From contig OW569356.1 in assembly GCA_937625935.1 (NCBI GenBank), positions 1-64,000 on the forward strand: a stretch of DNA of 64,000 bases. The letters are read 5' to 3'. The notes under the pieces are model-generated. The model worked only from the letters and a program-made list of their open reading frames with translations, did no database searches and was not told the origin of the DNA. The translations under genes were made by a program, and so were the position numbers. Positions 1 through 64,000 of this stretch are shown here, piece by piece. Positions within the stretch are counted from its first letter, which is position 1; the number at the start of each line of letters is the position of its first letter. Origin of the DNA: Tetramitus jugosus. Its lineage: Eukaryota; Protista; Heterolobosea.

Positions 1-778
1 CCAAACCCAAACCCAAACCCAAACCCAAACCCAAACCCAAACCCAAACCCAAACCCAAACCCAAACCCAAACCCAAACCCAAACCCAAACCCAAACCCAA
101 ACCCAAACCCAAACCCAAACCCAAACCCAAACCCAAACCCAAACCCAAACCCAAACCCAAACCCAAACCCAAACCCAAACCCAAACCCAAACCCAAACCC
201 AAACCCAAACCCAAACCCAAACCCAAACCCAAACCCAAACCCAAACCCAAACCCAAACCCAAACCCAAACCCAAACCCAAACCCAAACCCAAACCCAAAC
301 CCAAACCCAAACCCAAACCCAAACCCAAACCCAAACCCAAACCCAAACCCAAACCCAAACCCAAACCCAAACCCAAACCCAAACCCAAACCCAAACCCAA
401 ACCCAAACCCAAACCCAAACCCAAACCCAAACCCAAACCCAAACCCAAACCCAAACCCAAACCCAAACCCAAACCCAAACCCAAACCCAAACCCAAACCC
501 AAACCCAAACCCAAACCCAAACCCAAACCCAAACCCAAACCCAAACCCAAACCCAAACCCAAACCCAAACCCAAACCCAAACCCAAACCCAAACCCAAAC
601 CCAAACCCAAACCCAAACCCAAACCCAAACCCAAACCCAAACCCAAACCCAAACCCAAACCCAAACCCAAACCCAAACCCAAACCCAAACCCAAACCCAA
701 ACCCAAACCCAAACCCAAACCCAAACCCAAACCCAAACCCAAACCCAAACCCAAACCCAAACCCAAACCCAAACCCAA
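1..778. repeat. Telomere, (CCCAAA)n / (TTTGGG)n, ~130 perfect copies
   Basis: Uninterrupted hexamer array from base 1 to 778, with the C-rich strand at the 5' end as expected for a left chromosome end; degenerate junction CCCAACCCACACCCCG. Confidence 0.98.
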
Positions 779-780
779 CC

Positions 781-2251
781 CACACCCCGAGGATCTTCGC
801 ACTTGCCTCATTGTGGTTCTGATTGGTGTGAGACTGTTTGGTTGTGGTTGATCCATTTTCCAGAAATATTTGACCAGTTCTTGTGCATCTGTGTGTTGCT
901 GAAGATCTTGTAGGTTGGCGACATTTTGAGAACAGAAGATTGACATTCGTTCATACGCGTCGATTGATTCATCTGAGTTCCAACCCACATGTCTCTTGAT
1001 TGCCTGTCTTACACTGTCCTTAATGATACCGTATCTCAAGATGCTAGTTAGGAGTGCTTGACAGATATGTCCACTTCGTAATGATCTCATAGTGTATCTG
1101 CATTTCAATTCCTCTGCAGAACTTTTTTTCATCAAGTTTGACATATCTTTGGATGTCATTGGTTGTTCACTAGTCGATTGGGTGAATAAAAATTCGTCTT
1201 GTGCTCCTTCAACTAATCTATAATCACCTGAATTGATCACTTCCTCTAACGTTGGTGAAACAAAAACCTTCCTGATGTGAAAGAGGTACCAAAGAAGAGC
1301 AAACACTGGACATCGATTCAAGTCACTACTGCCGTATACAGTGTTTCTTAACTCATGTCCTCCAACACCTTTGTTCTTATAACCCACATTCTGGGCAACT
1401 AAATACAAATGTTCATCGTTTTTCAAACTTGAAAAGGTGATGTGTCTCAATTTCATATAGGAAAGAGTGTCTCCTCTCCATCCAACATGTCTACCAAACA
1501 TTATGAGAGCTCTCAACTTAATTTGTAGTTCTCTGTTGTCTCTCTTGTGCAATTTTTTCTGCCATTTCTCTAAATCATTGTTGAGCAATGGGCACACTTT
1601 AAATTTCGAGTTCCCGTACTTTCGTATCAAAGCTCGGAAGAGTTTATGTATAAAATCCTTCATCTCTTTCTTCAAGTCGATTCCTCTTTCCTCCTTCAAT
1701 ACAGAACATAGTTGATTCCAGAAGCAGTTGACGACAGTACTATGACTGTATTTGTGTATCACTCGCATATGCAAGAGATATAATCCAACTACAAACTTGT
1801 TTGGGTTGTAAGGGTCAACTGTTGTCAACTCTGAGTGCTTGTTTTCTTGCTCCTTTAGCCAGCTAATCCAACTCCTCCAGGCATAGGCTTGAACCAGTTT
1901 TGTACCAGGAGCTTTAGATAACTCTAATAGATTCATCAATTGAATCATTTGATCCTCAATTGATTGGTTCTCATCGATGTTGACGGTCACTTGACGGCAA
2001 AAATCTTCTCCTCCACCTGTTTTCTCCATTCTCTTGATAGGATTAAACGATAGGTCATCCGTCACCTTCTTTATTCCTGTTTTTCCTGCTAACATTGAAA
2101 GCTCCTTGTCAATGTCTTCCATCGTTGGACCATCAACCTCCTGTGGTTCGAAAGAGTCTTCAACAATGATTAGACCATTAGAAACAAAAGGATGAGAAGG
2201 AGACTTTTTTATTCTTTCTAACTGATTGGAGTACTCTTCTTCTATTGTCAT
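781..2251 (-). CDS. Tyrosine recombinase (Cre/phage-integrase fold), ~490 aa, no stop codon before the telomere; absent from the ORF track
   Basis: Manual translation from ATG 2251 ([10 protein letters not shown]...) is open to 781. Core-binding-like region ([21 protein letters not shown]...VVGLYLLHM...YSHSTV); box [15 protein letters not shown]259[12 protein letters not shown]; K292 (GYKNKGVGG); [10 protein letters not shown]; EFLF; YTMR389SLR392SG; IKRHVGW424NSDESIDAY433ER. The W-to-Y spacing of 9 equals Cre W315/Y324. Confidence 0.92.
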
Positions 2252-2256
2252 TGAGA

Positions 2257-3060
2257 TTAGTTGGTTTTACTCTTTTTTTTGTTGGGACCGCTGGACGAGC
2301 TTCGTCTCTTGGAACCACCAGAGGTAGAGGTGGAAGGAGACGTGGCATTATCGCCTCCATTTTCTCTCATCTTGATAAGGAGTTGTCTAATTCTGGAAGG
2401 CATTCTATCCTGAGACAACAATTCCTTCTTGATGTTATCATCAATTGTAGAAGGACTATGTTGGGACATGACCCAATACGGGAAGGCTTCTAATGCGGTC
2501 ATACTTTCTACCATCAATTTTGGACTTCTTAAAATGGAAGTGGTCTCCAAATTTGAACTTCTCTCATTGAAGACAAGGGTTAAATGGACCAAGAACTCTC
2601 CGACTCGGATCTCTCTTAGGAAACTCTTCAATTCCGATCCGATCGGATCCGCACCCTTAATGGTTCGGAAAAGATTCGCCCCCTCCTCTCCGGTCTCCCT
2701 CTTACGAATCGCATACCTCATGCAGGCAACGATGGACACGTGTTTTCGGAGTCGTTCAAACTCCTGATCACTCATTTTGGCCATCTGACCAACCGTTTCT
2801 TGAGAATGGGGAGGCCTTTCCTCAGTCTCCACAATGACCAGAGATCTCTCCAGCCAATTCAAAGCCTTCTTTGCAGACTCACTTGGTGGAATTTCAATTT
2901 CCAATTCTTCACACAGTTCAGAGAGCTTCTCAATCTCTTGCTTCTTGTTGTTGAGATTCAATAAAGCATCTCTTAGTTGGCTTGTAAGGCTACTATTGGA
3001 AGTCTTCTCTTCCTCCAATTTTTTCTTCAAGTCTTCAATCTCCTTGCTCACCTCCTTCAC
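2257..3060 (-). CDS. ORF1 of the YR element: orphan protein with N-terminal coiled coil and basic C-terminal NLS-like tail; 5' end uncertain
   Basis: 267-aa ORF ends 5 nt before the YR ATG. The frame stays open upstream to 3159 without an ATG; the nearest ATG (3209) is in another frame, implying a frameshift or intron. Confidence 0.65.
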   Translation of the reverse strand: MKEVSKEIEDLKKKLEEEKTSNSSLTSQLRDALLNLNNKKQEIEKLSELCEELEIEIPPSESAKKALNWLERSLVIVETEERPPHSQETVGQMAKMSDQEFERLRKHVSIVACMRYAIRKRETGEEGANLFRTIKGADPIGSELKSFLREIRVGEFLVHLTLVFNERSSNLETTSILRSPKLMVESMTALEAFPYWVMSQHSPSTIDDNIKKELLSQDRMPSRIRQLLIKMRENGGDNATSPSTSTSGGSKRRSSSSGPNKKKSKTN

Positions 3061-3309
3061 TCCTTCTTTATCTTCACCGATGAAGAAGTTGTTACCAACT
3101 TTGGAGATGATAACAAGTGAACTAATTTTATTACCAGTCGTTGGTAACTTCTCTCTATATCATTAGAAACAATAAAAGAAATTGAGTTAGTTTCTGTAGT
3201 TGTAGACATGATGTAGTTGATAACCTTGTGATTTGTTTTGTTTGCGTTTGTTTTTGATCAAAACTCCGAGATTCGAAAGGAAAAACTTTGTTTATTTGTG
3301 CAGCTACTC

Positions 3310-3522
3310 GTTACACGTGCCAAGTTAACTTAGCGCTTGGAACCATCTTCTTCGCGTAGTGGTTGGCTTCGAATCATTGAACGGGGATTTACACCGCATA
3401 AGCTCATTGCATTGCGGGGACTGTCCCTGCTCCCGGATCGGGCCCTCAATTCTACCTCTCGGTAGGTCAGTTCAATCATATTTCACCTTCCACTACTGCA
3501 GACTATGGTCCACCAGTGTAAC
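3310..3522. ncRNA. Putative structured RNA (or folded ssDNA) element of unknown family
   Basis: Nested complementary segments: 3310-3316/3516-3522, 3342-3346/3505-3509, 3356-3362/3490-3496, 3376-3382/3470-3476, plus local hairpins 3320-3340, 3394-3417, 3432-3442, 3452-3465 (GAGA tetraloop on the minus strand). GC-richer than its flanks. Confidence 0.55.
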
Positions 3523-3532
3523 CAGATCTTGC

Positions 3533-3855
3533 GGCCCGTAAACGGGCCTAGGTAGAAATGAAATTTTAGAAGGGCCCGTAAACGTGCCTTAGTAAAAATG
3601 ATTTTTGGGCCGCCCGTGAACGGGCCATAGTAATCAACTGTTTGCCCATAAAAAATCAAGTCTCGGTCGCCCGTGAACGGGCTAGAGAAAAGTTGATAAA
3701 TAGGCGGCCCGTAAACGGGCTAGATAGAATAGGTGGCCCGTTCACGTGTCATAGTAAAAGCATTTTTTAGGTGGCCCGTAAACTCTCTCAATAAAAATCG
3801 ACCTTTATTACGGGCCATAGTAAAAAAGCAGTCATATGCGGCCCGTTTACGGGCC
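3533..3855. repeat. Array of ~9 copies of the 16-bp palindrome GGCCCGT-NN-ACGGGCC, typical period ~38-40 bp
   Basis: Copies start at 3533, 3573, 3611, 3668, 3706, 3735, 3773, 3801 (half-site) and 3840, separated by related AT-rich spacers (ATAGTAAAA...TTTTT.GG). Confidence 0.9.
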
Positions 3856-4040
3856 ACCAGATATGCGAAACCCAACTGAAACCCAACGGAAATCACATGT
3901 TTCGTCTATAGTTCCACAACCACAAGTCAAAAAACAACCATAATGTTAAGTTGAACATTTCAAGATATGAGGAATACAAAAACAGGTATTGTAACGCATG
4001 AATACACTCCTTGACGTACTTTTGGTTAGTGTATACGTTA

Positions 4041-4058
4041 AAACCCAAACCCAAACCC
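4041..4058. repeat. Interstitial telomeric remnant (AAACCC)3
   Basis: AAACCCAAACCCAAACCC in the same orientation as the telomere; further partial copies AAACCCAAC at 3868-3876 and 3879-3887, and AACCCAAAC at 4078-4086. Confidence 0.85.
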
Positions 4059-4800
4059 TGACAACACTCGAGGTTGCAACCCAAACGCTTCTAGATCTCC
4101 CTACTGTCAAAGTTGATCGTGTGGCGGTCCATGGAATCCCAGATGATTATCATCCATCAAACCAGGTTGAAGATGGAACAGTAATTGATCAGCAACAACT
4201 CTGGGGAGAAATCTATCTATTTAGCAACAAGTACATTTCAACCAAAATATCTCTTTCAATGGCTTGCACATGTACAATGAAATACATGTATTGTGCGAAA
4301 AACTCGTTGTTGATTCGTTCTGTTGCCTGCATCGCGATGCACCCACTGTTGTTGATCTGTCACCATTACTCTGAAACAAACAGTATCTAAGAGCCCACAA
4401 GTTGCACGACTTAATCGCGCTTCTGGGAAGAATAGAGCTGTATCATCTGTGACGCAGTTTTCATTTCTATCAGAATGGATTGTGAGTTGAGGATGATGAA
4501 GAAATCGAATTTTGTGGTCCCCAGTGATCCACTATGCCACAACCACTTGGGGTGGTTTTTAGAGTTCATAGTGAGCATATAATATTATTCCTGTCATTTG
4601 ATCGGAAGTGTTCCAATTTCTAAGCAAGCTTATAATAATGCATTGAAGCAGCAGTTTTACTACCTACTCATTTGACGCAAGTAATCACATGATTCATATT
4701 GGATTTTTGTTTCACAGGTTTGAAATCAACAGGTGATGATGATGGTGGTGATGATGATTGGGATGATAAATGGGATGAAGAAGCTCCACGATCCACTGGA

Positions 4801-4900
4801 GTACTGACAACGGTTTATCACACCAACATGTGTTCCAATAGTACACTTTTGATGTACATAGGAGGTAGGCAGATGAAGATGGGTCTCATGACAGCTAGAT
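4801..4900 (-). pseudogene. Small duplicated fragment of the NRPS adenylation-domain gene
   Basis: GTACTGACAACGGTTTATCACACCAA..TGTGTTCCAATAGTACACTTTTG matches 16102-16152 almost exactly; similarity continues after a ~17-nt deletion. Confidence 0.85.
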
Positions 4901-5062
4901 CATACTCTCCCAGCAGTTTCAGTTGTCTGAAACGAGCATTGCACACGACGCACTTTGTATCCACGCAATTGAAGATGAATTCCACCATTTAATTGTGTTT
5001 TGTGGTATGCTGGCAGGGAAATCTTTGTCCTCGTTTCAATGTTTTTATGAAGAATAGCTGTG

Positions 5063-6958
5063 TCACTCACAGCGCTCCAAGGGAGCTGTAAACTGATCAG
5101 TGGGACACATTATCCTCACATACCTCATACAGTCTTCTTCGAGATCAGGATTGATTCCTATGGCTTTGTTGAAGTCTGATATTGCTTTCTTGTATTCTTT
5201 CAAATCAAGGTATGCGCAAGCTCTGTTGTAGTAGGCACTTTCATCGGCAGGATTGATTTCGATTGTCTTGCTGAAGTCTGATATTGCATTCTTATGCTGT
5301 TTGAGCTCACTGTATACATAACCTCTGTTGTAGTAGGCACTTTCATGAGCAGCATTGATGTTAATAGTCTTGGTGAAGTCTGATATTGCTTTCTCGTATT
5401 CTTTCAGCTCATTGTATGCACAACCTCTATCATAGTAGACACCATCATGAGCAGGATTGATTTCGATTGCCTTGGTGAAGTCTGATATTGCTTTCTTATG
5501 CTGTTTGAGCTCATTGTATACATAACCTCTGTTGTAGTAGGCACTTTCATGAGCAGCATTGATGTTAATAGTCTTGCTGAAGTCGTATATTGCTTTCTTG
5601 TATTCTTTCAGCTCATTGTATGCACAACCTCTGTTAAAGTAGGCATTTTCATGAGCAGCATTGATTTTAATAGTCTTGCTGAAGTCTGATATTGCTTTCT
5701 TGTATTCTTTCAAATCAAGATAAGTGCAACCTCTGTTATGGTATGTACTTTCATCATCAGGATTGATTTCGATTGCCTTGGTGAAGTCTGATATTGCTTT
5801 CTTATATTCGTTCAAATCAAGATAAGTGCAACCTCTATCATTGTAGACATTCTCATGAACAGGATTGATTTCTATTGATTTGTTGAAGTCTGATAATGCT
5901 TTCTCGTATTCTTTCAGCTCATTGTATGCCCAACCTCTATCATAGTAGGCACATTCATCGGCAGGATTGATTTCGATTGCTTTGGTGAACTCTAATATTG
6001 CATTCTTGTATTCTTTCAAATCAAGGTATACATAACCCTTTTCGTTGTAGGCTTTTTCATGAACAGGATTGATTTCTATTGATTTGTTGAAGTCTGATAT
6101 TGCCTTCTCATGTTCTTTCAGCTTAAACCATATCTTGCCTCTGTCGTAGTAGAAACCATCATGAGCAGGATTGATTTCGATTGCCTTGGTGAAGTCTGAT
6201 ATTGTTTTCTTGTATTCTTTTCGCGCATCGTATGCACAACCTCTGTTAAAGTATGCACTTTCATGAGCAGCATTGATTTTAATAGTCTTGGTGAAGTCTG
6301 ATATTGCTTTCTTGTATTCTTTCAAATCAAGGTATGCACAACCTCTGTTAAAAAAGACATCTTCATCAGTGGTATCCATTTCTATTGCTTTGGTGAAGTC
6401 AGTAATTGCTTTCTTGTATTCTCTGAGCTCATTGTATACATGACCTCTGCACAAATAAATTAAGCCTCTGTTGTTGTAGACCCATGCAATTTGTCTGTCC
6501 AATAGGAGAATTTGTGAATAGCTATTCAATGATTCAATATAGCTTTTCATGTGAAGCAAAGTTTGTGCTTCAATATCCAAAAGTAGCACCAATATGTTCT
6601 TATCTGACACGATTCCATACGATTTAAGAGCTTTTTGTGATAATTGGCGCAGAAGCTCTTTCAAAATAGGCAAATCATTCGTTTGATCTTGATACGTTCT
6701 TCTGAAGATACCATAATGCAGAAGATAAGTAATGTCAGAATGTTTCTCTGGAAGCAAATTCAAGGCTGATTGAAATTCTTTTATCATTTCCAGTTGTTCC
6801 ATTTGGTTGAAACTGTGCCATAATCTCCAACTCGCTGAATACTCAAAATCCATGTTTGAACAATTGTTGAAACGTTTGAGAGTGTTCCAATAATTCAGAG
6901 TTCTTTCTGTGAAAGAAGACTCCACCCGTGTCACAACACCTACTGAATCATCACTCAT
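5063..6958 (-). CDS. TPR-repeat protein with 13 tandem 34-aa TPRs
   Basis: Repeated AYYNRG.AY..LKEY.KAISDF.K.I.INP units; 102-bp nucleotide periodicity over ~5140-6470. Confidence 0.95.
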   Translation of the reverse strand: MSDDSVGVVTRVESSFTERTLNYWNTLKRFNNCSNMDFEYSASWRLWHSFNQMEQLEMIKEFQSALNLLPEKHSDITYLLHYGIFRRTYQDQTNDLPILKELLRQLSQKALKSYGIVSDKNILVLLLDIEAQTLLHMKSYIESLNSYSQILLLDRQIAWVYNNRGLIYLCRGHVYNELREYKKAITDFTKAIEMDTTDEDVFFNRGCAYLDLKEYKKAISDFTKTIKINAAHESAYFNRGCAYDARKEYKKTISDFTKAIEINPAHDGFYYDRGKIWFKLKEHEKAISDFNKSIEINPVHEKAYNEKGYVYLDLKEYKNAILEFTKAIEINPADECAYYDRGWAYNELKEYEKALSDFNKSIEINPVHENVYNDRGCTYLDLNEYKKAISDFTKAIEINPDDESTYHNRGCTYLDLKEYKKAISDFSKTIKINAAHENAYFNRGCAYNELKEYKKAIYDFSKTININAAHESAYYNRGYVYNELKQHKKAISDFTKAIEINPAHDGVYYDRGCAYNELKEYEKAISDFTKTININAAHESAYYNRGYVYSELKQHKNAISDFSKTIEINPADESAYYNRACAYLDLKEYKKAISDFNKAIGINPDLEEDCMRYVRIMCPTDQFTAPLERCE

Positions 6959-7059
6959 GTTTTTGTGAAAAAAAAAAGCTTGATTTTAGGTTTCCCTATC
7001 TCTGGTTCTTGCTTTCAAAAAAACCATTTCGATTCATTCTTGTACTACAAAACGAAAAA

Positions 7060-7450
7060 TCCCAGATCAATCACTTTTTCTTCTTTGGCCAACAATGAGA
7101 AAATACTTGCTGTCAGTTGTACACATCACGCTCTTCTTCTGGGAAGCTCTATGCATTGCCATTTCTACTCAAGGAGATTTATTGAATTGGTTCCCATTAC
7201 AGATTAAGTACTGGAACAATCTTAAACTGACACTATCCAAGCAGAGTTTGGCAGAACAAAAAGTGTTGAGTGGTGCATATCACACAGTAGCAATAGCGAG
7301 CACCAATACCTCGTGGGTGAGTGAAAGGATTACATACAAGGAAAAAAGTTATAAGCATTTCTGCAGGTCGGATTCTTCGTATGCCATTACATCTGATGGG
7401 TAACTCTTGTCCTGGGGCCGAAATGAGGTTGCCCAATCGGGAACGGAACT
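7060..7450 (+). pseudogene. Degenerate RCC1-repeat gene fragment
   Basis: ILAVSCTHHALLL, VLSGAYHTVAI and SDSSYAITSDG*LLSWGRNEVAQSG resemble RCC1 repeats; in-frame TAA at 7401-7403 and frameshifts. Confidence 0.6.
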
Positions 7451-8168
7451 AACTCTACTCATAGAGCTCCAAGCCTCACTTCTATTGATAATGCTTTGGT
7501 CATCCCAACTGGAAAATTCATCCGTGACATTTGGCTTTCTTGCAACAAATGGACCATTTCTTGGTCGATTTTTGGTGTTAGTCAAAGGATATTTATTAGC
7601 TCTTCTGAATAGAAAAAAAAACAATAGCATAGGATGATGCTCGTACCGTGAGTAAAAATCAATGGATTGTAGGAACAGCAAAGAATAACACTAGAATGAA
7701 CACACCTCATTGATCACAACTTGTGCTGCAGTACAAGATCAGTAAGAGAATGTAATTGAGGCAATGATGTCAATCATGTTGCATTGACCATAAAATTATC
7801 ATCAACAGAGATACCTCCACTCAATCCCAGTGATCCATCTGTTCTTTCCTTCTTGTTGGACGATGTCTTGTACTTGAATGGGACAGCAAGTTTTAAGCTC
7901 CTCAGTTTGTTAACTTGTCGCACGTCAAATCCAAGTTGGATAACTGACTCTTCATCAACCGTACACCTAACGTCTCTTCTTGTGCATGCACTCTGGGAGA
8001 TTCGATCAGCGTGACCATTGAGGACTCCAAGCCCAAATCTTAGAGTGTTAAACTCTGACCCATTGAATCACCGGTATTCATCGATGATCCAAATTGAAGA
8101 TTTGCTCGAATGGATTCCAGTGCAGGGAAGAAGAATTATGTAATCAGTTTTATTTTCTATCGACATGG

Positions 8169-10004
8169 TCATTCTTCAAGAGAGCATTCTTCAATATGTA
8201 CCTCACCTATACTATCATCTGTCACGATTGTCTCCGCTATCCCAAATCTACTGTCTTCAATATCAAAAACAAAAACAGTGAGATGCAACTTCAAATCAGA
8301 TCTGGATTGCAAGATCAAATGATGATTCGCATAATTCTTCTGCTTCATCTGTGCCAAAGCTTGATTCTTGAACGCTGACAGACCTTTCTTTAATTTGTCC
8401 TGCACAAATTTGTACTCGATAATATGCATTGATCGCTTCAATTTGATGAAAAGATCCAGAGTTCCGTCCAGCGTGGATCCTTCTGCCAAAAAAGTAAGCT
8501 GAGGGAAATGGCGTTTCAAATGAAGCATTGATACGTACAATGCTGCTGCATACACAGCTTCAATCTTGCCAACATTCTTCTCTCCTTGTATTGTCCGGAA
8601 CTTTGGGTGAGGAAAGGACTTGATCAATCTTCCGAGTTGCTCAAATAATTTCTTCATGTTTTCCTCTATCAGTGCTTCTTTCATCTTGATTGTAATATCA
8701 TTGTTATCAACTAACCCCAGTCTTGCTGATAGATCACTAATCAATGTTTCTCGAACAGAATTGTTGGGTACTGTTAGTTTGTTGTCTTTGATCGTCAAGT
8801 ATCCTGTCTCATAAAACAACTTTTGCATTGTTCGTGTTGAGGGTTTGATCAACTCACTCAAGTCGACAGGCTGAGTAAATTTGTTCACCACTCCTTGCGG
8901 TTCAATGATTTCAACAATGGAGTGAACCGTTGGATCAAATAATGTCCATAGGTGCATGCTTCTACCTCTTGCTGCCCAGTAATTTTCGAATTGGTGTTTC
9001 TTCAGAAGTTGATTCAGATCCCAAGGATTCAGAAGCCCTTCTGTTGCATCAGTGCAGAAATTGTAGCCATAATATTCATTGATAATTCTCTCATCCAAGT
9101 TGGCACCATACTTTCGCTCAAGTTCCTCATATGCATTCGGGTATGTATTTCTTACTTCGTCTAATGTATATCCTGTCAGAGCGTGCAAGGATGTATCAGT
9201 TGACATATCGTCAAGATCATTCATCGATGAAAATAGATTGGTATATGAAAACTTGGTCACACCAGTCATAAATAACAAGTGAATCATTGATCCAAGAGCC
9301 TTGAGTGGAGAGAAGAAAGCTCTGAGCACGTCTCTATTCTTCTTTGCAAGTGAAATATTGGCCTGATCTGTCAGATTTTCAGCAATTGCTTTCGTAATTG
9401 GACCGTCATATTCATCAATCAAAATGATTACTTGTCCAGATGGTGAGTGTCTAGCAATGTACAGTATTGTTTCGTGCAACATTCCCTCAACATCATTTCT
9501 GTTTGAAAATGCTGCCTCAATATATGCAGGTATAACCAACTTGTTCTCATAAAAGCTGTGCTTGAGAACACGTATAATACCAGAGACAGGGTCGAAAGTT
9601 GAGCAAAAAGAGAAATCCAAATGTAGTACAGGCATGTCTTTCAACTTTGTGAACAAATCCTCAGAGTTGTAAATCTCAAATTGTTGTTCATTGTTCTCCA
9701 ATGGTCCAAATGCTTCTCTTTTTCCCAAGGCAATAAGTTTCATTTGTTCAACTGTCAAAGATTTTCCCATCTTTCTTGGTCTTGTAAACAAAATCTTCTT
9801 ACCAAATTCTAGTCTCATAATTCTTTCAATCATCTTGGTTTTGTCAACAAACTTGGCACCACGCTCTCGCTCACGAAAAAAGTTTTGGGTTGTTGGAATG
9901 ACCTCGAGAGATTGATTGCGTTGTTGGGTCTTGAGATTGAAAGAACTGCGGTTCATGAAGAGACGATTCGTCCTTGAACAAAAGACACGCGAGGAACACA
10001 GCAT
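8169..10004 (-). CDS. AAA-ATPase-like domain (PF09820 type) plus C-terminal PD-(D/E)XK nuclease (PF08011 type), with a mitochondrial-like presequence
   Basis: FVDKT, RPRKMGKSL (Walker A), ILIDEYD.PI (Walker B), TGVTKFS, YYGYNF, NPW, NYW, LFYETGYLTI, VPNNSVR; nuclease motif E...GTLDL...IIEYK...ALAQM...Y. Confidence 0.9.
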   Translation of the reverse strand: MLCSSRVFCSRTNRLFMNRSSFNLKTQQRNQSLEVIPTTQNFFRERERGAKFVDKTKMIERIMRLEFGKKILFTRPRKMGKSLTVEQMKLIALGKREAFGPLENNEQQFEIYNSEDLFTKLKDMPVLHLDFSFCSTFDPVSGIIRVLKHSFYENKLVIPAYIEAAFSNRNDVEGMLHETILYIARHSPSGQVIILIDEYDGPITKAIAENLTDQANISLAKKNRDVLRAFFSPLKALGSMIHLLFMTGVTKFSYTNLFSSMNDLDDMSTDTSLHALTGYTLDEVRNTYPNAYEELERKYGANLDERIINEYYGYNFCTDATEGLLNPWDLNQLLKKHQFENYWAARGRSMHLWTLFDPTVHSIVEIIEPQGVVNKFTQPVDLSELIKPSTRTMQKLFYETGYLTIKDNKLTVPNNSVRETLISDLSARLGLVDNNDITIKMKEALIEENMKKLFEQLGRLIKSFPHPKFRTIQGEKNVGKIEAVYAAALYVSMLHLKRHFPQLTFLAEGSTLDGTLDLFIKLKRSMHIIEYKFVQDKLKKGLSAFKNQALAQMKQKNYANHHLILQSRSDLKLHLTVFVFDIEDSRFGIAETIVTDDSIGEVHIEECSLEE

Positions 10005-11069
10005 TGGTTTTTGTTGGTGTCTTGGTTTTTTTGTTCACTGTAGACCAACAAATTTTGCAGGTCGGAATAAATCAAGACTGTAGTTCCAAATGTAACGGTC
10101 ACGAGGGAGTTTATGTTCCTATGGAAGAATTCGTCCTCCATGGAGGAGGTCTCTAACTTCTCTAGGCATGAATGATGTGGATAGGCGTACTTTTTGGGAG
10201 GTTCATTTCACTCCCACGAATATGACGAACTCCATGGATCTTTCGGTTGAACCTGTTCTTGTGCTTTGTCATACAGAAAGACAGAGACTTGAAGCTATCA
10301 TTTCAAGAATTAAACCACTCACTGACTTTGGAATTATCAATGAATTGTCATTGGAAGAACTGAAACGTTCTCTGGATCCAGAGAGAGTACTTTCATTTGA
10401 TCACGTTACCAACTCTTTGGATGAGAGGAATTTGAAAGCATCTACTAATTGTATCAGATCGCTTCTGGATCAGAAAACAGACATAAATTCAATGAAGATG
10501 ATTTCTCGAATTGTAACAGATGAGCGAGTCTCAGAAAGAAGTAGAACATTGATAACTTCTGTACTCAGACAGTTCGTCCCACTCTACCAATTAACCCATA
10601 ATGCAGAAATTATCAGTTCATTTTGAGGATTGTGAATGGTTCGGTTCTCATCCATTGAATCAATACTGCAGTGTTTCCATACTCTTGAAGAAAACTTCGA
10701 ACAGAATGTCAAGCAAAGACTTTACTGATTTGATGTGTGATCCAAACCTATTGAATGGACTGGGATTAGATGAATGGATAAAAAAGCAAAACCTGTCCAA
10801 ATGCTTCCTAGTTCCTTCTCATGCAGGATAGAAATCATGCCAGATATGCTATCTATCCAAGTATGAAGAACTTGTTTGTTGTAGCATGTGAAGATCGTTC
10901 AACAATTCATAATCTTGTGACATTCCTGCAAGACACTATTCGGCAAGATACTGGCAACCTCTATCATTTCTGAATGTTCCTTGAGCGCATTGAACATCGA
11001 CACTTCTACAAGGAGGCAAGGATCTGTGTAAATCCAGGAGAAGTGCTCCATAAACAAAACCGAACACAC

Positions 11070-12642
11070 ATGTGGAGCTCTGACAAGAACATAAAATGGT
11101 TGGTTGCCCTCTTGACCCTCTCTGTCTCATCCTATTTCTTTCTGCTCTCAATTTCTCATCTTCCCCCACGGCAAGACACCTCAATAGTCCACAAGGTCGT
11201 AGAACCTGCAAAGGCTCCAAAGGTGGTGAACACAGAAAAACAACAAATTGTGAAAGAACAGCAACAACAACCTTCAAAGTCCACCAAGAATCATACATGA
11301 GAATTCATGTGCTTTTGGTTTGTTGTCATGGAAGTCTCCCAAGGGTTTTTTGAACATTTGGTCTCCAAGTCTACGACAAGCGTCGACAGTAGCTTTGAAA
11401 GAAGCAGTGAATATTACTGTTCTTGTCCAAGAGGCTATGATCAACATGGTTGTGCGAAGAGCAATCAAGAATTGAAGATTCCACAATTTCGAATGGCTCG
11501 TTGCACTTATGGATGGCACAACATTGAATTTAACAAATTAAGAAACGAAACCAACGTAAAACATCTAAAAAAAATGGAGAAACTGTTCAGTAGATTTAGA
11601 TCTCTCAACGATTCATTTACTGTTGACCTATAATCAAAAGCTGTTTTATGATTCGACAGAGCCATTGCTAACTGGAGACATGACTAGAAGTGAATGGTTC
11701 AATGGAAAATCCATAATTCTAGGTAAAGTGCTTTACACGTTCATGTTTAGCAAATGTGGGGCATTGGATGTCATTGAATACATGTTGAATATAATGTACT
11801 CCAAAGATCATTACTTTGTGTTGTTTTTATCAGAGAACATGAACAATTGCCGAAAACAGGTGGAAGATATGGTTGAGAGAATACGACTCGACAATAGTGA
11901 AGCGACCAACATTTGGATCGTTCCTCAACATCTCTCGTTTAAAAGTTACAGAGCGCATATTACACTTGTGTACATGAACATTATTCCTGTCCTTTACAGT
12001 TTTCTCAACGGAATGACAGACTGGAGTCACGAAGTCAATTTATCAGAGGCGCATTTCCCATTGACGTCTACCAATCAATTCTCTCAATTTTTAAGGAATC
12101 GGTCATCAATATTCCAAACATTTGTATCTACTGATTACCCGAAACCCAATGAGAGATACAAGTATGTCACGTACTCGTGTACCTCACTTGATGTTTTGAG
12201 CGAAATGTTTGGTTCTCGAGATATCATAGCCATTGGAGGTTCTCAATGGAAGATTTGGTCCAATGTTCAATGGAGGTTGATGTTGAGTAGTGTCACTGCT
12301 TTGAACACATTGTTCAAATTCAAGTACTCCATTATTCCTGATGAGTTGTACTTTTCAAGCATTACACATACATTTACCACCTTGCACAGCGGTAATTCAT
12401 CAGCACCTGTCCTCATGGTGGACGGAACTCGAACAATCCTGCCTAACTTAGTGAATGTTAAGGATAATTTGACATACCTGAAATGGGTTCATGGAAGAGG
12501 TAGTCCGCTGCCAATCCCGGACCAATACCGAGAGGAAGTTATAAAGTTTGCGCAATCTGGAACGAAATTCTTTGCTAGAAAGATGATGAATGTCCTCATG
12601 GCCAAGAACATCACACGAACACTTGGGTTTTCCAAAGATTAA
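11070..12642 (+). pseudogene. Core-2/I-branching (GT14, xylosyltransferase-like) glycosyltransferase, disrupted
   Basis: Type II membrane anchor after ATG 11070; NLSEAHFPL, GGSQW, IPDELYF, NLTYLKW and FFARKM motifs. In-frame TGA at 11298-11300 and a frame change near 11625; unrecognised introns are not excluded. Confidence 0.7.
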
Positions 12643-12877
12643 AGACAAAGGATTGAATACACAATATTATCCACAATCTTCGTGGTCTTAACTTTGTTTT
12701 AAAAACAATGAACAAGAGAATCAATCATATTTCATATCCAAGACAGTTGGATTGTCCACTCCAAATAACGATGACAAAAGATAGCCCGTTATCACAGCAA
12801 GAACCAACAATCTGCAATTGCGGCTTTGCGATCGATATACCTGGATTCAGAAACGATACAGAGTTGCTTCTTTAATA

Positions 12878-13308
12878 TCAGAGCTGGGAGATGTCTTCCT
12901 CAGTTGTCGTCAAATCAAGCTGAGCAAGGACGACACCCCCAGGTAATCCTTTGAACGGTCTACCTCCTTTTGAATCAATGAATGGATCATATTTAACTAG
13001 AGGTCCAAATTTGTAACCGTTCTGTTCGCAAAGGATACGTGTGAAGAGTGTGGAGCACTCCGCGATGGCCTTTTGGAATCCTGCTTTTTTTCCCAGAACG
13101 ATACTTAATTTCTCTAAAATAACGCCCACGCCATACTTTGATACTTCTGGATCAATTGCAGTGAAAGATTGATACATAACAATGCCAGGCTGTTCGATCC
13201 GCTGATAACCCTCCATCGCCTTGTCCAACACTTCAAACACTGGAGCGTGTCTTTCAATCCAAGTAGGATCAATTGGATTCCCTGGAGAAGCTAACTTGTT
13301 CATGTTGT
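12878..13308 (-). CDS. 3' part of the Ebony-like NRPS (C-terminal half of the AANAT/GNAT-fold domain), separated by the insertion
   Basis: TAIDPEVSKYGVGVIL...GKKAGFQKAIAECSTLFTRILCEQNGY matches the AANAT-like GNAT C-half; joins in frame to 14541 when the insertion is removed. Confidence 0.8.
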
Positions 13309-14539
13309 CACGGGACGGTTTTTTGGTTTTAAAACCGAAAAATAGGTCGACGAATTCCCGTCAAACTCCATTTCCCAAGCCTATGAGGCGAGCTGGACCA
13401 AGGCGAACCCAGATTATAGCAATAACAGTACATTAAAGTCCTATATAAGCAGCTGGAACTGGTATTGTCAAGCCTATAGCTCTTTTCCTACATTTTCAAA
13501 AACCACAATGTCACAAATTTGTTGTGTGAAAAATGGCGACGGAGTAAACAGCAAGCCAGCAAAGCGAGAGCGAGAGATGACATTTCGAATGATAAGTTTA
13601 ATGATGCTAGGTTGTGGCTTGTCTATGTTGTACTGCCATCTATGGTCTCTTGCATAGTAAGCTTTGCTTCTTCCTTCAGATCAAATCGCCTAACACCTTG
13701 CAACATATAGTGAACCTGGATCACTGATATTCCCTTACTTATTGTACAGGAATAAATTCGCACTGATCTGATATTCTTCTAGTCACTTGACAGTCGACGA
13801 GTACAGGAACAACTGGTGCCGTTTTGCCCTTTAGCATGCTAGCAACAGCTCTCTTTTCCTCAGCAGATCCAATCACATACTGATCAATTTCCTTTCCATC
13901 GCGGTCTCTTGTCTCATATTTCATTTGAACGTACATTGACTTGTCCTTCTGGTTATACATCAGGATGACTGGATATGTCAAACAGCATTTCATACCAGTT
14001 CTCGCAATAGATCTTGTTGCTTCATCTCCAAATACATCCTTAAACTTCTTCAGAGACATGATGGCACGGATAGAGTTCTGAACAATGTTTCTAGGGTTCT
14101 GTTTTCCAAACGAATACTCCAATGTACCTCCTACAAATGTATTGTACTCGGATCGTTCCAGACAATTAACAGTGCTAAACCGTTTGAACTCTCTGATTGG
14201 CTTCTTTGCAGTCATACGCTTTCTAATTGACTGCAACACAGTATTCTGAATCATTTCCCTCCTCGATTTGCTCAGTCTTCCTTCACGGGCATCATCATTG
14301 CTGTCTGCACGCCTCCTCCCTCCTTCAGATACTGGACCACTTCTGTATTCACGTCTTCTGAAATCTACTGTCAACTCATAGTCAGCCAAATAAGCTGGTG
14401 CTTGTCTCACACGTGATGGCATGCTTGTTTGTTGTTAAATGTTGACTAACGGTAACGCCGTTGGCCATTCATTGTCATCTCTTTTTTTGTGTTACAATGC
14501 ACAGGATTGTCGGTTTTGAACCCAAAAAACCTTGCCGTG
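13309..14539. mobile_element. Non-autonomous DNA transposon with ~30-bp imperfect TIRs (5'-CACGG...CCGTG-3')
   Basis: Left end CACGGGACGGTTTTTTGGTTTTAAAACCGA vs reverse-complemented right end CACGGCAAGGTTTTTTGGGTTCAAAACCGA (26/30). Removal of 13309-14540 restores the NRPS frame. Confidence 0.85.
13739..14422 (-). CDS. Basic 227-aa orphan protein carried inside the TIR element
   Basis: Intact ATG-to-TAA ORF; no DDE transposase motif recognised. Confidence 0.6.
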   Translation of the reverse strand: MPSRVRQAPAYLADYELTVDFRRREYRSGPVSEGGRRRADSNDDAREGRLSKSRREMIQNTVLQSIRKRMTAKKPIREFKRFSTVNCLERSEYNTFVGGTLEYSFGKQNPRNIVQNSIRAIMSLKKFKDVFGDEATRSIARTGMKCCLTYPVILMYNQKDKSMYVQMKYETRDRDGKEIDQYVIGSAEEKRAVASMLKGKTAPVVPVLVDCQVTRRISDQCEFIPVQ

Positions 14540-14540
14540 T

Positions 14541-16623
14541 AATTATCAATCGCAAGAGAACAACCTACTACTTTACCATTCAATTTTGCAATTATCGATA
14601 AGTTGTGGTTGGGAACCTCCATGAAGAAAGGAGTGAAGAAATATAGTGTCTCTGCAGCTGATAGTCTCAAGAAATTTGCAAGTGGTTCCTCAGTTTCATA
14701 AATTGTTGCAGCAAATAGAGAAACTTCATCCATATCATTCTCATCATAATAGTCGAATGAGATACCTGAATGGAGATCAACTACAGGAAATTGATTTGGC
14801 CAAGTGTGTATATCTGAAGGAATATGGAGCCTATCTTGTTGCGGGCTTTCAATACCTGTATGATATGAATCTGCATGATCTCCAGCTTCAGCAAAATGCA
14901 CCACTTTTGTTGCAAGATCTCGAAGAGTAAAAGAGAGAATGAAATCGCGATGAGAAACAATGATGCCCTTATCCTTTTTCAACTTCATCTTAATCAAGGA
15001 GATGTTCAACGAACTTATGCCAAGAGAATCAATTTCGTCATCAGGTCCCACCTGAATACCCAATATTTGATTGATAGTCTCACACAAATCTGACTCAACT
15101 TCATTCGAATAGTCACTATTGACGGTGATGATTGGTTTATCGAGTTGAGATCGATCAATTTTTCCATTGCAATTCAGAGGTAGCTGATCTAGCACCACAT
15201 ACTTACTGGGAATCATGTAATCCATCAATTTATCTTTCAGAAAGAGTGGAATATCCTGTATTTCGAATTGAGTTTGGCTCAGAGTGAGATATGCAACCAA
15301 AAAGCCAAAAGAATCTGATTCCTTCCAAAACTTTGTGACACACTTCGTCACACCAGGGCACTTTTCGATCAAGATTTCAACTTCTTCTAAGTCAACGAGC
15401 ATTCCTCGAATCTTTACTTGGTTATCAATCCTCCCTAGATACACCAAATCACCGTTTTTGAGTCTCTTACCAAAATCACCCATCTTGTACATCCGAGAAA
15501 AGGTCGAACATGTATCATATTGACACTCTACAAATCTTTCAGATGTTAACAACTCATTGTTGAGATATCCTTTTGCCAGTCCAACACCACTAACAACAAT
15601 CTCTCCCTGATCTGCCAGTTGTTGGAATTCGTCAACAAGATAAACTTTCATACCGTTAATTGGTTGACCAATTGGAATCACTCCTCGATGTACATCACTC
15701 ATTGTAACTCTATGAAATGTAAGATCAGAAGATACTTCACTTGACCCATAGACGTTGAGGAGTGTAACACTGGCTGATAAAGATAGATATTTTCTACTTA
15801 CTTCCACTGATAGAGTCTCTCCACTCGATTCCCAATGATTAAGATGAGGTAAAACTCTTGGTAGATCATACATGTTAAAGAGTGTATCTAACACAGAAGG
15901 AACAGTTGCCAGTCGAGTAACCTTTGATTCTGAGAGAGCTTCCACAAGGACATGAATATCAGTTCTCCAGGAATCATTCACTAGGCGCAGAGGAACACCT
16001 TTTAACAATGGTTGAAATATCTCTGCGATAAAATCTGTAAAGCTCACGACTGTCTTGGAGCAACATACATCATTATCATTGTAGGGGTATGAGTCCCACA
16101 TGTACTGACAACGGTTTATCACACCAATGTGTGTTCCAATAGTACACTTTTGCTTGCCGCTGCTACCTGATGTAAATATGAGGTAGGCAGATGATGATGT
16201 ATCTATTGACAGCCCCAGATTCTGCTCTTCACACTCGCTAAACATGTCCCAATGCGAAAGGATTAAGTGTTCTGTCATATTGTCCATAATTGTCCGAGAA
16301 ATAATCAGAGAAGGATTGGAAACCTGGACAATGTTATTGAATCTTTCTGATGAAGTGGAGGGATCGACAGCCAGAAAAACGTGTCCTGTTTTCAGCACTG
16401 CCAACAATGCAGCTACGAAATCTATACTTCGTTCAATCGTCACCACAATGACTGAACTGCCAGGAAAGTGCATAGACTGGATGTAGTGAGCAAGACGATT
16501 TGCCTTGCGATTTAATTGTTCATAGGTAATGGTAGAGAGGTCACAATCCACCAAACATTCGAAATGTGGATGTAAGGATGCTTGTTCTTCGAATAGGCCG
16601 TGCAGAGTGAGGATTTGTTTCAT
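14541..16623 (-). CDS. Ebony-like single-module NRPS: adenylation + thiolation + N-half of AANAT/GNAT domain (5' part)
   Basis: TYEQLNRKANRLA, FTSGSSGKQK, KTVVSFTDFIAEIFQPL, SSGETL, NVYGSSE, PIGQP, YKMGD, GRIDNQVKIRG, NGKIDR; PCP motif LGISSL; then YETEEPL...LSIIAKLNGKVVGCSLAID. Confidence 0.9.
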
Positions 16624-16750
16624 TTGTCTTCTTTGTGTTTGGTCTTGTTGCTGCCCAAGACTACCTTCGTATCTGGAAATTGCAAATTGAGTATCTTCCG
16701 CAAGCCCAAGTTCAGATTTTTAGGGTTCTCCGAGGAGTTTGCATTCCAAT
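16624..16750. promoter_or_regulatory. 127-bp divergent (bidirectional) promoter region between NRPS and b5-YqcI/YcgG genes
   Basis: Head-to-head ATGs at 16623 (-) and 16751 (+). Confidence 0.6.
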
Positions 16751-17965
16751 ATGGAAAAATCAAAACTTCTCCTGAAGAAGGAAAAGGCAGGTCAATTCAA
16801 AGACCTGTGGACCACAACTGTGCGAAGAACAAAAATGATATTCCTTGCCATATGGTCCAGCGTCCTCAAGTTCATCGCAACTTTGTTGGGACAGATTTCA
16901 TTTGGGCAAAAAAATTCATCCATGACCATGGAAGATATCGAGTCAGAATGTAAGAAAGGAAGATTGCTAGTTGTTATTGGAGGAAAGGTTCTCGATCTTA
17001 CCCACTTTAAGTATCACTCTGGTGGTTTCGACACCCTGGAGCAATTTAAAGGCACGGATTGCTCTCTTGTTTTCAACCGGGTTCACAAGATGACACACAA
17101 TATTTCCAAGTTTGTTGTGAGTCAAGTTGTTCCCAAGCCAGAACAACCACAGACAATGAAACAAGAAATAATGGAGGATTCAGATATTCTCAGATCTGAA
17201 ACAAGTACAGAATCTACTCGATGCGTAGTGTACAATGACACCGAGAAACAATTTGGTTCACTTGATTCAACTCACTTTGATACAACCCAACAGCCTGATA
17301 TCATGAGAGAACTCGCATTGTTCACCAAATTTATCCGATCTGACCAATATCCGTGTGTAGCAGGCCGAATAGCGTTTGTAAAGAAATCCTTCTGCTTTGG
17401 TCTCTATTCCAGAATGGGAGATCATCAATCGGCATTTAACGTGTGGACTGATCTTGTTCGGTTCATTCGATATCAGAACGCTCAATGGAGAAATGGCAAC
17501 ATATTTACTACTTTCGTTGCGATATTCCAGGGAACTGAAGTTAATGATGAAGATGAATTTCACGATTTACTCTGGAAACATCTGCAGATCATGCATAATA
17601 TCGATCATGAGAAGAAGAGTACTTGGCCATCTCATATTCCTCAGAACGTACTTGATCCACACTTTTCTTTTGTCATTGCAGGACGTCCATTCTTCCTCGT
17701 AGGTCTACATCCTAATAGTTCCCGGAAAGGAAGAACTTATCATGAGCATGCGATCGTTTTCAACTCCAAGTATCAATTTGATAAACTGAGGGAGTATGGA
17801 ATAATGCAGGATATTTTTGCTATCACAAGAGGAAGAGACCTGAAGTTCAATGGATCGATAAACCCCAATTTGATACCCTTAGATGATTACTCGGCAGCGC
17901 TCCAATACAGTGGAAAGGAACTGACAACCACTTCGAAACTGAACTTTGAAACAAACACGAAATAA
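16751..17965 (+). CDS. Cytochrome b5 domain fused to a YqcI/YcgG-family (GntA/DcsA-like) heme guanidine N-hydroxylase
   Basis: b5: VVIGGKVLDLTHFKYHSGG...GTDCSLVFNRVH. YqcI/YcgG: YPCVAG, FSFVIAGRPFFLVGLHPNSSRKGR, VFNSKYQFDKLR, RGRD...GSINPNL, AALQYSG. Confidence 0.88.
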   Translation: MEKSKLLLKKEKAGQFKDLWTTTVRRTKMIFLAIWSSVLKFIATLLGQISFGQKNSSMTMEDIESECKKGRLLVVIGGKVLDLTHFKYHSGGFDTLEQFKGTDCSLVFNRVHKMTHNISKFVVSQVVPKPEQPQTMKQEIMEDSDILRSETSTESTRCVVYNDTEKQFGSLDSTHFDTTQQPDIMRELALFTKFIRSDQYPCVAGRIAFVKKSFCFGLYSRMGDHQSAFNVWTDLVRFIRYQNAQWRNGNIFTTFVAIFQGTEVNDEDEFHDLLWKHLQIMHNIDHEKKSTWPSHIPQNVLDPHFSFVIAGRPFFLVGLHPNSSRKGRTYHEHAIVFNSKYQFDKLREYGIMQDIFAITRGRDLKFNGSINPNLIPLDDYSAALQYSGKELTTTSKLNFETNTK

Positions 17966-18013
17966 AAACATCAGATCTTGTAAAATCATTAGGCTGCTTT
18001 TTATCAGTAAATA

Positions 18014-19555
18014 TTAGGCATTTATTACATAGGTTTCCTTCTCTTCTTGCTCGACCCTCGCAAGAGCGACCTTTGCTTCTTTTCTGAAATTAATTCGCAT
18101 CAGGTACATAATTTGTAATACCGTCATAATGACCAATCCTGACGCAATTCCCAACCAAATACCGCGCAATTTGAGCTTGTAGCCAAAAGCAAAGAGAAGT
18201 CCAACGGGAATACCAACGATATAGAACGCGATAAGGTTGGCTATCGCTCCAATATATTGCAATCCCATTCCTCTGAGAACACCTCCTAATGTTGTCTGTA
18301 TTCCATCAAATACTTGATACATAGACACGATTGGAAGTACCGCAGCCGTTATTCTGATAACTGTTTTGTCTTTAGTAAATATTTTACCAACATACTCCCT
18401 CAACAAAAAGAGACATAGTCCATTGACCACAGTGTAAGCAATTGCAAAACTTGCGCATATGTAAACAGCTACCTTTGCTCGGTGTGGTTCATTTAGTCCC
18501 AATTTGGTACCAACACGAACACAAGCAGCAATTCCTATTGAGAATGGAAACATAAATGTAACGAGCATGATAGTCATAATGATGGAATGGCTGGCCAAAA
18601 ACTTGTCACCCAAAAAACCAACAAACAACGCTGTAACTTCAAATCCCCAAATCTGTAAGCACTCCTGAAAGGAACCAGGAACAGCCAGTTTAAGAATTTC
18701 GTACATATCACGCAATCTGATTGTTTCTCGTACATCACTCAGTATTGATCTAGTTGGGACACCTTCCTCTCCTGTTTCGTTTTCTTTTTTTCTCCACTCT
18801 AACCGAATAGTATAGCTCGACAAACTGATGCAAATGATTATTTTTGTCAAAGACGTTGCTAACCCGCTTCCAATAAATCCTAACGCTTGGTACTTAATAC
18901 CTCTCACCAAAAGAATATTTAAGATGATATTGATGATATTTGCCAGCAGTCCATTCAGCATGGGAAATATCACTACACTTTGTGACACTAAATACCGATT
19001 CGCTATGGAAGAGATACAAAATGGATAGAGTCCAATAGCATTCCAGCGAACAAACTTACCGGCCAAGTGAGCAATATGTGGATCCTGACCCAGCAGAATC
19101 AGAATTTGTTCACTGAACAGAAGCAACAATAATATAGGAAAGGCAGTCAATAACACAATAATAGATGATCGATAAAGCACTAACTTTTTCAATCGCTCAT
19201 TGCCCGCTCCCTCAGCCTGACTCACTAATGTTTCCATTGCCGATAACAATCCAACTGGAAAATATTGGAGGCAAATTGTGTAGGCATTGCCCAGGGATGC
19301 AGCAGAGAGATAATCACCTCCTAAATGTCCCACAAACCAGACATCCACCATGCCCAAAGTTGACTCACAAATGGATGTTATCACTAGAGGCCAGAACAGA
19401 CAAAATAACTCCCATAGTTCAGACCGACCATACAACCTGAACAAAGTCAAAAGACTTGGCGGTTTTTGTTTTAATCTTTGTTTGTTCGCCGGCAGCAAGG
19501 AAGAACGCTCTTCTATTCCCGCTTCTGATTCTTCGATTATGTGCTTGGTTGTCAT
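18014..19555 (-). CDS. MATE family efflux transporter
   Basis: About 12 TM segments; VDVWFVGHLG..LSAASLG, METLVSQAEGA, RVGTKLG, FDGIQTTLGGVLRGMG, GIWLG. Confidence 0.96.
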   Translation of the reverse strand: MTTKHIIEESEAGIEERSSLLPANKQRLKQKPPSLLTLFRLYGRSELWELFCLFWPLVITSICESTLGMVDVWFVGHLGGDYLSAASLGNAYTICLQYFPVGLLSAMETLVSQAEGAGNERLKKLVLYRSSIIVLLTAFPILLLLLFSEQILILLGQDPHIAHLAGKFVRWNAIGLYPFCISSIANRYLVSQSVVIFPMLNGLLANIINIILNILLVRGIKYQALGFIGSGLATSLTKIIICISLSSYTIRLEWRKKENETGEEGVPTRSILSDVRETIRLRDMYEILKLAVPGSFQECLQIWGFEVTALFVGFLGDKFLASHSIIMTIMLVTFMFPFSIGIAACVRVGTKLGLNEPHRAKVAVYICASFAIAYTVVNGLCLFLLREYVGKIFTKDKTVIRITAAVLPIVSMYQVFDGIQTTLGGVLRGMGLQYIGAIANLIAFYIVGIPVGLLFAFGYKLKLRGIWLGIASGLVIMTVLQIMYLMRINFRKEAKVALARVEQEEKETYVINA

Positions 19556-19815
19556 ATCTTTGTTGTGGTTCAGAATTCACCCCAGTGGCTGGAGAAGATT
19601 TATTCTGAATGAGCAGCAAAACAACATTCAGAACTCCGGATCTCCTGCTGCAAGATTTTCTCTCCGAGTGCATTTTGTATCCGCACCAAAAATTGAACAT
19701 TCAACAAACATTTTTTCTCCGTCAAGACTCTGCCCGAACTCGCGCGCAAGAAATTGTCAAAAAATAGCTGAAGCATCAAGCAAAAAATCACCGTCACAAA
19801 AAACTACTTAAAGAC

Positions 19816-21873
19816 ATGGATCGCTTACAGTTACTCAAACAGCTCTTTGAAGATGGGTTCATTGGACACGAAGAATTTATCACCAGAAAAACTCAACTGA
19901 TTGATGACTTGACTTTTACTCGTTCCTCTCCTCTCAACAACAACATCAACAGTCATCATGCTGCAACAAACCTAAAAGATGTGAACATCACCACCACGAT
20001 TAACCCTCGATCAACACATGACGCCGATGACCTTCCCTTATCCCCCAAAACACCTGATTTATTGTTCGAGTCATTTTTTCCCGATTCCCCGATAACTACC
20101 TCCTGTGCGGCATCTACGGTTGATCCGTTCCCGCCTCTTCTCTCTCCATCGTCACCCTTTTTTACTGATCTTTTGTGTGCTCCTACGAGTACATGTGCAA
20201 CTACGACAAACACAACAACAGCATCACTAGGTTCATCCACTACTGTTGTTGAGGGTGATAACGATGACTGTGCTGCTTTTTTATTGTACGATGATATTTT
20301 GACATCGGATTGTCAACATCGGACTCAAACGACTGTTGCTTGCCATGACAATGATCATGGTGTGACTGTTGCTGAAAAAACAAGAGACGTTGAAAAGTCA
20401 AAAGACTCTACTGCCAGTAGTACAACTACCACTACCATTGACTCTGCACTCTCTCATGATGACCTCCTTGCTCTATCTCCATCATTGTCACCAATCTCTT
20501 CATCACAAGTCACACCGGGAACTCTGTTTGAAATGTCTGTCGAACAAAAGAAACAAATGATTGAAAAATTGAAGCAGTTAAGTCGTGTTTCTCAAGTCAA
20601 AATTTTGCAATTTTTGCAAATGAAATCACCCTCTCAATTACAAAAGAATGACTCATTGGACGAGTATACATGTGATTTGGGATGTGTTGACAATCAGACA
20701 TGTTTGACCTTGTATCATATGATTACAGAGTTGGAAATGTTGGAGCTCTATCAATCCAATGTACAATACTATCAACAGCAACAGCAACAACAGCAACAAC
20801 AGTACTTTCCATTTTATTCTGCATTTGCAACAATGAATCCCTCCATGGACTTGGCCTCCTCCTATTCCAACAACCTACAACCATGGTACAATCAGAGTCA
20901 ATACTCGAGCAGTATGCCCAACATGATGATGATGAATACTCTCGAAACTCCTCAACCAGAGAACAATAATCAGAGTAAAAAGAAGAGACGGAGAAACGTA
21001 CATGACAAGGATGACGATGATGATGAACAAGAAACTGTAAACAAGAAGCAAAGAATGAATACGAACGGTGATCAACAGAGTGAACAACTACCAAAGAAGA
21101 AGCATGCTTCAGATGAGTGGCCATTGATTGATAGCTGCTCTCATGACCATCAACCAGTTTCTCACTTGGATGCAAGTGATGTGTGCTCATTTATGCTTCC
21201 CACTACAACAATGAACTGTGAACAAGCACTTTGGAAGCCCAGCAAGACTTCTCCATCACAGCAGTTGACCTCAGACACCACCACCCTGTACACAAACCCT
21301 TCATGCAGTGATACAGTTGACTGTGGGTCCTCATTGCATCCACCTGAGAACAATCAAGAAGATCCAGCCAAGAAGAAATTCACCATCACGCTTGAAATTC
21401 ACACCTTTGACAAGGCTGATGACACCAACAAGCCTTACCATTGTGATACATGTGGAAAGCGATTCAAGGATCGATCCAACTTGGCCAAACACATTAGAGT
21501 TCACACCAAGGAAAAGCCATTCACATGTGACATCTGTGGCAACAGTTATGCACATTCTCAAACTTTAAGGGAACACATGTTTGTTCATCGAAAGGATGAA
21601 CATGACAACACTGTCGCAGCCAAGCCGTTCCAATGTACATTCAAATCATGCAACAAGACATTTGCAAATGAAGCAAACCTACGAAGACATATGAGGACAC
21701 ACACCAAGGAACAACCATACGAGTGTCACTTGTGTGAGAGATCCTTTTCACAGAGCGGTAATCTGAAGACACATCTGAAACTGGTGCATCAACTCATTGT
21801 GGACAAAATCACAAAGAAGGAACAAAAGCACAAGCGGATGCTCAGGCTTACCAAGAGCTTGGATATGGAATAA
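19816..21873 (+). CDS. C2H2 zinc-finger transcription factor with N-terminal SHOCT-like and central ET-like domains
   Basis: Four CxxC..H..H fingers with HTKEKP-type linkers; N-terminal RLQLLKQLFEDGFIGHEEF; EMSVEQKKQM...DEYTCDLGCVDNQTCLTL resembles the BET extra-terminal domain. Confidence 0.88.
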   Translation: MDRLQLLKQLFEDGFIGHEEFITRKTQLIDDLTFTRSSPLNNNINSHHAATNLKDVNITTTINPRSTHDADDLPLSPKTPDLLFESFFPDSPITTSCAASTVDPFPPLLSPSSPFFTDLLCAPTSTCATTTNTTTASLGSSTTVVEGDNDDCAAFLLYDDILTSDCQHRTQTTVACHDNDHGVTVAEKTRDVEKSKDSTASSTTTTTIDSALSHDDLLALSPSLSPISSSQVTPGTLFEMSVEQKKQMIEKLKQLSRVSQVKILQFLQMKSPSQLQKNDSLDEYTCDLGCVDNQTCLTLYHMITELEMLELYQSNVQYYQQQQQQQQQQYFPFYSAFATMNPSMDLASSYSNNLQPWYNQSQYSSSMPNMMMMNTLETPQPENNNQSKKKRRRNVHDKDDDDDEQETVNKKQRMNTNGDQQSEQLPKKKHASDEWPLIDSCSHDHQPVSHLDASDVCSFMLPTTTMNCEQALWKPSKTSPSQQLTSDTTTLYTNPSCSDTVDCGSSLHPPENNQEDPAKKKFTITLEIHTFDKADDTNKPYHCDTCGKRFKDRSNLAKHIRVHTKEKPFTCDICGNSYAHSQTLREHMFVHRKDEHDNTVAAKPFQCTFKSCNKTFANEANLRRHMRTHTKEQPYECHLCERSFSQSGNLKTHLKLVHQLIVDKITKKEQKHKRMLRLTKSLDME

Positions 21874-21911
21874 AATACAATCTAATTAATTTATTGTTCG
21901 CTTACAGGTCA

Positions 21912-23639
21912 TTAATGTTGTTGATGTTGGATACCACTGCCGTAAGCAGCAGGGTTGCCGCCATAGTTGACTTGACCGTGAGGCTGTTGTTGATATGGTT
22001 GACCATACTGATTCTGTGAATAGTTTGTTGCAAAGAATTGTTGCTGTTGTTGTTGTGCTTGCTGTTGTTGTGCCTGTGGGTTGACATGGTTGTTGTTCTG
22101 ATGAGTCAATGTCATATTGCCCAATGTTGGTGGTGATGAGACGACATTCATGGTGGCGTTGGTGGATGGAGTTGGGTTCATTGATGATGATGATGATGGC
22201 ACTGGGGAAGAGGAAACAGGTGAAAGAACACGTCTGAATGATGGTGATGTTTGATCTTCTCCTGATCCACTGTTACCTCCATTATTATTATTAACTCCAT
22301 TGTTGACATTGTTGACTGCAGGAGATGCACCTGTTGTTGTTGTTGTGGTAGCATTTAATAAATTATTGTTGTTGTTGTTGTGCTTAGTCAATGGTTGTGC
22401 TTGCTGAGACATGCCACTATTGTTGTTTTTGTTGTTATTGTTGATGTTGATGGAAGATGCGAGATGAATGGATGCATCTGCAAATCCTGTATAGTCACTA
22501 TGCATGGAATGGACGAGAGGCAAGTTGTCATTTGTGTCAAACAAAAAGTCACTTGCAGTATTGTCATTGGTTTGTGGCAAGAAGACTCCACTGTTCTGCA
22601 TCATGTTGTTATTATTATTATTATTATTATTGAACATTGGCTGTTGTTGTTGTTGTTGTTGCTGAGATGGTTGTTGTTGTTGTCTCATCGGCAACATGTT
22701 GCTTTGACCTGCATGAACAACTTGCTGTTGTCTCATGAGCTGCAATTGTTGTAATTGTTGCTGCAGTTGATAGTCAGAAATCATGTTGGGGCTTATGTTT
22801 CCACCACCCATCGTAGCTACACCACCAACACCACCACCATTGATACCACCAGCACCCATCATCATTGAATTTCTCGAGGAAGCAGCTGTAGGGACGTGAA
22901 TGGCGCCAATTTTTTGTTCAATGCGCAAAATCATTTGGTTCAAGAAATTTCTATGGCTCTGAGATAAGCTTCGATCGACATCCATTTGATTTTTCATTTG
23001 GATGACTTGTTGTTGAAGTGAATCAACTCTCTGACTCAACTCATCTATATTACCAGCACCAGCACCACCAGCACCAACAACACCATTATTGTTGAGAACA
23101 CCTGTTGCTGTTGTCAGTTGAGTTGGAGTAGATGATGATGAGGAATGATGATGATGATGTGATGATGATGGTGAGTGATTAAGGTGCATGTTCAATGGTT
23201 GTTGTTGTTGTTGTAATGGGTGCATCTGTTGTGGTGCTTGTTGCTGTGGATGGAATGATGATGATGGTTGTTGTACTTGTACTTGTGGATAAGAAGTTGG
23301 GACAAAATTAGGATGATTGTTGTTCATGAAGCTAGCTCCCATGGCTGTGGTGGGTCCATGATGGTTGTTGTTTTGTTGAACACCAATTGGACTGGAGCTG
23401 TGGTTAAAGTGGGAGGATGTCATCATATTGTTGTTGTTCAACGGTACTTGATTCCCCATGGTGGTTGGAGGGTGATATTGTTGGCCATTATTCATCAAAT
23501 AGGAGGATTGGTTTGGGTTGTTCTGAGGAATGTAGTTGGACATTTTGTTGTTCAGGTGGAAGTTTGTTCTTTGTTTTTCTGATGATGATTTTGGGTCTGC
23601 TGATTTTTCTCGTGTAGAAAAAGTCAGTTTGTTGGTCAT
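21912..23639 (-). CDS. Q/N/H-rich low-complexity protein with a short coiled coil
   Basis: 575-aa ORF dominated by poly-Q/N tracts; IDELSQRVDSLQQQVIQMK coiled coil. Confidence 0.75.
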   Translation of the reverse strand: MTNKLTFSTREKSADPKSSSEKQRTNFHLNNKMSNYIPQNNPNQSSYLMNNGQQYHPPTTMGNQVPLNNNNMMTSSHFNHSSSPIGVQQNNNHHGPTTAMGASFMNNNHPNFVPTSYPQVQVQQPSSSFHPQQQAPQQMHPLQQQQQPLNMHLNHSPSSSHHHHHSSSSSTPTQLTTATGVLNNNGVVGAGGAGAGNIDELSQRVDSLQQQVIQMKNQMDVDRSLSQSHRNFLNQMILRIEQKIGAIHVPTAASSRNSMMMGAGGINGGGVGGVATMGGGNISPNMISDYQLQQQLQQLQLMRQQQVVHAGQSNMLPMRQQQQPSQQQQQQQQPMFNNNNNNNNNMMQNSGVFLPQTNDNTASDFLFDTNDNLPLVHSMHSDYTGFADASIHLASSININNNNKNNNSGMSQQAQPLTKHNNNNNNLLNATTTTTTGASPAVNNVNNGVNNNNGGNSGSGEDQTSPSFRRVLSPVSSSPVPSSSSSMNPTPSTNATMNVVSSPPTLGNMTLTHQNNNHVNPQAQQQQAQQQQQQFFATNYSQNQYGQPYQQQPHGQVNYGGNPAAYGSGIQHQQH

Positions 23640-23899
23640 ATGTCGAATGTGAGGTGGAGAAAATTGTGTGATGTGTTATCAAGAGGATTTCTGCTTCTTT
23701 TTCTGCTCTTCTTTACAGCAGGAAAATTGTAACAAAGTCCTTTTTTGGCCAAACTCAGTGGGTTGTCCTCCTGCAGAAAAAAGAGTCTGAGGATGTCGGC
23801 CAAACCTTCAAAAAACGACAACCACCACAAAACCAGAAAAAAAGAACACATCAGAAAACACAGCGACGTTGCATCACATTGCCTGTACATTAGAAAAAA

Positions 23900-26800
23900 A
23901 TGAGTTATCGAAAGCATATCCAGCACGCAGAGGATTGTGAATATTTTTGTACCTGGTTGTCGTACCATGGATATAGGAACAAAAAGGCTGTGGATGAGAA
24001 TTGGAACGCAAAGGAATTAGAGACGGGCAGAGTTCTCGCTCGAGTTGTCAAAAAATTTGACACGCACAATTTCCATGTCTCTGAAAATTTAGCAAAGGTG
24101 AGTTGACCTATCATAAATTAACTTACATGCAATGCTTATTGATGTCTAACACAATTGAAACGAAAACAGAAAGCCAACTTTGAAGAGTTTTCCAAGTTGT
24201 GTAAGAAACACAAGTTAACTGTTCTGTGGGATCCAAAGAAAGCCTATTATGGTGATAAGGTTGAAATAGATCTGGTATGTAGTTGTTTTGTTCATGTGGT
24301 GTAGGTGGATAGCATGCTGACACATTATGATATAGGTTCTCCAAAATCTCATCGAGTTGTGCCTGTCAACAAAACTAAAAGAAAGCGAGGAAAATTCAGG
24401 TCTTTTGTCGAGAGTGAAGGCAGGAATTGGAAGCGGATTTCGGAAGTTGACTTCTACGGTCAGTACGATATTGGAGTCTGGGGATGAATGGAGTGATATG
24501 ATTGAGCACTTGCAACAATGCCAACAAGGAAGAGCTTTGGATCTGCACATAATTAACAGGGGTATCAAATGTGTGGACGGGAGATTAGATTATTTATTCG
24601 ATGGAACCAAAGGACCATCATCCACTGCTGGAAGGTATTGTTTGGAGCTATGGCAAAGTATCGAAAATATGCCAAGAGGACCACTCATTTGTTACCTCTT
24701 GTTGAAGGCTCAAGTGTATTTAGGTTGTTCAAATAGAAGAGAGGAGTATGATAGTACTTTTTTGACGCTTTTGCAGTGGCTTTGCCACAATCCACGATTG
24801 ATTGCCGAGATTCCATTCACTGATGTCTTTCAGCAGCTTCAAAAGTTAAGAGCGAAGCTGACACCTGAAACAGACTTTATTGTGACAATTATATGCATGA
24901 CGCATGAAACACTAACCACCAACACCAACACGAAAGCCAAAGAGATGTGGTATAATTTTCAATTAGGACGAAGGAGGGTTGACTATCGATTGGTATTCAC
25001 TGAAGTTCCATCTTTTGCAAGGATGCATATTGATATATTTGCTCCAAATATGTTCCCTAAACTGCAAGTCCTTCCTGATCAAGTTCCTGATTTATTTTAT
25101 CAGTTGTCAGCTTTCAGAGAGATTTTATCAGGAGTTAATCTTGAGAACCTTGCAGAGAGACTCGCGACTGACCACATGACAGAAGATAACTTCTCATCAA
25201 GTATTGCTCCCATTTCAGCTCTTTGTGCTCAAAATTATAGTCTAATGGAAAAGTGTGCAAAAAAGATGTTCGAACAGCATTATGCGAAAAAATCGTTTGT
25301 CGAGAGTGTATTTTCAACTTTTTCTGGGTTAGATAGCTCGTTGTGCAGGTCAATAATGGATTGCTATGTTTCTGCATTCAAGGACAACATCCGAAAGATG
25401 AGAGTTGATCAGTTTATGTTTGGATATACATTGTTGCCTGAGAGAAATGTATTGTTGGTGCAAGATTTTATTCAACACACTATTTTGACTTCAAACGAAT
25501 TGAAAGGCGTTGTTGAGAGCTACTTGTGTGTGGATGATTCAATAAGTTCTCCGGACAGAATGAAATCCATTTTGACAACTCTGATCTCAAAAAGCAAAGA
25601 CTACACGGACTCATTTTTGTTCATTCCATTGCATTGCACAGAATATTCCAAGATGTTTGAACCATTCGAGAATATTCTATTAGAGATTAACAACCATTTG
25701 AGGGAATTCTTTAAGCAACATCAAAATGGGTTCAATCAAATGTTTACCAAAATTTGTAGTATCAAGCGAGAAGAGAAAGAGTTTGGGAGATTGTTTTATC
25801 TATTGATCAATAGTTTCTTGGGTGTTTATTTTGAAACACAAATGACTGGAGGATCCTCTCTGCATAATCTCATGAATATCATGGGTATTCTCGAAAAGGT
25901 TCAGAGCAGAAGTTCAGTTCATCTCATCGTGTTCAATTCTGCGCTGATGGCCTGTTCCAAGCACATTAGGAACTTAAGATCTGAACCGTACGTGTATATT
26001 CGAACAGGAAAAGGTATTGCTCCATTCATTTCGACATGGAAGAACACTAAGAGCAACGACAAATCACTGATAGCCCAACAGTACAACAATGCGTTCGAGC
26101 AGTACATAAGGAGTATCTATGCAGAGCTTATTGAAGAGGTAACAATGGATGGTGAGTTACTACAAATTGAGGAGCTATTACAGTTGAGAAAAAATTTACC
26201 ACAAGTAGTAGAGCTCTGCAATGCGATTGGCATTAATTCACGATTCGATGGCCAAGTTAAAGATCTACACAATGAACTACAAGTGGCAGAGCGAACTCAT
26301 AAAGGATTAAGCACCCTACTCAATTGGTTGAGGGAGCATAAGTTTGGAACACTAAGAGAGATTGCTAATTCACCCTTGAAACCAATTGAAAACACAAAAA
26401 CGAGCTTAGGTGACTTAAGAGAAATGATACAAGAGACAGAGCAGAGACTAGCAGCTATTTCTGAAACAAAAGATGATTTACTGTACTTCATTGAGAGAGA
26501 GAGTTTATTGTTCCAAGCAGTTCTGAGGACCAAGTTGTCTAACCGAGAAACAAGTTTGAGAACACTCAATAGTTGTATCAGAGAAACTGTTTCGTTCATA
26601 TCTGCATTGTTTGATAACGATCAAATGACAATCAAAAGTTTGGAGGATGTAAATATTGACAGAGTTATCAGAAACATTAGACAGGCTAAAAGAACATTAG
26701 AGAGCGAGTTGTCTATTATCAAAGAGCGCTTCAGCAAAGGTTCTGTTAAGGTGTTTAACATTGATAAATTTGCTGCAGCTTTGAAGTTAAAAGAGTTGAG

Positions 26801-29800
26801 TACACAACTCACCGCACTTCTCGATGCGCTCACACAGTACAATATGGACTGTCACAAAACGGAGCAGGTGAAATTGATAAAAGAGAAATATGATCGATTA
26901 CAAACCCTTCAGGATACCAAGTTGGGAGACGTGCCAACAATTTTAGAAGAATTTGAAAAATTGCTCTGTGGTATGCACAGTTTCCATATGAAGTATTTTG
27001 AGCAATTATGTCAATCTGATTGCAAGCAACTTGTTGAGTTCCTGAAGAATCAAACGGATTTTGCAAAACAGATGGATATTTTGAGAGGGAAAGCCGGCAA
27101 AGACAAGTTCCAAGAAAATGTGTTGAATGCCCTCCTTGTAGCAAAAACTTATTTAGAACCGTTCCTTAACAAAGACACTTCATTAGCAAGTATTGCTGAA
27201 AAGGTGAACAGTCTTGGAAATGAAGAGGAGATTGACTTTAAACTTGAAGCCATTAAGACATGTGCTTCCAATTTAAGTCACATCAAGCTTTGGCTCTCTA
27301 GATCATCACGTATCTCTATTGAAGATACTTATCAAACCATTGAGCAACTGCAAAAGCTTGGGAAGTGGCGTTCTGCTCTCAACAACTACAAAGATGGCGC
27401 TTTCCTTACTATAGAGTACACACTTCAGGAGAACACTCAAATACTAGCGGAGGATGAGTTGAACGATCTTGTAAGAACCGCCATCTTCCACTCTACAGAT
27501 GTGAAAGGTCAAGAACTCGTCAAGTCAAAAATTACATTCCACAACTTCATTGAGTCTAACAAGTATGCATCCAAAGCCCACTTTCTGCGGTTGGCGTTAG
27601 AATCAGCCGGTCATCCTGACTATCAAGGAACCTTTGAATATCTGGGTGAAAAATTGGACAGCACAACTGTTAAACAGGTTCATGATTCATTGTCTAAGGA
27701 ACTTGACGAATGGGAAAGTTGCATTCAACAGCAATACCAGCAAGAAAGAGCAATCTTGAAGCTTTCCAGAACTCAGTATATTCGATTTCTTGGTTTGGTG
27801 AGAGAAGTTTGCGCTGATGTGACCAATGCTAATAAGGAGATTTTGACCCCATTTTTCAATGCATTGTTTCCAAAAGAGAATATTGATTTATCCAACGAGT
27901 TGGTGGTCGAATTATTCGACGAATTGAAAAGGAATAACGCTCAGAGACTCGACTTTAGTGAGGCTGTCGCTCTCATCCAGTTAGTTCGACAAAGGTTAGG
28001 CATTCAGGAGGGTGAAGATGACAGTGAAGAGAACCATCCTACTATTGTGCTCAAAGCTGAACAACTTGCTCCAGTTGATTTGTTGTGTCACACGCTGGAA
28101 AGAATAGAGATGATCGATAATGATTACACTTCGAATCGTTTTGTCGAGCCTGGACAATTATTATGGTGTTCCGAGACTACATCCATCCAGGAGCTAAGAT
28201 GGTTTGACGAGCGAAGAAAAGCATTCGCTGATGTGAACTATGTAATAATTGGTGTTGACAAGTTGTCCTCTTCTGTTCGAGAAGAACTCATCAAGCTGGA
28301 AGCTGACAAATCAAGAAGTGGCAAAACTCATCTTATATTCAACTCTGTGACCGGTTTGGATGCCTTTTCGTTCCTGGATCAAGAGATTTTGGATTCGTTC
28401 CAACAGAACCAACAGTATCGCACGTGGTTGATGGATAATCTCTCCCAATACGCGAACATAAAGAAGATCTCATGTGTGAATGGGGATGATGCATCAGGAA
28501 AGTCGACTTGGATCCGAAAGAGGATTGTGAGTGAGGGAGGTGACTATGTTCGTATTGTGGCAGCTGAAGACTTTTCAACAAAAGTGTTTTTGAATCGTCT
28601 CAAGTCTGCCCAACAAGGTTCAAAGTTAGGTGTACATCTTGACATATCACAATTTGTTGACCTAGATCAGCTAAATGCGTTCTTCTTCAACATTTTCCTC
28701 CAGGGATTGCTGATTGATTCCGCAACAGGAAGTACAGAACTCCTTCCACAATGTGAAATATCTGTTTACTGTGAATTACCGAATCACAATATCAAAGAGT
28801 TCATCCCTCTACTCTCATTATTGGTACCAAGTTCTACTACTATCAAAAACGTTCCATTTGATGTGACTGAAGAGGATCATGAAGCTAAATTGGTGGCTAC
28901 TTTTATTGCTATCAACGATAACAATCATTGGGAAGTTTATGATGACCTCTCTGGATTGGATGTTCTTCCAGCTGAAGATTGTCAACGAATTATTCGATCA
29001 TTCTTTGAGAATAACGCAATTATTGCTCCTACCATGGTTCACAGAACACTATTTGTTCGTCTAATGTATAGCAGATGCAAATTTTTGATGGAACGAACAC
29101 TCATCCGGCAAGAATTACAGCAAGAATATTATGAACCTATTGATCCATATGAAAACGGTGCAATGTTTGGTGTGTTCTTGTTGGAGTGTCAATATATGGC
29201 AAATGACAAGATTAAGCAGGATTGGAGTCAATTGCCTGTCGCGTTTTCAGCTCGCTCTCTAGAGCATTGTGATTTCTTGTACATGGGTGAATCAGATCCA
29301 ATTGCATACATTCCAGAGAATTCAATTAAACGAGACAGCCTCGCACAGGTTCGAGCTGCCTTGACTTCTGCCCTGGGTCTAGGAGGAAGTTTAATAGCCA
29401 TCATGGAGAAGTTTGGATATTGCTTAACTGTTGATTTTGCTGTCAAGCTTCTCTTGTTGAATGAAAGAAAGAGTGCAAAACTACCGGTGATTCTTCAGGG
29501 GAGTACAGGCACAGGCAAGGTATGTTTTCATTTGTTTCCAACTGTTTTTTACTCTGCTCTTTTCGAGTTCTTTGTGTTCACTCGCGTTATTGGCCCTAAA
29601 AGACTGAATTGTTGAGACTGTATGCCGAGATTCAGAACCAAAAAGCAAAATTGAAACCTGATATTGTCTTTGAAGTTCATTTGAGATGGTTTTTGCAGCA
29701 ATATGTGGCCGGTACAGAATCATTCCAACTCTACAAGAATTGTTATGACAAATATGTGCAAGAGAATGGTGTCAGATCGAACAAAACTCTCGACGAACAA

Positions 29801-32800
29801 ATCAAACAGTATAATCCAGCAGTGTTGCGTCGATACTTGACAGAGCAACTGGAACTAGATGAAGACTATTGTAGGACATTTGGAGTTGCTTTGATAGCTA
29901 AGGCGAAGAGTCTTCTTGTTCAATACCCTCTTCTTGAGTTGACTCCCTTCACAAAGAGTATCCTTCAAGCATCAGATGAAGAAGCAGTCGAATCGCTTGG
30001 AACTACAACAAGCATTATGAAATTCATGGAGGAATTCCTGAATCTTCGGGTAGGTGGGGTGTTTCATAAGATAACAATGCACAATGGATGGACTTGCAAG
30101 CAACTGAGAGACAGAATGCATTCGATTATTACTGACACTCAAACCAATGTGGAGAAATATCCAGAGTTTTCAACAGTTGTTTTTATTGACGAACTTAATA
30201 CTTCTAAATGCCTTGGTATTTTAAAGGAAATGTTTATCGATAATACTTTGGATGGTGTACAACTACCTTCTAATATTTTCCTTGTTGGTGCCATCAATCC
30301 AGCAAAAAGCGACGATAAACCAGACGAAGAAGATAGGCCTGAGTATTATGTGGAGCACATGCCAGGATCGATGGACTTGCTCATTCTTGATTATGCAGAG
30401 CTTTCTCAGAGACAGGAGCGAGAGTTTTTGACTGAGCTTGTCAGTGCAAAGAACGTCTCAAGCAATGAAAAAGAACAAAAACAGATTGTTGAGGCGATTC
30501 TATGGTCACAAAAATTTGTGCATGATCAACATTTGTGGCGTGTTCGTGTCTCGATCAGAGATATGGTTCGAGCAATCACCATCTATCAGTACTTAACAAC
30601 TACAAATCCTCTTAAGCTGATTCGAAATCATCATATATTTAATCTCTACACAGCAATTGCTCTTACCTATTACTTCCGCTTGCCCACTGATCGAAGAATA
30701 CTATTCAACCGAGGGTTTCAAGCAAATGTCGTCAAGACAAGTAATTCGATGGATTTTGTTTTCCAAGATGTGTTAAGCGAAGTATTGGATCAATTTTATG
30801 TGAGATTGAAAAATCTGCAATACATCCCAATCGGCATCGCAAAAACGCAAGCATTCAAAGAGAACTTGTTCTGCTGTATCATCTGCATACAAAGTGGAAT
30901 CCCCTTGATCATTACAGGTCCTCCAGGAACCAGCAAAACGCTCAGTTTCAACATTGCCAGCACAACCAAGAATAATTCTACTGAAAAGCTTTTTGATGCC
31001 ATGAGAACAGTGCACAAAAAACATTATCAATGTAATGAAGCATCGACGGCTCAAGAAATTAGTAATGTTTTCAAGACGCAAATTAATATGAAGAGATCCT
31101 TTGAAAAGGCAGGAATGCTTTCAGAGGTGTGTGCTGTATTTTTGGATGAGGCTGGGTTGCCCCAACAAAAGAAAGCAGCAATGAAGGTGATTCATTACTA
31201 TCTTGATCATCCAGAAGTTTCAGCTGTTATTATATCTAATGATATGCTTGATGCTGCCAAGACGAACAGAGCAATCCAACTATGCCAATCAGACACAAAA
31301 CGAGAAGATTTGAAAGCGCTATGTCTTGGATGTTTAATGTTAGAGAATGAGTGCACAGACAAGCAAACTCAAACAATTGAAGCGCTTTGTGAGTCATTTG
31401 AGCAGGTGAACAAGCAATTGAGCGCTTCAAAGAAGGGAGGACTCTTTCATCTGAGAGACTTTGTCTACTTTTTAAGAATGCTGAAACGAAATCAAAAGCG
31501 ATACAACAACGATGTTCTTCATCGGGACAACATTTACTATTGTCTGCAAAGAAACTTCAGTGGTGTTCCAAGTGCTGACTTTTCCAACATTTTGAAACTA
31601 TTCTTTGAATGCATTAACAAGAGGCTGGGCACTCGTGATCCTATTCCTGAACAGAAACAATCATATCTTCAAATCATTCGAGATAGTATCAATGATCGAT
31701 TGATGCCAGAAGAGAATCCAAATGGGGCCCCATTTCGTTATGTTCTCATTTTGGATCCTAGTGATTGTGGTTCTGCAATTAATTTGTTGTTCTCAGAAAA
31801 ATTCATTGATGCGAAGAATACTCAAGTGGTGTGTGTCAGTAACTTCCCAGATGACAACAATGAATTGTCTCAGTCAGCAGTAATCTCAAAAGTTAAACTT
31901 GCAATGGAGACTGGTCAAACAGTTGTTTTGGTGAATTCTGCCACAATCAACACAAATTTTTATGATGTGTTCAATCGACATTTTGCAGAAATGATATCTA
32001 AGAATGAGAAGGATGAGACCGTTACAAGTCATTTTGCGAATGTAGCTGTTGGAGCAACATCAAAGCCTTGCTACGTACATCCACAATTCCAGATTATAGT
32101 TCATATGCCTCAATCCGAATTCGAAGCTGCGCCTCTGCCCTTCTTAAATAGATTTGAGAAATATATTCTAGGGTACAAAGAGTTATTGAACGATAAATTG
32201 AACCAGATGAAGAGCCAGAGAAAGAATAATCATTTGATGTATCAACAATATGAACTTTTCAGAGGATTGAAGAGAGGAGTGAAACATTTTGTCGAGACAT
32301 TCTCAAAATCATCATTTTATGGATTTGTTCAATCAGAGACAATCAATTCGTTGATGTATCAGATATTGTCGAACACAGATATCCATTCTGCTCCGAACAT
32401 ACCTCAACCAATGAGAATTCAAGGAGCATTGATAGACTTGCCATCGAGACTCGAAGAAGCAAAATCAGACGAGACGTCAGCGTATTCCCACCTTCAGAGA
32501 TTACCAGAGTTCATTCGTCGCTTCAACTATCTACTGCTACAAATCGCTCGACCTGAATCTATGTATTTGAGAAAGGCTATCTTGCCAAGAGCATACATGG
32601 AAGAATATTTGACTAGACAGGAACACTTGTCTGCCAAACATTTCTTGAATAATTTGCTTGACCAGCACTTCTCCAAAGAAAATACCTCAATTGGTAAATG
32701 GATGCTCTTCACTCGATCGAGCAGCAACATCTATCAACTATTGAATTCTCCAACAGCCAAGAATCTTTTGTTGGAGACTCTCCGGCGAAATGACAAGCTT

Positions 32801-35800
32801 CCAGCTGACAGTGAGTTTGATACGGAGTATACGCTTAATATTGCCTCACTCTCAAATGTAAGCAACCAAACTGAGTGCGATTCGATTGTGAAGAAATTCT
32901 TAAAATCTGAGAGGCAGTCAATTCTTATTTTTACCGTGGATATGAGAACAGTTTCAAAGAGTCAGCTTAACTATCTGAGATATGTGATCGACAATCAATC
33001 AGCCAAAGTCGATTTGGCAAAGAAACAAGGATATTTATCTTATCTCAACAAGCAGCCTCTGATATGCTGCATTGTTCATTTTCCACCTGAGTTTATTCAA
33101 TTGAAACCAACGTATGATAGTGTGTTCAACAACTGGAATTTTGTCTATATCGACTCATTTGATTTCGAACAAAAGGGTTTAATGACGGAGACCACTCAGA
33201 CAAGTAAGTCATACGATCCTAGATTCTGGTTAGGAGTAGCCATTGGCTATACCGATTATTTCCAATCAAGCATGGACTTTATGTCAGAATTTAAAGCGCT
33301 CTACGCAAAGGCTGTCGCCGCTACTGTGATGAAACTGCCTTCAAAACCGACAGCACTAATTCACCCACACCGAAAAGTGATCATTGAAAAAATTTTAGAA
33401 AACACAGCTATAGGTGTTGTTATTCTCAAGGATTTTAGCCAAAATTGGTCCAGAGATAAGTTGTCCGCATTTACCCTTTCTGCTTGTCGATCAGTTGCTG
33501 AAGGCACATCTATTCAGAGTATTTTAGAATTAATTTACTCCAAGCTTGAGTTTACATTGGTGGATAAAGTTGAGACTTATATTGAGCAGATTGCCTATCA
33601 ATTCGACACTTTGAAAGGACTATCAGACAGGCAGTGCGATCCTTCTTTGCTGAAAGCAATATTAGAGTGTATTCCAGCACCAAACGCCTGCAATTACATC
33701 TGTTTAGAGAAAGAAGCACTTCCATTCTCTAGTATTTTCCTCAGAAAAGTAATGCACACACCTGATGAAGCTCAGATTGGGTCGTTAACTTCTGTGGAGC
33801 AATATTTCCAAAGCAAGTTCCAGGGAGTAGTACGCCAAGCAGTTGACATCATTCAAGACAAACAGCAAACAGACTTACTCTTTACTGATCTTATTCGTGC
33901 TGCATTCAATACGAGAAGAAATGAGAAACTGCAAACATTCATTGAAACAATATTGAGATTGAAGTGCATGACAATTGGGCTTGATTTATCACAGATTTCA
34001 TCGCTGCTGGCTATCCAAGTTGTGCATAATAATTTTGTGAAGGTATTGTTATTCTTTTTCACAAAGTTGCCACACAGACTGGAGGACAGAGAGTCAATGG
34101 AGAGAGTATTCACAAGCTGTAGAAACCAAGAAGAAATCATTGATAGACTTTACATGTCATCTCTGAGAAATCTTTGGGAGAAACTTGGGAAAGGCAATCT
34201 CAAGAAGTGGATATCAAAATTTGAGCGCATTGATTATAACTACATTAGTGTCAAGGCTGATAAGAGCACTCACAATTTTTATAAGTGCTGCTTCATTTAC
34301 TATAGCTACGTCAAACATTTTTCAGAAGAATGGGAAAGCATTAAGACTGATAAAAACCCATCAGATCATCAGAATGCACTTACCAATCAAACAGAGATTA
34401 TTGAATCAATCGTGAATTCTCGGGGCAATCGTCAGATAGATCCAGTGAATGGCAAACGGTGGCTGGTGGAAACAATGCTCGTACTATTCAATCAAATTCG
34501 AGGAATGAAACAGGAAGAAATGGTAACATTGTTGCGCTTAATCAATACAAATGAAGGAATATGGGCTCTGTGGCCTGTTGCCGCAAAAGCTCAACTTGTG
34601 CAGTCTTTGTTCAACTCCAGACGGAATTGCTCATACATGATTGAAAATTTAATTGATGAAGAATTACGAAGAACACTAGTTGATGAATCCATACAAACTC
34701 CTGAGATAGATGTCGGTGAGGAGATATCATCGGGCATGTTGGAGCAGCTACTTTTGAGAGCAATGCTCTCTGAGTTAGCAGAGAGTGACTTTGAACACTT
34801 GTATGAAGAATATCTCGAAATAGACAAGCAGAATGCATCGAGATTTAATCGATTGTTTATCTATGCTTATGAGGTATCATTGATCTCATCACTCGCGAAA
34901 CTATTCTGTTCTGACTCTCCCACAAAAGCACTACAGGAATTGACTGAAAAGCAAACCGAAGTAGTGTGCACATTGATGAATGAGAACAAAAAGGTTCAAC
35001 TCTTTTTCTTATCTCAAGTCAGGCCAAGTAACCATCTGTCTAACCTTTTACGTCTCGACAACGATGCAAAATTACGAGCAATTGGTCTGAGTAACTGGGC
35101 CATGGAAGATATTGAAATTACAAACAGTACGAGTTATCACTTCTCATTCATGTATGACGAATCAAACCAAGGGAACGCCTACCGATCAATGATCAATCTA
35201 TTCAAGGCAACGAATCTGGAGAATTTGAAGGCATACGTGTTGCAAGAACCGAATACTTATCAAACAAGAATGTTCTTATTGCTCGTCTGCTTCAATGAAT
35301 ATTTCTTGGAGTGCAATCCATGCCCAATCTTGGACAATTTGCTCCAAGATCAAGCAATCGTCAATCATCTGCATGTAACTGGAGAAGAAATGAAGGCATA
35401 TCAATTCTATTCTCGTGGGCCCCACGATGAACCTGAAGAACGACATCACTTGGACAAGTACGTGACATATCACTTCTCTAAGCAACATCTTCAGTCAAAT
35501 GCTTCCAAAGAAGCCACTTATTTGCTCACAAATATTGCTGCAGTTTGTTTGGGAGTTCCAAAGAACAAGAATCATATGTACAATCGAATGTTCCATCCAG
35601 AGGTTTTGCATGATAGCTTCTCACCTGGATCAACATACAATCACGTTTCTTGGGATTGTGGATTCCAAACTGATGGTCTTCAAATCATATATTTCAGTGA
35701 ATATGCAAGAAATATATTGAATGGCAATCAGATGTATCACTCGGCGTTGAACACTTTGACGTGGGGTGCCTTCGCATTGTGCATGCTCTTTGATCCTCAA

Positions 35801-38098
35801 AGAAACTGCAAATTATCAAAGGATAATCACATGCTCAATTATGTAGGAAGAGATGGCCATGGTGACCGTAATTTATCGGAGATTGACATGGTGTCGAAGT
35901 ATATTTTCACGAGATTTGTCAGCTTTTTATCCTTGGTCAGCATCAGTCACGCGATATCCTCTCAAAATATCGATCTGACTGTATTCTTCACCTATTCTCT
36001 CATGCATTTCTTCAATCATGCTCCCACCTCTGACAAAGCAATGGGCTATTGGGCAATGAATGGGGACTTGGCTCCTCAAATTCGTGCATATGAAAACTTT
36101 ATCAGAGATCAATGTTTTCAACCTGTCATTGACGGATATGGACAGATTCGAGAAGCAATTCAGAGAGGTTCAAGGAATAATCAAAAGTTAAGAGAGCTCT
36201 TCGAACATCAGAATATATTGACCACAAAACAAGATCAGTTCAACTATTTCCCAAAACTGACTGCTGCTCTGGAAGACTTGACCCGAATAGACCCGCAAAA
36301 AGTTCCAACCATCACCTTGTACAACCAATTAGAACAGAAGCTCAAAGCATTGCAACAGCTACCAGTATTGATTGAGTTTTACATTGTGCTTCACTCAAAA
36401 CTGAACAAGAAACTCAAGAAAGGAGATGAATTGAGTATGACTGGTATTCAAGCTGTTCAACACTGTGGTGGTGAGTGTGTTAACCTGTGGCGCTCCTTCC
36501 AAACAGCATGGAATTCGTGCAAAGAACAGCTTGGCCAACTACAAGTCTGCCATTTTGCAGAAGAGAACGGCGAAGCAAGTATTATCGATATGAATGATGA
36601 TGTTCCTTTATTGTCTCTGCTGAAAACTGAGAATAATGAGATTTTACGCATGATCGAAAGTTTGATTACCACCACACAAGAAAAAGTGACCGAGCAGAGT
36701 GAAACACTTGAGACACTAGAATGTGGCCTTATACCACAAATGGACCTTGCTCTATGCTCATCTCTGTTGGCATCGCCTCAAGATCACCTTGAACTCTATG
36801 CTAACTCTTCTTGTTTCATTGACGACAATGGGCGCATATTTGATTGGATTTTGATTGATGAACTATTCAAATTCAGATTCATGTTAGGACCTGTAAAACT
36901 CAGCACTAGTGCTCTCAATGGTATTGACTTCAAATATCAAAACCTAAATCCAGAATCTGAAATCGCCGAACCAATGGAAGACGGTGACAACGAGACAGTA
37001 GCCCTCAAAACTCTGCATCAACTCATTGAACGCATGAAATATTACCATTGTCAGGACTTGAGCACGATGAGCAATTCAACCAAGAATATGCTAAACAAAC
37101 ATATAGGTCGACCTCAAAAAAGATATCACATGATTGATGAGTTGAATCGTTTGATGATACATATAAGAACTGAAGCCCAGGAATTGGTGGAAATTAATTT
37201 TTCTGCCACTCTAATTCACTACGGCCAATCGAAACAAATTGACATTCCAGAGTTATCAAAGTTCAAATTTATGACAGTCGTTCAGCTTGCCCACATTGTT
37301 GACTTGTCTGAACATGTTTTCAATTATTCTTTGACTCAATCTCTGCCTACAGATAACTTCTCCAGCTTAAATACAGCACTCTCAGCCGAAACGCAACAAC
37401 ACTTGAATAAGTTTGAACAAGAAACTCTAAAATGCTTAGACAATGAACCAAATGATGAGCCAGTTGACTTCATCCGAGAACTCACTAACATATTCGTATC
37501 AAACTCAGACAAGCTAGCTACTTGTACACAACAAAAGACTAAGCTTTCAGAACTATTTAAGGATGAATTGAGTGGTTTTAATGCCGAAATGTTGCATGCT
37601 GTGCTTCCAAATACAGTGTATGTTGAAAACTATGGTGAATTCATGAAATTTGCAAGGCTTCTCTGTGGTAAATATGACTTCAAGAAATCGATGATGCCTC
37701 AGGCAGTCTACAAAGAAATGACTAAACTGGACAAATCTGTTGGTGAAATGACTCTCGAAGGCAACGAACCCATCGCAGAATCAGAAGATCAATCGAACAA
37801 CCCAGTGATTGAAACAACACAAGAAGCTACCAGTTACGCAATGATCTATGAAGAAGACAGTAGTGTGATGTATTTCGACAAAGTGCTCTCCCATTCACGA
37901 AATGAAGAAGTGAGGCAGCTAATGAACAGCACCTCGAACCTTGAAGCGGAAGTGAAACAGTTGAGAGAGCAACACAAACTCATGATTGATGACATTCACT
38001 CAATGGAACTTCTCATCACTGATCTGACTATGTTCGAAGAAGATATTGACAGACTAACCAAACTTGACAAACTAGTGGATTCTATGATTTACCAATAA
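23900..38098 (+). CDS. RNF213: RNF213 (mysterin)-like giant dynein-type AAA+ ATPase, ~4,660 aa, 4 exons (23900-24097, 24170-24274, 24336-29519, 29603-38098)
   Basis: GT-AG introns join the exons in phase 0; the 83-nt intron 29520-29602 splits Walker A GSTGTGK|T. RNF213-type motifs: FIDELNT, IPLIITGPPGTSKTLS, YQC, VFLDEAGL, KVIHYYLD, ISNDMLDAAKTNRA, LRDF, RNFSG, SNFPDD, AMETGQTVVL, PFLNRFEK. Confidence 0.88.
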
Positions 38099-38164
38099 TT
38101 AAATAAATGTCTCAAGCCTAAATGGTTTGGTCTCTTTTCTCAAACTTTATTGCTACGCCCGAAC

Positions 38165-41100
38165 TTAACACTCAATACCCTGCAGTTCAATATTTCGTGT
38201 TCTTGTTGGAGCACGTGACAATTTGCGTTGTACATCACTCAGGGTTTTCTTCTTGTAAACTCGCAGCATCAGAGAACTGACCATCACAAGCAAACTTGAT
38301 CCAATCATGAAGCCTGCAGCCAGATAAGGTGGAATAACAATACTAGTGAAAGGATAAATAGCACCTGAAGCAATAGGTATGAACAACACATTGTAACCAC
38401 ATGCCCACACATGATTCAATCTGATCCGATCATATGTGTACTTTGACAAGTCAATGGCCGTAACCACATCCCTTAGGTCATTCTTAACCAAAACAACATC
38501 AGCCGATTGAATAGCAATATCTGATCCAGCTCCGATCGCAATACCCACATTGGCTTGTGCTAAAGAGGGGCTATCATTGATACCATCACCTACCATTGCT
38601 ACAACGTGACCTCTGTGTTGCAATCGCTTGATCTCCTCCAGCTTCTGTGCTGGTAGTACTTCAGATATAACCCTCTTGATACCAACCTTCGAAGCGGCGT
38701 GCTGAGCAGACTGTCTTCGATCACCAGATATCAGTACAGTTTTAATTCCCATGTTATGCAACGTACGCACAACATCTTGAGCCTCCTTTTTGACAGTATC
38801 TGACAACGCAAAAAATCCAACAAGCTTGGTGTCGACACCGACGAGAACAACTGTTCTTCCTTGCTCAGCTTGCGACTCGATATCATTTAGATGCTGTGCC
38901 ATATTGATTTCATCAATTAGAACACCACCCTTCTGCAACAGGTCTCTCTTTCCCACAAAGATCGTTCTCGTTCTTTCGTTGTCAACTACTGTGCATCTCA
39001 TTCCCTCCGCTGTCACGGAATGAACCTCTTGAACAACAATGTTCTGCTCTAATTGACTTAATCTGTCCGACTGAAGAAGTGATTGCTTGCAATATTGCAC
39101 CAATGACTTTCCTAATGGATGCTCACTACTACCCTCAGCAGCCTGCACAAAGACAAGAAATTCCTCCTCTGAATAACCATCAAAAACTTGGTGATGAACA
39201 ACTGATGGCCTGCCTTCAGTGATTGTACCAGTCTTATCAAACACAACGGCAGAAATGTTATGTGCCACCTCTAATGGCTCTCCGCCCTTGATTAATATGC
39301 CTAGTTTCGCACCTACACCAGTCGATACCATTACAGCAGTTGGGGTAGCTAAACCTAAAGCACAAGGACAAGCAATGACAAGAACGGCCATGGCATACTC
39401 GAGAGCATAAATAAATGAGTTTGACCCATTCGGTATCCAACTCTTTGGTACAACATGCAGCAAAGAGAATGAATACCAGACAAAGAATGTCAATAGAGAG
39501 ATTCCTATCACGCATGGAACAAACACCTGAGATATCTTGTCTGCAAACTGCTGTATTGGTGCTTTGGAGCATTGTGCATCCTTCACCAGATTCACAATTT
39601 GTGACAACATGCTCTCGGCCCCGGTCTTGTCGACTCGAATGATAAATGAGCCATCATTGTTCAGTGTGCCTCCAATGACTTTATCTCCCTCATGCTTCAC
39701 AACTGGCTCATATTCACCCGTAATCATGCTCTCATCGACAGAACTGACTCCTTGAGTTACTACACCATCAGCAGGCACTCTTTCACCTGGCAAAACCTTC
39801 AGATAATCTCCCTTTTGCACTAATTCAATATCAATCTCATGCTCCTCTGAATCCATGGAGAATTGTCCATTTTTGTCTGGTTTGACTATGATTGCTGACT
39901 TGGCTTGGAGACGAGCGAGCTCAGTGATTGCAGCCGACGTTCGTTTCTTGGCATACATTTCCAAAAACTTTCCCAAGTTTTGAAACATGATAATCATGGC
40001 TGCAGTTTCAAAAAACAAGCGAGAGGCAACAAATGATGATGAAAAGAGTTGCCGCAGCAACATGAATGCACTAAAGAGATACGCAGCATTTGTGCCCATA
40101 GAAATCAAGACGCTCATATCGGCATAACCAGCCTTCAGAGCCTTGAAAGCACTCTGATGGAAATGAAGTCCAAAAACGAAATGAATCGGAGTTGAAAACA
40201 GCAGCACAACAATTGCCTTGAAGGGAAATGTTCTCGGCATCGTCATCACACTACCTCCATCCGGTCCAAACGATGGATGCATTCCTCCAAACATGGTGAT
40301 GAAAAACACTGGTATCGTCAATATAAGACTGAAAATAAATCTGTTACGCCATATGAGAATCTCCGAATCGTAGAACGCATTGAGGTCATCTGTCACGGCA
40401 GATTGCTTCAAACTGGCACGGAATCCTAGACTATTGATTGATTGAATAATGTCTCTCTTTCCAATCACACTCGAATCATACCGAACAGAAGCAGAATTGG
40501 TCATTAAATTGACAGAAACAGAGGAAATACCGGACTTGACCTTCAGAGTATTCTCAATCTTTGATGAGCATGAAACACAATTCATTCCACTGATTCCGAG
40601 CTCTAAATCCTGCACCGAATCACATTGTGCCACCTCTTTTCCAACGACAACACTACTGTTGGACTCTTCTAATGATACATTGCGCACGACTCTGCACGAA
40701 AATCCCAATTGTTCCACACTGGCCTTTAAAAACTTGGCATTGACCGATCGAGTCGAATGATAACTCACCTTTCCACTCGCAGACAACAAATTGATGGATA
40801 CGCCATCAGATTCTACACCTTGAATCGACTTTAAATGCGACTCAATCTTTGCCACGCAAGACGAACAATTCATACCACCAATACTGAGCTCCAATTGTCT
40901 CCTACGACCACCGCCATTACTACTGCTTTTCAATGGTTTCTTGTTTGTCCCTACTACCGCGACTGCAACTTGATGATCATCACCATCATCAATCTGAATG
41001 GAATCATTGATAAATGATGATTCTCCCACAAGAATTCTTTCTTGTTTTTCATCATGTTGTTGACTATCATAGTCAAATTGATCCAATTGAACATACTTTG

Positions 41101-41351
41101 GTTGATTACTAGGTAAAATGAAACGAAAGACACTCGAGATGCGATCAGAGAGTAGTCTAGGTGACGTCTTCATCATGTTTACGCCACTCGAGTTCAATGG
41201 ATGAATCATGGGTGAATCTTCGTCATCCATGTCATCATTTTCATCATCATCATTTTCATCATTATCATACTCTTCCTCATCAACATGACCACGAGCAGTT
41301 GTTTCATCACTCATGGACAGTACAACACTTGAATCATCACTATTCTTGTTC

Positions 41352-41392
<41 letters not shown>

Positions 41393-41929
41393 GTTGTTAT
41401 TATTATTGTTGTTATTAAAATGTACATTGTCACTAGTGTTGAGAGTATTTCCCGTACCATCTGATCTACTACTACCACTACCACCACCATTATATGTCGC
41501 TTGAAAATTGGGACTTGCTGCATGAATCAACTCTATTGTTTTTTCAATCAAAGATTGTTGATCATCATCAGCATCACCATTACTACTACTATCACTACTA
41601 TTACTATTACTATTACTACTACTATTACTATTGTTGTTTCTATAGAGATAGACACACTTGTCTTCCAATGAGACACGATATGAATAATAAGAATGAGAAT
41701 AGGGTGCTGTCTCACTACTCACATTGTTGTTGTTGCTATTATCATCATCATGATCATCATGAGAAACAGGTGCTTGAGTAGTAGTAGTAGTAGTAGTAGT
41801 AGAAGGCATGAGAGACAAGAGTGCTTGTGTCACTTTGGCAACACAATTCTTGCACTTCATTCCTGTGATTTGAATCACAGCCATCACATGATCATTGGAC
41901 TGCTGCTGTTGCTGTTGCTGTTGCATCAT
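38165..41929 (-). CDS. Copper-transporting P1B-type ATPase (ATP7/Ccc2/HMA5 class)
   Basis: Three GMxCxxC HMA domains, TGE, CPC, DKTGT, SEHP, GDGIND, YN and MxxSS motifs; poly-N/S/T microsatellite inserts in the N-terminus. Confidence 0.97.
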
Positions 41930-42253
41930 GTTTTTTGTTGTTGTTGTTACAATGTGGATGGATTATCAATGGTTGTTGTTGTTGTTGTTGAAGAATTTTG
42001 TTGGTTGGTTGGTTGGTGTGATTCGATGTATGTTTGTTCGTGTGACTCGTCAAATAAAACGTAGAGAGTATAATTTAGTGAATGCATCAACAATCCAAAA
42101 GCTTTTGGGTCCTGGTCGGGAGGTTCTGAAATGAGATTCTCACCTCTCCAGCTGAGAGGTTTTTTTAAGGGTGGCGGAGAATAGGAGATCGGATCACTCC
42201 GCACTACGCAATTGCCACGCAGGATAGGAGGATCTGGGCCAGCACGTGACACG

Positions 42254-43795
42254 TTAATTCGACTGAGAACGTATATTTCTCTGTTCTTCTAAAAGTTTGT
42301 CCATGGTTGGCTTGTTCATCTCAATGAGTGCAAACTTGCCAAACTTGTCGTGCAGTTCTGGTTTGCCAGCTTCATGGTACCATACCAAGCACTTTTCCAT
42401 TCTCTTTGAGGCCTTGATCAAAAAGTTGGTTGCAACCTTCTTCTCGATCCATTTGGTAAATGCATTGTCTCCGTCCATCTTGCCTCCAAAAGCATTGGAT
42501 GTGACCTGGATCCATTGACAACAATTGTCTCCCAGATCACGGAACACTTGATAATTGTACAATCTCATATGAACAGCTCTGCCCTTTTTGGCAGCATCAG
42601 CTTCACTCAGTGCCTCTATTGGATATGGTTTCAACAGGTCAAAGTAAGTGTTGCTCTCTGGCGAATATGTTGACGTGCCACACATGGGAATGAATCGCTT
42701 ATTGGCAAACGGAACACCAAGGTTCATATTGATCACTGACACGTACGTATAGAACATTGGATCAAATTGTTGTTTTTGCTCCTGCTTTTGCTGTTGTTGT
42801 TCGAATTGTTCTGTGGAGAACTCTGGTTCAACTAAGCACTGTTTCGACATCACTGATCCTTCATGAGATGAAGAATTCTGAGCAACATTCGAGCTGCTAT
42901 TGTTGTTGTTACTAATGTTCTCACTTGATCCTTTTTGTTGCTTTGCCTTCATTGGAGTTTCCATGTCCTCCACTTTTAATATCGTACTCTTTGAATCAGT
43001 GGCACTGAACGTAAATATCTCTGAATACTTTTCCTCACTGAAAAACACTTTGAACACATCTGTACTGGAGCAATTAAAGGTCCACACAGTCTTTGTCGTC
43101 CATATTTTTCCATGTTTCTTCTCACAATCTTGGTCAAGAACGTTGAGTGTGCTCCGGAAGAGCATTACAGATCGGACCATCTTTCTACCAAAGTGTCTAC
43201 TCATTCTTAGGTCCCAATTGATACCATCTCTCGTAGAATTGTTGACCAGAGAGATGTCTTTGGTAGTCATCATTAACCTTTCTTCGTCCTCTGCTGTGAT
43301 GAGCACTTGTTTGAGATGAGACTTGTGTACGGCAACTTGTTCCAGATCAGCCGCTGTTTTGAGGGTTTTTCTCACCCATCCAAGCCAGAATTCGCTACGT
43401 ACAAAACGAGGAAACGTATCATTCTCAATCATGTGCAAAGCAGCTGTAATTCCGTTCATAAACACATTTTTTGCCGAAGTTCGAGTTTGTTGCTCTTGAG
43501 GCAACTGCTCAAACTCAGCTACGGCTTTGGTGATGGTCTCTACTTCTTCATTGCTCAAATTGATCTGCTTGTTACTGTTTCGCTTCACAAACGAATTGTA
43601 AATGAGTTGTACGAGTGCAACAAGTTTTTCACTTGGGCCCACAAAGGAATCGAACTCGAGGCAGTGACAATAAAAGAGTAGTGACTCTTCATTGTGTTCT
43701 TTCATCATGTGTTGCATCAGACGTTCGAGAGCTTTTGGATAATTGAGTACCTTGGTGAAAACGTACTGATATTCGTAGTATTGAATCTTGGGCAT
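42254..43795 (-). CDS. RGS-domain protein with a C-terminal START-like domain
   Basis: EHNEESLLFY...IYNSFV..NSNKQINLS...IENDTFPRFVRS (RGS). The C-half pattern (VPFANKRF...FRDLGDNCCQWIQV..AFGG) is START-like at lower confidence. Confidence 0.85.
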   Translation of the reverse strand: MPKIQYYEYQYVFTKVLNYPKALERLMQHMMKEHNEESLLFYCHCLEFDSFVGPSEKLVALVQLIYNSFVKRNSNKQINLSNEEVETITKAVAEFEQLPQEQQTRTSAKNVFMNGITAALHMIENDTFPRFVRSEFWLGWVRKTLKTAADLEQVAVHKSHLKQVLITAEDEERLMMTTKDISLVNNSTRDGINWDLRMSRHFGRKMVRSVMLFRSTLNVLDQDCEKKHGKIWTTKTVWTFNCSSTDVFKVFFSEEKYSEIFTFSATDSKSTILKVEDMETPMKAKQQKGSSENISNNNNSSSNVAQNSSSHEGSVMSKQCLVEPEFSTEQFEQQQQKQEQKQQFDPMFYTYVSVINMNLGVPFANKRFIPMCGTSTYSPESNTYFDLLKPYPIEALSEADAAKKGRAVHMRLYNYQVFRDLGDNCCQWIQVTSNAFGGKMDGDNAFTKWIEKKVATNFLIKASKRMEKCLVWYHEAGKPELHDKFGKFALIEMNKPTMDKLLEEQRNIRSQSN

Positions 43796-44420
43796 CGTTT
43801 TTGTTTTCTGGGTCCGGAAGAATTTCGTGGTAGAAGAACCTGCAATGTGATTTTACTCTTGAGGGATGTCGACTGGATTTTAAAAACTTTGATCACTACG
43901 GTGGCCACTGAGATCAAAAGTAAACACACAGAAAGTTAAGGCAGGGTGATGTGTGTTTCGTGTTGTTTTGATGGGAGAAGCGGAAGAAGGTGCTGGGCCT
44001 ATTGGATATTTGTTATCAGAAATCGATCTGGGTGTCTCCGAAAAACGTGAAGGTCAAAGACCCATTTATACGTTGTCGTGAATTAAATGGGCTTACGCCA
44101 CAATTGTTCAAGAGTTGACGACAGTTGACAGGTGACAAACATGACAGCTTTGCTGCAGATTACTCAAAAAGGGGAAAATTATGGTTTATGTCCGGTTACG
44201 AACTTTTTGTTACACCATAACACACTCCATTCATCACATGCAATTGGGAGAAACATCATCGTTAACAAACCATTACTGAGAAGAAATTTTTGATGATTTT
44301 ATATTGGTTCTTGAAAAAGTGTGTCTGTGTTAAAATCTGGATTTGGCAGTAACACTTATGGCAGAATTTATTCCTCGCCTCGAATCTTGCGACTTCCTAA
44401 TCCGACGGAGGACATTCAAT

Positions 44421-47400
44421 TTACTCCTCCGCTGAAGTGACAACGGCCAGCTCTCTGTGTCGCCTTCTTTTCAGTCTCTTATCTTTGAGATTACTTGCTG
44501 TTTTATCAGCAATATTAAGTGCTATTGGGCTGAGAATCTTGATAGGACTGGGTGTTTTAGAATTTCTGTGGCTCTTGGGTCCCAGAGCTGGAGAGGACGG
44601 TGGTTTGTTCGGTGACTTTTGAGAATCAAGCGACAACAGGTCGGCCAGGCTGGGCACCAACACTTTACGGGCAGATCTCTTTCTCTTTGCCACTTTCATC
44701 CTATCTTCAGGGGTCATTGAGCTCTTTCTTCTGAGTTTCTTGAGAGATTGCATAATAAAGCTATTGTTAGAGCTAGTAGATGGTGTACTCTTCTGGTCGG
44801 GAGATGTTGTGAGATCGATAGGCAAGTTTTCAATGTCCAACGCCTTTTGCTCCACCGAAACCTCCGGTTGGGCAGTAGGACTATCACTGCGTGTTTTCTT
44901 TGCTCTCTTTGATTTTCTTTCAACGGTAGATACGAACTCAGGGCTGAAGTAGATTTGGCCAGCAGAAGCATCTTGGTTCAAGTCAGCCGAATCATGATAG
45001 ACCTTACGCTTGAGAGATGATCTAGCAGGTTTCGTCTGTGAATCACTATTGTTTCTTGGAGTGACAACCGGGGAGCTATTTTCTTGAAGAACTCCAGATT
45101 CAGCCAGTGATATTCTTCTGGAAGCTCTCCTCACGTGAACTGGTGTTGTGATAGGTGGTTCTTCTCTTCCATTCAATGAAGCTTTTAGTTTTTCATTCTC
45201 CCTTTGTAGAAGAAGGACTTGGTTGGCAACGTTATCAGTATTTTGGAGCATCTTCTTCATTTTGTCCATTTCTCTTTGTAGTTCCTTAATTCTTTGTTGT
45301 GCAGCATCGAAATTCTTACCCAGATTTTCGTGCTCCAGTCGTGATGTCAACATATGTTGATCTCTTCTACAAATTAACTTGTCAATGTAGCTACTCATTT
45401 CCTCTTCGCTTGGTTGTTCCATGCTTTCGACATCATTGCCAAATGCTGATCTCTCGGTTTTCATGATATAGCATTCGAGAGCTTGGACTCGTTGTTTGAA
45501 TCCGTTAGACTTCTTTTCCAGTTCTCGAATTGTTTGCTCAAAATCTTCAAATTTATCTTGAGACACATCCTTAATCAACGCACCCTTCTTGATAAGATTG
45601 TCTTGCTTTCTCAGTAGTTTCTTTTGCTCGTTGATTGTACGTTGCAATTGTGCGATTTTGTCAACGCTATCTTGAAGACTGTTGATTTCATTCTTGAGCT
45701 TGTCCACCTCTTCTTCATAATCCCCAACCTTTGACAATGCTGCATTACTGTCTCTTTGAGCTTCTGCTAACCGACTCTGATAGGACAAATTTTCTTCTTT
45801 TAAAGAGGTAATTGTTTCTTGCAGGAGCTGTGTCTGGGCATCAGAGTTCTCGTTGACATGAGAGAATTTGTATTTCAGATCATTCACAACTTCTTCTTTG
45901 TGGGAGAGTTGTTCAAGAAGATCCTTAATGTGAGCCTTCTTTTCTTCGATCAACTTTGTACTCTCTTTCTCCTTCTTCTTCATATGAGACTGTTGATTGT
46001 CCACTCGGGCTTCGAGCTCAATAATTTGATTGTTTTGAGCTTGAATAGTCTGTTTAGTTTCAGTCTTGAGAAGCAAGTACTTTGTGTTCAGGTCTTCATA
46101 CTCTCTCTTGGCTTCAGATCTAATGTCAATGATTGATTGATTGTGCTCCACATTCTTCTTATCTAGTTGATCGTTGAGATCTCTTGTTTGATCCTTCAAA
46201 TCTTGTTCGAACTTAAGGGTTATTTGTTCAATGATAGCACTCTTTTGTTCTGCAGTGCTCTTTGCGTCTGAGAGTTGTTTCAGCACTTTTTCCATCTCTT
46301 GATCATGCTTTGATTTAATAGCACATATTTCTTCTTCGTGCTTTTGTATTAATTTATCGAGTTTAGTTGCATGTTCGGATGTGGAAATCTCAAGACGAGC
46401 AGTTACTTCATCCAAGAATTCCTGACAGCGCTTATTTTCGAGAGTGAGCATATTAATCATTTCATCTTTCGATCTTCTCAGCTCTTCCATCTCGATCTTA
46501 AAAGATGCCATTGTCTCTGATATCTCATCATTCTCATGTGACAGTGTTTGATTCTCGGTCTCCAATTTTGACCGAATATCTTTGAGACGTTGCAACTTTT
46601 CCTTAAAACCTTCAATCTTTTGCTTACTATCTGTTTGTGCTCGCAGAATGACTTGTTCTTTCTCTTCAATAACTTTCGAAAGAGTTGATAGCTCATCTCT
46701 CATAACTTGTTTAGTCGCTTCAAGTTCATTGATGCGAGATTCGTATTCACTCTTCGAAGTATTGAGTGTGTCATGCGCTGACTGAAGATCATTTAGTTCA
46801 TTGATAGTGTTTTGCAGTCTGATTGACTGCTCGTTCAATGTCTTCTCTAAGTTCTTCTGTTCCAGCTGAAGTTCCTTGATTTGAGTTTTTAGTCCAGAGT
46901 TTTCCTCACTTAATGATTGGATTTCTGTGTTCATGCTATTGGATTTAGATTCGTATTCATTCGTCAAACGTTCGATACTTTCCTTATGATCGGAAATGGA
47001 TTCTTCAACAGAGGCTATTGTGACAAGTTGATTGCTTATGATAGAATCCTTTTGACGAATATCATTCATGATCGAATCAACTCGCTTTTGATGCTCCGAT
47101 TCCATTTCGTGAGATCTCTTCGCTAGAACATCTATTTGACATTTAAGATCAGTGATGTAATTTTCCTTATCTTTGAGCTCCTCAGTCTTCTCTTGAATCT
47201 TCAAGTTCATTTCCGATGTGATCTCGTTAATTTGATCCTGCAATGAAGAAGTTGCAAGAGTTTTGGTGTTCGACAATACGTCATAGTCCTTGTGCAAGTT
47301 GGATATTTCATCTTGCAGCGAAGCCAGTTGTTCTTTGTAGGATGCAACATTTTCGAGTATTTTCTCATTGCACTCTTCAGTTATTCGCGATGAACGATCG

Positions 47401-49906
47401 TCATACTCCTTCTTTAGTCGATTCAAAGTGTCATGATAGCTCTTCGTATTGAGCTCCATTTGTTTCTCGAGTTCCTCCTTCTGTTTTATGATCGCCATTA
47501 GTTGGTCATCAGCATCCATCTTCAATCGCTCGTTCTGTTCTCTATTCTGATTAGCGAGAGTTTCTAGTTCAGAATTCAGTTTCAAGATAACTTCTTGTGA
47601 TGAAGCCAGATGCTGCTCCAATTCTGCTCTCAATTTTTGGATTTGTTCTTCATACGTCTCTCTAACATCCTTGATCTTGGTTGCCATTTGTTCTGACAAT
47701 TCGATCGAAAGCGATTTCTTCTCTTCTGTTAATACTTCGATCATATCTTGGAGTTGAGAAATGGTTGATTCGTTATTGGACAAGTCGTTCATCAGGGACT
47801 TAATTTTGTTTTCTAGGGTTGAGGATTTTTGCTCCAGTGAGTGCAAGGCTTGGGAGTGCTCTTCATTCAACGATTTGGCCAGTTCTTGGAGCATGACTTC
47901 ATGTTTTGTGATTAGTTGGTGCTTTTGTGCTTCGAAATCAACTTGGACAGCAGCTAGCTTCTCTTGATATTCCCGAGTTGTAATCACAAAGGAGTCTGCT
48001 TGATGCTTGGATAGTTTCTCTTTCTCCTGGATCTCATTCTTCATTTCTTCCACAGCCGTTGCAAGTTCAGAGATTTGATAGTCCTTTTGCTTGAGGTCTA
48101 GTTGGTGATCTCTTGCCATATTTGACCAGTTCGTATTTGCATCTCTGATTTGGCTACGGAGTGATTCAGCCTCAGACCGAAGTGAATCCACCATTTGCTT
48201 GTATTGTTGGATTTCTGATTCATAGTTCATTATCATCGCCTCATCCAACACAACAGAGCTATGAACGACTGGAGAGGTGGGTGTAGAGATTCTTAATGAG
48301 CTTTGATGAGGTGTCTCGTCATCTACTGATTGTTCTTTCGGATCTGAGGCGATACTTGTCAAAGTACTGTTTGTGAGCACACTAGCAAATTGTTCCATAC
48401 ATTGGATAGATTCTAACTTGAGTTTCGAGTGCATATCCTTCAATTGCTTTAATTCACCATGAAGTAGTTGCAGATGAGATGGTAGGTTTCTATTTAACAC
48501 TGCTCGATCTAACTGTATTTTAGCAATTCGTAATTTCGCATCTTGCTCCACCTTCTCCTTTCGCAAGGTTTCTATAATTTCATTCTTGTTCTTCTTTACA
48601 TCTTTGAGTTCCTTCTCTAAATCGTGGATCGTCGTTTCATGAGTTTCAATTGCTTTCTTGAGAGACCGTATATCAGCGTCCTGACTACTTAATCTCCGTT
48701 CATATATTTTAATGTTTTCTTCGCATTGCTGTTTCACTGCTTCCATCTTTTGTTCGTTGATCACCTTGGCCTGTTCAATGGAGCGACTTGATTCTTCAGA
48801 GGTTTTCTCAAATTGCTTTAACTTTGTGGCCAGTTTCGCTCTTTCTTCCAAAGCTTCTTCCAGCTGATGCAAATAATTGACTAATTCTTGCTCGTGCTCC
48901 TGCTTCAGTTGTTGAAGTTTTTCGTTCACATACTTGAGGTTTGAGAGTTCATTGGAGCCAGACTTCAATTGATGATCTGCATTCGCGTGATCTTTCAATA
49001 ACTTATCCGTCTCCTTTTGGATCTTAATGCATAGCTGCTCTCTGTCTTGAGACTCTAGAGTCACTTGTTTCAAATCCTTTTTTGTGATTTCTAGCTCTTG
49101 TTCCACGAGCGTCAATTTGCGTTGTTCCTCTAATAATTTGTTTTTCAGGTCAATATATCTCCTGTTACTGACCATGCTATCGTGTTCCGATTCATCAGGC
49201 AATACTCTTTGTTGATCCTTCAACAGTTCACTTTTCTCATTTTCGAACTTAATCTTGAGAGAGTCCATTGATAGTCTCATTGCTTCACTCTTTTGTTCCA
49301 AGCGTTTCATTTCGTTGGCCATCGCCAAAATGTGTGCATCCTTTTCCTGAAGAATTGCCTGCAATTCTTTTTCTCTTTTTTCAAATTGTTCCATATCTTT
49401 TCTTTGAGGTTCATTGAATGACTGAATGTGAGTATTTAATTTCTCACAGTCCTTCTTTGAATTATTTTTGGTTTCACTGTACAGTTGATTTAACTCGTTC
49501 ACTTTCGAGTGAATATCTCTCTCAAGCGTTTCAATCAATTTTCTTTGATGTGAGCACTCTTGGGCCTGTGTTTTCACTTTTCCTTGCAACAAATCAATGT
49601 TGCTGTTGAGTCTGGACACATCCTCGATGAGACTGTCTCTTTCACTCTGGATCGATTGTAATTGATTCTTCAACGCATCGACATCTTGAATCAATTTGAT
49701 GTTTGCTTCTTTAGTGTTGTCATGAGACTGTTGGTTGGCTTTTGTGACTTGAATCTCAATCTGATTTCACATGGTGAGTCATTGGTGGTGAGAAGGGAAA
49801 GGATATCTTTTGGAATTGACACAAGAAATGAAAAAAAAGAGAGTCGTACCTTTGACATGACAGAGGAAGGGATGTTGTCATTGTGAAAACTTGAGTGCCA
49901 GTCCAT
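44421..49906 (-). CDS. Very long coiled-coil protein (~1,800 aa) with basic SP/TP-rich tail; exons 49906-49850 and 49760-44421
   Basis: Heptad E/K/Q/L-rich ORF; intron 49849-49761 (GTACG...CAG) joins MDWHSSFHNDNIPSSVMSK to IEIQVTK in frame. Confidence 0.85.
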
Positions 49907-50016
49907 TGCTTGTTGCTGTGAGAAGAATGGGTGTTGTTCAATTAAATACTATAAATTGGCTAGTTTTGTTTTGGCAGAAAGAACAATGGGACAACGTCAA
50001 TAATTTTCGATGGGTC

Positions 50017-50039
50017 CGCGCCAAATTTTTGGCGCCAAA
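50017..50039. promoter_or_regulatory. E2F-consensus sites upstream of the long coiled-coil gene
   Basis: CGCGCCAAA (50017-50025) and the palindrome TTTGGCGCCAAA (50028-50039) match TTTSSCGC, ~110-130 bp upstream of ATG 49906. Confidence 0.5.
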
Positions 50040-50090
50040 CGGACAAAATATAAAGTTGGAGGAGAAATATGGAGATATTTAGATATCGGA

Positions 50091-50163
50091 GGTCGTTTAG
50101 CTCAGTCGGTAGAGCGTTGGTCTAATAAGCCATTGGTCGCAGGTTCGATCCCTGCAACGACCA
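50091..50163 (+). tRNA. tRNA-Ile(AAT)
   Basis: Acceptor stem GGTCGTT/AACGACC, A-box TAGCTCAGTCGG, anticodon loop CTAATAA, B-box GGTTCGATCC, downstream T-run terminator. Confidence 0.96.
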
Positions 50164-50239
50164 CATATTTTTGTGTTATTTTTCGTTTATGGACCAGAGC
50201 TTTATTGGATACGATGTTGCAGACTTCGAGTGTAAGCAA

Positions 50240-51130
50240 TTACTGTGAATGAGTGCTTCTCTTCTTTCCTACACCGACAACGATGGCAACGTTTTTCTCT
50301 TTACCCTTTTGTTGGGCCTGTCTGAAGAATTCTTCCTCTCCCAACTCTGCAAACTTCTGCACTGGATTCTCTAACCATGTTTCCCAATGGGCATCAACTC
50401 GAGAAACCTGGAATCCCGCCGCTGTTAGTGTGTTTCCGAGGAGCATTTCATTCCAAGTATACAAATGATTGTTCTTATCATGAGGAACCCATTTCTCTGG
50501 ATTCGATTCATGTTTAATCGTGGCAACAATCGTTCCGCCTTCCTTTAGTTTGTAAAACAGTTTTCTCAACTCTTGTACAGGATTCTCCACATGTTCAATC
50601 ACTGATGTCGTAACAATAATATCGATACGATCATCAGGCAAATCGTCGCTGTACTTTACAAACTTAATGTCAGGATAATTCTTTGCAGCTTCTTCACGAG
50701 CAATATCATTCAACTCTACACCAAATCGTTGACTGCACTTCTTCATGTTGGCGATCACAGCCCCAGAAGAACTACCAAACTCTGCACACACATCTCCCTT
50801 CTTGACATAATCTCTCCAGTATCTCTGTTTGAATTGACCACCAAAGACGTTCAAGCTTTTTTGCCAAGCAAAGTACTTTGAGTCATAATGAGTGATACTG
50901 GTCGATTGGTCATTGTTTGGAGCAGGGGAATCCGGTGTCACACGTTTAAAGCTCCTCAACTGACGAGAGCTCTCTTCTAATTGCTTCTGTAGTCGATCCA
51001 TTTCATCCTTCATGGAGACTGCTTGGTTACTACGTGAGAGAGAGATTGAAAAGACAAGGAAGATGAGAATTGCAACGATGATAGCAACCAATAAAATGGG
51101 TTGTCGTTTGATAATGGTTTGATAGTTCAT
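50240..51130 (-). CDS. Membrane-anchored class I SAM-dependent methyltransferase
   Basis: N-terminal TM helix; EFGSSSG, GVELN, DIIVTTSVIEHVENP...LKEGG. Confidence 0.88.
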   Translation of the reverse strand: MNYQTIIKRQPILLVAIIVAILIFLVFSISLSRSNQAVSMKDEMDRLQKQLEESSRQLRSFKRVTPDSPAPNNDQSTSITHYDSKYFAWQKSLNVFGGQFKQRYWRDYVKKGDVCAEFGSSSGAVIANMKKCSQRFGVELNDIAREEAAKNYPDIKFVKYSDDLPDDRIDIIVTTSVIEHVENPVQELRKLFYKLKEGGTIVATIKHESNPEKWVPHDKNNHLYTWNEMLLGNTLTAAGFQVSRVDAHWETWLENPVQKFAELGEEEFFRQAQQKGKEKNVAIVVGVGKKRSTHSQ

Positions 51131-51483
51131 TATGAGTATATAGAGGTTCTTTACGAGTTTTTGTGTGTGTAAGGCTACAACGACGTCGTTGAGGTTTTTG
51201 CCAAATTGGGCTTTAAGTTTATGTCGGAAAACAGTAGATACGTTTCTTTTCGGTCAATGTCGGAGGAATCCACAACTATCACAGCCTAGGTTGGATTCTG
51301 GGCGTCGAAGAGAGTTGTTGAAATTCAGCCAATTCATTTCGAACTTTCGATTCTTCTCAAGAATCCAGAGTGTCATTTTGCTGGGAGAAGGTTCAAGAAG
51401 AAGCTCGTCCACTGTTTCATTTTTGAATATGAAATTCTCCGTCTTTGAACCAACAACGAACCAAGATCTCAAACAACGAACCA

Positions 51484-53178
51484 ATGCAAGGCGCAGCTCC
51501 ACCGCCAACTTTTACGGCTATGCACCAAAAACTTGCGCTCTATCACTGTGCTCTGACTCTCCAAAAGATCAAGGGTCAACCATGCTGTTCCAACCTGGGG
51601 GATGGCACTGTGTTCGACATGGATAACATTCTGCCCTTTATTGACCAGTATCACTTGCATCCAGTGACTGGTGAGAAGCCATTTGAACGATCGAATCTCA
51701 TTCCACTTCATTTCTCCTTCCATGACAATGGTCAAATGTTTTGTCCTGTGACTCTCAAGACACTGAACCAAAATTCGCACATTGTTGCGATTGCAACGAG
51801 TGGCAATGTGTACTCGTATGAAGCAGTCAAGAATACAGTGTTGAACGTTGAGGATCCATCGGTTAAGATGCATGATTTGTTGGATGAAAATATTGAGTTT
51901 ACAAAGCGGGATATTATTACTTTACAAAATCCAAAGGACATGTCATCTTTGAGAGACATTAATCAGTTTTATCATTTTAAGCATGGTTTGGCAGTGACTG
52001 GTGGTGATGATGACAATCAAGGAATTAACAAGACACAAGCCATGAAGAAAATATTGGATCAAGTGACTCCTACGAGTGCTTCCGGACAACAACGCGAAAG
52101 CTCCGGAGAGTCAAAACCACAGGTTGGTACCAAGAAAACACAAAAGGAAGGAGCTACTCTCACGAAAACGACACAAAAGACTACTCCTGCTAAAAAGGCT
52201 ACAGCAAACGTTGTAACAACGAGTCAATCCAGAGCGTCTGCTCTCACATCATCTGCTGTGAACGTTGTGAATCGTACGTTCGCGAACAAGGAAGATCAAT
52301 TGGCTGCCGATAAATTGAAGGAGTTCCGCTCGCAAAAGTTTCAGCAGTATGAACGGATCAAGAAAAAGTTAAAGAAGAGCAAACAAAAGTCATATGTTGC
52401 TCTGCACACGTCAATGGGTGACATTAATCTAGAACTCTATCCCTATTTGGTTCCTCAAACGTGTGACAACTTCCTGGGCTTGTGCGAGAAGGGCTACTAT
52501 GACGGAACAATATTCCATCGGTTGATCAGCAATTTTATGATACAGGGTGGTGACCCGACAGGAACAGGCAGAGGAGGAGAGTCATTGTGGGGCGAGAATT
52601 TTAAAGATGAATTCCATACATCTTTGAAGCATGACAAGCCTGGTATTCTATCAATGGCCAATCGAGGTAAGGATACGAACGGAAGTCAATTTTTCATCAC
52701 TTTCAAAGCAACACCTCATCTCGATAACAAGCACACGGTATTTGGTTGTGTGGTGGATGGGATGGACACGCTGCTCCAAATGCAACTCGTCCCAACAGAT
52801 GCAAAAACCTCCAAGCCCTTGACACCTATCACTATTGAAGGTGTAACTGTGCACAACAATCCATTTGCAGAGGATGAGGCACAACAGAAACGAATCACTG
52901 AAAGGGAGAGAGAACAAAACAGAGAAACGAGCACAAGTTACGGAAGGTGGTTCTCTGATCCCACTTCGTCATCGACTGCTGCTGAGTCCACCAAAAAGAA
53001 AGTCGGTGGGGTAGGAAAATACATCAGCAAAGACGCACTCAACAATGGCCTCCAGCTAGACTTTAAAAATGCCCTCAAACGAGGCAGGAACGAAGCACAG
53101 ACTACAACAGAGAACACGGAGCAACCTCCAGCTAAGAAGCCCAACAGTGGAAATCAATTCAATTTCTCGAACTGGTAA
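51484..53178 (+). CDS. PPIL2: U-box/RING-type cyclophilin PPIL2 (Cyp60); start codon uncertain
   Basis: HCALTLQ, DGTVFD, HPVTGE, FCPVT.K, HIVAIATSGNVY, DIITLQ.P; cyclophilin FHRLISNFMIQGGDPTGTGRGG, SMANRG.DTNGSQFFIT, HLDNKHTVFG. Confidence 0.93.
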   Translation: MQGAAPPPTFTAMHQKLALYHCALTLQKIKGQPCCSNLGDGTVFDMDNILPFIDQYHLHPVTGEKPFERSNLIPLHFSFHDNGQMFCPVTLKTLNQNSHIVAIATSGNVYSYEAVKNTVLNVEDPSVKMHDLLDENIEFTKRDIITLQNPKDMSSLRDINQFYHFKHGLAVTGGDDDNQGINKTQAMKKILDQVTPTSASGQQRESSGESKPQVGTKKTQKEGATLTKTTQKTTPAKKATANVVTTSQSRASALTSSAVNVVNRTFANKEDQLAADKLKEFRSQKFQQYERIKKKLKKSKQKSYVALHTSMGDINLELYPYLVPQTCDNFLGLCEKGYYDGTIFHRLISNFMIQGGDPTGTGRGGESLWGENFKDEFHTSLKHDKPGILSMANRGKDTNGSQFFITFKATPHLDNKHTVFGCVVDGMDTLLQMQLVPTDAKTSKPLTPITIEGVTVHNNPFAEDEAQQKRITEREREQNRETSTSYGRWFSDPTSSSTAAESTKKKVGGVGKYISKDALNNGLQLDFKNALKRGRNEAQTTTENTEQPPAKKPNSGNQFNFSNW

Positions 53179-53467
53179 AAAGTATTTCACACAGCACCCA
53201 TAATATCTCCGTCGGTTTTCACATAATTTTTGGCCATAAATCAAACCAGAAACACCGCGACCCACTTGTGCCCAAACATATTTCATTGTTCTGAGGTGCA
53301 GTCCTTAGGGCTGTGCAGTGTTGACGACAATGAGCAAATTGTTATTTACTGACGACCAGGGAGTAAAGCACCCAGGATCGATATGATGTTCTATCGAATA
53401 ATAGAAGATTTCGGAATAATCTAGACATTATGATGAATTCACTTTTGGTGTTATTGATACAGTTGAC

Positions 53468-56215
53468 TTAGTACACTTCACGAACAGCTTTCCGCTTGGG
53501 AACAATTTCTGCTCTCTTCTTCTGAAGGGAGCGAAGTGATTTTGAAGCTCTTGAGCCGGGAGCTTCTTTCGTAGTTGATGTGGAACGGGATGACATTGGA
53601 GCTCCCCGAGCACTCAGCGAAAGACTCGATCGCACCTCCTCCAGTTTTTGCTTGGCCCTTGAATGATCAGTCGTCTTCCGATGATGGTTGATCAAGTGAT
53701 GATCATCGTCATCTACTTCGCCAACAACAACTTCTGCTACTCGATTACTGTTCGTTAATTGTTGTATACTGTCCCTTAGCGATGATATTCGTGCTGTTTG
53801 ATCATCTGAATCCATTGCTCTCTGAATTTGAAGTTGTTTGTTCTTAACTTTAACTTTCGTGAGCTCTTCTCGGAGTGCTTCATTGTTGGTGTTCAACTCA
53901 TTCATCCTCAATTCTAACTTGTGAATTTTGTCTGCATACTGCTGTATCGTCTCTTCAGGTCGTTCTCCAAAATGTGGCTTCTTTGATCCAGAGTCCTGGT
54001 ACTGTTCTTTCATTCGAGTTATTTGGGCCTTCAGCATGTTGCTGATATCGATCAGTTTTTCTCGTTCTTTGATTACATTCTTCAGTTCTTTGGCTGCCTC
54101 CTTCAGTTTCAATTTCAGGGAGGCATTCTCTTTTGTCAATGTTTCCATCTTCGCTTGAGATTGTAATAGTTGTTCTCTCTGCTCTTCCAAGTCCATCCGC
54201 AAATCTGTCATCAAAGTATTGAGCCTAGTGACTTGCTCGGTCGCAGATACTCCACCCGAGTCCTCTTTTCTCTCCACCTTCTCGGTTAGTGTTGAAATTT
54301 GTTCGTACAATTGCTTTATCATGTTGGTGTCCACATTTGTTGATTGTAGAGTATGAACCTGACTCTCCAATTGTTTAATTCGAATTTGGTTTTGCTGTAG
54401 TTCAAGTTCGGCCTCTGCTAGTGCATCTTTGATGTTTTGATAGTCCTCTAGATCGCTCTTCATGTTACTGATCACCTCCTTAATTTGACTCTTTTGAGTT
54501 TCTAACTTCTCCACTTGTATTTTCAGTTCATCTCGTTCGTCCCGCATGCTGTTGTATTCCTTCAATGAACCCAATCCTTGAGAAGATTGAGAAGTTCTGA
54601 TGATCCTTGACTGGGACTTTGGAACAGACGCGTCAAAATCAAAGTCCATGTGGATAGAGTCGACAGGTGATACTGATCGCATTGATTCTAGTCCAAATTC
54701 CATATCAATATCTTTTTCCATCTTCTCTCGTTGTATTGATCCTCTTAATTCAGAAGCAATGGCATTTCTTTGAGCTTGAACTGTCTTCTGTTTAAGTTGA
54801 GCTTTCAGTTCAAGGATGTGTTTTTGTTTGTCTTGTAGTTCAGATTGAGCGTTTTCAAGATTCTTTTTGAGTGATCTTACAATACCTTCATTCTTGCGAT
54901 TGATTTCTTCGTGCTTCTGTTCGGTATCTCTTTCACACTGTAGCTGCAATGATAACATTTCTTTTTTCATCTGGGCTTCTTTGTCGATAAGCCGTTTCAT
55001 TTGATCTTTGTATTGTTGGAGCTCCTCTTTCCTGTCTTCTAACTGTTTTCGGAGGGTTGAATTCTTCTCCTTCTCGTTCTTTAATTCGAGATTTAAATTC
55101 CATTCATTTGACTGTAACTGCTCAAACTCCTTGGCCTTAATGCTCCATTTCTCTTCAACTTGCTGTCTGATCGATTCAATTTCTTGCTCTTTCTGCCGTA
55201 GTTGCTCCTCACATTCCATTTGATATAGTTTTGAAAGTTCTTTACTCTGCTTGTTGCTTCCTTGTAGAACTTTGAGTTCGGATGAAAGACTATTGATTCG
55301 GCTCTCGTAGGTTTGAGCTAATTCTTTTTGTTGGCGAGTGTGAACAGTTTCTTGCTCCTTAATATGTTCTTGATACTCTCGTTTTAGTTCTTCTATTCTC
55401 CTCTTCAACAATTCTCTCTCAGTTTCAATCGCTTCAATCTGATTCGAGTATTTCATCGATTGATGCTCGAGTTCCTTCTGGAGCCGATTTATTTGAGCTC
55501 TTTGATCTGATATGACAGTGGTATTCGATCGATCTTGTTGTTCCTTTTGAAGCAAAGATGACTGAAATTCTTGCTCCATTTCTCTTTTTGTTCGATCCAT
55601 ATCTTCCATCTTTTCATTCAATTGTCTCTTCAAATTCCGAATCATTGATTCATATTCAGTCACTGTTGTTCTTACTCGATCTTCATTGTTAAATTTATGT
55701 TGTTCAATCTCATGTTTCAATTCTTGAATCCGCTCCTGATAAAAGATTTGCTCTTCGTTGTTTTTGGCTTGCTCTTGCTTCAAGACACTCTGGATGGTGG
55801 CCATTTGAGCCTGCAGTTCACTAATGAGCTCATCTCTGCACCAAACCACACACAGTGTCAGATCCACTAGGTGTCAATACATGACGAAAAAACCCCATTT
55901 CACTACTTACTTTTCTTTCATTTCATGCCTCAGTTCGATAAATTTCTGATCAAATTGCTTCAGTTCCTCATCTCTGCCCTCAATTAGCTTTAAATTATAG
56001 TCAAAATCAGTCTTCAGCTGTTTAAATTGTTGTCGTTCCTTTTCAATCTGTTTATTCTTCTCCAGTATCGTATTTTCCAGTGATTTGAATCGATAGTCGT
56101 TCAAATGAGTCAATTCTTGTTGTTTCTGGAGTATCGCTGAAGATATGGTATCAAACGTGTCCACAACAGCAGTACTCGGTCGACTACTGTTTGAATTATT
56201 ATGGATGGATGACAT
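53468..56215 (-). CDS. CCDC57: CCDC57-like centriolar coiled-coil protein; exons 56215-55911 and 55835-53468
   Basis: DFDYNLKLIEGRDEELKQFD and LKEAAKEL...EREKLIDISNMLKAQI resemble conserved CCDC57 blocks; intron 55910-55836 (GTAAGT...TGCAG) joins the two track ORFs in frame. Confidence 0.75.
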
Positions 56216-56435
56216 TGTTTCAGCTGCACTCAATATCGTTTAATTTTCACTTTTAAAAAAACTGGAAATCATTTAACAATTTGGAGCGGGATACAAGTTC
56301 GCTCACCCTCCAAAATATCCTGTAAACACCAAACGGCCTCCCAAAACCCGCCCACAGAAACTCCATCATCAAACAGAGCTCCGATCTCATCATTCCGACT
56401 GCCAATCGAAATTCAAACAAAACAACGAAAAAAAC

Positions 56436-57305
56436 ATGTCCTCATCATCCAGCAACACGGCGTTCACCGCAGGCACCTCCACCTCCACCACCACCTCCTC
56501 CACTACCTCCACTTCCAACAAACGCATCATTTCCAATGAAGAATGGGAAAATCGTCTCAAACAAATCAAAATCAACAAAAATGATCTCAATTCACTAGTG
56601 ATGAACTACTTGGTGGTCGAAGGGTACAAGGACGCTGCAGAAATCTTTTCTCAAGAGTCCAACACACCCACTAACATTCATAATCTCGATAGTATTTCGG
56701 ATCGTGTTCAAATTCGATCACTCATTCTTCAACAGGGAAAAATTAGTGAAGCGATTGAACGGGTCAATGATTTGAATCCGGAAATTTTGGACAATAATCA
56801 AAATTTGTACTTTAAGCTTCAACAACAACAGTTGATTGAATTGATTCGATTGGGTGATTTGGATGCTGCACTGTCGTTTGCAATGAATGAATTGGCTGCG
56901 CGGGGCGAAGAAAATCAAGAATTTTTGAGCGAAATTGAAAAAACAATGAGTTTGTTGGCGTTTGAGAATTTAAAGGACTGTCCTGTGCATTGCTTAATGG
57001 AACAGTCGCAGAGACAAAAGACGGCAAGTGAACTCAATTCGGCCATTCTGGAGAGTCAATGTCAAGAAAAGACGCCAAAATTGCCCAATGTACTCAAATT
57101 GTTATTGTGGGCACAAAAGAGGTTGGATGAGCGTGTCATATATCCCAAAATGATCAATGTTCAAACAGGTGAACTGAGTAGTGTTGGTGGCAATAGTAGT
57201 AGTAGCAGTACTAGTGGCAGTAGCGGTAGTAGTGGGACGACTGCTAGTAGTGGTAGTAGTAGCGGCCGGAGTGGAGAAACAACGACGACGCGCTTTCATT
57301 TTTGA
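56436..57305 (+). CDS. GID8: GID8/TWA1 subunit of the CTLH/GID E3 ligase (LisH-CTLH-CRA)
   Basis: LNSLVMNYLVVEGYKDAAE.F..ES, AIERVNDLNPEILD, LYFKLQQQQLIELIR, QRQKTASELNSAIL, LLLWAQ. Confidence 0.95.
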   Translation: MSSSSSNTAFTAGTSTSTTTSSTTSTSNKRIISNEEWENRLKQIKINKNDLNSLVMNYLVVEGYKDAAEIFSQESNTPTNIHNLDSISDRVQIRSLILQQGKISEAIERVNDLNPEILDNNQNLYFKLQQQQLIELIRLGDLDAALSFAMNELAARGEENQEFLSEIEKTMSLLAFENLKDCPVHCLMEQSQRQKTASELNSAILESQCQEKTPKLPNVLKLLLWAQKRLDERVIYPKMINVQTGELSSVGGNSSSSSTSGSSGSSGTTASSGSSSGRSGETTTTRFHF

Positions 57306-57337
57306 GGGAATGATGTAAAATGTCTCTCTTGTATTTA

Positions 57338-58804
57338 TTATTTGCTATTAAATTCTTGCATCTCCAAGTCTGTGAGTTCCTTGTACAGTTCTTTGAGACG
57401 CTTGCGTCGATCGGGTGATCGAGTCATATTGTGCATGCCGCTGAGCCGCCGATCAACGTTGCTGGAATCTGGTTTGTTTCGAGGAGTCGAGTGAAGCGAT
57501 GGTTCTGTCACATAAGGGTCATGATCCACATCGTCGGATAAGTGGTATGTAGTTGAACGTTTTGGTTGGGATAGTTTCTTCTCATCTCTGTTCGCAGTAG
57601 TGCTATGTTTCTGAATGTTAGTTAGTTTGCTTACGACTGAATGGATATAGTCCTGATTCTCCTTTTGTTGTTGCTTGACTAATGATAGTAATTCATCTTT
57701 CATGCCACGTACTCTCTTTGACATGATTTGATCAATCTTCGAATCGATGTTCTCGTTAATTTCCTGCACATCTTGACTTGGTGTATAGTTTTGTACAATG
57801 TCAGAACGAATGTCCTTCAAAGAAGACAATTCACTCTCTATCATCGCGTTGATATCATACACTTGTTGTTGCACCTCTCGTTCAATAGATCTAATCATCT
57901 GTATTGTTTCATCTGCGTCCGATTTCATTCGCTTCTCAATTGAAGTTAGCCTGTATAAGATTTGTGCGTCATGCGATTCAATGTTCGACTCTTGATCATC
58001 TTTCACACTCTGTATCGATGTATTCAGTGATTGAAGCTTCTTGTTTAACTTTAGGATTCGGTCATTTAGATTCTTTTGTTCCTTGGAAACATCTGTCACT
58101 TTCTCTACATTTACGTGCATCTTGCTCACTTCCTTCTTCAATTTCTTCACATCTTCATCAACATCGGCATGTCGATGAGTCATTGTTCGTTTCACTTCTT
58201 CCAAGCTTTCCGATATAGATTGTACTTGCTGGAACAATTTATCGAATCCATCAATCAATTGCATCTTATCCTCTGAGAATCCTCCGTCATCAGTGTCAGG
58301 ATAGTGATGAAAGTGGTGATGAAGTTTCTTCTTTTTCGTTGTCGAGTTTTGTTCATCATAGAGCAATGTACTCTCTTCATGCAGCTCACTTATTCTCTGA
58401 TGACTGGCTAGTTTTAAATGGGAAAACACCTTCTTTTGCAGCTTTCTTAAATCCTTTTCCATTTGGTTACTAATTTCACGTAGCTTCTCCTCAACAGTAT
58501 CGATCCTCGAGTTGCAAGTTTCTAACTCACTGGTATGTCTTTGATCTCGAACTCTGTTGATCCATCTCGCCAAATATTTTTCATTATCTTTGTCTTGTAG
58601 CAACGACTTCAATGTTATCTGAGCTTGAGAGCTTGTTTGTTCTCTCTGTCGATCCTGAAGATGAGTCAATGAGTCCTCCATCATCTTCACTCGCAATTGT
58701 AGAGACTCAAACTTGGGTCCAAAGTTCTCGACGGTCAGAGTAGCAGCTGAAACCTTCTCCATTTGCATTTCTAGGAAGTTAATGTAACTTTCTCTGTCAA
58801 TCAT
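57338..58804 (-). CDS. Coiled-coil protein of unknown function
   Basis: 488-aa intact ORF, heptad-rich. Confidence 0.75.
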   Translation of the reverse strand: MIDRESYINFLEMQMEKVSAATLTVENFGPKFESLQLRVKMMEDSLTHLQDRQREQTSSQAQITLKSLLQDKDNEKYLARWINRVRDQRHTSELETCNSRIDTVEEKLREISNQMEKDLRKLQKKVFSHLKLASHQRISELHEESTLLYDEQNSTTKKKKLHHHFHHYPDTDDGGFSEDKMQLIDGFDKLFQQVQSISESLEEVKRTMTHRHADVDEDVKKLKKEVSKMHVNVEKVTDVSKEQKNLNDRILKLNKKLQSLNTSIQSVKDDQESNIESHDAQILYRLTSIEKRMKSDADETIQMIRSIEREVQQQVYDINAMIESELSSLKDIRSDIVQNYTPSQDVQEINENIDSKIDQIMSKRVRGMKDELLSLVKQQQKENQDYIHSVVSKLTNIQKHSTTANRDEKKLSQPKRSTTYHLSDDVDHDPYVTEPSLHSTPRNKPDSSNVDRRLSGMHNMTRSPDRRKRLKELYKELTDLEMQEFNSK

Positions 58805-59256
58805 GAATGACTTTTGGTTGTTCTTGCTTGCTTTCTTATAATATTACACAAGGCCATGTAAATGATTGTTGTTCAGAAATCAGTTGTACAACACATAACA
58901 CTTACCTGATTCATCTTCTTTGCATGCCATTCACTGTAGGAATTCGAAGTACTTGGGTTGTACATATGAACCAGACTTCTATTGATGTAAATCGGGTAAC
59001 GGCAGACGACGCGGGAAATTTCAACTACGGAGAAACTCCATGATATCAGAAAACTGTTCATCGGGAACACTAATCAACCAACCCATACTTTCTCGTGCAG
59101 ATGTGGAAATCAAGTAAACCATCCGGAGCAACTACATGTTGCTTCACCTGATGAAAAATTTGATTCAAAGGCGTCAGAAACGATTGAGGCGCCTGATAAC
59201 TTTTCTCCGCTGAAAAAACGGGAAACAGATCTGTGTGAAAACTGTGGTGAAAAGTC

Positions 59257-60108
59257 ATGCACTTGTTTGCCAAGGATCATCATCAATTGTTTGTCAATGA
59301 TCTCTTGTTCACAGTGTTCCAGTTCGTGAGTGTAGATGATCTGGTAAATATGGAACTCGTGTGCAAACAATGGCTTCAAGTAACTCAACAAAATAACCAA
59401 CAATGTTGGAAATTCAAGTACCGTTACTTGTACGGTTCTGATGAAAGTTCAGATCCAGATGAATGGTTCTCATCAAACAATGATCAGATTGATGCTCAAA
59501 CATTTTGTCTGGTGCATTCTGGTGATTCTGAGAGTGAAAGTGATAGTGAAGATGAAATGTCGTCTTCGATTGATAGTGACCTTTCAACTGTAGATGAAAA
59601 TGATGAGAACGAAAAAAGATTGGATGTTGTTGTGGTGAGTGTGTCAGAGTACGGATTACAATGGAAGGAAATGTGCATGTTGAGACAACATTATGAACGA
59701 ACATTGCCCGATCAATCGTCTCATCAAAGTGTTGCCCTTGAAAGAATGTATGACAGCTTCTTCAGTCTGGAAGAAGTACTAACTGTGACCAACAACATGA
59801 GCAATGTGTATTGGCACACAATTCCAAACAGAGACAACAATGATGAATCTGCGACGAGAGAAGTTTTGTCAATATTTATTGAAGACAAGAATTATGTTGT
59901 TCAGCTGTTAGTGTTGCACGACGAGGAAGACTCAACAGTGTTTGTGAGGAGTGTGGGAGAGCAAGAGTATCGGATCTGCTTGGGTAGAGGTGAAGGACTC
60001 TGTCAACTCCAACAACTCTCGATGCTACTATCGACTCAACATCCACTCCATTTCATTGCTTCCCTAACGGGATGTCTTGACCGAATCCTTCTTTTGGAAG
60101 GAGAATGA
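59257..60108 (+). CDS. F-box protein with an acidic central tract
   Basis: N-terminal LFVNDLLFTVFQFVSVDDLVNMELVCKQWLQV is F-box-like. Confidence 0.75.
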   Translation: MHLFAKDHHQLFVNDLLFTVFQFVSVDDLVNMELVCKQWLQVTQQNNQQCWKFKYRYLYGSDESSDPDEWFSSNNDQIDAQTFCLVHSGDSESESDSEDEMSSSIDSDLSTVDENDENEKRLDVVVVSVSEYGLQWKEMCMLRQHYERTLPDQSSHQSVALERMYDSFFSLEEVLTVTNNMSNVYWHTIPNRDNNDESATREVLSIFIEDKNYVVQLLVLHDEEDSTVFVRSVGEQEYRICLGRGEGLCQLQQLSMLLSTQHPLHFIASLTGCLDRILLLEGE

Positions 60109-60612
60109 CAAAACCAGTGAACCACGAATTTGATCATGTCAAGAAATGCACAAAGACAAAAGGTACTTGTTTCAGGATCACTCACCCATTTTGGAAAAAA
60201 TTCCAATGTGGGATCAAAAGTTACCCTACGTGTATTTCAGAGGTTGAATTGCTTTGTTGTCTCTCTTGGACAACGAGACTTGAACGTATTGAAAGCCAAA
60301 TGCGACAATTCTCAGCATCGAAGACACAATCATCAATAAGGAACTTACTTTGCTTATGATGGCGTATCAATTTCTGACAGGTATTATCCATGGGTTCGTT
60401 TCAAGATATCTCACGTCTTCCCCAAACTGCAAAAGCAGGCATCCAACAAGAACGGTAGATTAATGAGACAATGGGGATGTGATCTTCCAATATTTGTTAC
60501 TTATTCTGAAGCGGTTCACTCCACGTGGCAATGGTTGTGAGGAGTGGGAGAGCAAGAGTCATGAACCAGAAGAATAGCCAGAAAATTTATTCGCATTCTC
60601 TGGACTGCAAAT

Positions 60613-63600
60613 TCAACTGTCCTTCAGCAGTAACTTTAATATCAAGTCAACTGTTTGTTTGATTTCTTGAACATTTTGTCTCGCCTCTTGCTTGATCTCT
60701 TGCACATTCTGTTTAATCTCTTGGACATTTTGTTCCAGTGTTGCCAGTCGGATCTCGAAACTTGATGTTTCCTTCATCGTTGAACCAACACATTCATCGT
60801 CTATATTTTCTATTATCTGAGGAAACAACCTCAAGATATGTTCAGACAAATCAACAATGTGTTTCAGTTCAACATACTCCAAGAACTCAAAGTCAGACAA
60901 TGGTGAGAATTGAACTTGATTCTTTTTGGCATAACGGATCATCGTGTCACTAAAATTAATGCTAGTGCTCTTTGAATCCGTTAAATAAATCATTAGACGT
61001 GATAAGGAATTGATAATTTGAACTTGAGAACTCACTAGAGTCATATGTCCAGCAAGTTTGCTCTTTGTCGAATCGCTCATTATTTCTAACCTATGACCGT
61101 ACTCGCGTCTGATTTGCTTGATGGCAGTGTCAAACTTTGGCAGTGCATCCATCAAGTCTATCTTGTCAAACCAACTCTGAGCTTGCTCTTCGAAGAGAGT
61201 GGAAAGTTCAATAGTATCACAGAACTCTCGAACAAGAGATCTATTTTGTCTCAGCTGCACAAGCTCCTCACCTACTATTTTATCACTATTGATTTCACCA
61301 ATAAGATCCACAAATAATTGCCTCACATATTGTTCAAAGTTACTGCTGTAATGGCAAGCGATTGGAGATAGTTGGTTGTTCTTTGTCACATTCCACAAAG
61401 AAATGAACTTCGTAAGTCCTTCTCCAGTGCGGAAGGAGAAATATGGTTTGTATCTAATGCTGCGAATGTGAGGAGAGATTATCATGAGTGCTTTGTGGAT
61501 CACTATGGCATGAATAGGGTTCGAAGTATCCATATCACGAATAATCTGTGTTATTTTGTTAACCTTGTCTTCTGGTGTCTCTTGTGTCATCTGTGTTCCA
61601 AAAAACACACTCAAGAAGCTATTGGTCAATAGATGAAATAGCTTCCCAAACTCTTTCTCTTCAATCTCGATGGTGCAGACTTTGCCGAAGATTTGATTAA
61701 ATTCATCTTGATATTGTTGATAGATGTTAATCAAGTCTGCCTCAATATCGAGAGTATTCTCCAACGACTCAAACAGGTGAGAGAATTTTGGACAGTGCAA
61801 TGAAATGAACAAAAATGAATCTGAGTAAGTGATGCTCTTCGAAATCAGAAGACCTAAAATCAATTTCATTCTGTCAGATGAACTTATTAAATCAGCAACA
61901 GACAAACAACTGTCAACTATGATCTTCAATTCATCTGGGGCCAAACTGTTGTGTTTCATGAATTCTTGAACCAATGTTTCATTGTTAACTGATGGCAATA
62001 ATCGACACCCAACAACAAATTGATCTACTGACATCCTTTCTATGTTTCGTTGGATAACCGAAGCGTAGCAGTCTTTGATAGCGTTTCTTTGTGAAGATTC
62101 CATTAGTGCTAAACTTGCTAACAATCTCTCCACGAATACCTTATTTCCATAATTATTTTCAAATATCTTTACGGCCCACTTTTTTGCACTACTCTTATTC
62201 TCCTTGCAGAGAGCTGAGAGGAGCAATGCTAGATGAGAGATTGCGAAAACTCCTTTTGTTGAATGATCGATCACAAGTTTCTCAACTAAAAGTTTGGGAT
62301 CCAAATCCCTATTGTTTTTACATATAATCGACAATTCATTTTCTAAAGTTCGTTTCGCTTGTCTAATGTGTCTGATGACTATTTCGATGTTGACATCCTC
62401 TAAACCAATGATTATCATTTGATCATTATCAAAGAGCGCAGAGATAAACAAAGCGGTTTCTCTGATGCAATTATTGAGTGTTCTTAGACTTGTTTCTCGG
62501 TTAGACAACTTGGTTCTCAGAACTGCTTGGAACAATAAACTCTCTCTCTCAATGAAGTACAGTAAATCATCTTTTGTTTCAGAAATAGCTGCTAGTCTCC
62601 GCTCTGTCTCTTGTATCATTTCTCTTAAGTCACCCAAGCTTGTTTTTGTGTTTTCGATTGGTTTCAAGGGTGAATCAGAAATCTCCCTTAGTGTCCCAAA
62701 CTGATGCTCCCTCAACCAATTGAGTAGGGTGCTTAATCCTTTATGAGTTCGCTCTGCCTCTTGTAGTTCATTGTGTAGATTTTTAACTTGAACATCGAAG
62801 TGTGAATTAAGGTCAATCGCATTGCAGAGCTCTACTACCTTTGGTAAATTTTTTCTCAACTGTAATAGCTCATCAATTAGTAGTAACTCACCATCCATTG
62901 TTACATCTTCAATAAGTTCTGCATAGATACTCCTTATGTACTGCTCGAACGCATTGTTGTACTGTTGGGCTATCAGTGATTTGTCGTTGCTCTTAGTGTT
63001 CTTCCATGTCGAAATGAATGGGGCAATCCCTTTGTGAGTTCGTATATACACGTACGGTTCAGATCTTAAGTTCCTAATGTGCTTGGAACAGGCCATCAGC
63101 GCAGAATTGAACACGATGAGATGAACTGAACTTCTGCTCTGAACCTTTTCGAGAATACCCATGATATTCAGGAGATTATGCAGAGAGGATCCTCCAGTCA
63201 TTTGTGTTTCAAAATAAACACCCAAGAAATTATTGATCAATAGATAAAACAATCTCCCAAACTCTTTCTCTTCTCGCTTGATACTACAAATTTTGGTAAA
63301 CATTTGATTGAACCCATTTCGATGTTGCTTAAAGAATTCCCTCAAATGGTTGTTAATCTCTAATAGAATATTCTCGAATGGTTCAAACATCTTGGAATAT
63401 TCTGTGCAATGCAATGGAATGAACAAAAATGAGTCCGCGTAGTCTTTGCTTTTTGAGATCAGAGTTGTCAAAATGGATTTCATTCTGTCAAGTGAACCTA
63501 TTGAATCATTCACACACAAGAAGCCTTCAATGACACTCTTCAATTCATTTGATGTCAAATTGTTGTGTTGAATGAACTCTTGAACCAACAATACATTTCC

Positions 63601-64000
63601 TTCAGGCATTAATGGATATACAACCATAAACTGATCGACTCTCATCTTTCGAATGTTTTCCTTTAATGCAGAAACATAGCAATTGAGTATCGTTTTGCAC
63701 AACAAACTCTCAAACCCAGAAAACGTTGAGAAAACGCTCTCAACCAATGACTTCTTTGCATAATGCTGTTCGAACAACTTTTTTGATAGCTTCGCTATCA
63801 GGCTATATTTTCGACCACAAAGAGAAAGAGGAGCAATGCTTGATGAAAAGTTATCTTCTGTCAAGTGCTCAGCTGCAAGTCTCTCTGCGACATTCTCAAG
63901 ATTAACTTCAGATAAAATCTCTCTGAAAGCTAACAACTGATAAAATAAATCAGGAACTTGATCAGGAAGGACTTGCAGTTTAGGGAACATATTTGAAGCA
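60613..64000 (-). CDS. Truncated inverted paralog of the RNF213-like gene (5' end beyond the window)
   Basis: ~62330-64000 closely matches ~25040-26720; followed by a diverged second copy of the same module and a tail (EFLEYVELKHIVDLSEHIL) matching the RNF213-like C-terminal region; no AAA motifs. Confidence 0.88.
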   Translation of the reverse strand, partial: ASNMFPKLQVLPDQVPDLFYQLLAFREILSEVNLENVAERLAAEHLTEDNFSSSIAPLSLCGRKYSLIAKLSKKLFEQHYAKKSLVESVFSTFSGFESLLCKTILNCYVSALKENIRKMRVDQFMVVYPLMPEGNVLLVQEFIQHNNLTSNELKSVIEGFLCVNDSIGSLDRMKSILTTLISKSKDYADSFLFIPLHCTEYSKMFEPFENILLEINNHLREFFKQHRNGFNQMFTKICSIKREEKEFGRLFYLLINNFLGVYFETQMTGGSSLHNLLNIMGILEKVQSRSSVHLIVFNSALMACSKHIRNLRSEPYVYIRTHKGIAPFISTWKNTKSNDKSLIAQQYNNAFEQYIRSIYAELIEDVTMDGELLLIDELLQLRKNLPKVVELCNAIDLNSHFDVQVKNLHNELQEAERTHKGLSTLLNWLREHQFGTLREISDSPLKPIENTKTSLGDLREMIQETERRLAAISETKDDLLYFIERESLLFQAVLRTKLSNRETSLRTLNNCIRETALFISALFDNDQMIIIGLEDVNIEIVIRHIRQAKRTLENELSIICKNNRDLDPKLLVEKLVIDHSTKGVFAISHLALLLSALCKENKSSAKKWAVKIFENNYGNKVFVERLLASLALMESSQRNAIKDCYASVIQRNIERMSVDQFVVGCRLLPSVNNETLVQEFMKHNSLAPDELKIIVDSCLSVADLISSSDRMKLILGLLISKSITYSDSFLFISLHCPKFSHLFESLENTLDIEADLINIYQQYQDEFNQIFGKVCTIEIEEKEFGKLFHLLTNSFLSVFFGTQMTQETPEDKVNKITQIIRDMDTSNPIHAIVIHKALMIISPHIRSIRYKPYFSFRTGEGLTKFISLWNVTKNNQLSPIACHYSSNFEQYVRQLFVDLIGEINSDKIVGEELVQLRQNRSLVREFCDTIELSTLFEEQAQSWFDKIDLMDALPKFDTAIKQIRREYGHRLEIMSDSTKSKLAGHMTLVSSQVQIINSLSRLMIYLTDSKSTSINFSDTMIRYAKKNQVQFSPLSDFEFLEYVELKHIVDLSEHILRLFPQIIENIDDECVGSTMKETSSFEIRLATLEQNVQEIKQNVQEIKQEARQNVQEIKQTVDLILKLLLKDS

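Follow-up and report, generated by a model that had tools for sequence, protein, structure and literature searches.

The window analysed here is the whole stretch of 64,000 nucleotides at positions 1 to 64,000 of contig OW569356.1 (assembly GCA_937625935.1) from the heterolobosean Tetramitus jugosus. It opens with a terminal telomere, and the adjoining sequence carries two open reading frames (ORFs), a palindrome array and a short interstitial telomere tract, arranged as follows.

1–787, minus strand: terminal telomere, (GGGTTT)n on this strand, 131 copies.
788–2251, minus strand: ORF2, predicted tyrosine recombinase, ATG at 2251, 488 element-derived codons ending ...RRSS.
2257–3209, minus strand: ORF1, coiled-coil protein with a conserved C-terminal domain.
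3210–4040, minus strand: 5' non-coding region of the element.
3523–3865, no strand assigned: palindrome array with units of ~38–67 bp, each with a 16-bp inverted repeat (GGCCCGT-NN-ACGGGCC).
4041–4058, minus strand: interstitial (GGGTTT)3 tract, the proximal (5') edge of the element.
4058–788, minus strand: probable element remnant with two ORFs, starting with exactly three telomere repeats.

The only array given by Tandem Repeats Finder was that at 1–787, with the unit CCAAAC, a period of 6, 131.3 copies, and 99% matches. Its innermost ~15 nt (~773–787) were irregular and read GGGGTGTGGGTTGGG. The TTTGGG unit also terminates N. gruberi and N. lovaniensis contigs, and it is the reported candidate telomere of N. 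gruberi (PMC3622300). Translation of 1–2251 showed that the minus-strand frame from the ATG at 2251 is stop-free to the window edge. It reads 488 element-derived codons to ...MRQVRRSS, then G-C, and then (GL)n up to the edge. The sense strand of ORF2 is the G-strand, and the telomere repeat is stop-free in every frame; this is the polarity that the non-stop, TERRA-like mRNA proposed in the original prediction would require. The original prediction had described this open frame as entering the telomere as (Gly-Leu)n, and both the translation and the repeat analysis agree with it. It had also noted that the ORF list omits the recombinase frame for lack of a stop, which is correct because the frame runs off the end of the sequence.

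In the predicted ORF2 product, a core-binding-like domain at the N terminus is followed by a catalytic domain that contains R259, K292, R389, R392, W424, and Y433. All of these residues were found at the positions where they had been predicted, and none of them varies among six close homologues. Five homologues aligned to ORF2 with 60–72% identity (E 1e-196 to 1e-222), so the homology is, at the sequence level, far beyond chance. More diverse relatives came from searching 1.84 billion representatives with an HMM. Conservation across 33 family members was 30/31 for R259, 31/31 for K292, 28/31 for R389 (H in 2), 28/29 for R392, 23/28 for W424 (H in 4), and 26/26 for Y433. The recombinase core and the catalytic residues are kept down to ~21–31% identity across species.

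The AlphaFold model of the ORF2 product made with the 33 relatives gave a pLDDT of 83.2 and a pTM of 0.70. Diverse relatives were needed, as the model from a 6-sequence alignment was unusable (pLDDT 43.5). The best Foldseek match in the PDB was Cre (E 2.4e-7, probability 1.0, TM 0.68–0.70), over ~360 columns and both domains. Of the 37 matches that led the list of the 50 best in the PDB, 30 were Cre or Tre, an engineered form of Cre, and the rest were XerH, the Tn1549 integrase, an integron integrase, and XerA. In the Foldseek viral library the named matches were almost all integrases. The 33-member profile matched Cre, XerA, and XerD among PDB sequences, with box I falling on Cre R173 and the GW...Y motif on Cre W315/Y324; phmmer and the 6-sequence profile found nothing among the same sequences.

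Against Pfam, the 490-aa product and its six close homologues gave noise only. Sub-threshold matches in family members were to NDC10_II, Phage_integrase, and Phage_int_SAM_4; for Phage_integrase the best family member reached 17.1 bits (cut-off 27.1), and the window protein had no match. As no curated family matched the ORF2 protein, its superfamily membership rests on fold and motifs. Judged by its modelled Cre-type fold and its catalytic signature, the ORF2 product is a tyrosine recombinase, with strand-exchange activity as a prediction. The integrase-type identity read from the sequence alone was borne out by the AlphaFold comparison with Cre, in which the folds match over both domains.

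ORF1 ends 5 nt before the ORF2 ATG. Its main frame is open from 3159 to 2260, with the stop at 2259–2257. The sole upstream ATG (3209) is in a different frame that stops at 3057, and there is an apparent frameshift near 3120–3135. ORF1 showed 32–42% identity to ORF1 of the related loci L001, L002, and L003, and ~29% to that of L006. Pfam gave no family for ORF1 or for the C-terminal region of ORF2, and an ORF1 profile found relatives in the close lineage only, with none in the distant families.

The palindrome array lies ~315 nt upstream of the ORF1 ATG and contains repeats in both orientations. The pattern GCCCGTNNACGGGC gave six matches, all within 3534–3854, with 0 expected from 100 shuffles. 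Counterpart arrays with different core sequences were observed in L001, L002, L003, and L006; the palindromic sites are lineage-specific and recur with a period close to four helical turns (38–40 bp). A reading of the palindromes as lox-like crossover sites was not adopted; they are short, and a single array contains them in both orientations. At most, they may have a protein-binding role.

By alignment and blastn, the first ~25 nt of the 5' region (4040–4016) show conservation that extends to the 5' ends of L002, L006, and, to a lesser degree, L001. In L002, the three-repeat tract is identical in length and phase, with a different flank before it and a similar 5' end after it. The interval from the element to the neighbouring gene (4059–5062) held no credible ORF, and beyond the tract it showed no similarity to other loci or element copies.

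The complete relatives are 4.1–4.4 kb long. Their order is about three telomere repeats, the conserved 5' end, a lineage-specific inverted-repeat array, ORF1, and ORF2, which here consists of the recombinase and a conserved C-terminal domain. L001 and L006 are whole contigs that open with (GGGTTT)3 and close with ...ATTTTTCGATTT followed by telomere. A string in L001 that resembles GTTCGAATCC had suggested a tRNA-like 3' end, but this was rejected, as ARAGORN predicted no tRNA and the only Rfam output was miRNA noise below threshold, in L003. A defined ...ATTT 3' terminus abutting the repeats was found in two complete copies and in two more distant families.

ORF1 and ORF2 are the only genes in L001 and L006; their called genes had no reverse transcriptase (RT), RNase H, or DDE family match, and a repeat search found no LTR or TIR, the end repeats being telomeric direct repeats only. 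DIRS, Ngaro, and VIPER-type retrotransposons are the best-known eukaryotic carriers of a tyrosine recombinase, but a fragment of one of these is a highly improbable source of the locus when complete, telomere-bounded copies have this content.

The recombinase gene adjoins a telomere with the G-strand as sense in eight lineages, including N. gruberi, N. lovaniensis, and environmental contigs, and the genes therefore point to the end of the chromosome. In N. gruberi, a 4-repeat tract precedes the gene by 400 bp, and a terminal telomere follows it. In N. lovaniensis, the gene lies 5.8 kb from the telomere and reads toward it, and the 5' tract is absent. No G-strand tract flanks the Willaertia magna copy (L009), where the only tract is a short one on the C-strand, 2 kb downstream. 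Among the environmental families L011–L017, a short 5' tract was present in L011–L013, and a defined 3' end abutting telomere in L011, L012, and L015–L017. Proximal tracts were short and fixed, at 2.3–4.3 repeats. JGI metagenome contigs, searched with the close alignment as query, gave no relative. Judging from these arrangements, the telomere is the home of the family, which lies within or next to the repeats with the G-strand as sense strand.

This address bears on two rival explanations of the locus. An ordinary subtelomeric host gene without special relation to telomeres, broken by chance and then healed, would produce the truncation and direct repeat addition seen here. We disfavour this explanation as very unlikely, since eight diverged lineages in several organisms are telomere-adjacent in one polarity, some of them with defined ends, and one assembly alone carries several lineages just 60–72% identical to the window ORF2. 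A misjoining of telomeric reads to an internal recombinase gene during assembly could be suspected because the junction is known from one assembly as a single instance. However, the junction opens with variant repeats like other natural junctions, the interstitial tract and canonical 5' end of the element, seen here 3.3 kb further in, recur in independent copies, and the telomere association is repeated in independent assemblies, which makes such an artefact extremely unlikely.

Uninterrupted full-length relatives of ORF2 have 710–760 aa, and the window copy is 221–290 codons shorter. The relatives have a conserved region downstream of RRSS, and the window copy is without this C-terminal region and without the 3' untranslated end. 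The ORF had been described as intact, but only its recombinase core is complete, with the C-terminal codons gone and the ORF1 ATG out of frame. Homology halts after ...TCC TC, and at the position of GGGGTGTGGGTTGGG the homologues encode S/V/P-K/N/H-H/S/R-P-K. Because the homologues encode other residues there and the homology ends before it, we read GGGGTGTGGGTTGGG from the alignment as the irregular first stretch of the added telomere and not as element sequence. Healing at a G/T-rich seed, as first proposed, does not agree with this end of homology, and the supposed seed would belong to the new telomere. Irregular telomere starts were also found at other distal ends of the family (L007, L002, and L005). 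ORF2 of L002 and L005 is interrupted by telomere-like tracts, each followed by an inverted complement, and these tracts are perhaps not simple healing events.

We infer that the window copy was formerly a complete element at a chromosome end. A terminal deletion would then have removed the distal 0.85–1.2 kb together with the old telomere, and telomerase would have added fresh repeats straight onto the broken end, irregular at first. This deletion and direct repeat addition would account for an ORF2 frame without a stop. The original prediction had offered a chromosome break with healing and the telomere as natural insertion site as two alternatives, and both hold, in that the family is telomeric and the window copy appears terminally deleted and recapped. 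Because ORF2 is truncated and the ORF1 start is out of frame, the window copy is most likely dead.

Overall, the minus strand of 788–4058 is probably the remnant of a Crypton-like, two-ORF DNA element that was embedded in the telomere, terminally deleted, and healed. We call it Crypton-like because a Cre-like tyrosine recombinase is the only recognisable enzyme and there is no reverse transcriptase. Its spread between chromosome ends by recombinase-catalysed exchange is a plausible but tentative proposal. The crossover sequence would be the short telomere tract of the element together with the chromosomal telomere, as in the integration of an excised circle, and the asymmetry of the repeat would then set the orientation. 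The inverted-repeat arrays would bind a dimeric protein that the element itself encodes, which would be ORF1 or the recombinase. If the element simply integrated into a long telomere, its proximal tracts should vary in length, and the fixed short tracts found here count against this.

Proximal tracts of short, fixed length, with the same three repeats after unrelated flanks, would also suit a Y'-like spread, in which the '(GGGTTT)3-element-telomere' unit is copied from end to end by break-induced replication or gene conversion. The trigger would be a critically short telomere invading an internal tract, and the recombinase would serve another purpose, for example circle resolution or excision, or have no role in targeting. 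The L011–L013 copies resemble head-to-tail arrays with short tracts between them, and yeast Y' arrays have such a head-to-tail layout with short internal tracts. We regard this route as possible but rather doubtful. Conservation of the recombinase core and catalytic residues to 21–31% identity argues for an element-essential function, the 3' termini are sharply defined (...ATTT), and break-induced replication leaves the conserved 5'-terminal sequence unexplained.

Both ends of L001 and of L006 consist of the same telomere repeat, an arrangement that would fit a circle or a tandem array, but short-read assemblers yield repeat-to-repeat contigs at any repeat boundary. On this view the element would exist mainly as a small circular plasmid, 2-micron-like or EBV-like, integrated occasionally into telomeres by the recombinase, with the palindrome arrays (38–40 bp) as partition or replication sites bound by ORF1. 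That each lineage has its own palindromic sites, with the period noted above, would agree with this, as would the rate of ORF1, the fastest-evolving protein (32–42% identity vs 60–75% for the recombinase core). We consider such an episome with only a passing chromosomal phase unlikely, since the copies in the window, N. gruberi, and N. lovaniensis clearly lie in chromosomes and a replication protein is absent.

We also give little weight to the idea that the family is a DNA-based element of chromosome ends which brings along a telomere seed and acts as a capping or healing module driving transcription of TERRA polarity into the telomere. The seed would be the fixed (GGGTTT)3 at the start, and the 3' end ...ATTT keeps the register of the TTTGGG repeat. 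Short or broken ends could have the unit attached to them by the recombinase, and telomerase would extend the element terminus; between jumps, a small episome might persist by means of the palindrome arrays. If true, this would be a tyrosine-recombinase counterpart of Drosophila HeT-A/TART in telomerase-positive protists.

No description of such a heterolobosean telomere element emerged from the literature searched, and the family is apparently undescribed. Its members named in public records carry only 'hypothetical' or 'predicted' labels, which gives the present assignment a value for annotation. To our knowledge, telomere-specific mobile elements are almost all retroelements, and the literature searched contained one case based on a tyrosine recombinase (YR), that of giant endogenous viruses of crustaceans. 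The preferred reading adds a compact, two-gene, recombinase-only element with a telomeric address and a single polarity across Heterolobosea, including the genus of Naegleria fowleri. If true, it would widen the known uses of chromosome ends by selfish DNA. It would also offer a testable system for a tyrosine recombinase that reads a 6-bp repeat, for end loss and recapping, and for element promoters that perhaps feed TERRA-like transcription.

The ORF2 protein shares with Cre, XerC/XerD, and XerH the two-domain fold and the R-K-(H/R)-R-(W/H)-Y catalytic set, and the W-to-Y spacing is 9 residues in both Cre and ORF2. In contrast, identity to these recombinases is only 12–14%, and the ORF2 protein is roughly double their length, with additional regions at both termini. 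Where the HxxR box normally has its first His, most family members have R (R389) and two have H; this replacement counts against the preferred reading.

Cryptons are eukaryotic DNA transposons with a tyrosine recombinase only (Kojima & Jurka 2011, PMC3212892). The family resembles them in having a tyrosine recombinase as sole enzyme, no RT, TIR, or LTR, and short direct repeats as flanks. NDC10_II is a domain of Ndc10/Cbf2, which is derived from CryptonF (PMC3212892), and two family members showed weak matches to it (P0017, 23.9 bits, and P0013, 16.3 bits; cut-off 26.3). GCR1_C and DUF3504 had no match in the family in Pfam, and no Crypton-linked domain rose above threshold. Heterolobosea are not among the Crypton hosts in PMC3212892, where 'Naegleria' has 0 occurrences. 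Unlike Cryptons, the family has ORF1, its own conserved C-terminal domain, and palindrome arrays, and it is strictly telomeric with one polarity.

Protelomerases of the TelK/ResT type, telomere resolvases that turn a palindrome into hairpin ends, were not among the 50 best PDB matches, the chromosome end here is a canonical repeat telomere, and no evidence found connects the element palindromes to chromosome ends. The 2-micron plasmid (FLP) and EBV FR/EBNA1 use arrays of protein-binding sites for episome maintenance. The family is like them as a small unit with a tyrosine recombinase and tandem palindromic arrays, which are predicted binding sites here, but it differs in showing no sign of an episomal state, of replication or partition proteins, or of inverted repeats suited to FLP-type flipping.

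Crustacean endogenous nimaviruses have a telomere-repeat-specific YR, carry the host telomere motif on both flanks, and are possibly episomal or concatemeric (PMC10871703). Here too, a YR-encoding element lies between host telomere motifs. Their YR, however, is of an unrelated family with C2H2 and arm-binding domains (PMC10871703). They are also viral genomes of up to 300–360 kb in animals, whereas ours is a 4-kb two-gene element of protists.

Yeast Y', Drosophila HeT-A/TART, Bombyx TRAS/SART, and bdelloid Athena are telomere-associated and use a helicase or a reverse transcriptase. The present family is like them in its head-to-tail end units, the short telomere tracts between these, and distal truncation followed by recapping. 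The layout is similar to that of yeast Y', but Pfam searches of the window product and the family gave no helicase. Retroelements primed from the chromosome 3' end have the opposite orientation. The family differs from telomere-specific non-LTR and Penelope-like retroelements in having no RT match, the G-strand as sense strand, and a proximal 5' end, and its enzyme is a predicted tyrosine recombinase.

At the left end of the window, positions 1–787 hold 131 tandem CCAAAC units with almost no deviation; on the minus strand this is a (GGGTTT)n G-strand whose 5′ to 3′ direction leads out over the left edge, the arrangement expected of a chromosome end. The minus-strand frame from the ATG at 2251 was unbroken to the window edge, and its translation passed from the element part through G-C into (GL)n. 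The original prediction had described this stop-less frame accurately and had also explained its absence from the ORF track; the ORF listing leaves out frames running off the source, and the frame was not listed. Since GGGTTT has no stop in any frame, a non-stop transcript would be a geometric consequence. Judged by strand, such an ORF2 transcript would have TERRA polarity.

This frame is the second of two ORFs in an element (4058–788, minus strand) with the following features:

4041–4058, exactly (GGGTTT)3, the proximal edge and start of the element
3523–3865, palindrome array upstream of ORF1, units with a 16-bp inverted repeat (GGCCCGT-NN-ACGGGCC)
2257–2259, minus strand, ORF1 stop, five nt upstream of the ORF2 ATG

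The ORF1 protein has a coiled coil and a conserved C-terminal domain and is 32–42% identical to the ORF preceding ORF2 in three close relatives (L001, L002, and L003) and about 29% identical to its counterpart in a fourth, L006. The sole window ORF1 ATG (3209) was out of frame with the main ORF1 frame, and similarity to L001 changed frame near 3120–3135, which reflects a frameshift mutation or else an error in sequencing a homopolymer. The palindrome core pattern had six matches, all within the array, with 0 expected in shuffles. Within the 64 kb, no interstitial telomere tract other than this (GGGTTT)3 was found, and the ~1 kb of non-coding sequence preceding it showed no similarity to other element copies.

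The window genes were eukaryotic, closely packed, and largely uninterrupted; the copper ATPase was 76% identical to an NCBI protein, and its best named match was from Acrasis kona (51%). Together with the telomere unit, these matches most probably place the source among Heterolobosea other than Naegleria. No part of the window resembled human sequence, and toxin, effector, and animal-virus genes were not involved. Inward from the element, the nearest gene (5063–6958, minus strand) encodes a 631-aa protein consisting almost entirely of TPR repeats; at the DNA level it comprises 12.8 tandem copies of a 102-bp (34-codon) unit with 76% identity. At 8169–10004 (minus strand), 8 kb from the telomere, a 611-aa protein combined AAA-ATPase_like (PF09820, E 9e-30) with PDDEXK_9, an architecture typical of bacteria and archaea; this may be a horizontally acquired subtelomeric gene. 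Adjacent divergent genes at 14446–17965, an AMP-binding + PP-binding protein (725 aa) and a cytochrome-b5 + YqcI/YcgG fusion (408 aa), form an unusual pairing and may be a small secondary-metabolism cluster. Very long ORFs of 1752 and 2829 aa with a 7-nt overlap (24357–38098, plus strand) and others of 1757, 799, and 1125 aa (44421–49694, 53468–55867, and 60613–63990, all minus strand) matched no Pfam family at E 1e-3.

Complete element copies (4.1 and 4.4 kb) were found in L001 (NCBI assembly) and L006 (Logan contig). Both contigs open on (GGGTTT)3, complete or reduced to its final 17 nt, carry ORF1 and ORF2 inside, and show the element end ...ATTTTTCGATTT with telomere repeats directly after. 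The last ~30 nt of the complete element in L001 (4120–4152) were degenerate telomere-like units (GAATCGATTT, TTCGATTT) ahead of the true repeats, and the element 3′ terminus may have evolved from telomere repeats. The visible upstream flank of L002 was unrelated to the window flank; the tract there likewise counts exactly three repeats and has the window's phase, and the 5′ end after it (TAAC-R-TAT...ACAAACCCAAAG) resembled that of the window. The inverted repeat upstream of ORF1 was lineage-specific, in tandem units of 38–40 bp:

L001, GGCCCAC-GT-GTGGGCC
L003, GGAGCTC-AT-GAGCTCC, with half-sites recurring near the L003 3′ end
L002, GGTGGCACC-ATCG-GGTGCCACC
L006, GGCCGTCC-CGGCAA-GGACGGCC

No LTR, TIR, or reverse transcriptase was detected in the close copies searched. 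At the level of sequence, the two-ORF anatomy, defined ends, telomeric address, and polarity of the element are established.

The 490-aa ORF2 product matched no Pfam family and no PDB sequence. A word-index search gave five full-length homologues (710–799 aa, 60–72% identity) and two fragments, none annotated. A conserved-core profile HMM searched against a 1.84-billion-protein library found 62 representatives, of which 46 fell below 1e-10. Members with names came from Naegleria lovaniensis, Willaertia magna, and N. gruberi and were labelled 'hypothetical' or 'predicted'; the one from N. gruberi has a chromodomain at its C-terminal end. Pfam searches of individual members gave NDC10_II, Phage_int_SAM_4, and Phage_integrase, all sub-threshold. 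With a 33-sequence profile, Cre was the best PDB sequence (E 0.008), with XerA and XerD next; box I aligned to Cre R173 and the GW...Y motif to Cre W315/Y324.

The AlphaFold pLDDT was only 43.5 with a 6-sequence alignment and 83.2 (pTM 0.70) with 33 sequences. Tyrosine recombinases occupied the best 50 Foldseek matches in the PDB throughout. Cre or its engineered variant Tre made up 30 of the top 37 (E 2.4e-7, probability 1.0, TM 0.68–0.70, ~360 aligned columns, both domains covered), the others being XerH, Tn1549 integrase, integron integrase, and XerA. Viral-library structure matches with names were nearly all integrases. The catalytic residues proposed originally were conserved across the family:

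R259, 30 of 31 members
K292, 31 of 31
R389, 28 of 31, with His in 2 (canonical HxxR)
R392, 28 of 29
W424, 23 of 28, with His in 4 (the usual alternative)
Y433, 26 of 26

The integrase fold, whose absence had been named beforehand as refuting the claim, was thus recovered in a Cre-like model, and the ORF2 product as modelled has the fold and catalytic set of a tyrosine recombinase.

The original prediction of an intact ORF failed in the alignment: the window protein halts at RRSS, and uninterrupted homologues (710–760 aa) run 221–290 residues further. Among the absent residues are a well-conserved region (...HPKKSP.SV.K.VSFR.IK.RILE...WMTYHQ.YIKKWCEN...LLNVGK...KVFYEDY) and a conserved Y-D/S-L..LL motif at the homologues' C-terminal end. 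By this comparison the window copy is truncated. DNA homology with relatives ended after ...CGA AGA TCC TC, and the window GGGGTGTGGGTTGGG sits where homologues encode S/V/P-K/N/H-H/S/R-P-K. That window stretch had been taken, under one of two alternatives, for a G/T-rich seed at which the end was healed; it is therefore not element sequence but the irregular beginning of the added telomere. Irregular repeats similarly open other distal junctions of the family, beginning GGGTTGGGGTGGGTTGGGTTT in L007 and GGGTTGGGTTTGGG in L002 and L005. The window copy is most likely a dead, healed remnant; the interest lies in the family it reveals.

In L002 (6152–6225) and L005 (4505–4625), a telomere-like G tract interrupts ORF2, and its inverted complement (CCAAACCCAACCC) follows 13–17 nt later, with a second copy ~100 nt further on in L005. 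Either a fold-back event or the insertion of a small sequence with inverted telomere-like ends could explain these interruptions.

Distant members, with 23–31% identity to the window recombinase core, were likewise telomere-adjacent. Published work names TTTGGG as the candidate telomere of N. gruberi (PMC3622300), and the Naegleria contigs examined end in TTTGGG. In N. gruberi, the recombinase gene was preceded at 400 bp by a 4-repeat tract, and downstream the contig ended in telomere; the N. lovaniensis gene reads toward the terminal telomere, 5.8 kb away. Environmental contigs L011–L015 form one AT-rich family, in which a defined end (...CCCACTAATTT) abuts the telomere in L011, L012, and L015; L016 and L017 belong to another, with ...GTTGAGATTT ahead of the telomere. 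In L011–L013 the gene lay 2 kb downstream of a 2.3-repeat tract, and ...ATTT also closes the sequence just before that tract. Such an ending resembles the 3′ terminus of another element and so suggests a head-to-tail arrangement. Telomere adjacency with a single polarity (sense strand = G-strand) was common to eight diverged lineages; the W. magna copy was the exception, its sole tract being a short C-strand one 2 kb downstream.

An oppositely oriented 159-aa gene follows the recombinase gene in W. magna (L009 2607–3086), where it has a histone fold, and in N. gruberi (L010 12826–13305), where an H3-like ORF also follows (13495–13794). These two lineages may carry histone-like cargo. Variant-repeat arrays, (GGGTTTATT)n and (GGTTTGGGTTTTTA)n, border the canonical telomere on its inner side in N. 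lovaniensis (L008 17600–17726) and N. gruberi (L010 18830–18939), and in L008 a gene for a pogo-type DDE_1 transposase occupies part of the interval from the recombinase gene to the telomere.

The window copy was probably once complete and terminal; a terminal deletion would have taken 0.85–1.2 kb of the element, and telomerase would have re-capped the broken end. The family may move or be spread from end to end through its recombinase acting on telomere repeats, with the asymmetric repeat as the putative crossover sequence, which would account for the single orientation. The palindrome arrays may bind an element-encoded dimer; ORF1 was the fastest-evolving component and varied along with the palindromes. 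The proximal tract was fixed at ~3 repeats, although the terminal telomeres of these loci reach 60 repeats or more, and 131 in the window. An element-owned tract, or break-induced replication from critically short telomeres, would agree with this; random insertion into long telomeres agrees with it poorly. Y′-like copying between chromosome ends, spreading by such replication, is therefore kept as a serious rival, which we consider rather unlikely. An episome model is a further, less probable option.

In the literature searched, such recombinase-bearing telomeric elements were not described for Naegleria or other Heterolobosea. The Crypton is the nearest class by content, having only a tyrosine recombinase (YR), no RT, and no terminal repeats, as in the element; by sequence, the family gave only sub-threshold NDC10_II matches. 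Ndc10/Cbf2 is reported to derive from CryptonF (PMC3212892). Endogenous nimaviruses of crustaceans are a precedent for YR-based targeting of telomere repeats (PMC10871703), but they are giant viral genomes whose YR is unrelated to that of the heterolobosean element.

Follow-up and report, generated by a model that had tools for sequence, protein, structure and literature searches.

We found that positions 3310–3522 of the window, the whole 64,000-nt stretch of DNA analysed here, contain a real, element-linked and conserved structure of no known Rfam family, which is likely a functional RNA on the coding (minus) strand. As to mechanism, the choice stands between a leader of the message and a discrete small RNA, and the margin is small. 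The structure heads a two-gene unit, which agrees with its placement upstream of an ORF1–recombinase pair in an earlier note on this DNA. Truncated as it is, the unit measures about 3.3 kb and has TTTGGG repeats on both sides, with one natural end within the window. TTTGGG is the telomere repeat of the heterolobosean Naegleria gruberi, according to the accessible text of the source (PMC3622300). Read on the minus strand towards the telomere, the order is about three telomere repeats, an AT-rich stretch, seven palindromes, the structure, a spacer, ORF1 and the recombinase gene. The parts are as follows.

1–787 (no strand assigned): terminal telomere array (CCCAAA)n, 131 copies of the 6-mer, with irregular last repeats at the junction
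787–2251 (minus): tyrosine recombinase gene, 3′-truncated, with no stop; it enters the telomere after about 488 codons
2257–3159 (minus): open frame of ORF1 with 300 codons, the N-terminal part resembling a coiled coil; the ATG of the recombinase comes 5 nt after the ORF1 stop
3057–3209 (minus): frame of 50 codons opened by the first ATG that follows the structure; it shares about 100 nt with ORF1, read in a different frame
3210–3309 (minus): A-rich, GC-poor spacer with AATAAA (3296–3291), T5 in a pyrimidine tract (3285–3281) and CAAA repeats
3310–3522 (minus): putative structured RNA; its four long-range helices are nested, and it further has an internal loop rich in purines, three hairpins on a four-way junction, and one hairpin beside the outer helix
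3533–3855 (no strand assigned): palindrome array, 7 x GGCCCGTNNACGGGCC with at most two mismatches, units about 38–67 nt apart, ending 10 nt before the structure
4041–4058 (no strand assigned): inner tract of about three telomere repeats, likely the inner boundary of the element

Fold of the structure and choice of strand

Folding of the minus strand in a 471-nt context gave an ensemble dominated by all four nested long-range helices that the earlier note had described, each at its expected place. The mean pair probability was 0.98 for the outer helix (3310–3316/3516–3522), 0.98 for 3343–3346/3505–3508, 0.99 for 3356–3362/3490–3496 and 0.98 for 3376–3382/3470–3476. The second of these had been given as a five-pair helix (ACCAT/ATGGT); four of its pairs are firm, but the fifth, 3342/3509, competes with a slid register. 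The four enclosed local hairpins (3319–3334, 3394–3417, 3432–3442 and 3452–3465) were likewise recovered at the sites where they had been claimed, and the last of them carries the predicted GAGA loop of the GNRA type on the minus strand.

The comparison with shuffled sequences proposed in the earlier note came out in favour of the fold on both strands. The minimum free energy of 3310–3522 was −76.7 kcal/mol on the minus strand (z −4.44) and −73.7 kcal/mol on the plus strand (z −4.74), and 0 of 200 shuffles folded as well on either strand. Looser boundaries gave weaker scores, with z −3.3 for both 3260–3560 and 3290–3540 and −2.35 for the wide stretch 3200–3530; the inner domain 3376–3476 alone reached only −1.8 (minus strand and 60 shuffles in each case). 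Of 158 background tiles (213 nt, 12 shuffles per tile) taken across the window, three had a z below −4, namely a tRNA, the neighbouring palindrome array and one other, and none had an energy as low as −76.7 kcal/mol. Three nested perfect helices of at least 7 bp occurred in 0 of 5000 shuffles. Tile 41601–41813, which lies within coding sequence, had a z of −4.1 on 12 shuffles only and is probably noise. The palindrome array (3533–3860) folds as strongly as the structure (z −4.75).

Folding energy by itself gives no choice of strand. Purines make up 53 of the 77 unpaired bases on the minus strand vs 26 of 81 on the plus strand, and these purine-rich unpaired bases, together with the GAGA loop, favour the coding strand.

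Related copies of the structure

Copies were compared by means of Logan contigs aligned to 3150–3620, drawn from four runs (X1–X4) that represent at most three samples and two studies; each contig was viewed as its aligned part plus up to 30 loose letters on each side. Three parts of the structure were distinguished in this way.

3424–3469 (minus): most conserved core, defined by a soil contig of run X4; GAGA-loop hairpin, linker, CCCG/CGGG hairpin and AGCAG linker
3376–3476 (minus): helix 3376–3382/3470–3476 with its enclosed junction; four of seven pairs compensated in the same soil contig
3394–3417 (minus): variable hairpin; one copy retains a stem of only 3 bp, and another holds different, apparently longer sequence

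The soil contig is 406 nt long and aligns over 3424–3469 only, with two differences in 46 nt and no gaps. Beyond the aligned core, reading by eye showed that the plus-strand arms ATTGAAC/GTTCAAT are replaced by ATCATAG/CTATGAT, which are perfectly complementary and in the same register: CTATGAT stands directly after the core, and ATCATAG lies 12 nt ahead of an anchor that it shares with the window arm. The chance that four random changes per arm coincide and restore the pairs is about 3.5 × 10−4, a value that refers to one event in one helix of one 406-nt soil contig, which may or may not be linked to a recombinase gene. A compensatory change in a homolog, set beforehand as a test in the earlier note, was thus observed for one helix in one diverged copy. 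Hairpin 3394–3417 is cut down to a 3-bp stem in the soil contig, and a contig present in X3 and X4 has a different sequence within it.

In a second variant, seen in all four runs, the core and the 3490–3496 arm are kept, and the arms of the two outer helices are changed, with their partners out of view. In X1 this variant runs from the structure into the palindrome array, with the joint between 3488 and 3625. Its change at 3499 would produce a wobble on the plus strand or a mismatch on the minus strand if uncompensated. Wobble-type changes were dropped as strand evidence because the partner base is out of view for three of the four. Covariation support is therefore limited to helix 3376–3382/3470–3476, with none for the two outer helices.

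Selection on an RNA fold is known to leave junctions conserved, helices compensated and hairpins free to vary in length. As judged from the one soil contig, the conserved junction core, the single compensated helix and the length-variable hairpin of the present structure point to such selection, likely on the coding strand. It seems highly improbable that the structure is a neutral by-product, in which chance inverted repeats would have acquired paired changes through template switching at the DNA level. Such an origin would suit the low score of the inner domain, the adjoining palindrome-rich region and the finding of compensation in one contig. On the other hand, nesting of this kind was absent from the 5000 shuffles, the core is kept while its flanks diverge, and 7-bp arms about 90 nt apart would be poor substrates for template switching.

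Least probable of all the readings is one of the three options of the earlier note, a folded single-stranded DNA that serves the recombinase as substrate in the manner of attC or CTXphi. The structure also folds as DNA (z −2.9 on the minus and −4.0 on the plus strand), and its outer arms resemble integron core words at six of seven letters. However, these words stand in the order opposite to that of attC, the outer arm differs in the second variant, and the stems change in sequence where the junction does not. Moreover, about 500 nt separate the structure from the likely end of the element, inside which it lies, and its GNRA and purine-rich loops suit RNA.

The depth of coverage in X1 was 166–174 for contigs of the structure and 172–180 for those of ORF1 and the recombinase, with diverged contigs at 39–52. 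Equal depth of the three is consistent with one repeated unit, though depth is not copy number. The stretch 4000–4300 has the same X1 depth as the unit, so near-identical copies may be subtelomeric duplications, and mobility of the unit is what we infer. The palindrome array is covered more deeply than the genes in X1 and X3 and may therefore be common to further subfamilies. A contig of X1 and X2 departs from the window at 3325–3328, right after TTAA in the outer hairpin loop, and continues with about 1060 unrelated bases, possibly reflecting an insertion or a 5′-truncated copy. The sole RNA run compared (X16) covers 2548–2798 at a depth of 2.2 but no part of the structure, and has no bearing on it either way.

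Searches elsewhere gave no further copies. The 64-kb window contains no second copy of the structure, and blastn returned one 23-nt match at E 8 in phages and none in plasmids. Scans with the core pattern gave 25 loci in metagenomes, all chance on inspection, 0 matches in prokaryote genomes, and none in one viral scan and two in another, both inside phage coding sequence resembling terminase. Nor was the DNA surrounding relatives recovered, from metagenome contigs (0/299 pattern matches), viral contigs (0/75, 0/3 and 0/1) or prokaryote genomes (0/123).

The recombinase and its telomeric unit

According to the structure model, which has a mean pLDDT of 82, the protein encoded next to the telomere is a tyrosine recombinase with a Cre-like fold. 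Foldseek gave 53 matches at E ≤0.001, the top ones being Cre (E 3.4 × 10−8) and XerH; an earlier model built from seven sequences (pLDDT 49) was discarded. Among the alignment rows with a residue at the site, the catalytic positions are near-invariant (R259 36/36, K292 35/35, R389 31/33, R392 30/31, W/H424 29/30 and Y433 26/27), so that both fold and active site bear out the earlier identification as a recombinase. R389 stands where H is usual, and the family thus has R-S-x-R instead of H-x-x-R.

A profile search retrieved 66 relatives at E ≤0.001. Five of 41 aligned family members matched Phage_integrase and none of the 41 matched DUF3504. The family comprises about 66 divergent recombinases (P0013–P0072), with a chromodomain in one of the 41 aligned members. 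Full-length relatives have 710–806 aa, and an X1 contig carries the recombinase gene on past 787. The window copy is cut mid-frame at 780–790 and capped by irregular first telomere units, as in new telomere addition. Organism names were obtained for six of ten relatives looked up, and all were Naegleria or Willaertia, which are heteroloboseans. Together with the TTTGGG repeat, these names make a heterolobosean amoeba the likely host. The five closest relatives (P0001–P0005) lie on contigs of 4.0–6.4 kb, and two of them, P0002 and P0004, enter telomere-repeat translations near their ends. In P0002, about three telomere repeats are followed by LTETLT, and the inner end of the window unit reads LTYTLT after its own tract (4041–4058); across the window, 4 of 127,948 positions give a match of 5/8 or better. 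Judged from protein alone, the telomere translations and the likeness of the two ends suggest that related elements, which share a conserved end, are arranged head to tail within telomere tracts, and that breakage and healing have recurred.

The seven palindromes compare with an expectation of 0.02, and we infer that the array provides candidate promoter or protein-binding sites. An 11-mer similar to the telomere repeat occurs two to three times in the likely element end (3867–3892). Inside the inner telomere tract, the stretch 4059–4300 varies and exists in several copies in X1, X3 and X4, and a tblastn search found no recombinase remnant in it.

The start of ORF1 is unusual in that no in-frame ATG lies near the start of its frame; the first ATG downstream of the structure, 100 nt away, opens the overlapping 50-codon frame at 3209. 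As the X1 contig over 3057–3209 is identical to the window, expression of ORF1 likely depends on an intron or a programmed frameshift. Many candidate introns would join ATG 3209 to ORF1, none of them convincing. No homolog of ORF1 was found among 3022 candidates, and its profile matches were weak only, likely due to the coiled coil.

The unit was compared with three groups of elements. Cryptons, according to the accessible part of PMC13465315, consist of a recombinase and an optional second gene, have no terminal inverted repeats and carry short direct repeats reflecting microhomology to the target. They are eukaryotic tyrosine-recombinase DNA transposons; in the present unit, short telomere tracts form the bounds. 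Unlike in Cryptons, the named family members are heterolobosean only (the six of ten) and none of the 41 gave a DUF3504 match. The kinetoplastid retroelements TATE and VIPER share the order of ORF1 then recombinase, and TATE occurs as tandem clusters inside telomere hexamers, as stated in the available text of PMC6681497, whose main text nowhere uses the word ribozyme. These elements, however, carry RT/RNase H and terminal repeats (split direct in VIPER); no RT was seen in the window copy, whose 3′ part is missing. A relative of 1412–4030 aa, the size that a fusion with RT would have, was not found, which is a weak test. In endogenous nimaviruses, a tyrosine recombinase is tied to telomere-repeat insertion, and no RNA element is mentioned in the accessible text (PMC10871703). 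The likeness, a telomere-associated tyrosine recombinase, is one of description; the same text presents these as viral genomes of 278–401 kb in crustaceans, with C2H2 and SAM-like domains in the recombinase, which sets them apart from the present unit.

By title and abstract, the literature contained nothing on Cryptons at telomeric targets that matches the present case, and work on Naegleria recombinase transposons gave no description of a heterolobosean recombinase family. The telomere-associated recombinase element therefore appears to be undescribed. Nor was a report found of a structured RNA in a eukaryotic tyrosine-recombinase transposon, in a literature coverage that leaves out most subscription journals.

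Candidate functions of the structure

A scan of the whole window against Rfam gave only a tRNA at 50091 above the gathering threshold, which is in keeping with the earlier note's failure to recognise a known ncRNA class in the structure. Rows at E ≤10 scored 7–13 bits, far under their thresholds; the only ribozyme row, CPEB3 (E 4.5), falls in the palindromes, and none of the rows is an SRP model. ARAGORN found no tRNA cloverleaf in the structure.

Our preferred reading, held tentatively and at somewhat less than even probability, is that the structure is an RNA 5′ leader acting in cis on the ORF1–recombinase message, much as an IRES or translation platform does. It is the best fit of the three options offered in the earlier note. 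Transcription would start at or upstream of the palindrome array, from its own promoter or by read-through from a neighbour, and would pass through the structure. All six AUGs inside the structure close ahead of ORF1. A scanning ribosome would be blocked by these and by the fold of −77 kcal/mol, and the failure of scanning is the reason for proposing a platform for internal entry or shunting, by which ribosomes might reach ORF1 via the unstructured A-rich spacer. The conserved junction, with its GNRA hairpin and purine-rich linkers, may be a factor-binding site, and ribosomes or an element protein would engage the message through the leader platform. The recombinase could then be made by re-initiation 5 nt past the ORF1 stop, and it would insert the element into telomere repeats by protein–DNA recognition, without base-pairing help from the structure. 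The leader was put ahead on account of strand and position, of the lack of another promoter-like array separating the structure from ORF1, and of the fact that telomere targeting is known for the recombinases of TATE and nimaviruses from sources whose accessible text does not mention an RNA.

In the central domain of picornavirus-type IRESs and the structured leaders of retroelements, a long interrupted stem is topped by a multi-way junction that includes a GNRA loop, and a pyrimidine tract and an AUG follow downstream. The structure and spacer would have the same anatomy, by analogy only, as there is no Rfam IRES match and no sequence similarity.

Several features equally suit a discrete small RNA: the 5′ and 3′ ends are paired, and AATAAA and T5 follow within about 30 nt of the outer helix. 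Such an RNA, encoded by the element and running for about 215–240 nt from the palindrome array to the T5 run, might work in trans, either by serving ORF1 or the recombinase as scaffold or cofactor or as a decoy that draws off a host RNA-binding protein; we regard this as rather unlikely, yet as the nearest competitor of the leader. In its favour, the palindrome array stops 10 nt upstream, AATAAA stands at 3296, and the T5 at 3285 is the only T run of five in 3200–3530. A degenerate B-box-like word is also present, at a frequency of 17 in 5000 shuffles, although it was noticed after the fact and deviates at a base that is invariant in the B box. The lack of a fused RT-type relative is a further, weak point, as a DNA element needs a structured message less. 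However, the spacer is AT-rich (GC 0.315), hence such words are common.

The earlier note had also proposed a cofactor or guide for the recombinase. The cofactor role falls under the small-RNA reading just given; a guide that would base-pair with telomere or element end found no support. The longest match to the telomere is 4 nt on either strand, which argues against a simple guide or template, and pairing with the element end, palindromes, spacer or genes was nowhere above chance (56 to 198 of 200 shuffles as good). IS110 bridge RNA and Fanzor omega RNA are RNA cofactors of DNA elements that pair with target DNA. The present structure resembles them as a structured non-coding stretch beside the enzyme gene of a DNA element, but it has no above-chance match to telomere or element end, and its enzyme is a Cre-fold tyrosine recombinase. 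A bolder version would have the RNA required, as an RNP with ORF1 or the recombinase, for self-stacking into telomere repeats, making this an RNA-dependent tyrosine recombinase, or else forming a new ribozyme class at the element head; we consider this improbable.

More doubtful still is a ribozyme of some undescribed class, self-cleaving or capping, which would free the element message from a read-through transcript. HDV-like ribozymes cut the R2 message out of a read-through transcript. Lariat-capping ribozymes are present in the heterolobosean lineage, where they serve homing-endonuclease messages, and their hallmark is a P3/P15 pseudoknot, as described in the available part of PMC4167309. 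Like the lariat-capping ribozyme GIR1 of that source, the structure would be a compact RNA placed immediately before an ORF of a mobile element from a heterolobosean, and its junction letters are kept while helix letters change. In contrast to GIR1, neither a P3/P15 pseudoknot nor P7 was found in it, it does not lie in an rDNA intron and it has no Rfam match; indeed no Rfam ribozyme reached its gathering score. Hammerhead core words and a strict HDV-like descriptor, both used without a positive control, gave 0 matches on either strand of 3230–4060. The two group I P7 words never occurred in order on one strand, as they fall on opposite strands, and no pseudoknot of more than 5 bp was found among the unpaired stretches.

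It is very unlikely that the structure is a captured or mimicked host ncRNA, for which the S domain of SRP RNA would be the closest model. The overall shape, a long interrupted stem with terminal hairpins, is similar, and an SRP54-binding-like word (AGG, 12 nt with a hairpin, AGCAG) occurs in the conserved core at 3447–3427, once in 830 nt. The word was, however, picked after the fact from about ten motifs tried, and appears in 83 of 5000 shuffles. SRP RNA has a GNAR tetraloop on helix 6 and a GRRA-type apical tetraloop on helix 8, according to the accessible text of PMC2905702. Both are absent here, the first hairpin loop being GAGA and the second AUC, and Rfam gave no SRP model at E ≤10. Helix 8 variants other than tetraloops exist in the SRP RNA of plants and trypanosomes.

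Structured RNAs beside mobile-DNA enzyme genes have repeatedly proved to be new ribozymes, IRESs or guides. As a leader, the present structure would be a new and compact RNA for the control of translation, from a eukaryotic lineage that has received little study, and would hint at how genes are expressed within telomeric arrays; as a cofactor, it would provide an RNA partner for the Cre/Xer class of enzymes.

Further features were noted elsewhere in the window. Near the telomere, 8169–10004 (minus) contains a gene of bacterial type for an AAA-ATPase-like protein with a PD-(D/E)XK nuclease, and a tRNA-Ile(AAT) gene lies at 50091–50164 (plus). Two very large neighbouring ORFs with P-loop motifs (1752 and 2829 aa) occupy 24357–38098, and the first of them has a partial paralog about 36 kb further on (60613–63990).

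Follow-up and report, generated by a model that had tools for sequence, protein, structure and literature searches.

The locus and its surroundings

The DNA analysed here (denoted as the window) comprises the first 64,000 nucleotides of contig OW569356.1 from the heterolobosean Tetramitus jugosus (assembly GCA_937625935.1). Four neighbouring genes occupy positions 12878..21873, at a distance of 12-20 kb from the telomere: a gene for a nonribosomal peptide synthetase (NRPS, minus strand), one for a hydroxylase (plus), one for a MATE transporter (minus) and one for a C2H2 zinc-finger protein (plus). Measured from the first ATG or the stop codon, their spacing agrees with that given in an earlier note on this DNA. 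The NRPS starts at an ATG at position 16623 on the minus strand (from ORF reading and Pfam) and lies head-to-head with the hydroxylase across 127 bp (16624..16750, by gap measurement), a stretch that may hold a shared promoter. The hydroxylase stop and the end of the MATE gene are 48 bp apart, tail-to-tail, and the MATE and C2H2 genes diverge across 260 bp.

The region is dynamic, with an insertion in the NRPS, a 110-bp NRPS fragment at 4786-4895 and repeats at 3523-3865. In bdelloid rotifers, foreign genes are known to accumulate at subtelomeres (PMC11258130). A recent horizontal transfer of the whole block is unsupported here, because the genes of the proposed cluster resemble host genes in GC, in GC3 and in their codon use (CAI of 0.72-0.76 vs 0.71-0.79). 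A flanking GT14 glycosyltransferase was also considered as a member of the group and dropped, as it has no link to the other genes. Exact look-ups for an intact allele with the NRPS part, the MATE, the zinc finger and the element ORF gave no match. Viral contigs likewise contained nothing matching the NRPS, the element ORF or the repeat pattern, nor the hydroxylase or an alignment built on it.

A synthetase with an AANAT-type end

The 5' part of the NRPS gene (14540..16623, minus strand, 694 codons), characterised by Pfam, PDB alignments and reading of its pocket and residues, encodes an A domain (residues 11-488), a T domain (residues 512-572) and the first half of an AANAT/GNAT domain with an E646-P-L motif. 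The second half of this AANAT-type GNAT, recognised through the Atlas, is encoded by a 3' part (12878..13308, minus strand) that is open to its stop. In Pfam, the AMP-binding match reaches an E value of 1e-50 and the PP-binding match 20.7 bits vs a cut-off of 20.8, the candidate phosphopantetheine site being Ser538, inside an LGxxSL motif. The A and T domains are accompanied in Pfam by no condensation, thioesterase or reductase domain. On reading the sequence, the catalytic residues of both the NRPS and the hydroxylase are intact.

The A-domain pocket code is TDAAESVSDK, with the Asp shifted to position 236, small Ala residues at 239 and 278, and Glu at 299. The Asp at 236 is shared with the 14 best-scoring of 39 A-domain homologues, whose commonest code, equal to that of the NRPS at 4 of 10 positions, is one associated with beta-alanine; our literature search found nothing giving that code for beta-alanine. 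Among the 39 homologues, the nearest A domains are mostly those of cyanobacterial C-A-T modules, at about 35%, and their pockets are unlike that of the NRPS. Homologue searches with the NRPS returned distant NRPS matches only. On plasmids, the match with the strongest E value among the 25 listed adjoins siderophore transport genes and has no AANAT or YqcI annotation beside it. The 3' piece found no homologue among 169 candidates, on plasmids or in 401 genomes of one bacterial phylum.

This terminal domain has no Pfam match, and its two halves gave single-sequence fold predictions with pLDDT values of 33 and 40. In the Atlas, the 3' piece stands at 0.96-0.97 to GNAT and dopamine N-acetyltransferase clusters (recognition 2931), and the domain carries EEPL where insect AANATs have DEPLN. 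The Glu of DEPLN is described as the base of an insect AANAT that accepts agmatine (PMC6070697). The best PDB match of the 3' piece is an insect polyamine/agmatine NAT with a non-significant E value of 0.09; the link to agmatine depends on this match, which is a weakness of the proposed pathway. Judged from its sequence, the protein is an A-T-AANAT enzyme with a shifted pocket, apparently of beta-amino-acid type. The family assignment of the earlier note holds on the strength of Pfam, the Atlas and the EEPL motif.

Its epithet "Ebony-like" holds for the architecture only. The end domain of Ebony has an AANAT fold, and the NRPS resembles Drosophila Ebony (NBAD synthase), as well as a schistosome NRPS that groups with it, in being a single module without a condensation domain, in having A-T followed by a terminal amine-acceptor domain, and in a pocket apparently suited to a beta-type amino acid. 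According to PMC6070697 and PMC10531068, Ebony activates beta-alanine, tethers it to phosphopantetheine and joins it to dopamine or histamine. Unlike Ebony, the present NRPS belongs to a protist, has its nearest A-domain relatives, among those found, mostly in cyanobacterial C-A-T modules, has the pocket TDAAESVSDK with Glu at 299, adjoins a hydroxylase and an exporter, and is split by an insertion. Moreover, no Ebony protein appears among the 39 homologues, an absence that counts for little given the word pre-filter in the search.

Alternatively, the terminal domain might act as an ordinary N-acetyltransferase, capping the tethered amino acid from an acyl-CoA, a proposal compatible with either a gene cluster or a chance arrangement. 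Its Atlas neighbours are indeed stand-alone AANATs, and a G-x-G loop, which we take to resemble the CoA-binding motif, is kept in the 3' piece. However, the NRPS has no other domain that could release a product (no thioesterase, no reductase, no condensation domain), so the GNAT is its only exit, and we give little probability to a capping role as opposed to that of an Ebony-type amine ligase.

An element inserted in the synthetase gene

The two parts of the NRPS are separated by an element of 1231 bp (13309..14539), identified by repeat search and bounded by 33-bp imperfect terminal inverted repeats (CACGG...CCGTG). It splits the terminal AANAT domain and interrupts the reading frame: the 5' frame runs for 725 codons, the last 31 of them inside the element, and the 3' piece is separate. 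The repeats are 85% complementary, their arms differing at 5/33 bases, and the pattern has two matches in the window vs 0.06 expected; no second copy of the element occurs within the window. An ORF of 227 aa within it (13739..14422, minus strand, by ORF reading) belongs to no recognisable family, with no Pfam match at E<0.01, no usable Atlas match, none by phage tblastn and a single weak PHROG match of unknown function (E 0.005). CAC/GTG termini are a hallmark of Chapaev/CMC transposons (PMC4079192). The element shares with these such termini within terminal inverted repeats, and it is likely a non-autonomous CMC/Chapaev-like DNA transposon, although it differs from them in having neither a clean target-site duplication of 3-4 bp (the flanks share one base, and the 4-base flanks agree at 2/4) nor a recognisable DDE transposase.

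Because the element splits the NRPS within its last domain, the allele is likely dead, that is, the NRPS is probably inactive in it. Both halves are free of stop codons, a state that neutral decay at 4% leaves in 0.65% of 2000 simulations, and the NRPS would therefore have been kept functional until recently. If the difference between the arms is taken as age (about 7.6% per arm), 0/2000 neutral simulations stay open. This last figure could be read as a sign that the NRPS still works, through cryptic splicing, somatic excision or presence of the element on one allele only, with the pathway active; a GT 9 nt into the element, in an AAG|GT context like that of a likely host donor near 29520, points the same way. 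However, natively imperfect repeats and a recent insertion account for the same data, and the +9 donor lacks G at +5 and would cost about 16 domain residues. Furthermore, of 44 GT/GC-AG pairs that would restore the frame, none coincides with the junctions at both ends. The element was also considered as a clean intron or an introner and dismissed as such. A working NRPS seems quite improbable.

A putative hydroxylase fused to cytochrome b5

The neighbouring gene (16751..17965, plus strand; Pfam, NCBIfam and residue reading) encodes a b5-YqcI/YcgG fusion of 404 aa, made of a hydrophobic segment (residues 29-47), a cytochrome b5 (His89, His112) and a GntA-type haem domain. An alternative start, Met29, falls where the hydrophobic segment begins and would widen the gap to the NRPS to 211 bp. 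The protein matches YqcI (PF08892) with 142.8 bits and exceeds the cut-off of the NCBIfam GntA model (NF041366, 193.9 bits vs 145), and its profile match to AglA (E 2e-12) yields an alignment that ends at AglA residue 184. Taking residue roles in AglA from PMC12866846, the equivalents of Cys44, Phe152, Arg166 and Phe182 are kept (Cys202, Phe315, Arg328 and Phe343), and Gln177 and Arg179 are replaced by Asn and Lys; the haem ligand Cys202 is invariant in 26/26 aligned rows. The description as a GntA-type YqcI with a fused b5 is thereby borne out.

Only six members of the YqcI/YcgG family, all bacterial, have been characterised (PMC12866846), namely AglA, GntA, ChmN, DcsA, AmbT and Mhr24. The present protein belongs to the same haem family and keeps the AglA pocket residues, and differs from all six in being eukaryotic and in having a membrane segment and a fused cytochrome b5. 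Fusions of b5 and YqcI also occur in other lineages, including the fungus Mycena amicta, and form one weak branch (SH-aLRT 80) in a quick-search tree, from which P0001 was excluded as a near-copy, as were rows with <150 aligned residues, including the b5-only P0193. On this sequence comparison, the hydroxylase is a member of a patchily distributed b5-YqcI fusion subfamily, likely a eukaryotic branch of the haem family. Our literature search found no source naming YqcI and cytochrome b5 together, a matter on which the family-distribution supplement of PMC12866846 may bear. The fusion is noteworthy independently of any cluster: it represents a natural fusion to a redox partner, such as had to be engineered in PMC12866846. 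The activity assays described in PMC12866846 and in the chalkophomycin preprint relied either on redox partners supplied separately or on a reductase joined to the enzyme by engineering.

The transporter and the zinc-finger gene

The third gene (18014..19555, minus strand) encodes a MATE transporter of 513 aa, as expected from the earlier note, and one of eukaryotic type: by Pfam MatE and PDB alignment, its best PDB matches are Multidrug and toxin extrusion protein 1 (E 1e-55) and DETOXIFICATION proteins, with bacterial NorM behind. The C2H2 protein (19816..21873, plus strand, 685 aa) shows four zf-C2H2 stretches and weak SHOCT and BET matches in Pfam. Nothing connects its gene to the others, and its inclusion in the proposed cluster was not upheld: it is probably a bystander, and membership appears unlikely.

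Cluster or chance neighbours

The earlier note had also drawn on the short gaps to propose a biosynthetic cluster. This argument is weak, because the window is gene-dense and tail-to-tail gaps of 32-66 bp are ordinary in it (the others measure 32, 38, 66, 235, 289 and 504 bp, 3/6 being of 66 bp or less). The 127 bp between the two enzymes is the shortest of seven head-to-head gaps (127, 163, 260, 353, 452, 631 and 858 bp), yet it is close to 163 and no outlier.

Genes for a core enzyme, a tailoring enzyme and an exporter are adjacent, making three consecutive genes of secondary-metabolism type. If a genome is taken to hold some 16,000 genes, 5-10 of them NRPS-like, the hydroxylase would adjoin an NRPS by chance with a frequency that we roughly estimate at about 1 in 1000. 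Three rare genes of this kind in a row, together with compatible chemistry, make a small ligase-hydroxylase-exporter cluster roughly an even bet.

The compatible chemistry has to be set against the bacterial relatives of the hydroxylase, which are coupled to DUF1989 and not to an NRPS or MATE. In the best 80 of 400 confirmed bacterial loci, DUF1989 lies downstream on the same strand in 77, an NRPS module and a MATE occur in one each, and AANAT halves and b5 in none; DUF1989 is also found in 3/5 short actinobacterial loci. These closest bacterial relatives, an uncharacterised YqcI-DUF1989 pair, differ from the present locus in their partner, DUF1989 being absent from the window, and in lacking the b5.

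The genes may be chance neighbours in a gene-dense, rearranging subtelomere, a case to which we attach a substantial probability, if short of even. The locus would then hold a stand-alone Ebony-type amine conjugator, an ordinary MATE and a b5-YqcI enzyme with a general role, e.g., stress-related or catabolic guanidino oxidation, inherited from the bacterial YqcI-DUF1989 module. Besides the ordinary gap sizes and the DUF1989 context, this would fit the occurrence of b5-YqcI fusions in other lineages and the dynamic state of the region described above. It would also fit L001, a fused relative on a probably eukaryotic contig of 2087 bp, in which about 800 bp past the stop contain no MATE match. 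However, L001, with only about 190 bp upstream of the fusion gene, is the sole fused relative with flanking DNA, so that the context of other fusions is known from one contig of 2 kb (a metagenome scan yielded one locus out of 173 pattern matches). Chance also requires that three rare gene types be consecutive and that the two enzymes happen to have between them the tightest head-to-head gap of the window.

A possible pathway and its relatives

From the domains, catalytic residues, adjacency and insertion observed, we infer the following steps for a cluster. Judging by its pocket residues at 236, 239, 278 and 299, the A domain would adenylate an amino acid of beta or omega type, which may be basic, and load it onto Ser538. 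In the AANAT domain, the sole release domain present, Glu646 would enable a primary amine, agmatine being one candidate, to attack the thioester as in Ebony. The membrane-anchored b5 would feed electrons to the Cys202-ligated haem, in place of the ferredoxin/reductase partner of bacteria, and the hydroxylase would N-hydroxylate the guanidine after ligation, by analogy with AglA acting on acyl-arginine. Indeed, the substrate of AglA is an arginine amide and not free arginine (PMC12866846). The MATE would then export the cationic product, a small N-hydroxyguanidine amide. The specific product named in the earlier note, an agmatine- or arginine-derived N-hydroxyguanidine aminoacyl-amine, is a guess and rather unlikely to be the right one.

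In its fullest form, which we regard as possible but doubtful, the proposal is of a fungal-style cluster built by a heterolobosean amoeba. Its synthetase would be an Ebony look-alike of independent origin, in which an A domain of bacterial type for beta-amino acids was joined to a eukaryotic AANAT; its other members would be a MATE and a membrane-anchored b5-guanidine N-hydroxylase that brings along its electron donor. The product would be an undescribed N-hydroxyguanidine amide that acts as a signal, binds metal or releases NO in defence, and the present allele would be a natural transposon knockout. A literature listing showed no characterised heterolobosean biosynthetic cluster. Were the cluster real, it would provide a testable substrate for the b5-YqcI enzyme, extend Ebony-type chemistry to protists and, through the interrupted allele, supply a natural basis for comparing metabolomes.

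Precedents of two kinds can be considered. In Dictyostelium, the polyketide synthase and halogenase genes stlB and chlA for DIF-1, an experimentally shown case, lie head-to-head. The present locus likewise belongs to an amoeba and places a core biosynthetic gene head-to-head with a tailoring enzyme, and differs in involving an NRPS and a hydroxylase, in a different eukaryotic supergroup. Bacterial clusters for argolaphos, which includes an amide ligase, and for chalkophomycin/graminine resemble it in that an enzyme forming amides has a guanidine N-hydroxylase for its neighbour; unlike those operons, it consists of eukaryotic single genes, with no condensation domain and no SznF-like or arginase-like partner in the window. 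Graminine gene clusters commonly include YqcI genes (chalkophomycin preprint), and one of the 32 scanned relatives of the hydroxylase (P0140) is itself fused to an ATP-grasp amide ligase.

The b5-YqcI hydroxylase

The hydroxylase gene (16751-17965, + strand) encodes a protein that combines a hydrophobic segment, a b5 domain in which the two His are present, and a YqcI domain scoring above the cut-off for GntA, a characterised bacterial guanidine N-hydroxylase, which agrees with its earlier placement in a predicted b5-fused YqcI guanidine N-hydroxylase family. A 26-row profile matched a second such enzyme, AglA, at E 2e-12, and the haem Cys of AglA is retained together with one haem Arg and the two Phe of its pocket (residues as given in PMC12866846). 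Another assembly holds a 99% identical hydroxylase (P0001).

The b5-YqcI fusion is not unique to the window. It also occurs in Mycena amicta, and 32 longer proteins scanned among the best 150 of 607 representatives included fusions to b5 (six), DUF1989 (three), ATP-grasp (one) and ferredoxin (one). In a quick-search tree of the YqcI domain only (152 rows), the window hydroxylase grouped with the b5 fusions in a weakly supported branch (SH-aLRT 80) of ten rows, of which one had no b5 match. A literature search for YqcI with cytochrome b5 returned nothing. GntA-type YqcI domains are also fused to ATP-grasp, 2Fe-2S ferredoxin, B3/4, cyclase and LuxR domains (P0140, P0192, P0060, P0155, P0200), and such natural redox or ligase fusions may hint at substrates.

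The synthetase and its interrupted allele

The Pfam scan of the synthetase (NRPS, - strand) found an A and a T domain; condensation, thioesterase and reductase domains were absent. Of the earlier description as Ebony-like, the A-T-AANAT architecture without condensation domain stood, whereas Ebony itself, the Drosophila NBAD synthase, was absent from the 39 homologues with E-values no worse than 1e-60, only the 7996 candidates passing a shared-word filter having been scored. The named homologues were mostly bacterial C-A-T modules, with Microcoleus near the top (~35% identity). Compared with solved NRPS, the conserved Asp for the alpha-amino group is shifted one position onward, and the pocket code is TDAAESVSDK over ten residues. 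The shift is common to the 14 best-scoring homologues, most of which carry the pocket VDWVISLADK, which we take to be a beta-alanine code; a literature search on that meaning found nothing. Because the window pocket is roomier, has an extra Glu and is identical to VDWVISLADK at four of ten positions, a larger or basic beta-type substrate would be as likely as beta-alanine.

The terminal domain is, judging from its similarities, of AANAT type: the 3' half (12878..13308) had Atlas scores of 0.96-0.97 against clusters of GNAT and dopamine N-acetyltransferase proteins, and the 5' half, on the NRPS 5' part at 14540..16623, has EEPL in place of the catalytic DEPLN of insect AANATs. The top PDB match of the 3' half, an insect polyamine/agmatine acetyltransferase, was non-significant (E 0.09). 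This domain is interrupted by a 1231-bp element (13309-14539) bounded by inverted repeats of 33 bp (85%) that carry CAC...GTG termini, the hallmark of Chapaev/CMC transposons (PMC4079192), from which the element differs in having no clean flanking 3-4-bp duplication. Its 227-aa ORF was assigned no family in Pfam, Atlas, phage tblastn, viral-contig and PHROG searches. Both gene halves are stop-free, while in 2000 neutral-decay simulations they stayed open in 9.7% at 2%, 0.65% at 4% and 0 at 7.6%; therefore, either the insertion is recent and its repeats natively imperfect, or the gene has been rescued. Of 44 splice pairs that would restore the frame, none had both ends on the element junctions. 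The allele is probably dead, and a synthetase still active despite the element, which could hold whether or not the genes form a cluster, is a distinctly remote prospect.

At 4786-4895, on the telomere side, lies a 110-bp piece with 77% identity to synthetase positions 16102-16213, in which a block of 49 bp is nearly identical and 17 bp are missing, a deletion that takes out the ATP-binding loop; it may be a partial duplicate or a captured piece. A Core-2/I-branching (GT14) glycosyltransferase gene (10974-12642, +), whose 5' region is divided among three short frames (introns or breaks), stands tail-to-tail with the synthetase.

A functional cluster or chance neighbours

The positions of the four genes and their gaps of 127, 48 and 260 bp were confirmed. 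The MATE (19555-18014, -) proved, as proposed, to be a MATE, of eukaryote type by PDB comparison. The C2H2 protein (19816-21873, +) is generic by Pfam, and its acting as regulator of the cluster is improbable. Short spacing, advanced earlier as an argument, carries little weight, since similar gaps occur among the window's long ORFs, both tail-to-tail (32, 38, 66, 235, 289 and 504 bp) and head-to-head (n=7, 127 to 858 bp, the second shortest being 163), and alternating strands are frequent throughout.

Among 400 bacterial loci, the 80 best, many shortened by contig ends, had a same-strand DUF1989 gene downstream of YqcI in 77 cases; within 8 kb an NRPS module occurred in one, a MATE in one, and b5 or AANAT halves in none. 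Around L001, the only fused relative with DNA, neither a MATE nor an NRPS was matched in the ~800 bp after the gene or the ~190 bp before it, and codon use of the candidate cluster genes gave no sign of recent block transfer. From these results, the three-gene arrangement is not inherited from the bacteria sampled. A further conserved gene, of 206 aa, was found in 22 of the 80 loci (flavobacterial ones such as L010, L033 and L041); it lies ~630 bp downstream of the YqcI centre, apparently between YqcI and DUF1989.

The idea that synthetase, hydroxylase and MATE form a functional cluster is promising but unproven, and we give it an even chance. It is favoured by three rare gene types in succession, by a synthetase-hydroxylase gap that is the tightest head-to-head one in the window, by compatible chemistry and by an amoebal precedent for such pairing, the Dictyostelium DIF-1 genes stlB-chlA. 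One of the 32 scanned YqcI relatives is fused to an amide ligase (ATP-grasp, P0140). AglA acts on an arginine amide (PMC12866846), an AANAT can accept agmatine (PMC6070697) and YqcI genes are present in graminine clusters (chalkophomycin preprint). An agmatine-based product is unlikely. Against the cluster stand the ordinary spacing, the dynamic subtelomere, the other conserved partner in bacteria (DUF1989) and the small negative case of L001, probably eukaryotic, so that chance neighbourhood, if somewhat less probable, is a serious alternative.

Bacteria are already known to have clusters of a ligase with YqcI, and animals to have A-T-AANAT ligases. The literature within reach, which left out most subscription papers, yielded no protist A-T-AANAT, b5-YqcI fusion or cluster with this gene make-up. 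Of the new elements, the b5-YqcI subfamily is the most secure.

Chromosome-end setting

The window starts with ~790 bases of (CCAAAC)n, and 12-21 kb separate the gene group from the chromosome end. In the heterolobosean Naegleria gruberi the candidate telomere repeat is TTTGGG (PMC3622300), and on this one feature the host would likely be heterolobosean too. The coding share is ~82%, with few introns and the standard code. Two long frames at 800-3159 (-) extend into the telomere repeat and had no significant Pfam and no named PHROG match. An array of about six repeats at 3523-3865, built on the palindrome GGCCCGT(A/G)AACGGGCC and bounded by 26-bp inverted arms, resembles the end of a transposon or a subtelomeric element, and is followed near 4030-4050 by short internal telomere-like repeats. 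A gene for a bacterial-type AAA-ATPase-like protein with a PD-(D/E)XK nuclease occupies 8169-10034 (-). The very large two-frame gene at 24336-38098, presumably RNF213-like, had no Pfam match and likely contains an intron near 29520; an inverted partial duplicate of it (91% over 1680 bp) lies at the window end, at 60613-64000.

What the first reader, a model, noticed from the sequence alone, without database searches (positions are those of the whole stretch)
12878..16623. Two track ORFs are one 837-aa Ebony-like NRPS split by an insertion
Removing 13309-14540 gives ...VVGCSLAIDNY|NMNKLASPGNPID..., a continuous 2,514-nt frame with A, T and a complete AANAT-like domain, close to Ebony in size and layout. 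The A domain shares Ebony-like blocks (KTVVSFTDFIAEIFQPL, VTRLATVPSVL, NVYGSSEVSSDLTF). Both halves are free of stops, so inactivation is recent or an intact allele exists. Ebony-type enzymes are characterised mainly from animals.
Basis: partly seen in the sequence, partly recalled or inferred. Interest (0 to 1): 0.72.

Follow-up and report, generated by a model that had tools for sequence, protein, structure and literature searches.

The report
Protist Ebony-like enzyme, transposon-broken allele
A microbial eukaryote carries a one-module peptide-synthetase gene built like the fruit-fly enzyme Ebony, broken in this chromosome copy by a jumping DNA element but whole in other samples, which likely joins a beta-amino acid to an amine and may belong to a small three-gene metabolite cluster.

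Summary
Confirmed. 13309-14539 is a 1,231-nt element with 33-nt CAC..GTG inverted ends. The two halves tile end to end along single-chain homologs of 803-894 aa. The gene encodes adenylation (A), carrier (T) and a terminal GNAT domain of the insect-AANAT / polyamine-acetyltransferase / Ebony type: the closest homolog's domain folds at pLDDT 92.5 and matches viral A654L (Z 27.5) and Ebony (Z 22.8). It likely works like Ebony, but orthology to Ebony could not be tested. The layout is not animal-only: it also occurs in a chrysophyte and in bacteria. The A pocket is of the non-alpha-amino-acid type but altered (Glu at position 299), so beta-alanine is uncertain. The gene lies head-to-head (127 nt) with a cytochrome-b5/YqcI guanidine N-hydroxylase-family gene, followed by a MATE exporter; two bacterial relatives lie beside polyamine genes. 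A polyamine or agmatine acceptor and a small protist cluster are plausible but untested. The element duplicated only one base at this site and its ORF has no known family.

The parts
14540..16623 (-). 5' part of the NRPS-like gene, codons 1-695: A domain, T domain, first third of the GNAT domain
   Evidence: Pfam AMP-binding E 1e-50, AMP-binding_C, PP-binding; TIGR01733; aligns to P0121 residues 51-747 at 40%
15160..16593 (-). Adenylation domain (aa 11-488); specificity code TDAAESVSDK (Thr235, Asp236, Glu299, Lys517 in GrsA numbering)
   Evidence: code positions placed by motif (GrsA motif positions recalled), transferred to homologs by BLAST alignment
14908..15090 (-). Thiolation (carrier) domain, aa 512-572, predicted phosphopantetheine site Ser537
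   Evidence: Pfam PP-binding E 5.2e-4, 20.7 bits against a cut-off of 20.8; motif position; homologs pass the cut-off
14540..14796 (-). N-terminal part of the GNAT domain with EEPLA (Glu646), the counterpart of the insect-AANAT DEPLN motif
   Evidence: motif and its catalytic Glu from PMC6070697
13309..14539 (.). Inserted 1,231-nt element with CAC..GTG ends; mobile and multi-site in this species; one base (T, 13308/14540) duplicated
   Evidence: empty site; other flanks at the same ends in X11 (13309), X7 (14539, 13311), X8 (14541)
13309..13341 (.). Left terminal inverted repeat (33 nt)
   Evidence: I1
14507..14539 (.). Right terminal inverted repeat (33 nt)
   Evidence: I1
13739..14422 (-). 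227-aa ORF inside the element, no known family; not recognisable as a transposase
12878..13308 (-). 3' part of the gene, codons 696-837: rest of the GNAT domain and stop
   Evidence: phmmer hits to the C-terminal ends of 803-894-aa proteins; Atlas GNAT / dopamine N-acetyltransferase clusters 0.95-0.97
16751..17965 (+). Divergent neighbour (127 nt between start codons): cytochrome b5 domain fused to a YqcI/YcgG-family domain, predicted heme guanidine N-hydroxylase; candidate cluster member
   Evidence: Pfam PF08892 E 2e-41 and PF00173; NF041366 194 bits, cut-off 145; Cys motif at aa 200-205
18014..19555 (-). MATE exporter gene, 48 nt from the hydroxylase gene's stop; candidate cluster member
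   Evidence: Pfam MatE E 6.5e-61; spacing
4801..4991 (+). Decayed relic: 4801-4895 is 77% like 16102-16213 of the NRPS gene; 4970-4991 matches 20 of 22 nt of the hydroxylase gene (17548-17569), same order and strand
   Evidence: blastn E 6e-22 and E 0.02

Best explanation
The intact allele encodes a single-chain A-T-GNAT enzyme that likely works like Ebony: the A domain is predicted to activate a beta-amino acid with ATP, to load it on the carrier serine, and the GNAT domain would pass it to a primary amine, probably a polyamine or agmatine; in this haplotype a mobile inverted-repeat element interrupts the GNAT domain and likely inactivates that copy. Shown: the gene structure, the insertion, the empty allele, the three domains, a GNAT fold for the closest homolog. 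Inferred: the chemistry (from Ebony, PMC6070697), the beta-amino-acid donor (Thr235/Asp236 instead of Asp235), the acceptor (structural neighbours and bacterial gene neighbours), loss of function of the filled allele (it would give a 725-aa protein with only a third of the GNAT domain). The enzyme belongs to a small uncharacterised microbial subfamily (window, P0121, P0123, P0125, Spumella P0124), four of whose five members have Glu at position 299, which would suit a donor larger or more basic than beta-alanine.
For: Empty site in 8 of 8 runs laid, 5 studies besides the possible source study P1. Halves tile on P0121 (7-693 -> 51-747; 16-132 -> 763-877), P0123 and P0125. 14 of the 20 listed variants inside the gene are silent against 22% expected (P 7e-6; only the 40 best-supported of 204 rows were shown). 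Family profile finds insect AANATs (E 4e-26 to 1e-11), A654L (1e-17) and Ebony's C-terminal domain (3e-12); a profile of fused members only still finds them (4fd5 3e-10; Ebony 0.0099). Model of P0121's domain, 37% identical to the window's: pLDDT 92.5, TM 0.81 to A654L and 0.79 to Ebony 6dym, Z 27.5 (rmsd 1.7, 193 aligned) and 22.8 (rmsd 2.3, 199 aligned). Catalytic Glu motif kept. alpha-amino-acid A domains keep Asp235 (PMC12283262, PMC11355689); the window has Thr there and groups with the xD-type domains. A-domain and GNAT trees give the same five-member clade (support 1.0 and 0.91). In two bacterial genomes of one order the A-T-GNAT gene lies head-to-head with an ornithine/arginine decarboxylase gene; in L006 two spermidine-synthase genes follow.
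Against: No activity, product or expression is shown: the RNA runs are contigs and may hold DNA. The fold was obtained for a homolog, not for the window's own domain; the window's 3' half alone folded badly (pLDDT 41). The code TDAAESVSDK matches none of the 120 proteins, so the donor is uncertain; the reading of VDWxxSxADK as beta-alanine is recalled, not found in the papers searched. The bacteria with polyamine neighbours belong to a separate clade of fusions. The T-domain score lies just under Pfam's cut-off. The filled allele's right junction in reads (X3 record 12) has 28 nt on the flank side, under the tool's 31-letter bar.
Confidence: 0.6

Rival explanations
1. It is a true Ebony ortholog that makes beta-alanyl-dopamine, -histamine or -tryptamine type products, which would push Ebony back to early eukaryotes.
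For: Same size and domain order; Ebony's domain is the second structural match (Z 22.8); P0123, in the same clade, has the code VDAVVSLADK, close to the recalled Ebony code.
Against: By sequence the domain is nearer to stand-alone insect AANATs than to Ebony (Ebony ranks 13th); by structure A654L is clearly ahead (27.5 against 22.8) and agmatine acetyltransferase is tied (22.1); the window's pocket has Thr235, Ala278, Glu299, Val322; the A domain nests among bacterial domains (a tree without Ebony).
Confidence: 0.2
2. The GNAT domain is an acetyl-CoA-dependent acetyltransferase that acetylates the amine of the carrier-bound amino acid (or a free amine), and release needs another enzyme.
For: All characterised structural neighbours but Ebony use acetyl-CoA; the window keeps the last G-x-G of the CoA-binding loop.
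Against: The recalled R-x-x-G-x-G CoA loop is complete in 0 of 8 fused members against 2 of 6 clear stand-alone members (weak); no thioesterase, condensation or reductase gene among the 23 large ORFs scanned; Ebony is the precedent for this exact layout (PMC10510592).
Confidence: 0.1
3. The gene is a decaying subtelomeric foreign gene with no current role; the insertion is one of several hits.
For: It lies 13 kb from the telomere; a deleted relic lies at 4801-4895; reads show other internally deleted copies (joints 15529->16111, 15609->15716, 16446->16610) and a second polymorphism at the 3' end.
Against: The empty allele is open over its whole frame and occurs in soil and groundwater samples of 5 other studies; variants are mostly silent; catalytic motifs are kept.
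Confidence: 0.07
4. The element is removed from the transcript as an intron, so the filled allele still works.
For: 13 GT/GC..AG pairs within 45 nt of the ends keep the frame.
Against: None lies at the ends; each would remove or add residues inside the GNAT domain; the joint seen in RNA-library runs is the same non-GT-AG joint as in DNA runs, so it is the empty allele, not splicing.
Confidence: 0.03

Closest known systems
Drosophila Ebony (A-T-arylalkylamine N-acetyltransferase-like domain; PDB 6DYM) and flatworm NRPS making beta-alanyl-tryptamine
   Same: Three-domain single-module layout, about 840-890 aa, non-alpha-amino-acid pocket, terminal GNAT of the same structural group (Z 22.8)
   Different: Microbial host, no introns, altered pocket with Glu299, GNAT keeps the AANAT-type EPL motif and is nearer by sequence to stand-alone AANATs; orthology untested; neighbours are a YqcI-type hydroxylase and a MATE exporter
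Insect AANATs / agmatine and polyamine N-acetyltransferases, and chlorovirus A654L polyamine acetyltransferase (3QB8)
   Same: Fold (Z 20-27.5), DEPLN-type glutamate
   Different: Those are stand-alone and use acyl-CoA; here the domain is fused behind A and T domains
Bacterial xD-type (recalled beta-alanine-type) NRPS modules, code VDWxxSxADK
   Same: Best named A-domain relatives, 33-36% identity
   Different: Those are C-A-T or A-T-TE modules of larger assembly lines; none of the 120 listed carries a terminal GNAT by its Pfam list
Uncharacterised bacterial A-T-GNAT proteins (P0129/P0138, loci L002, L006, L007)
   Same: Same three domains, 803-852 aa
   Different: Separate clade in both trees; neighbours are an MFS transporter or polyamine genes; no YqcI gene found in 3 of 3 genomes
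Cut-and-paste DNA transposons with CAC..GTG ends (CMC/Chapaev, Transib; recalled)
   Same: Terminal inverted repeats starting CAC, polymorphic insertion, several sites
   Different: One duplicated base at this site instead of the recalled 2-5; the single ORF shows no transposase family

Membership tests
Ebony-type NRPS | Single chain A-T-(AANAT-like GNAT), no C or TE domain | tested here: met
   fold tested on homolog P0121 as a proxy
Ebony-type NRPS | A pocket without Asp235, with Asp at 236 (beta-amino-acid type) | tested here: met
   Thr235/Asp236; Asp235 rule from PMC12283262; link of Asp236 to beta-amino acids recalled
Ebony-type NRPS | Activates beta-alanine | tested here: inconclusive
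   code TDAAESVSDK differs from all 120 hits and from P0123; needs an assay
Ebony-type NRPS | Phosphopantetheinylated serine in T domain | tested here: met
   Ser537 motif, Pfam 20.7 bits against 20.8; modification itself not shown
Ebony-type NRPS | Terminal domain closer to Ebony's than to stand-alone AANATs | tested here: inconclusive
   13th by sequence profile, 2nd by structure, behind A654L and tied with agmatine acetyltransferase
Ebony-type NRPS | One clade with animal Ebony / Sm-NRPS | not testable with these tools
   no call returned a full-length Ebony sequence; trees lack it
Ebony-type NRPS | Acceptor is a biogenic amine (dopamine, histamine, tryptamine) | not testable with these tools
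   needs biochemistry
Insect-type AANAT | DEPLN-type catalytic glutamate | tested here: met
   EEPLA, Glu646
Insect-type AANAT | Stand-alone enzyme of about 215 aa | tested here: not met
   fused behind A-T in the empty allele and in homologs
TIR DNA transposon (CMC / Transib type) | Terminal inverted repeats with CAC..GTG ends | tested here: met
TIR DNA transposon (CMC / Transib type) | Mobility: empty and filled sites, other insertion sites | tested here: met
TIR DNA transposon (CMC / Transib type) | Target duplication of 2-5 nt (recalled) | tested here: not met
   of lengths 1-12 only 1 nt matches; one site only
TIR DNA transposon (CMC / Transib type) | DDE transposase | tested here: inconclusive
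   227-aa ORF without family hits; may be a non-autonomous copy
Biosynthetic gene cluster (NRPS + YqcI + exporter) | Same neighbours kept in related genomes | tested here: inconclusive
   contigs of the four clade members could not be fetched; 0 of 3 bacterial genomes of the other clade hold YqcI; a weak relic of the pair lies in the window

The most novel reading that the evidence does not exclude
A free-living protist has a compact three-gene pathway (Ebony-like A-T-GNAT synthetase with a new pocket, b5-fused guanidine N-hydroxylase, MATE exporter) that makes and exports an undescribed N-hydroxyguanidine amide such as a beta-aminoacyl-hydroxyagmatine; the A-T-GNAT design arose more than once or is far older than animals; and an active transposon family with one-base target duplications supplies a natural knockout allele.
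Probability: 0.2. Interest if true: 0.8.

Novelty: new variant of a known kind. Interest (0 to 1): 0.55.

Why it matters
Ebony-type enzymes make signals and pigment precursors in insects and flatworms and are described from animals (PMC10531068, PMC11214079, passages). An intron-free microbial subfamily with the same design but a different pocket gives easily expressed enzymes with possibly new amide products, bears on where Ebony came from, and points to secondary metabolism in a protist group where the searches made found none described. The filled and empty alleles in one species offer a natural comparison for finding the product.

Tried and rejected
No whole genome is held, so copy number and a host PPTase gene were not checked. 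Word-index protein searches with the 3' half and with aa 500-694 found nothing; scans of metagenome, viral and genome contigs with window proteins and with P0121 found nothing; plasmid tblastn with the 3' half found nothing; 10 of 10 window proteins are not in the 15-billion collection. Pfam, NCBIfam and PHROGs give nothing for either GNAT half; phmmer on PDB gave only weak AANAT hits for the 3' half (E 0.09-1.4) and none for the 5' part. The single-sequence model of the 3' half (pLDDT 41) and its fold search (best Z 4.2) are meaningless. The element ORF found no usable match. Runs X9 and X13 have no cover inside the element; this is not taken as absence of the family. Splicing of the element was considered and rejected. 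A longer target duplication (GT or TGT) fits the local letters only if the element lacks its last bases; other sites show the end at 14539, so it was rejected. No complex prediction was run. Paper searches found no description of an A-T-GNAT enzyme in protists or of one-base duplications; the library lacks most subscription papers, and Izore 2019 and Chen 2022 were not held. No supplements were opened; those of PMC10531068 list Sm-NRPS-like proteins of animals and could bear on the family's range.
Full report
Setting. The window starts with 778 nt of CCCAAA repeats and is packed with intron-free eukaryotic genes (RGS, C2H2 zinc finger, CTLH, F-box), so it is a chromosome end of a microbial eukaryote. 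TTTGGG is the candidate telomere repeat of the heterolobosean Naegleria gruberi (PMC3622300, passages); a heterolobosean host is an inference from that alone. 10 of 10 window proteins are missing from the 15-billion protein collection and the best word-index hit is 36% identical, so the host's proteome is not held there. No whole genome is held.

The insertion. A 33-nt inverted repeat bounds 13309-14539. Removing 1,232 nt restores a 2,514-nt frame. Because 286 of the deletions tried near the ends also keep a frame open, the test that matters is the empty site. Of 20 runs listed, 8 were laid; all 8 show the joint 13305->14538, skipping 1,232 nt. They come from 6 studies; P1 may be the window's source, which leaves 5: groundwater (X4), two soil metatranscriptome libraries (X8, X11), organism B (X13) and X9. 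Single contigs cross the site with 70 to 255 or more nt on the shorter side. In X1 the joint has depth 40 beside flanks of 65 and 76, and X3 holds both the joint and a contig over the filled right junction (28 nt of flank, under the tool's 31-letter bar), so both alleles probably coexist in organism A. Loose ends at 13309 (X11), 14539 and 13311 (X7) and 14541 (X8) show the same ends in other flanks, and variant contigs with internal deletions cover the element, so it is a mobile family. With ends fixed at CAC..GTG the element is 1,231 nt and only one T is duplicated. Its 227-aa ORF has no family; it is probably non-autonomous. The joint is the same in DNA and RNA libraries and is not GT-AG, so it is not splicing; expression is not shown, as RNA-library contigs can be DNA.

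The gene is kept by selection. Of the 20 variants inside the gene among the 40 rows shown (of 204), 14 are silent, against 22% expected. Other alleles differ at the 3' end (loose ends at 12877 and 12887 in five runs); read by hand, the 30 letters shown continue the frame after Ser835 for ten codons without a stop. This lies past the point where the homolog P0121 ends, so the core is not affected, but 837 aa is specific to this haplotype.

The protein. The 5' part has A and T domains. phmmer with the 3' half against 1.84 billion representatives gave 15 hits at E<=0.001: four A-T proteins of 803-894 aa that end in this domain (P0121, P0123, P0125, P0129), a Spumella vulgaris protein with A, T and two such domains (P0124), and ten shorter proteins, six of which hit Pfam Acetyltransf_1. 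A profile of the domain finds insect AANATs, A654L and Ebony's domain. The window's own domain could not be folded whole, so P0121's (78 of 212 positions identical) served as proxy: pLDDT 92.5; best matches A654L polyamine acetyltransferase (Z 27.5, rmsd 1.7), Ebony 665-877 (Z 22.8, rmsd 2.3), agmatine and dopamine acetyltransferases (Z 20-22). The Atlas places the window's 3' half itself with GNAT and dopamine N-acetyltransferase clusters (0.95-0.97). The insertion falls after the third strand of this domain, at codon 695, so the filled allele would lack most of the domain.

Mechanism. In Ebony, beta-alanine is adenylated, moved to a phosphopantetheine on Ser611 and attacked by the amine (PMC6070697, passages; layout in PMC10510592, passages). 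The window protein keeps Lys517, Ser537 and Glu646 in EEPLA, the counterpart of the DEPLN base of insect AANATs. Its pocket lacks Asp235, which alpha-amino-acid domains keep (PMC12283262 and PMC11355689, passages), and has Asp236 like 66 of the 117 usable hits, a group I recall as beta-alanine-activating; that label comes from no call. The code TDAAESVSDK is unlike any hit, and Glu299 is shared with P0121, P0124 and P0125. I therefore commit to a beta-aminoacyl-amine synthetase, with beta-alanine uncertain. For the acceptor, the top fold match is a polyamine enzyme, two bacterial A-T-GNAT genes lie head-to-head with an ornithine/arginine decarboxylase gene, with two spermidine-synthase genes behind it in L006 (the matching ORFs of L007 were not scanned), and the window's neighbour belongs to a family that hydroxylates guanidines (PMC12866846, abstract and passages). 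A polyamine or agmatine is my best guess; it is inference.

Relations. In a 28-sequence A-domain tree (window, 7 fused proteins, 14 of 66 xD-type and 6 of 51 alpha-type hits; FastTree) the window pairs with P0121 (0.97) inside a five-member clade (1.0) nested among bacterial domains; the bacterial fusions P0129, L006, L007 form another clade (0.999). A 16-sequence GNAT tree (P0134, a fragment, and P0141, a near copy, left out) gives the same two groups, so each fusion has been inherited as a unit. Bacterial fusions were found in 3 of 401 genomes of one phylum. Ebony could not be placed in either tree. The layout is thus not animal-only; earlier unchecked notes of this scan also report bacterial Ebony-like genes, which lowers the surprise.

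A possible cluster. The gene shares a 127-nt gap with a divergent b5-YqcI gene, which is followed after 48 nt by a MATE gene. Bacterial operons that join NRPS, YqcI/YcgG and an exporter are noted in PMC2922099 (passage). A relic at 4801-4991 holds pieces of both genes in the same order (E 6e-22 and 0.02). Against: gaps of 38-260 nt are common between unrelated genes here, and 0 of 3 bacterial genomes with A-T-GNAT hold YqcI. The cluster remains a lead.

Papers. Passages were seen of PMC10531068, PMC10510592, PMC11214079, PMC6070697, PMC3622300, PMC2922099, PMC12866846, PMC11355689, PMC12283262, and, without use, PMC11589745, 10.64898/2026.06.24.734286, PMC13510768, PMC10758118. Izore 2019 and Chen 2022 were not held; nothing of them was seen. 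Searches showed no protist A-T-GNAT enzyme.

Verdict. Real, and a new variant of a known kind: an Ebony-like enzyme of an uncharacterised microbial subfamily with an altered pocket, present as intact and transposon-broken alleles. Interest 0.55.

Noticed in passing
window 781-2266 (-) and 2260-3159 (-): A 495-codon stop-free frame that runs into the telomere repeats, with motifs that recall a tyrosine recombinase, preceded by a 300-codon coiled-coil frame; possibly a recombinase-type mobile element cut by the telomere. Pfam gave nothing significant.
   Followed up: partly
window 1-778: About 130 CCCAAA telomere repeats.
   Followed up: partly
window 16751-17965 (+): A YqcI/YcgG domain fused behind a cytochrome b5 domain, a natural self-contained form of an enzyme that needs a separate reductase in bacteria; 28-35% identical to bacterial plasmid homologs.
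   Followed up: partly
window 4801-4991 (+): Decayed relic of the NRPS gene, with 17 nt missing over the ATP-binding loop, and a possible scrap of the hydroxylase gene; reads show further deleted copies of the NRPS gene.
   Followed up: partly
window 12877-12887: Other alleles carry a longer, different sequence here, changing the gene's tail and stop.
   Followed up: partly
window 8169-10004 (-): Bacterial-type AAA-ATPase-like plus PD-(D/E)XK_9 nuclease gene in a eukaryotic subtelomere.
   Followed up: no
window 24357-38098 (+): Two adjoining very long ORFs (1,752 and 2,829 aa) without any Pfam match.
   Followed up: no
L006 7799-13378 and L007 7289-10899: Bacterial A-T-GNAT gene head-to-head with an ornithine/arginine decarboxylase gene, followed in L006 by two spermidine-synthase genes: a candidate beta-alanyl-polyamine pathway.
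   Followed up: partly
P0124, P0122: Spumella vulgaris protein with A, T and two tandem GNAT domains; P0122 has the same tandem pair.
   Followed up: no
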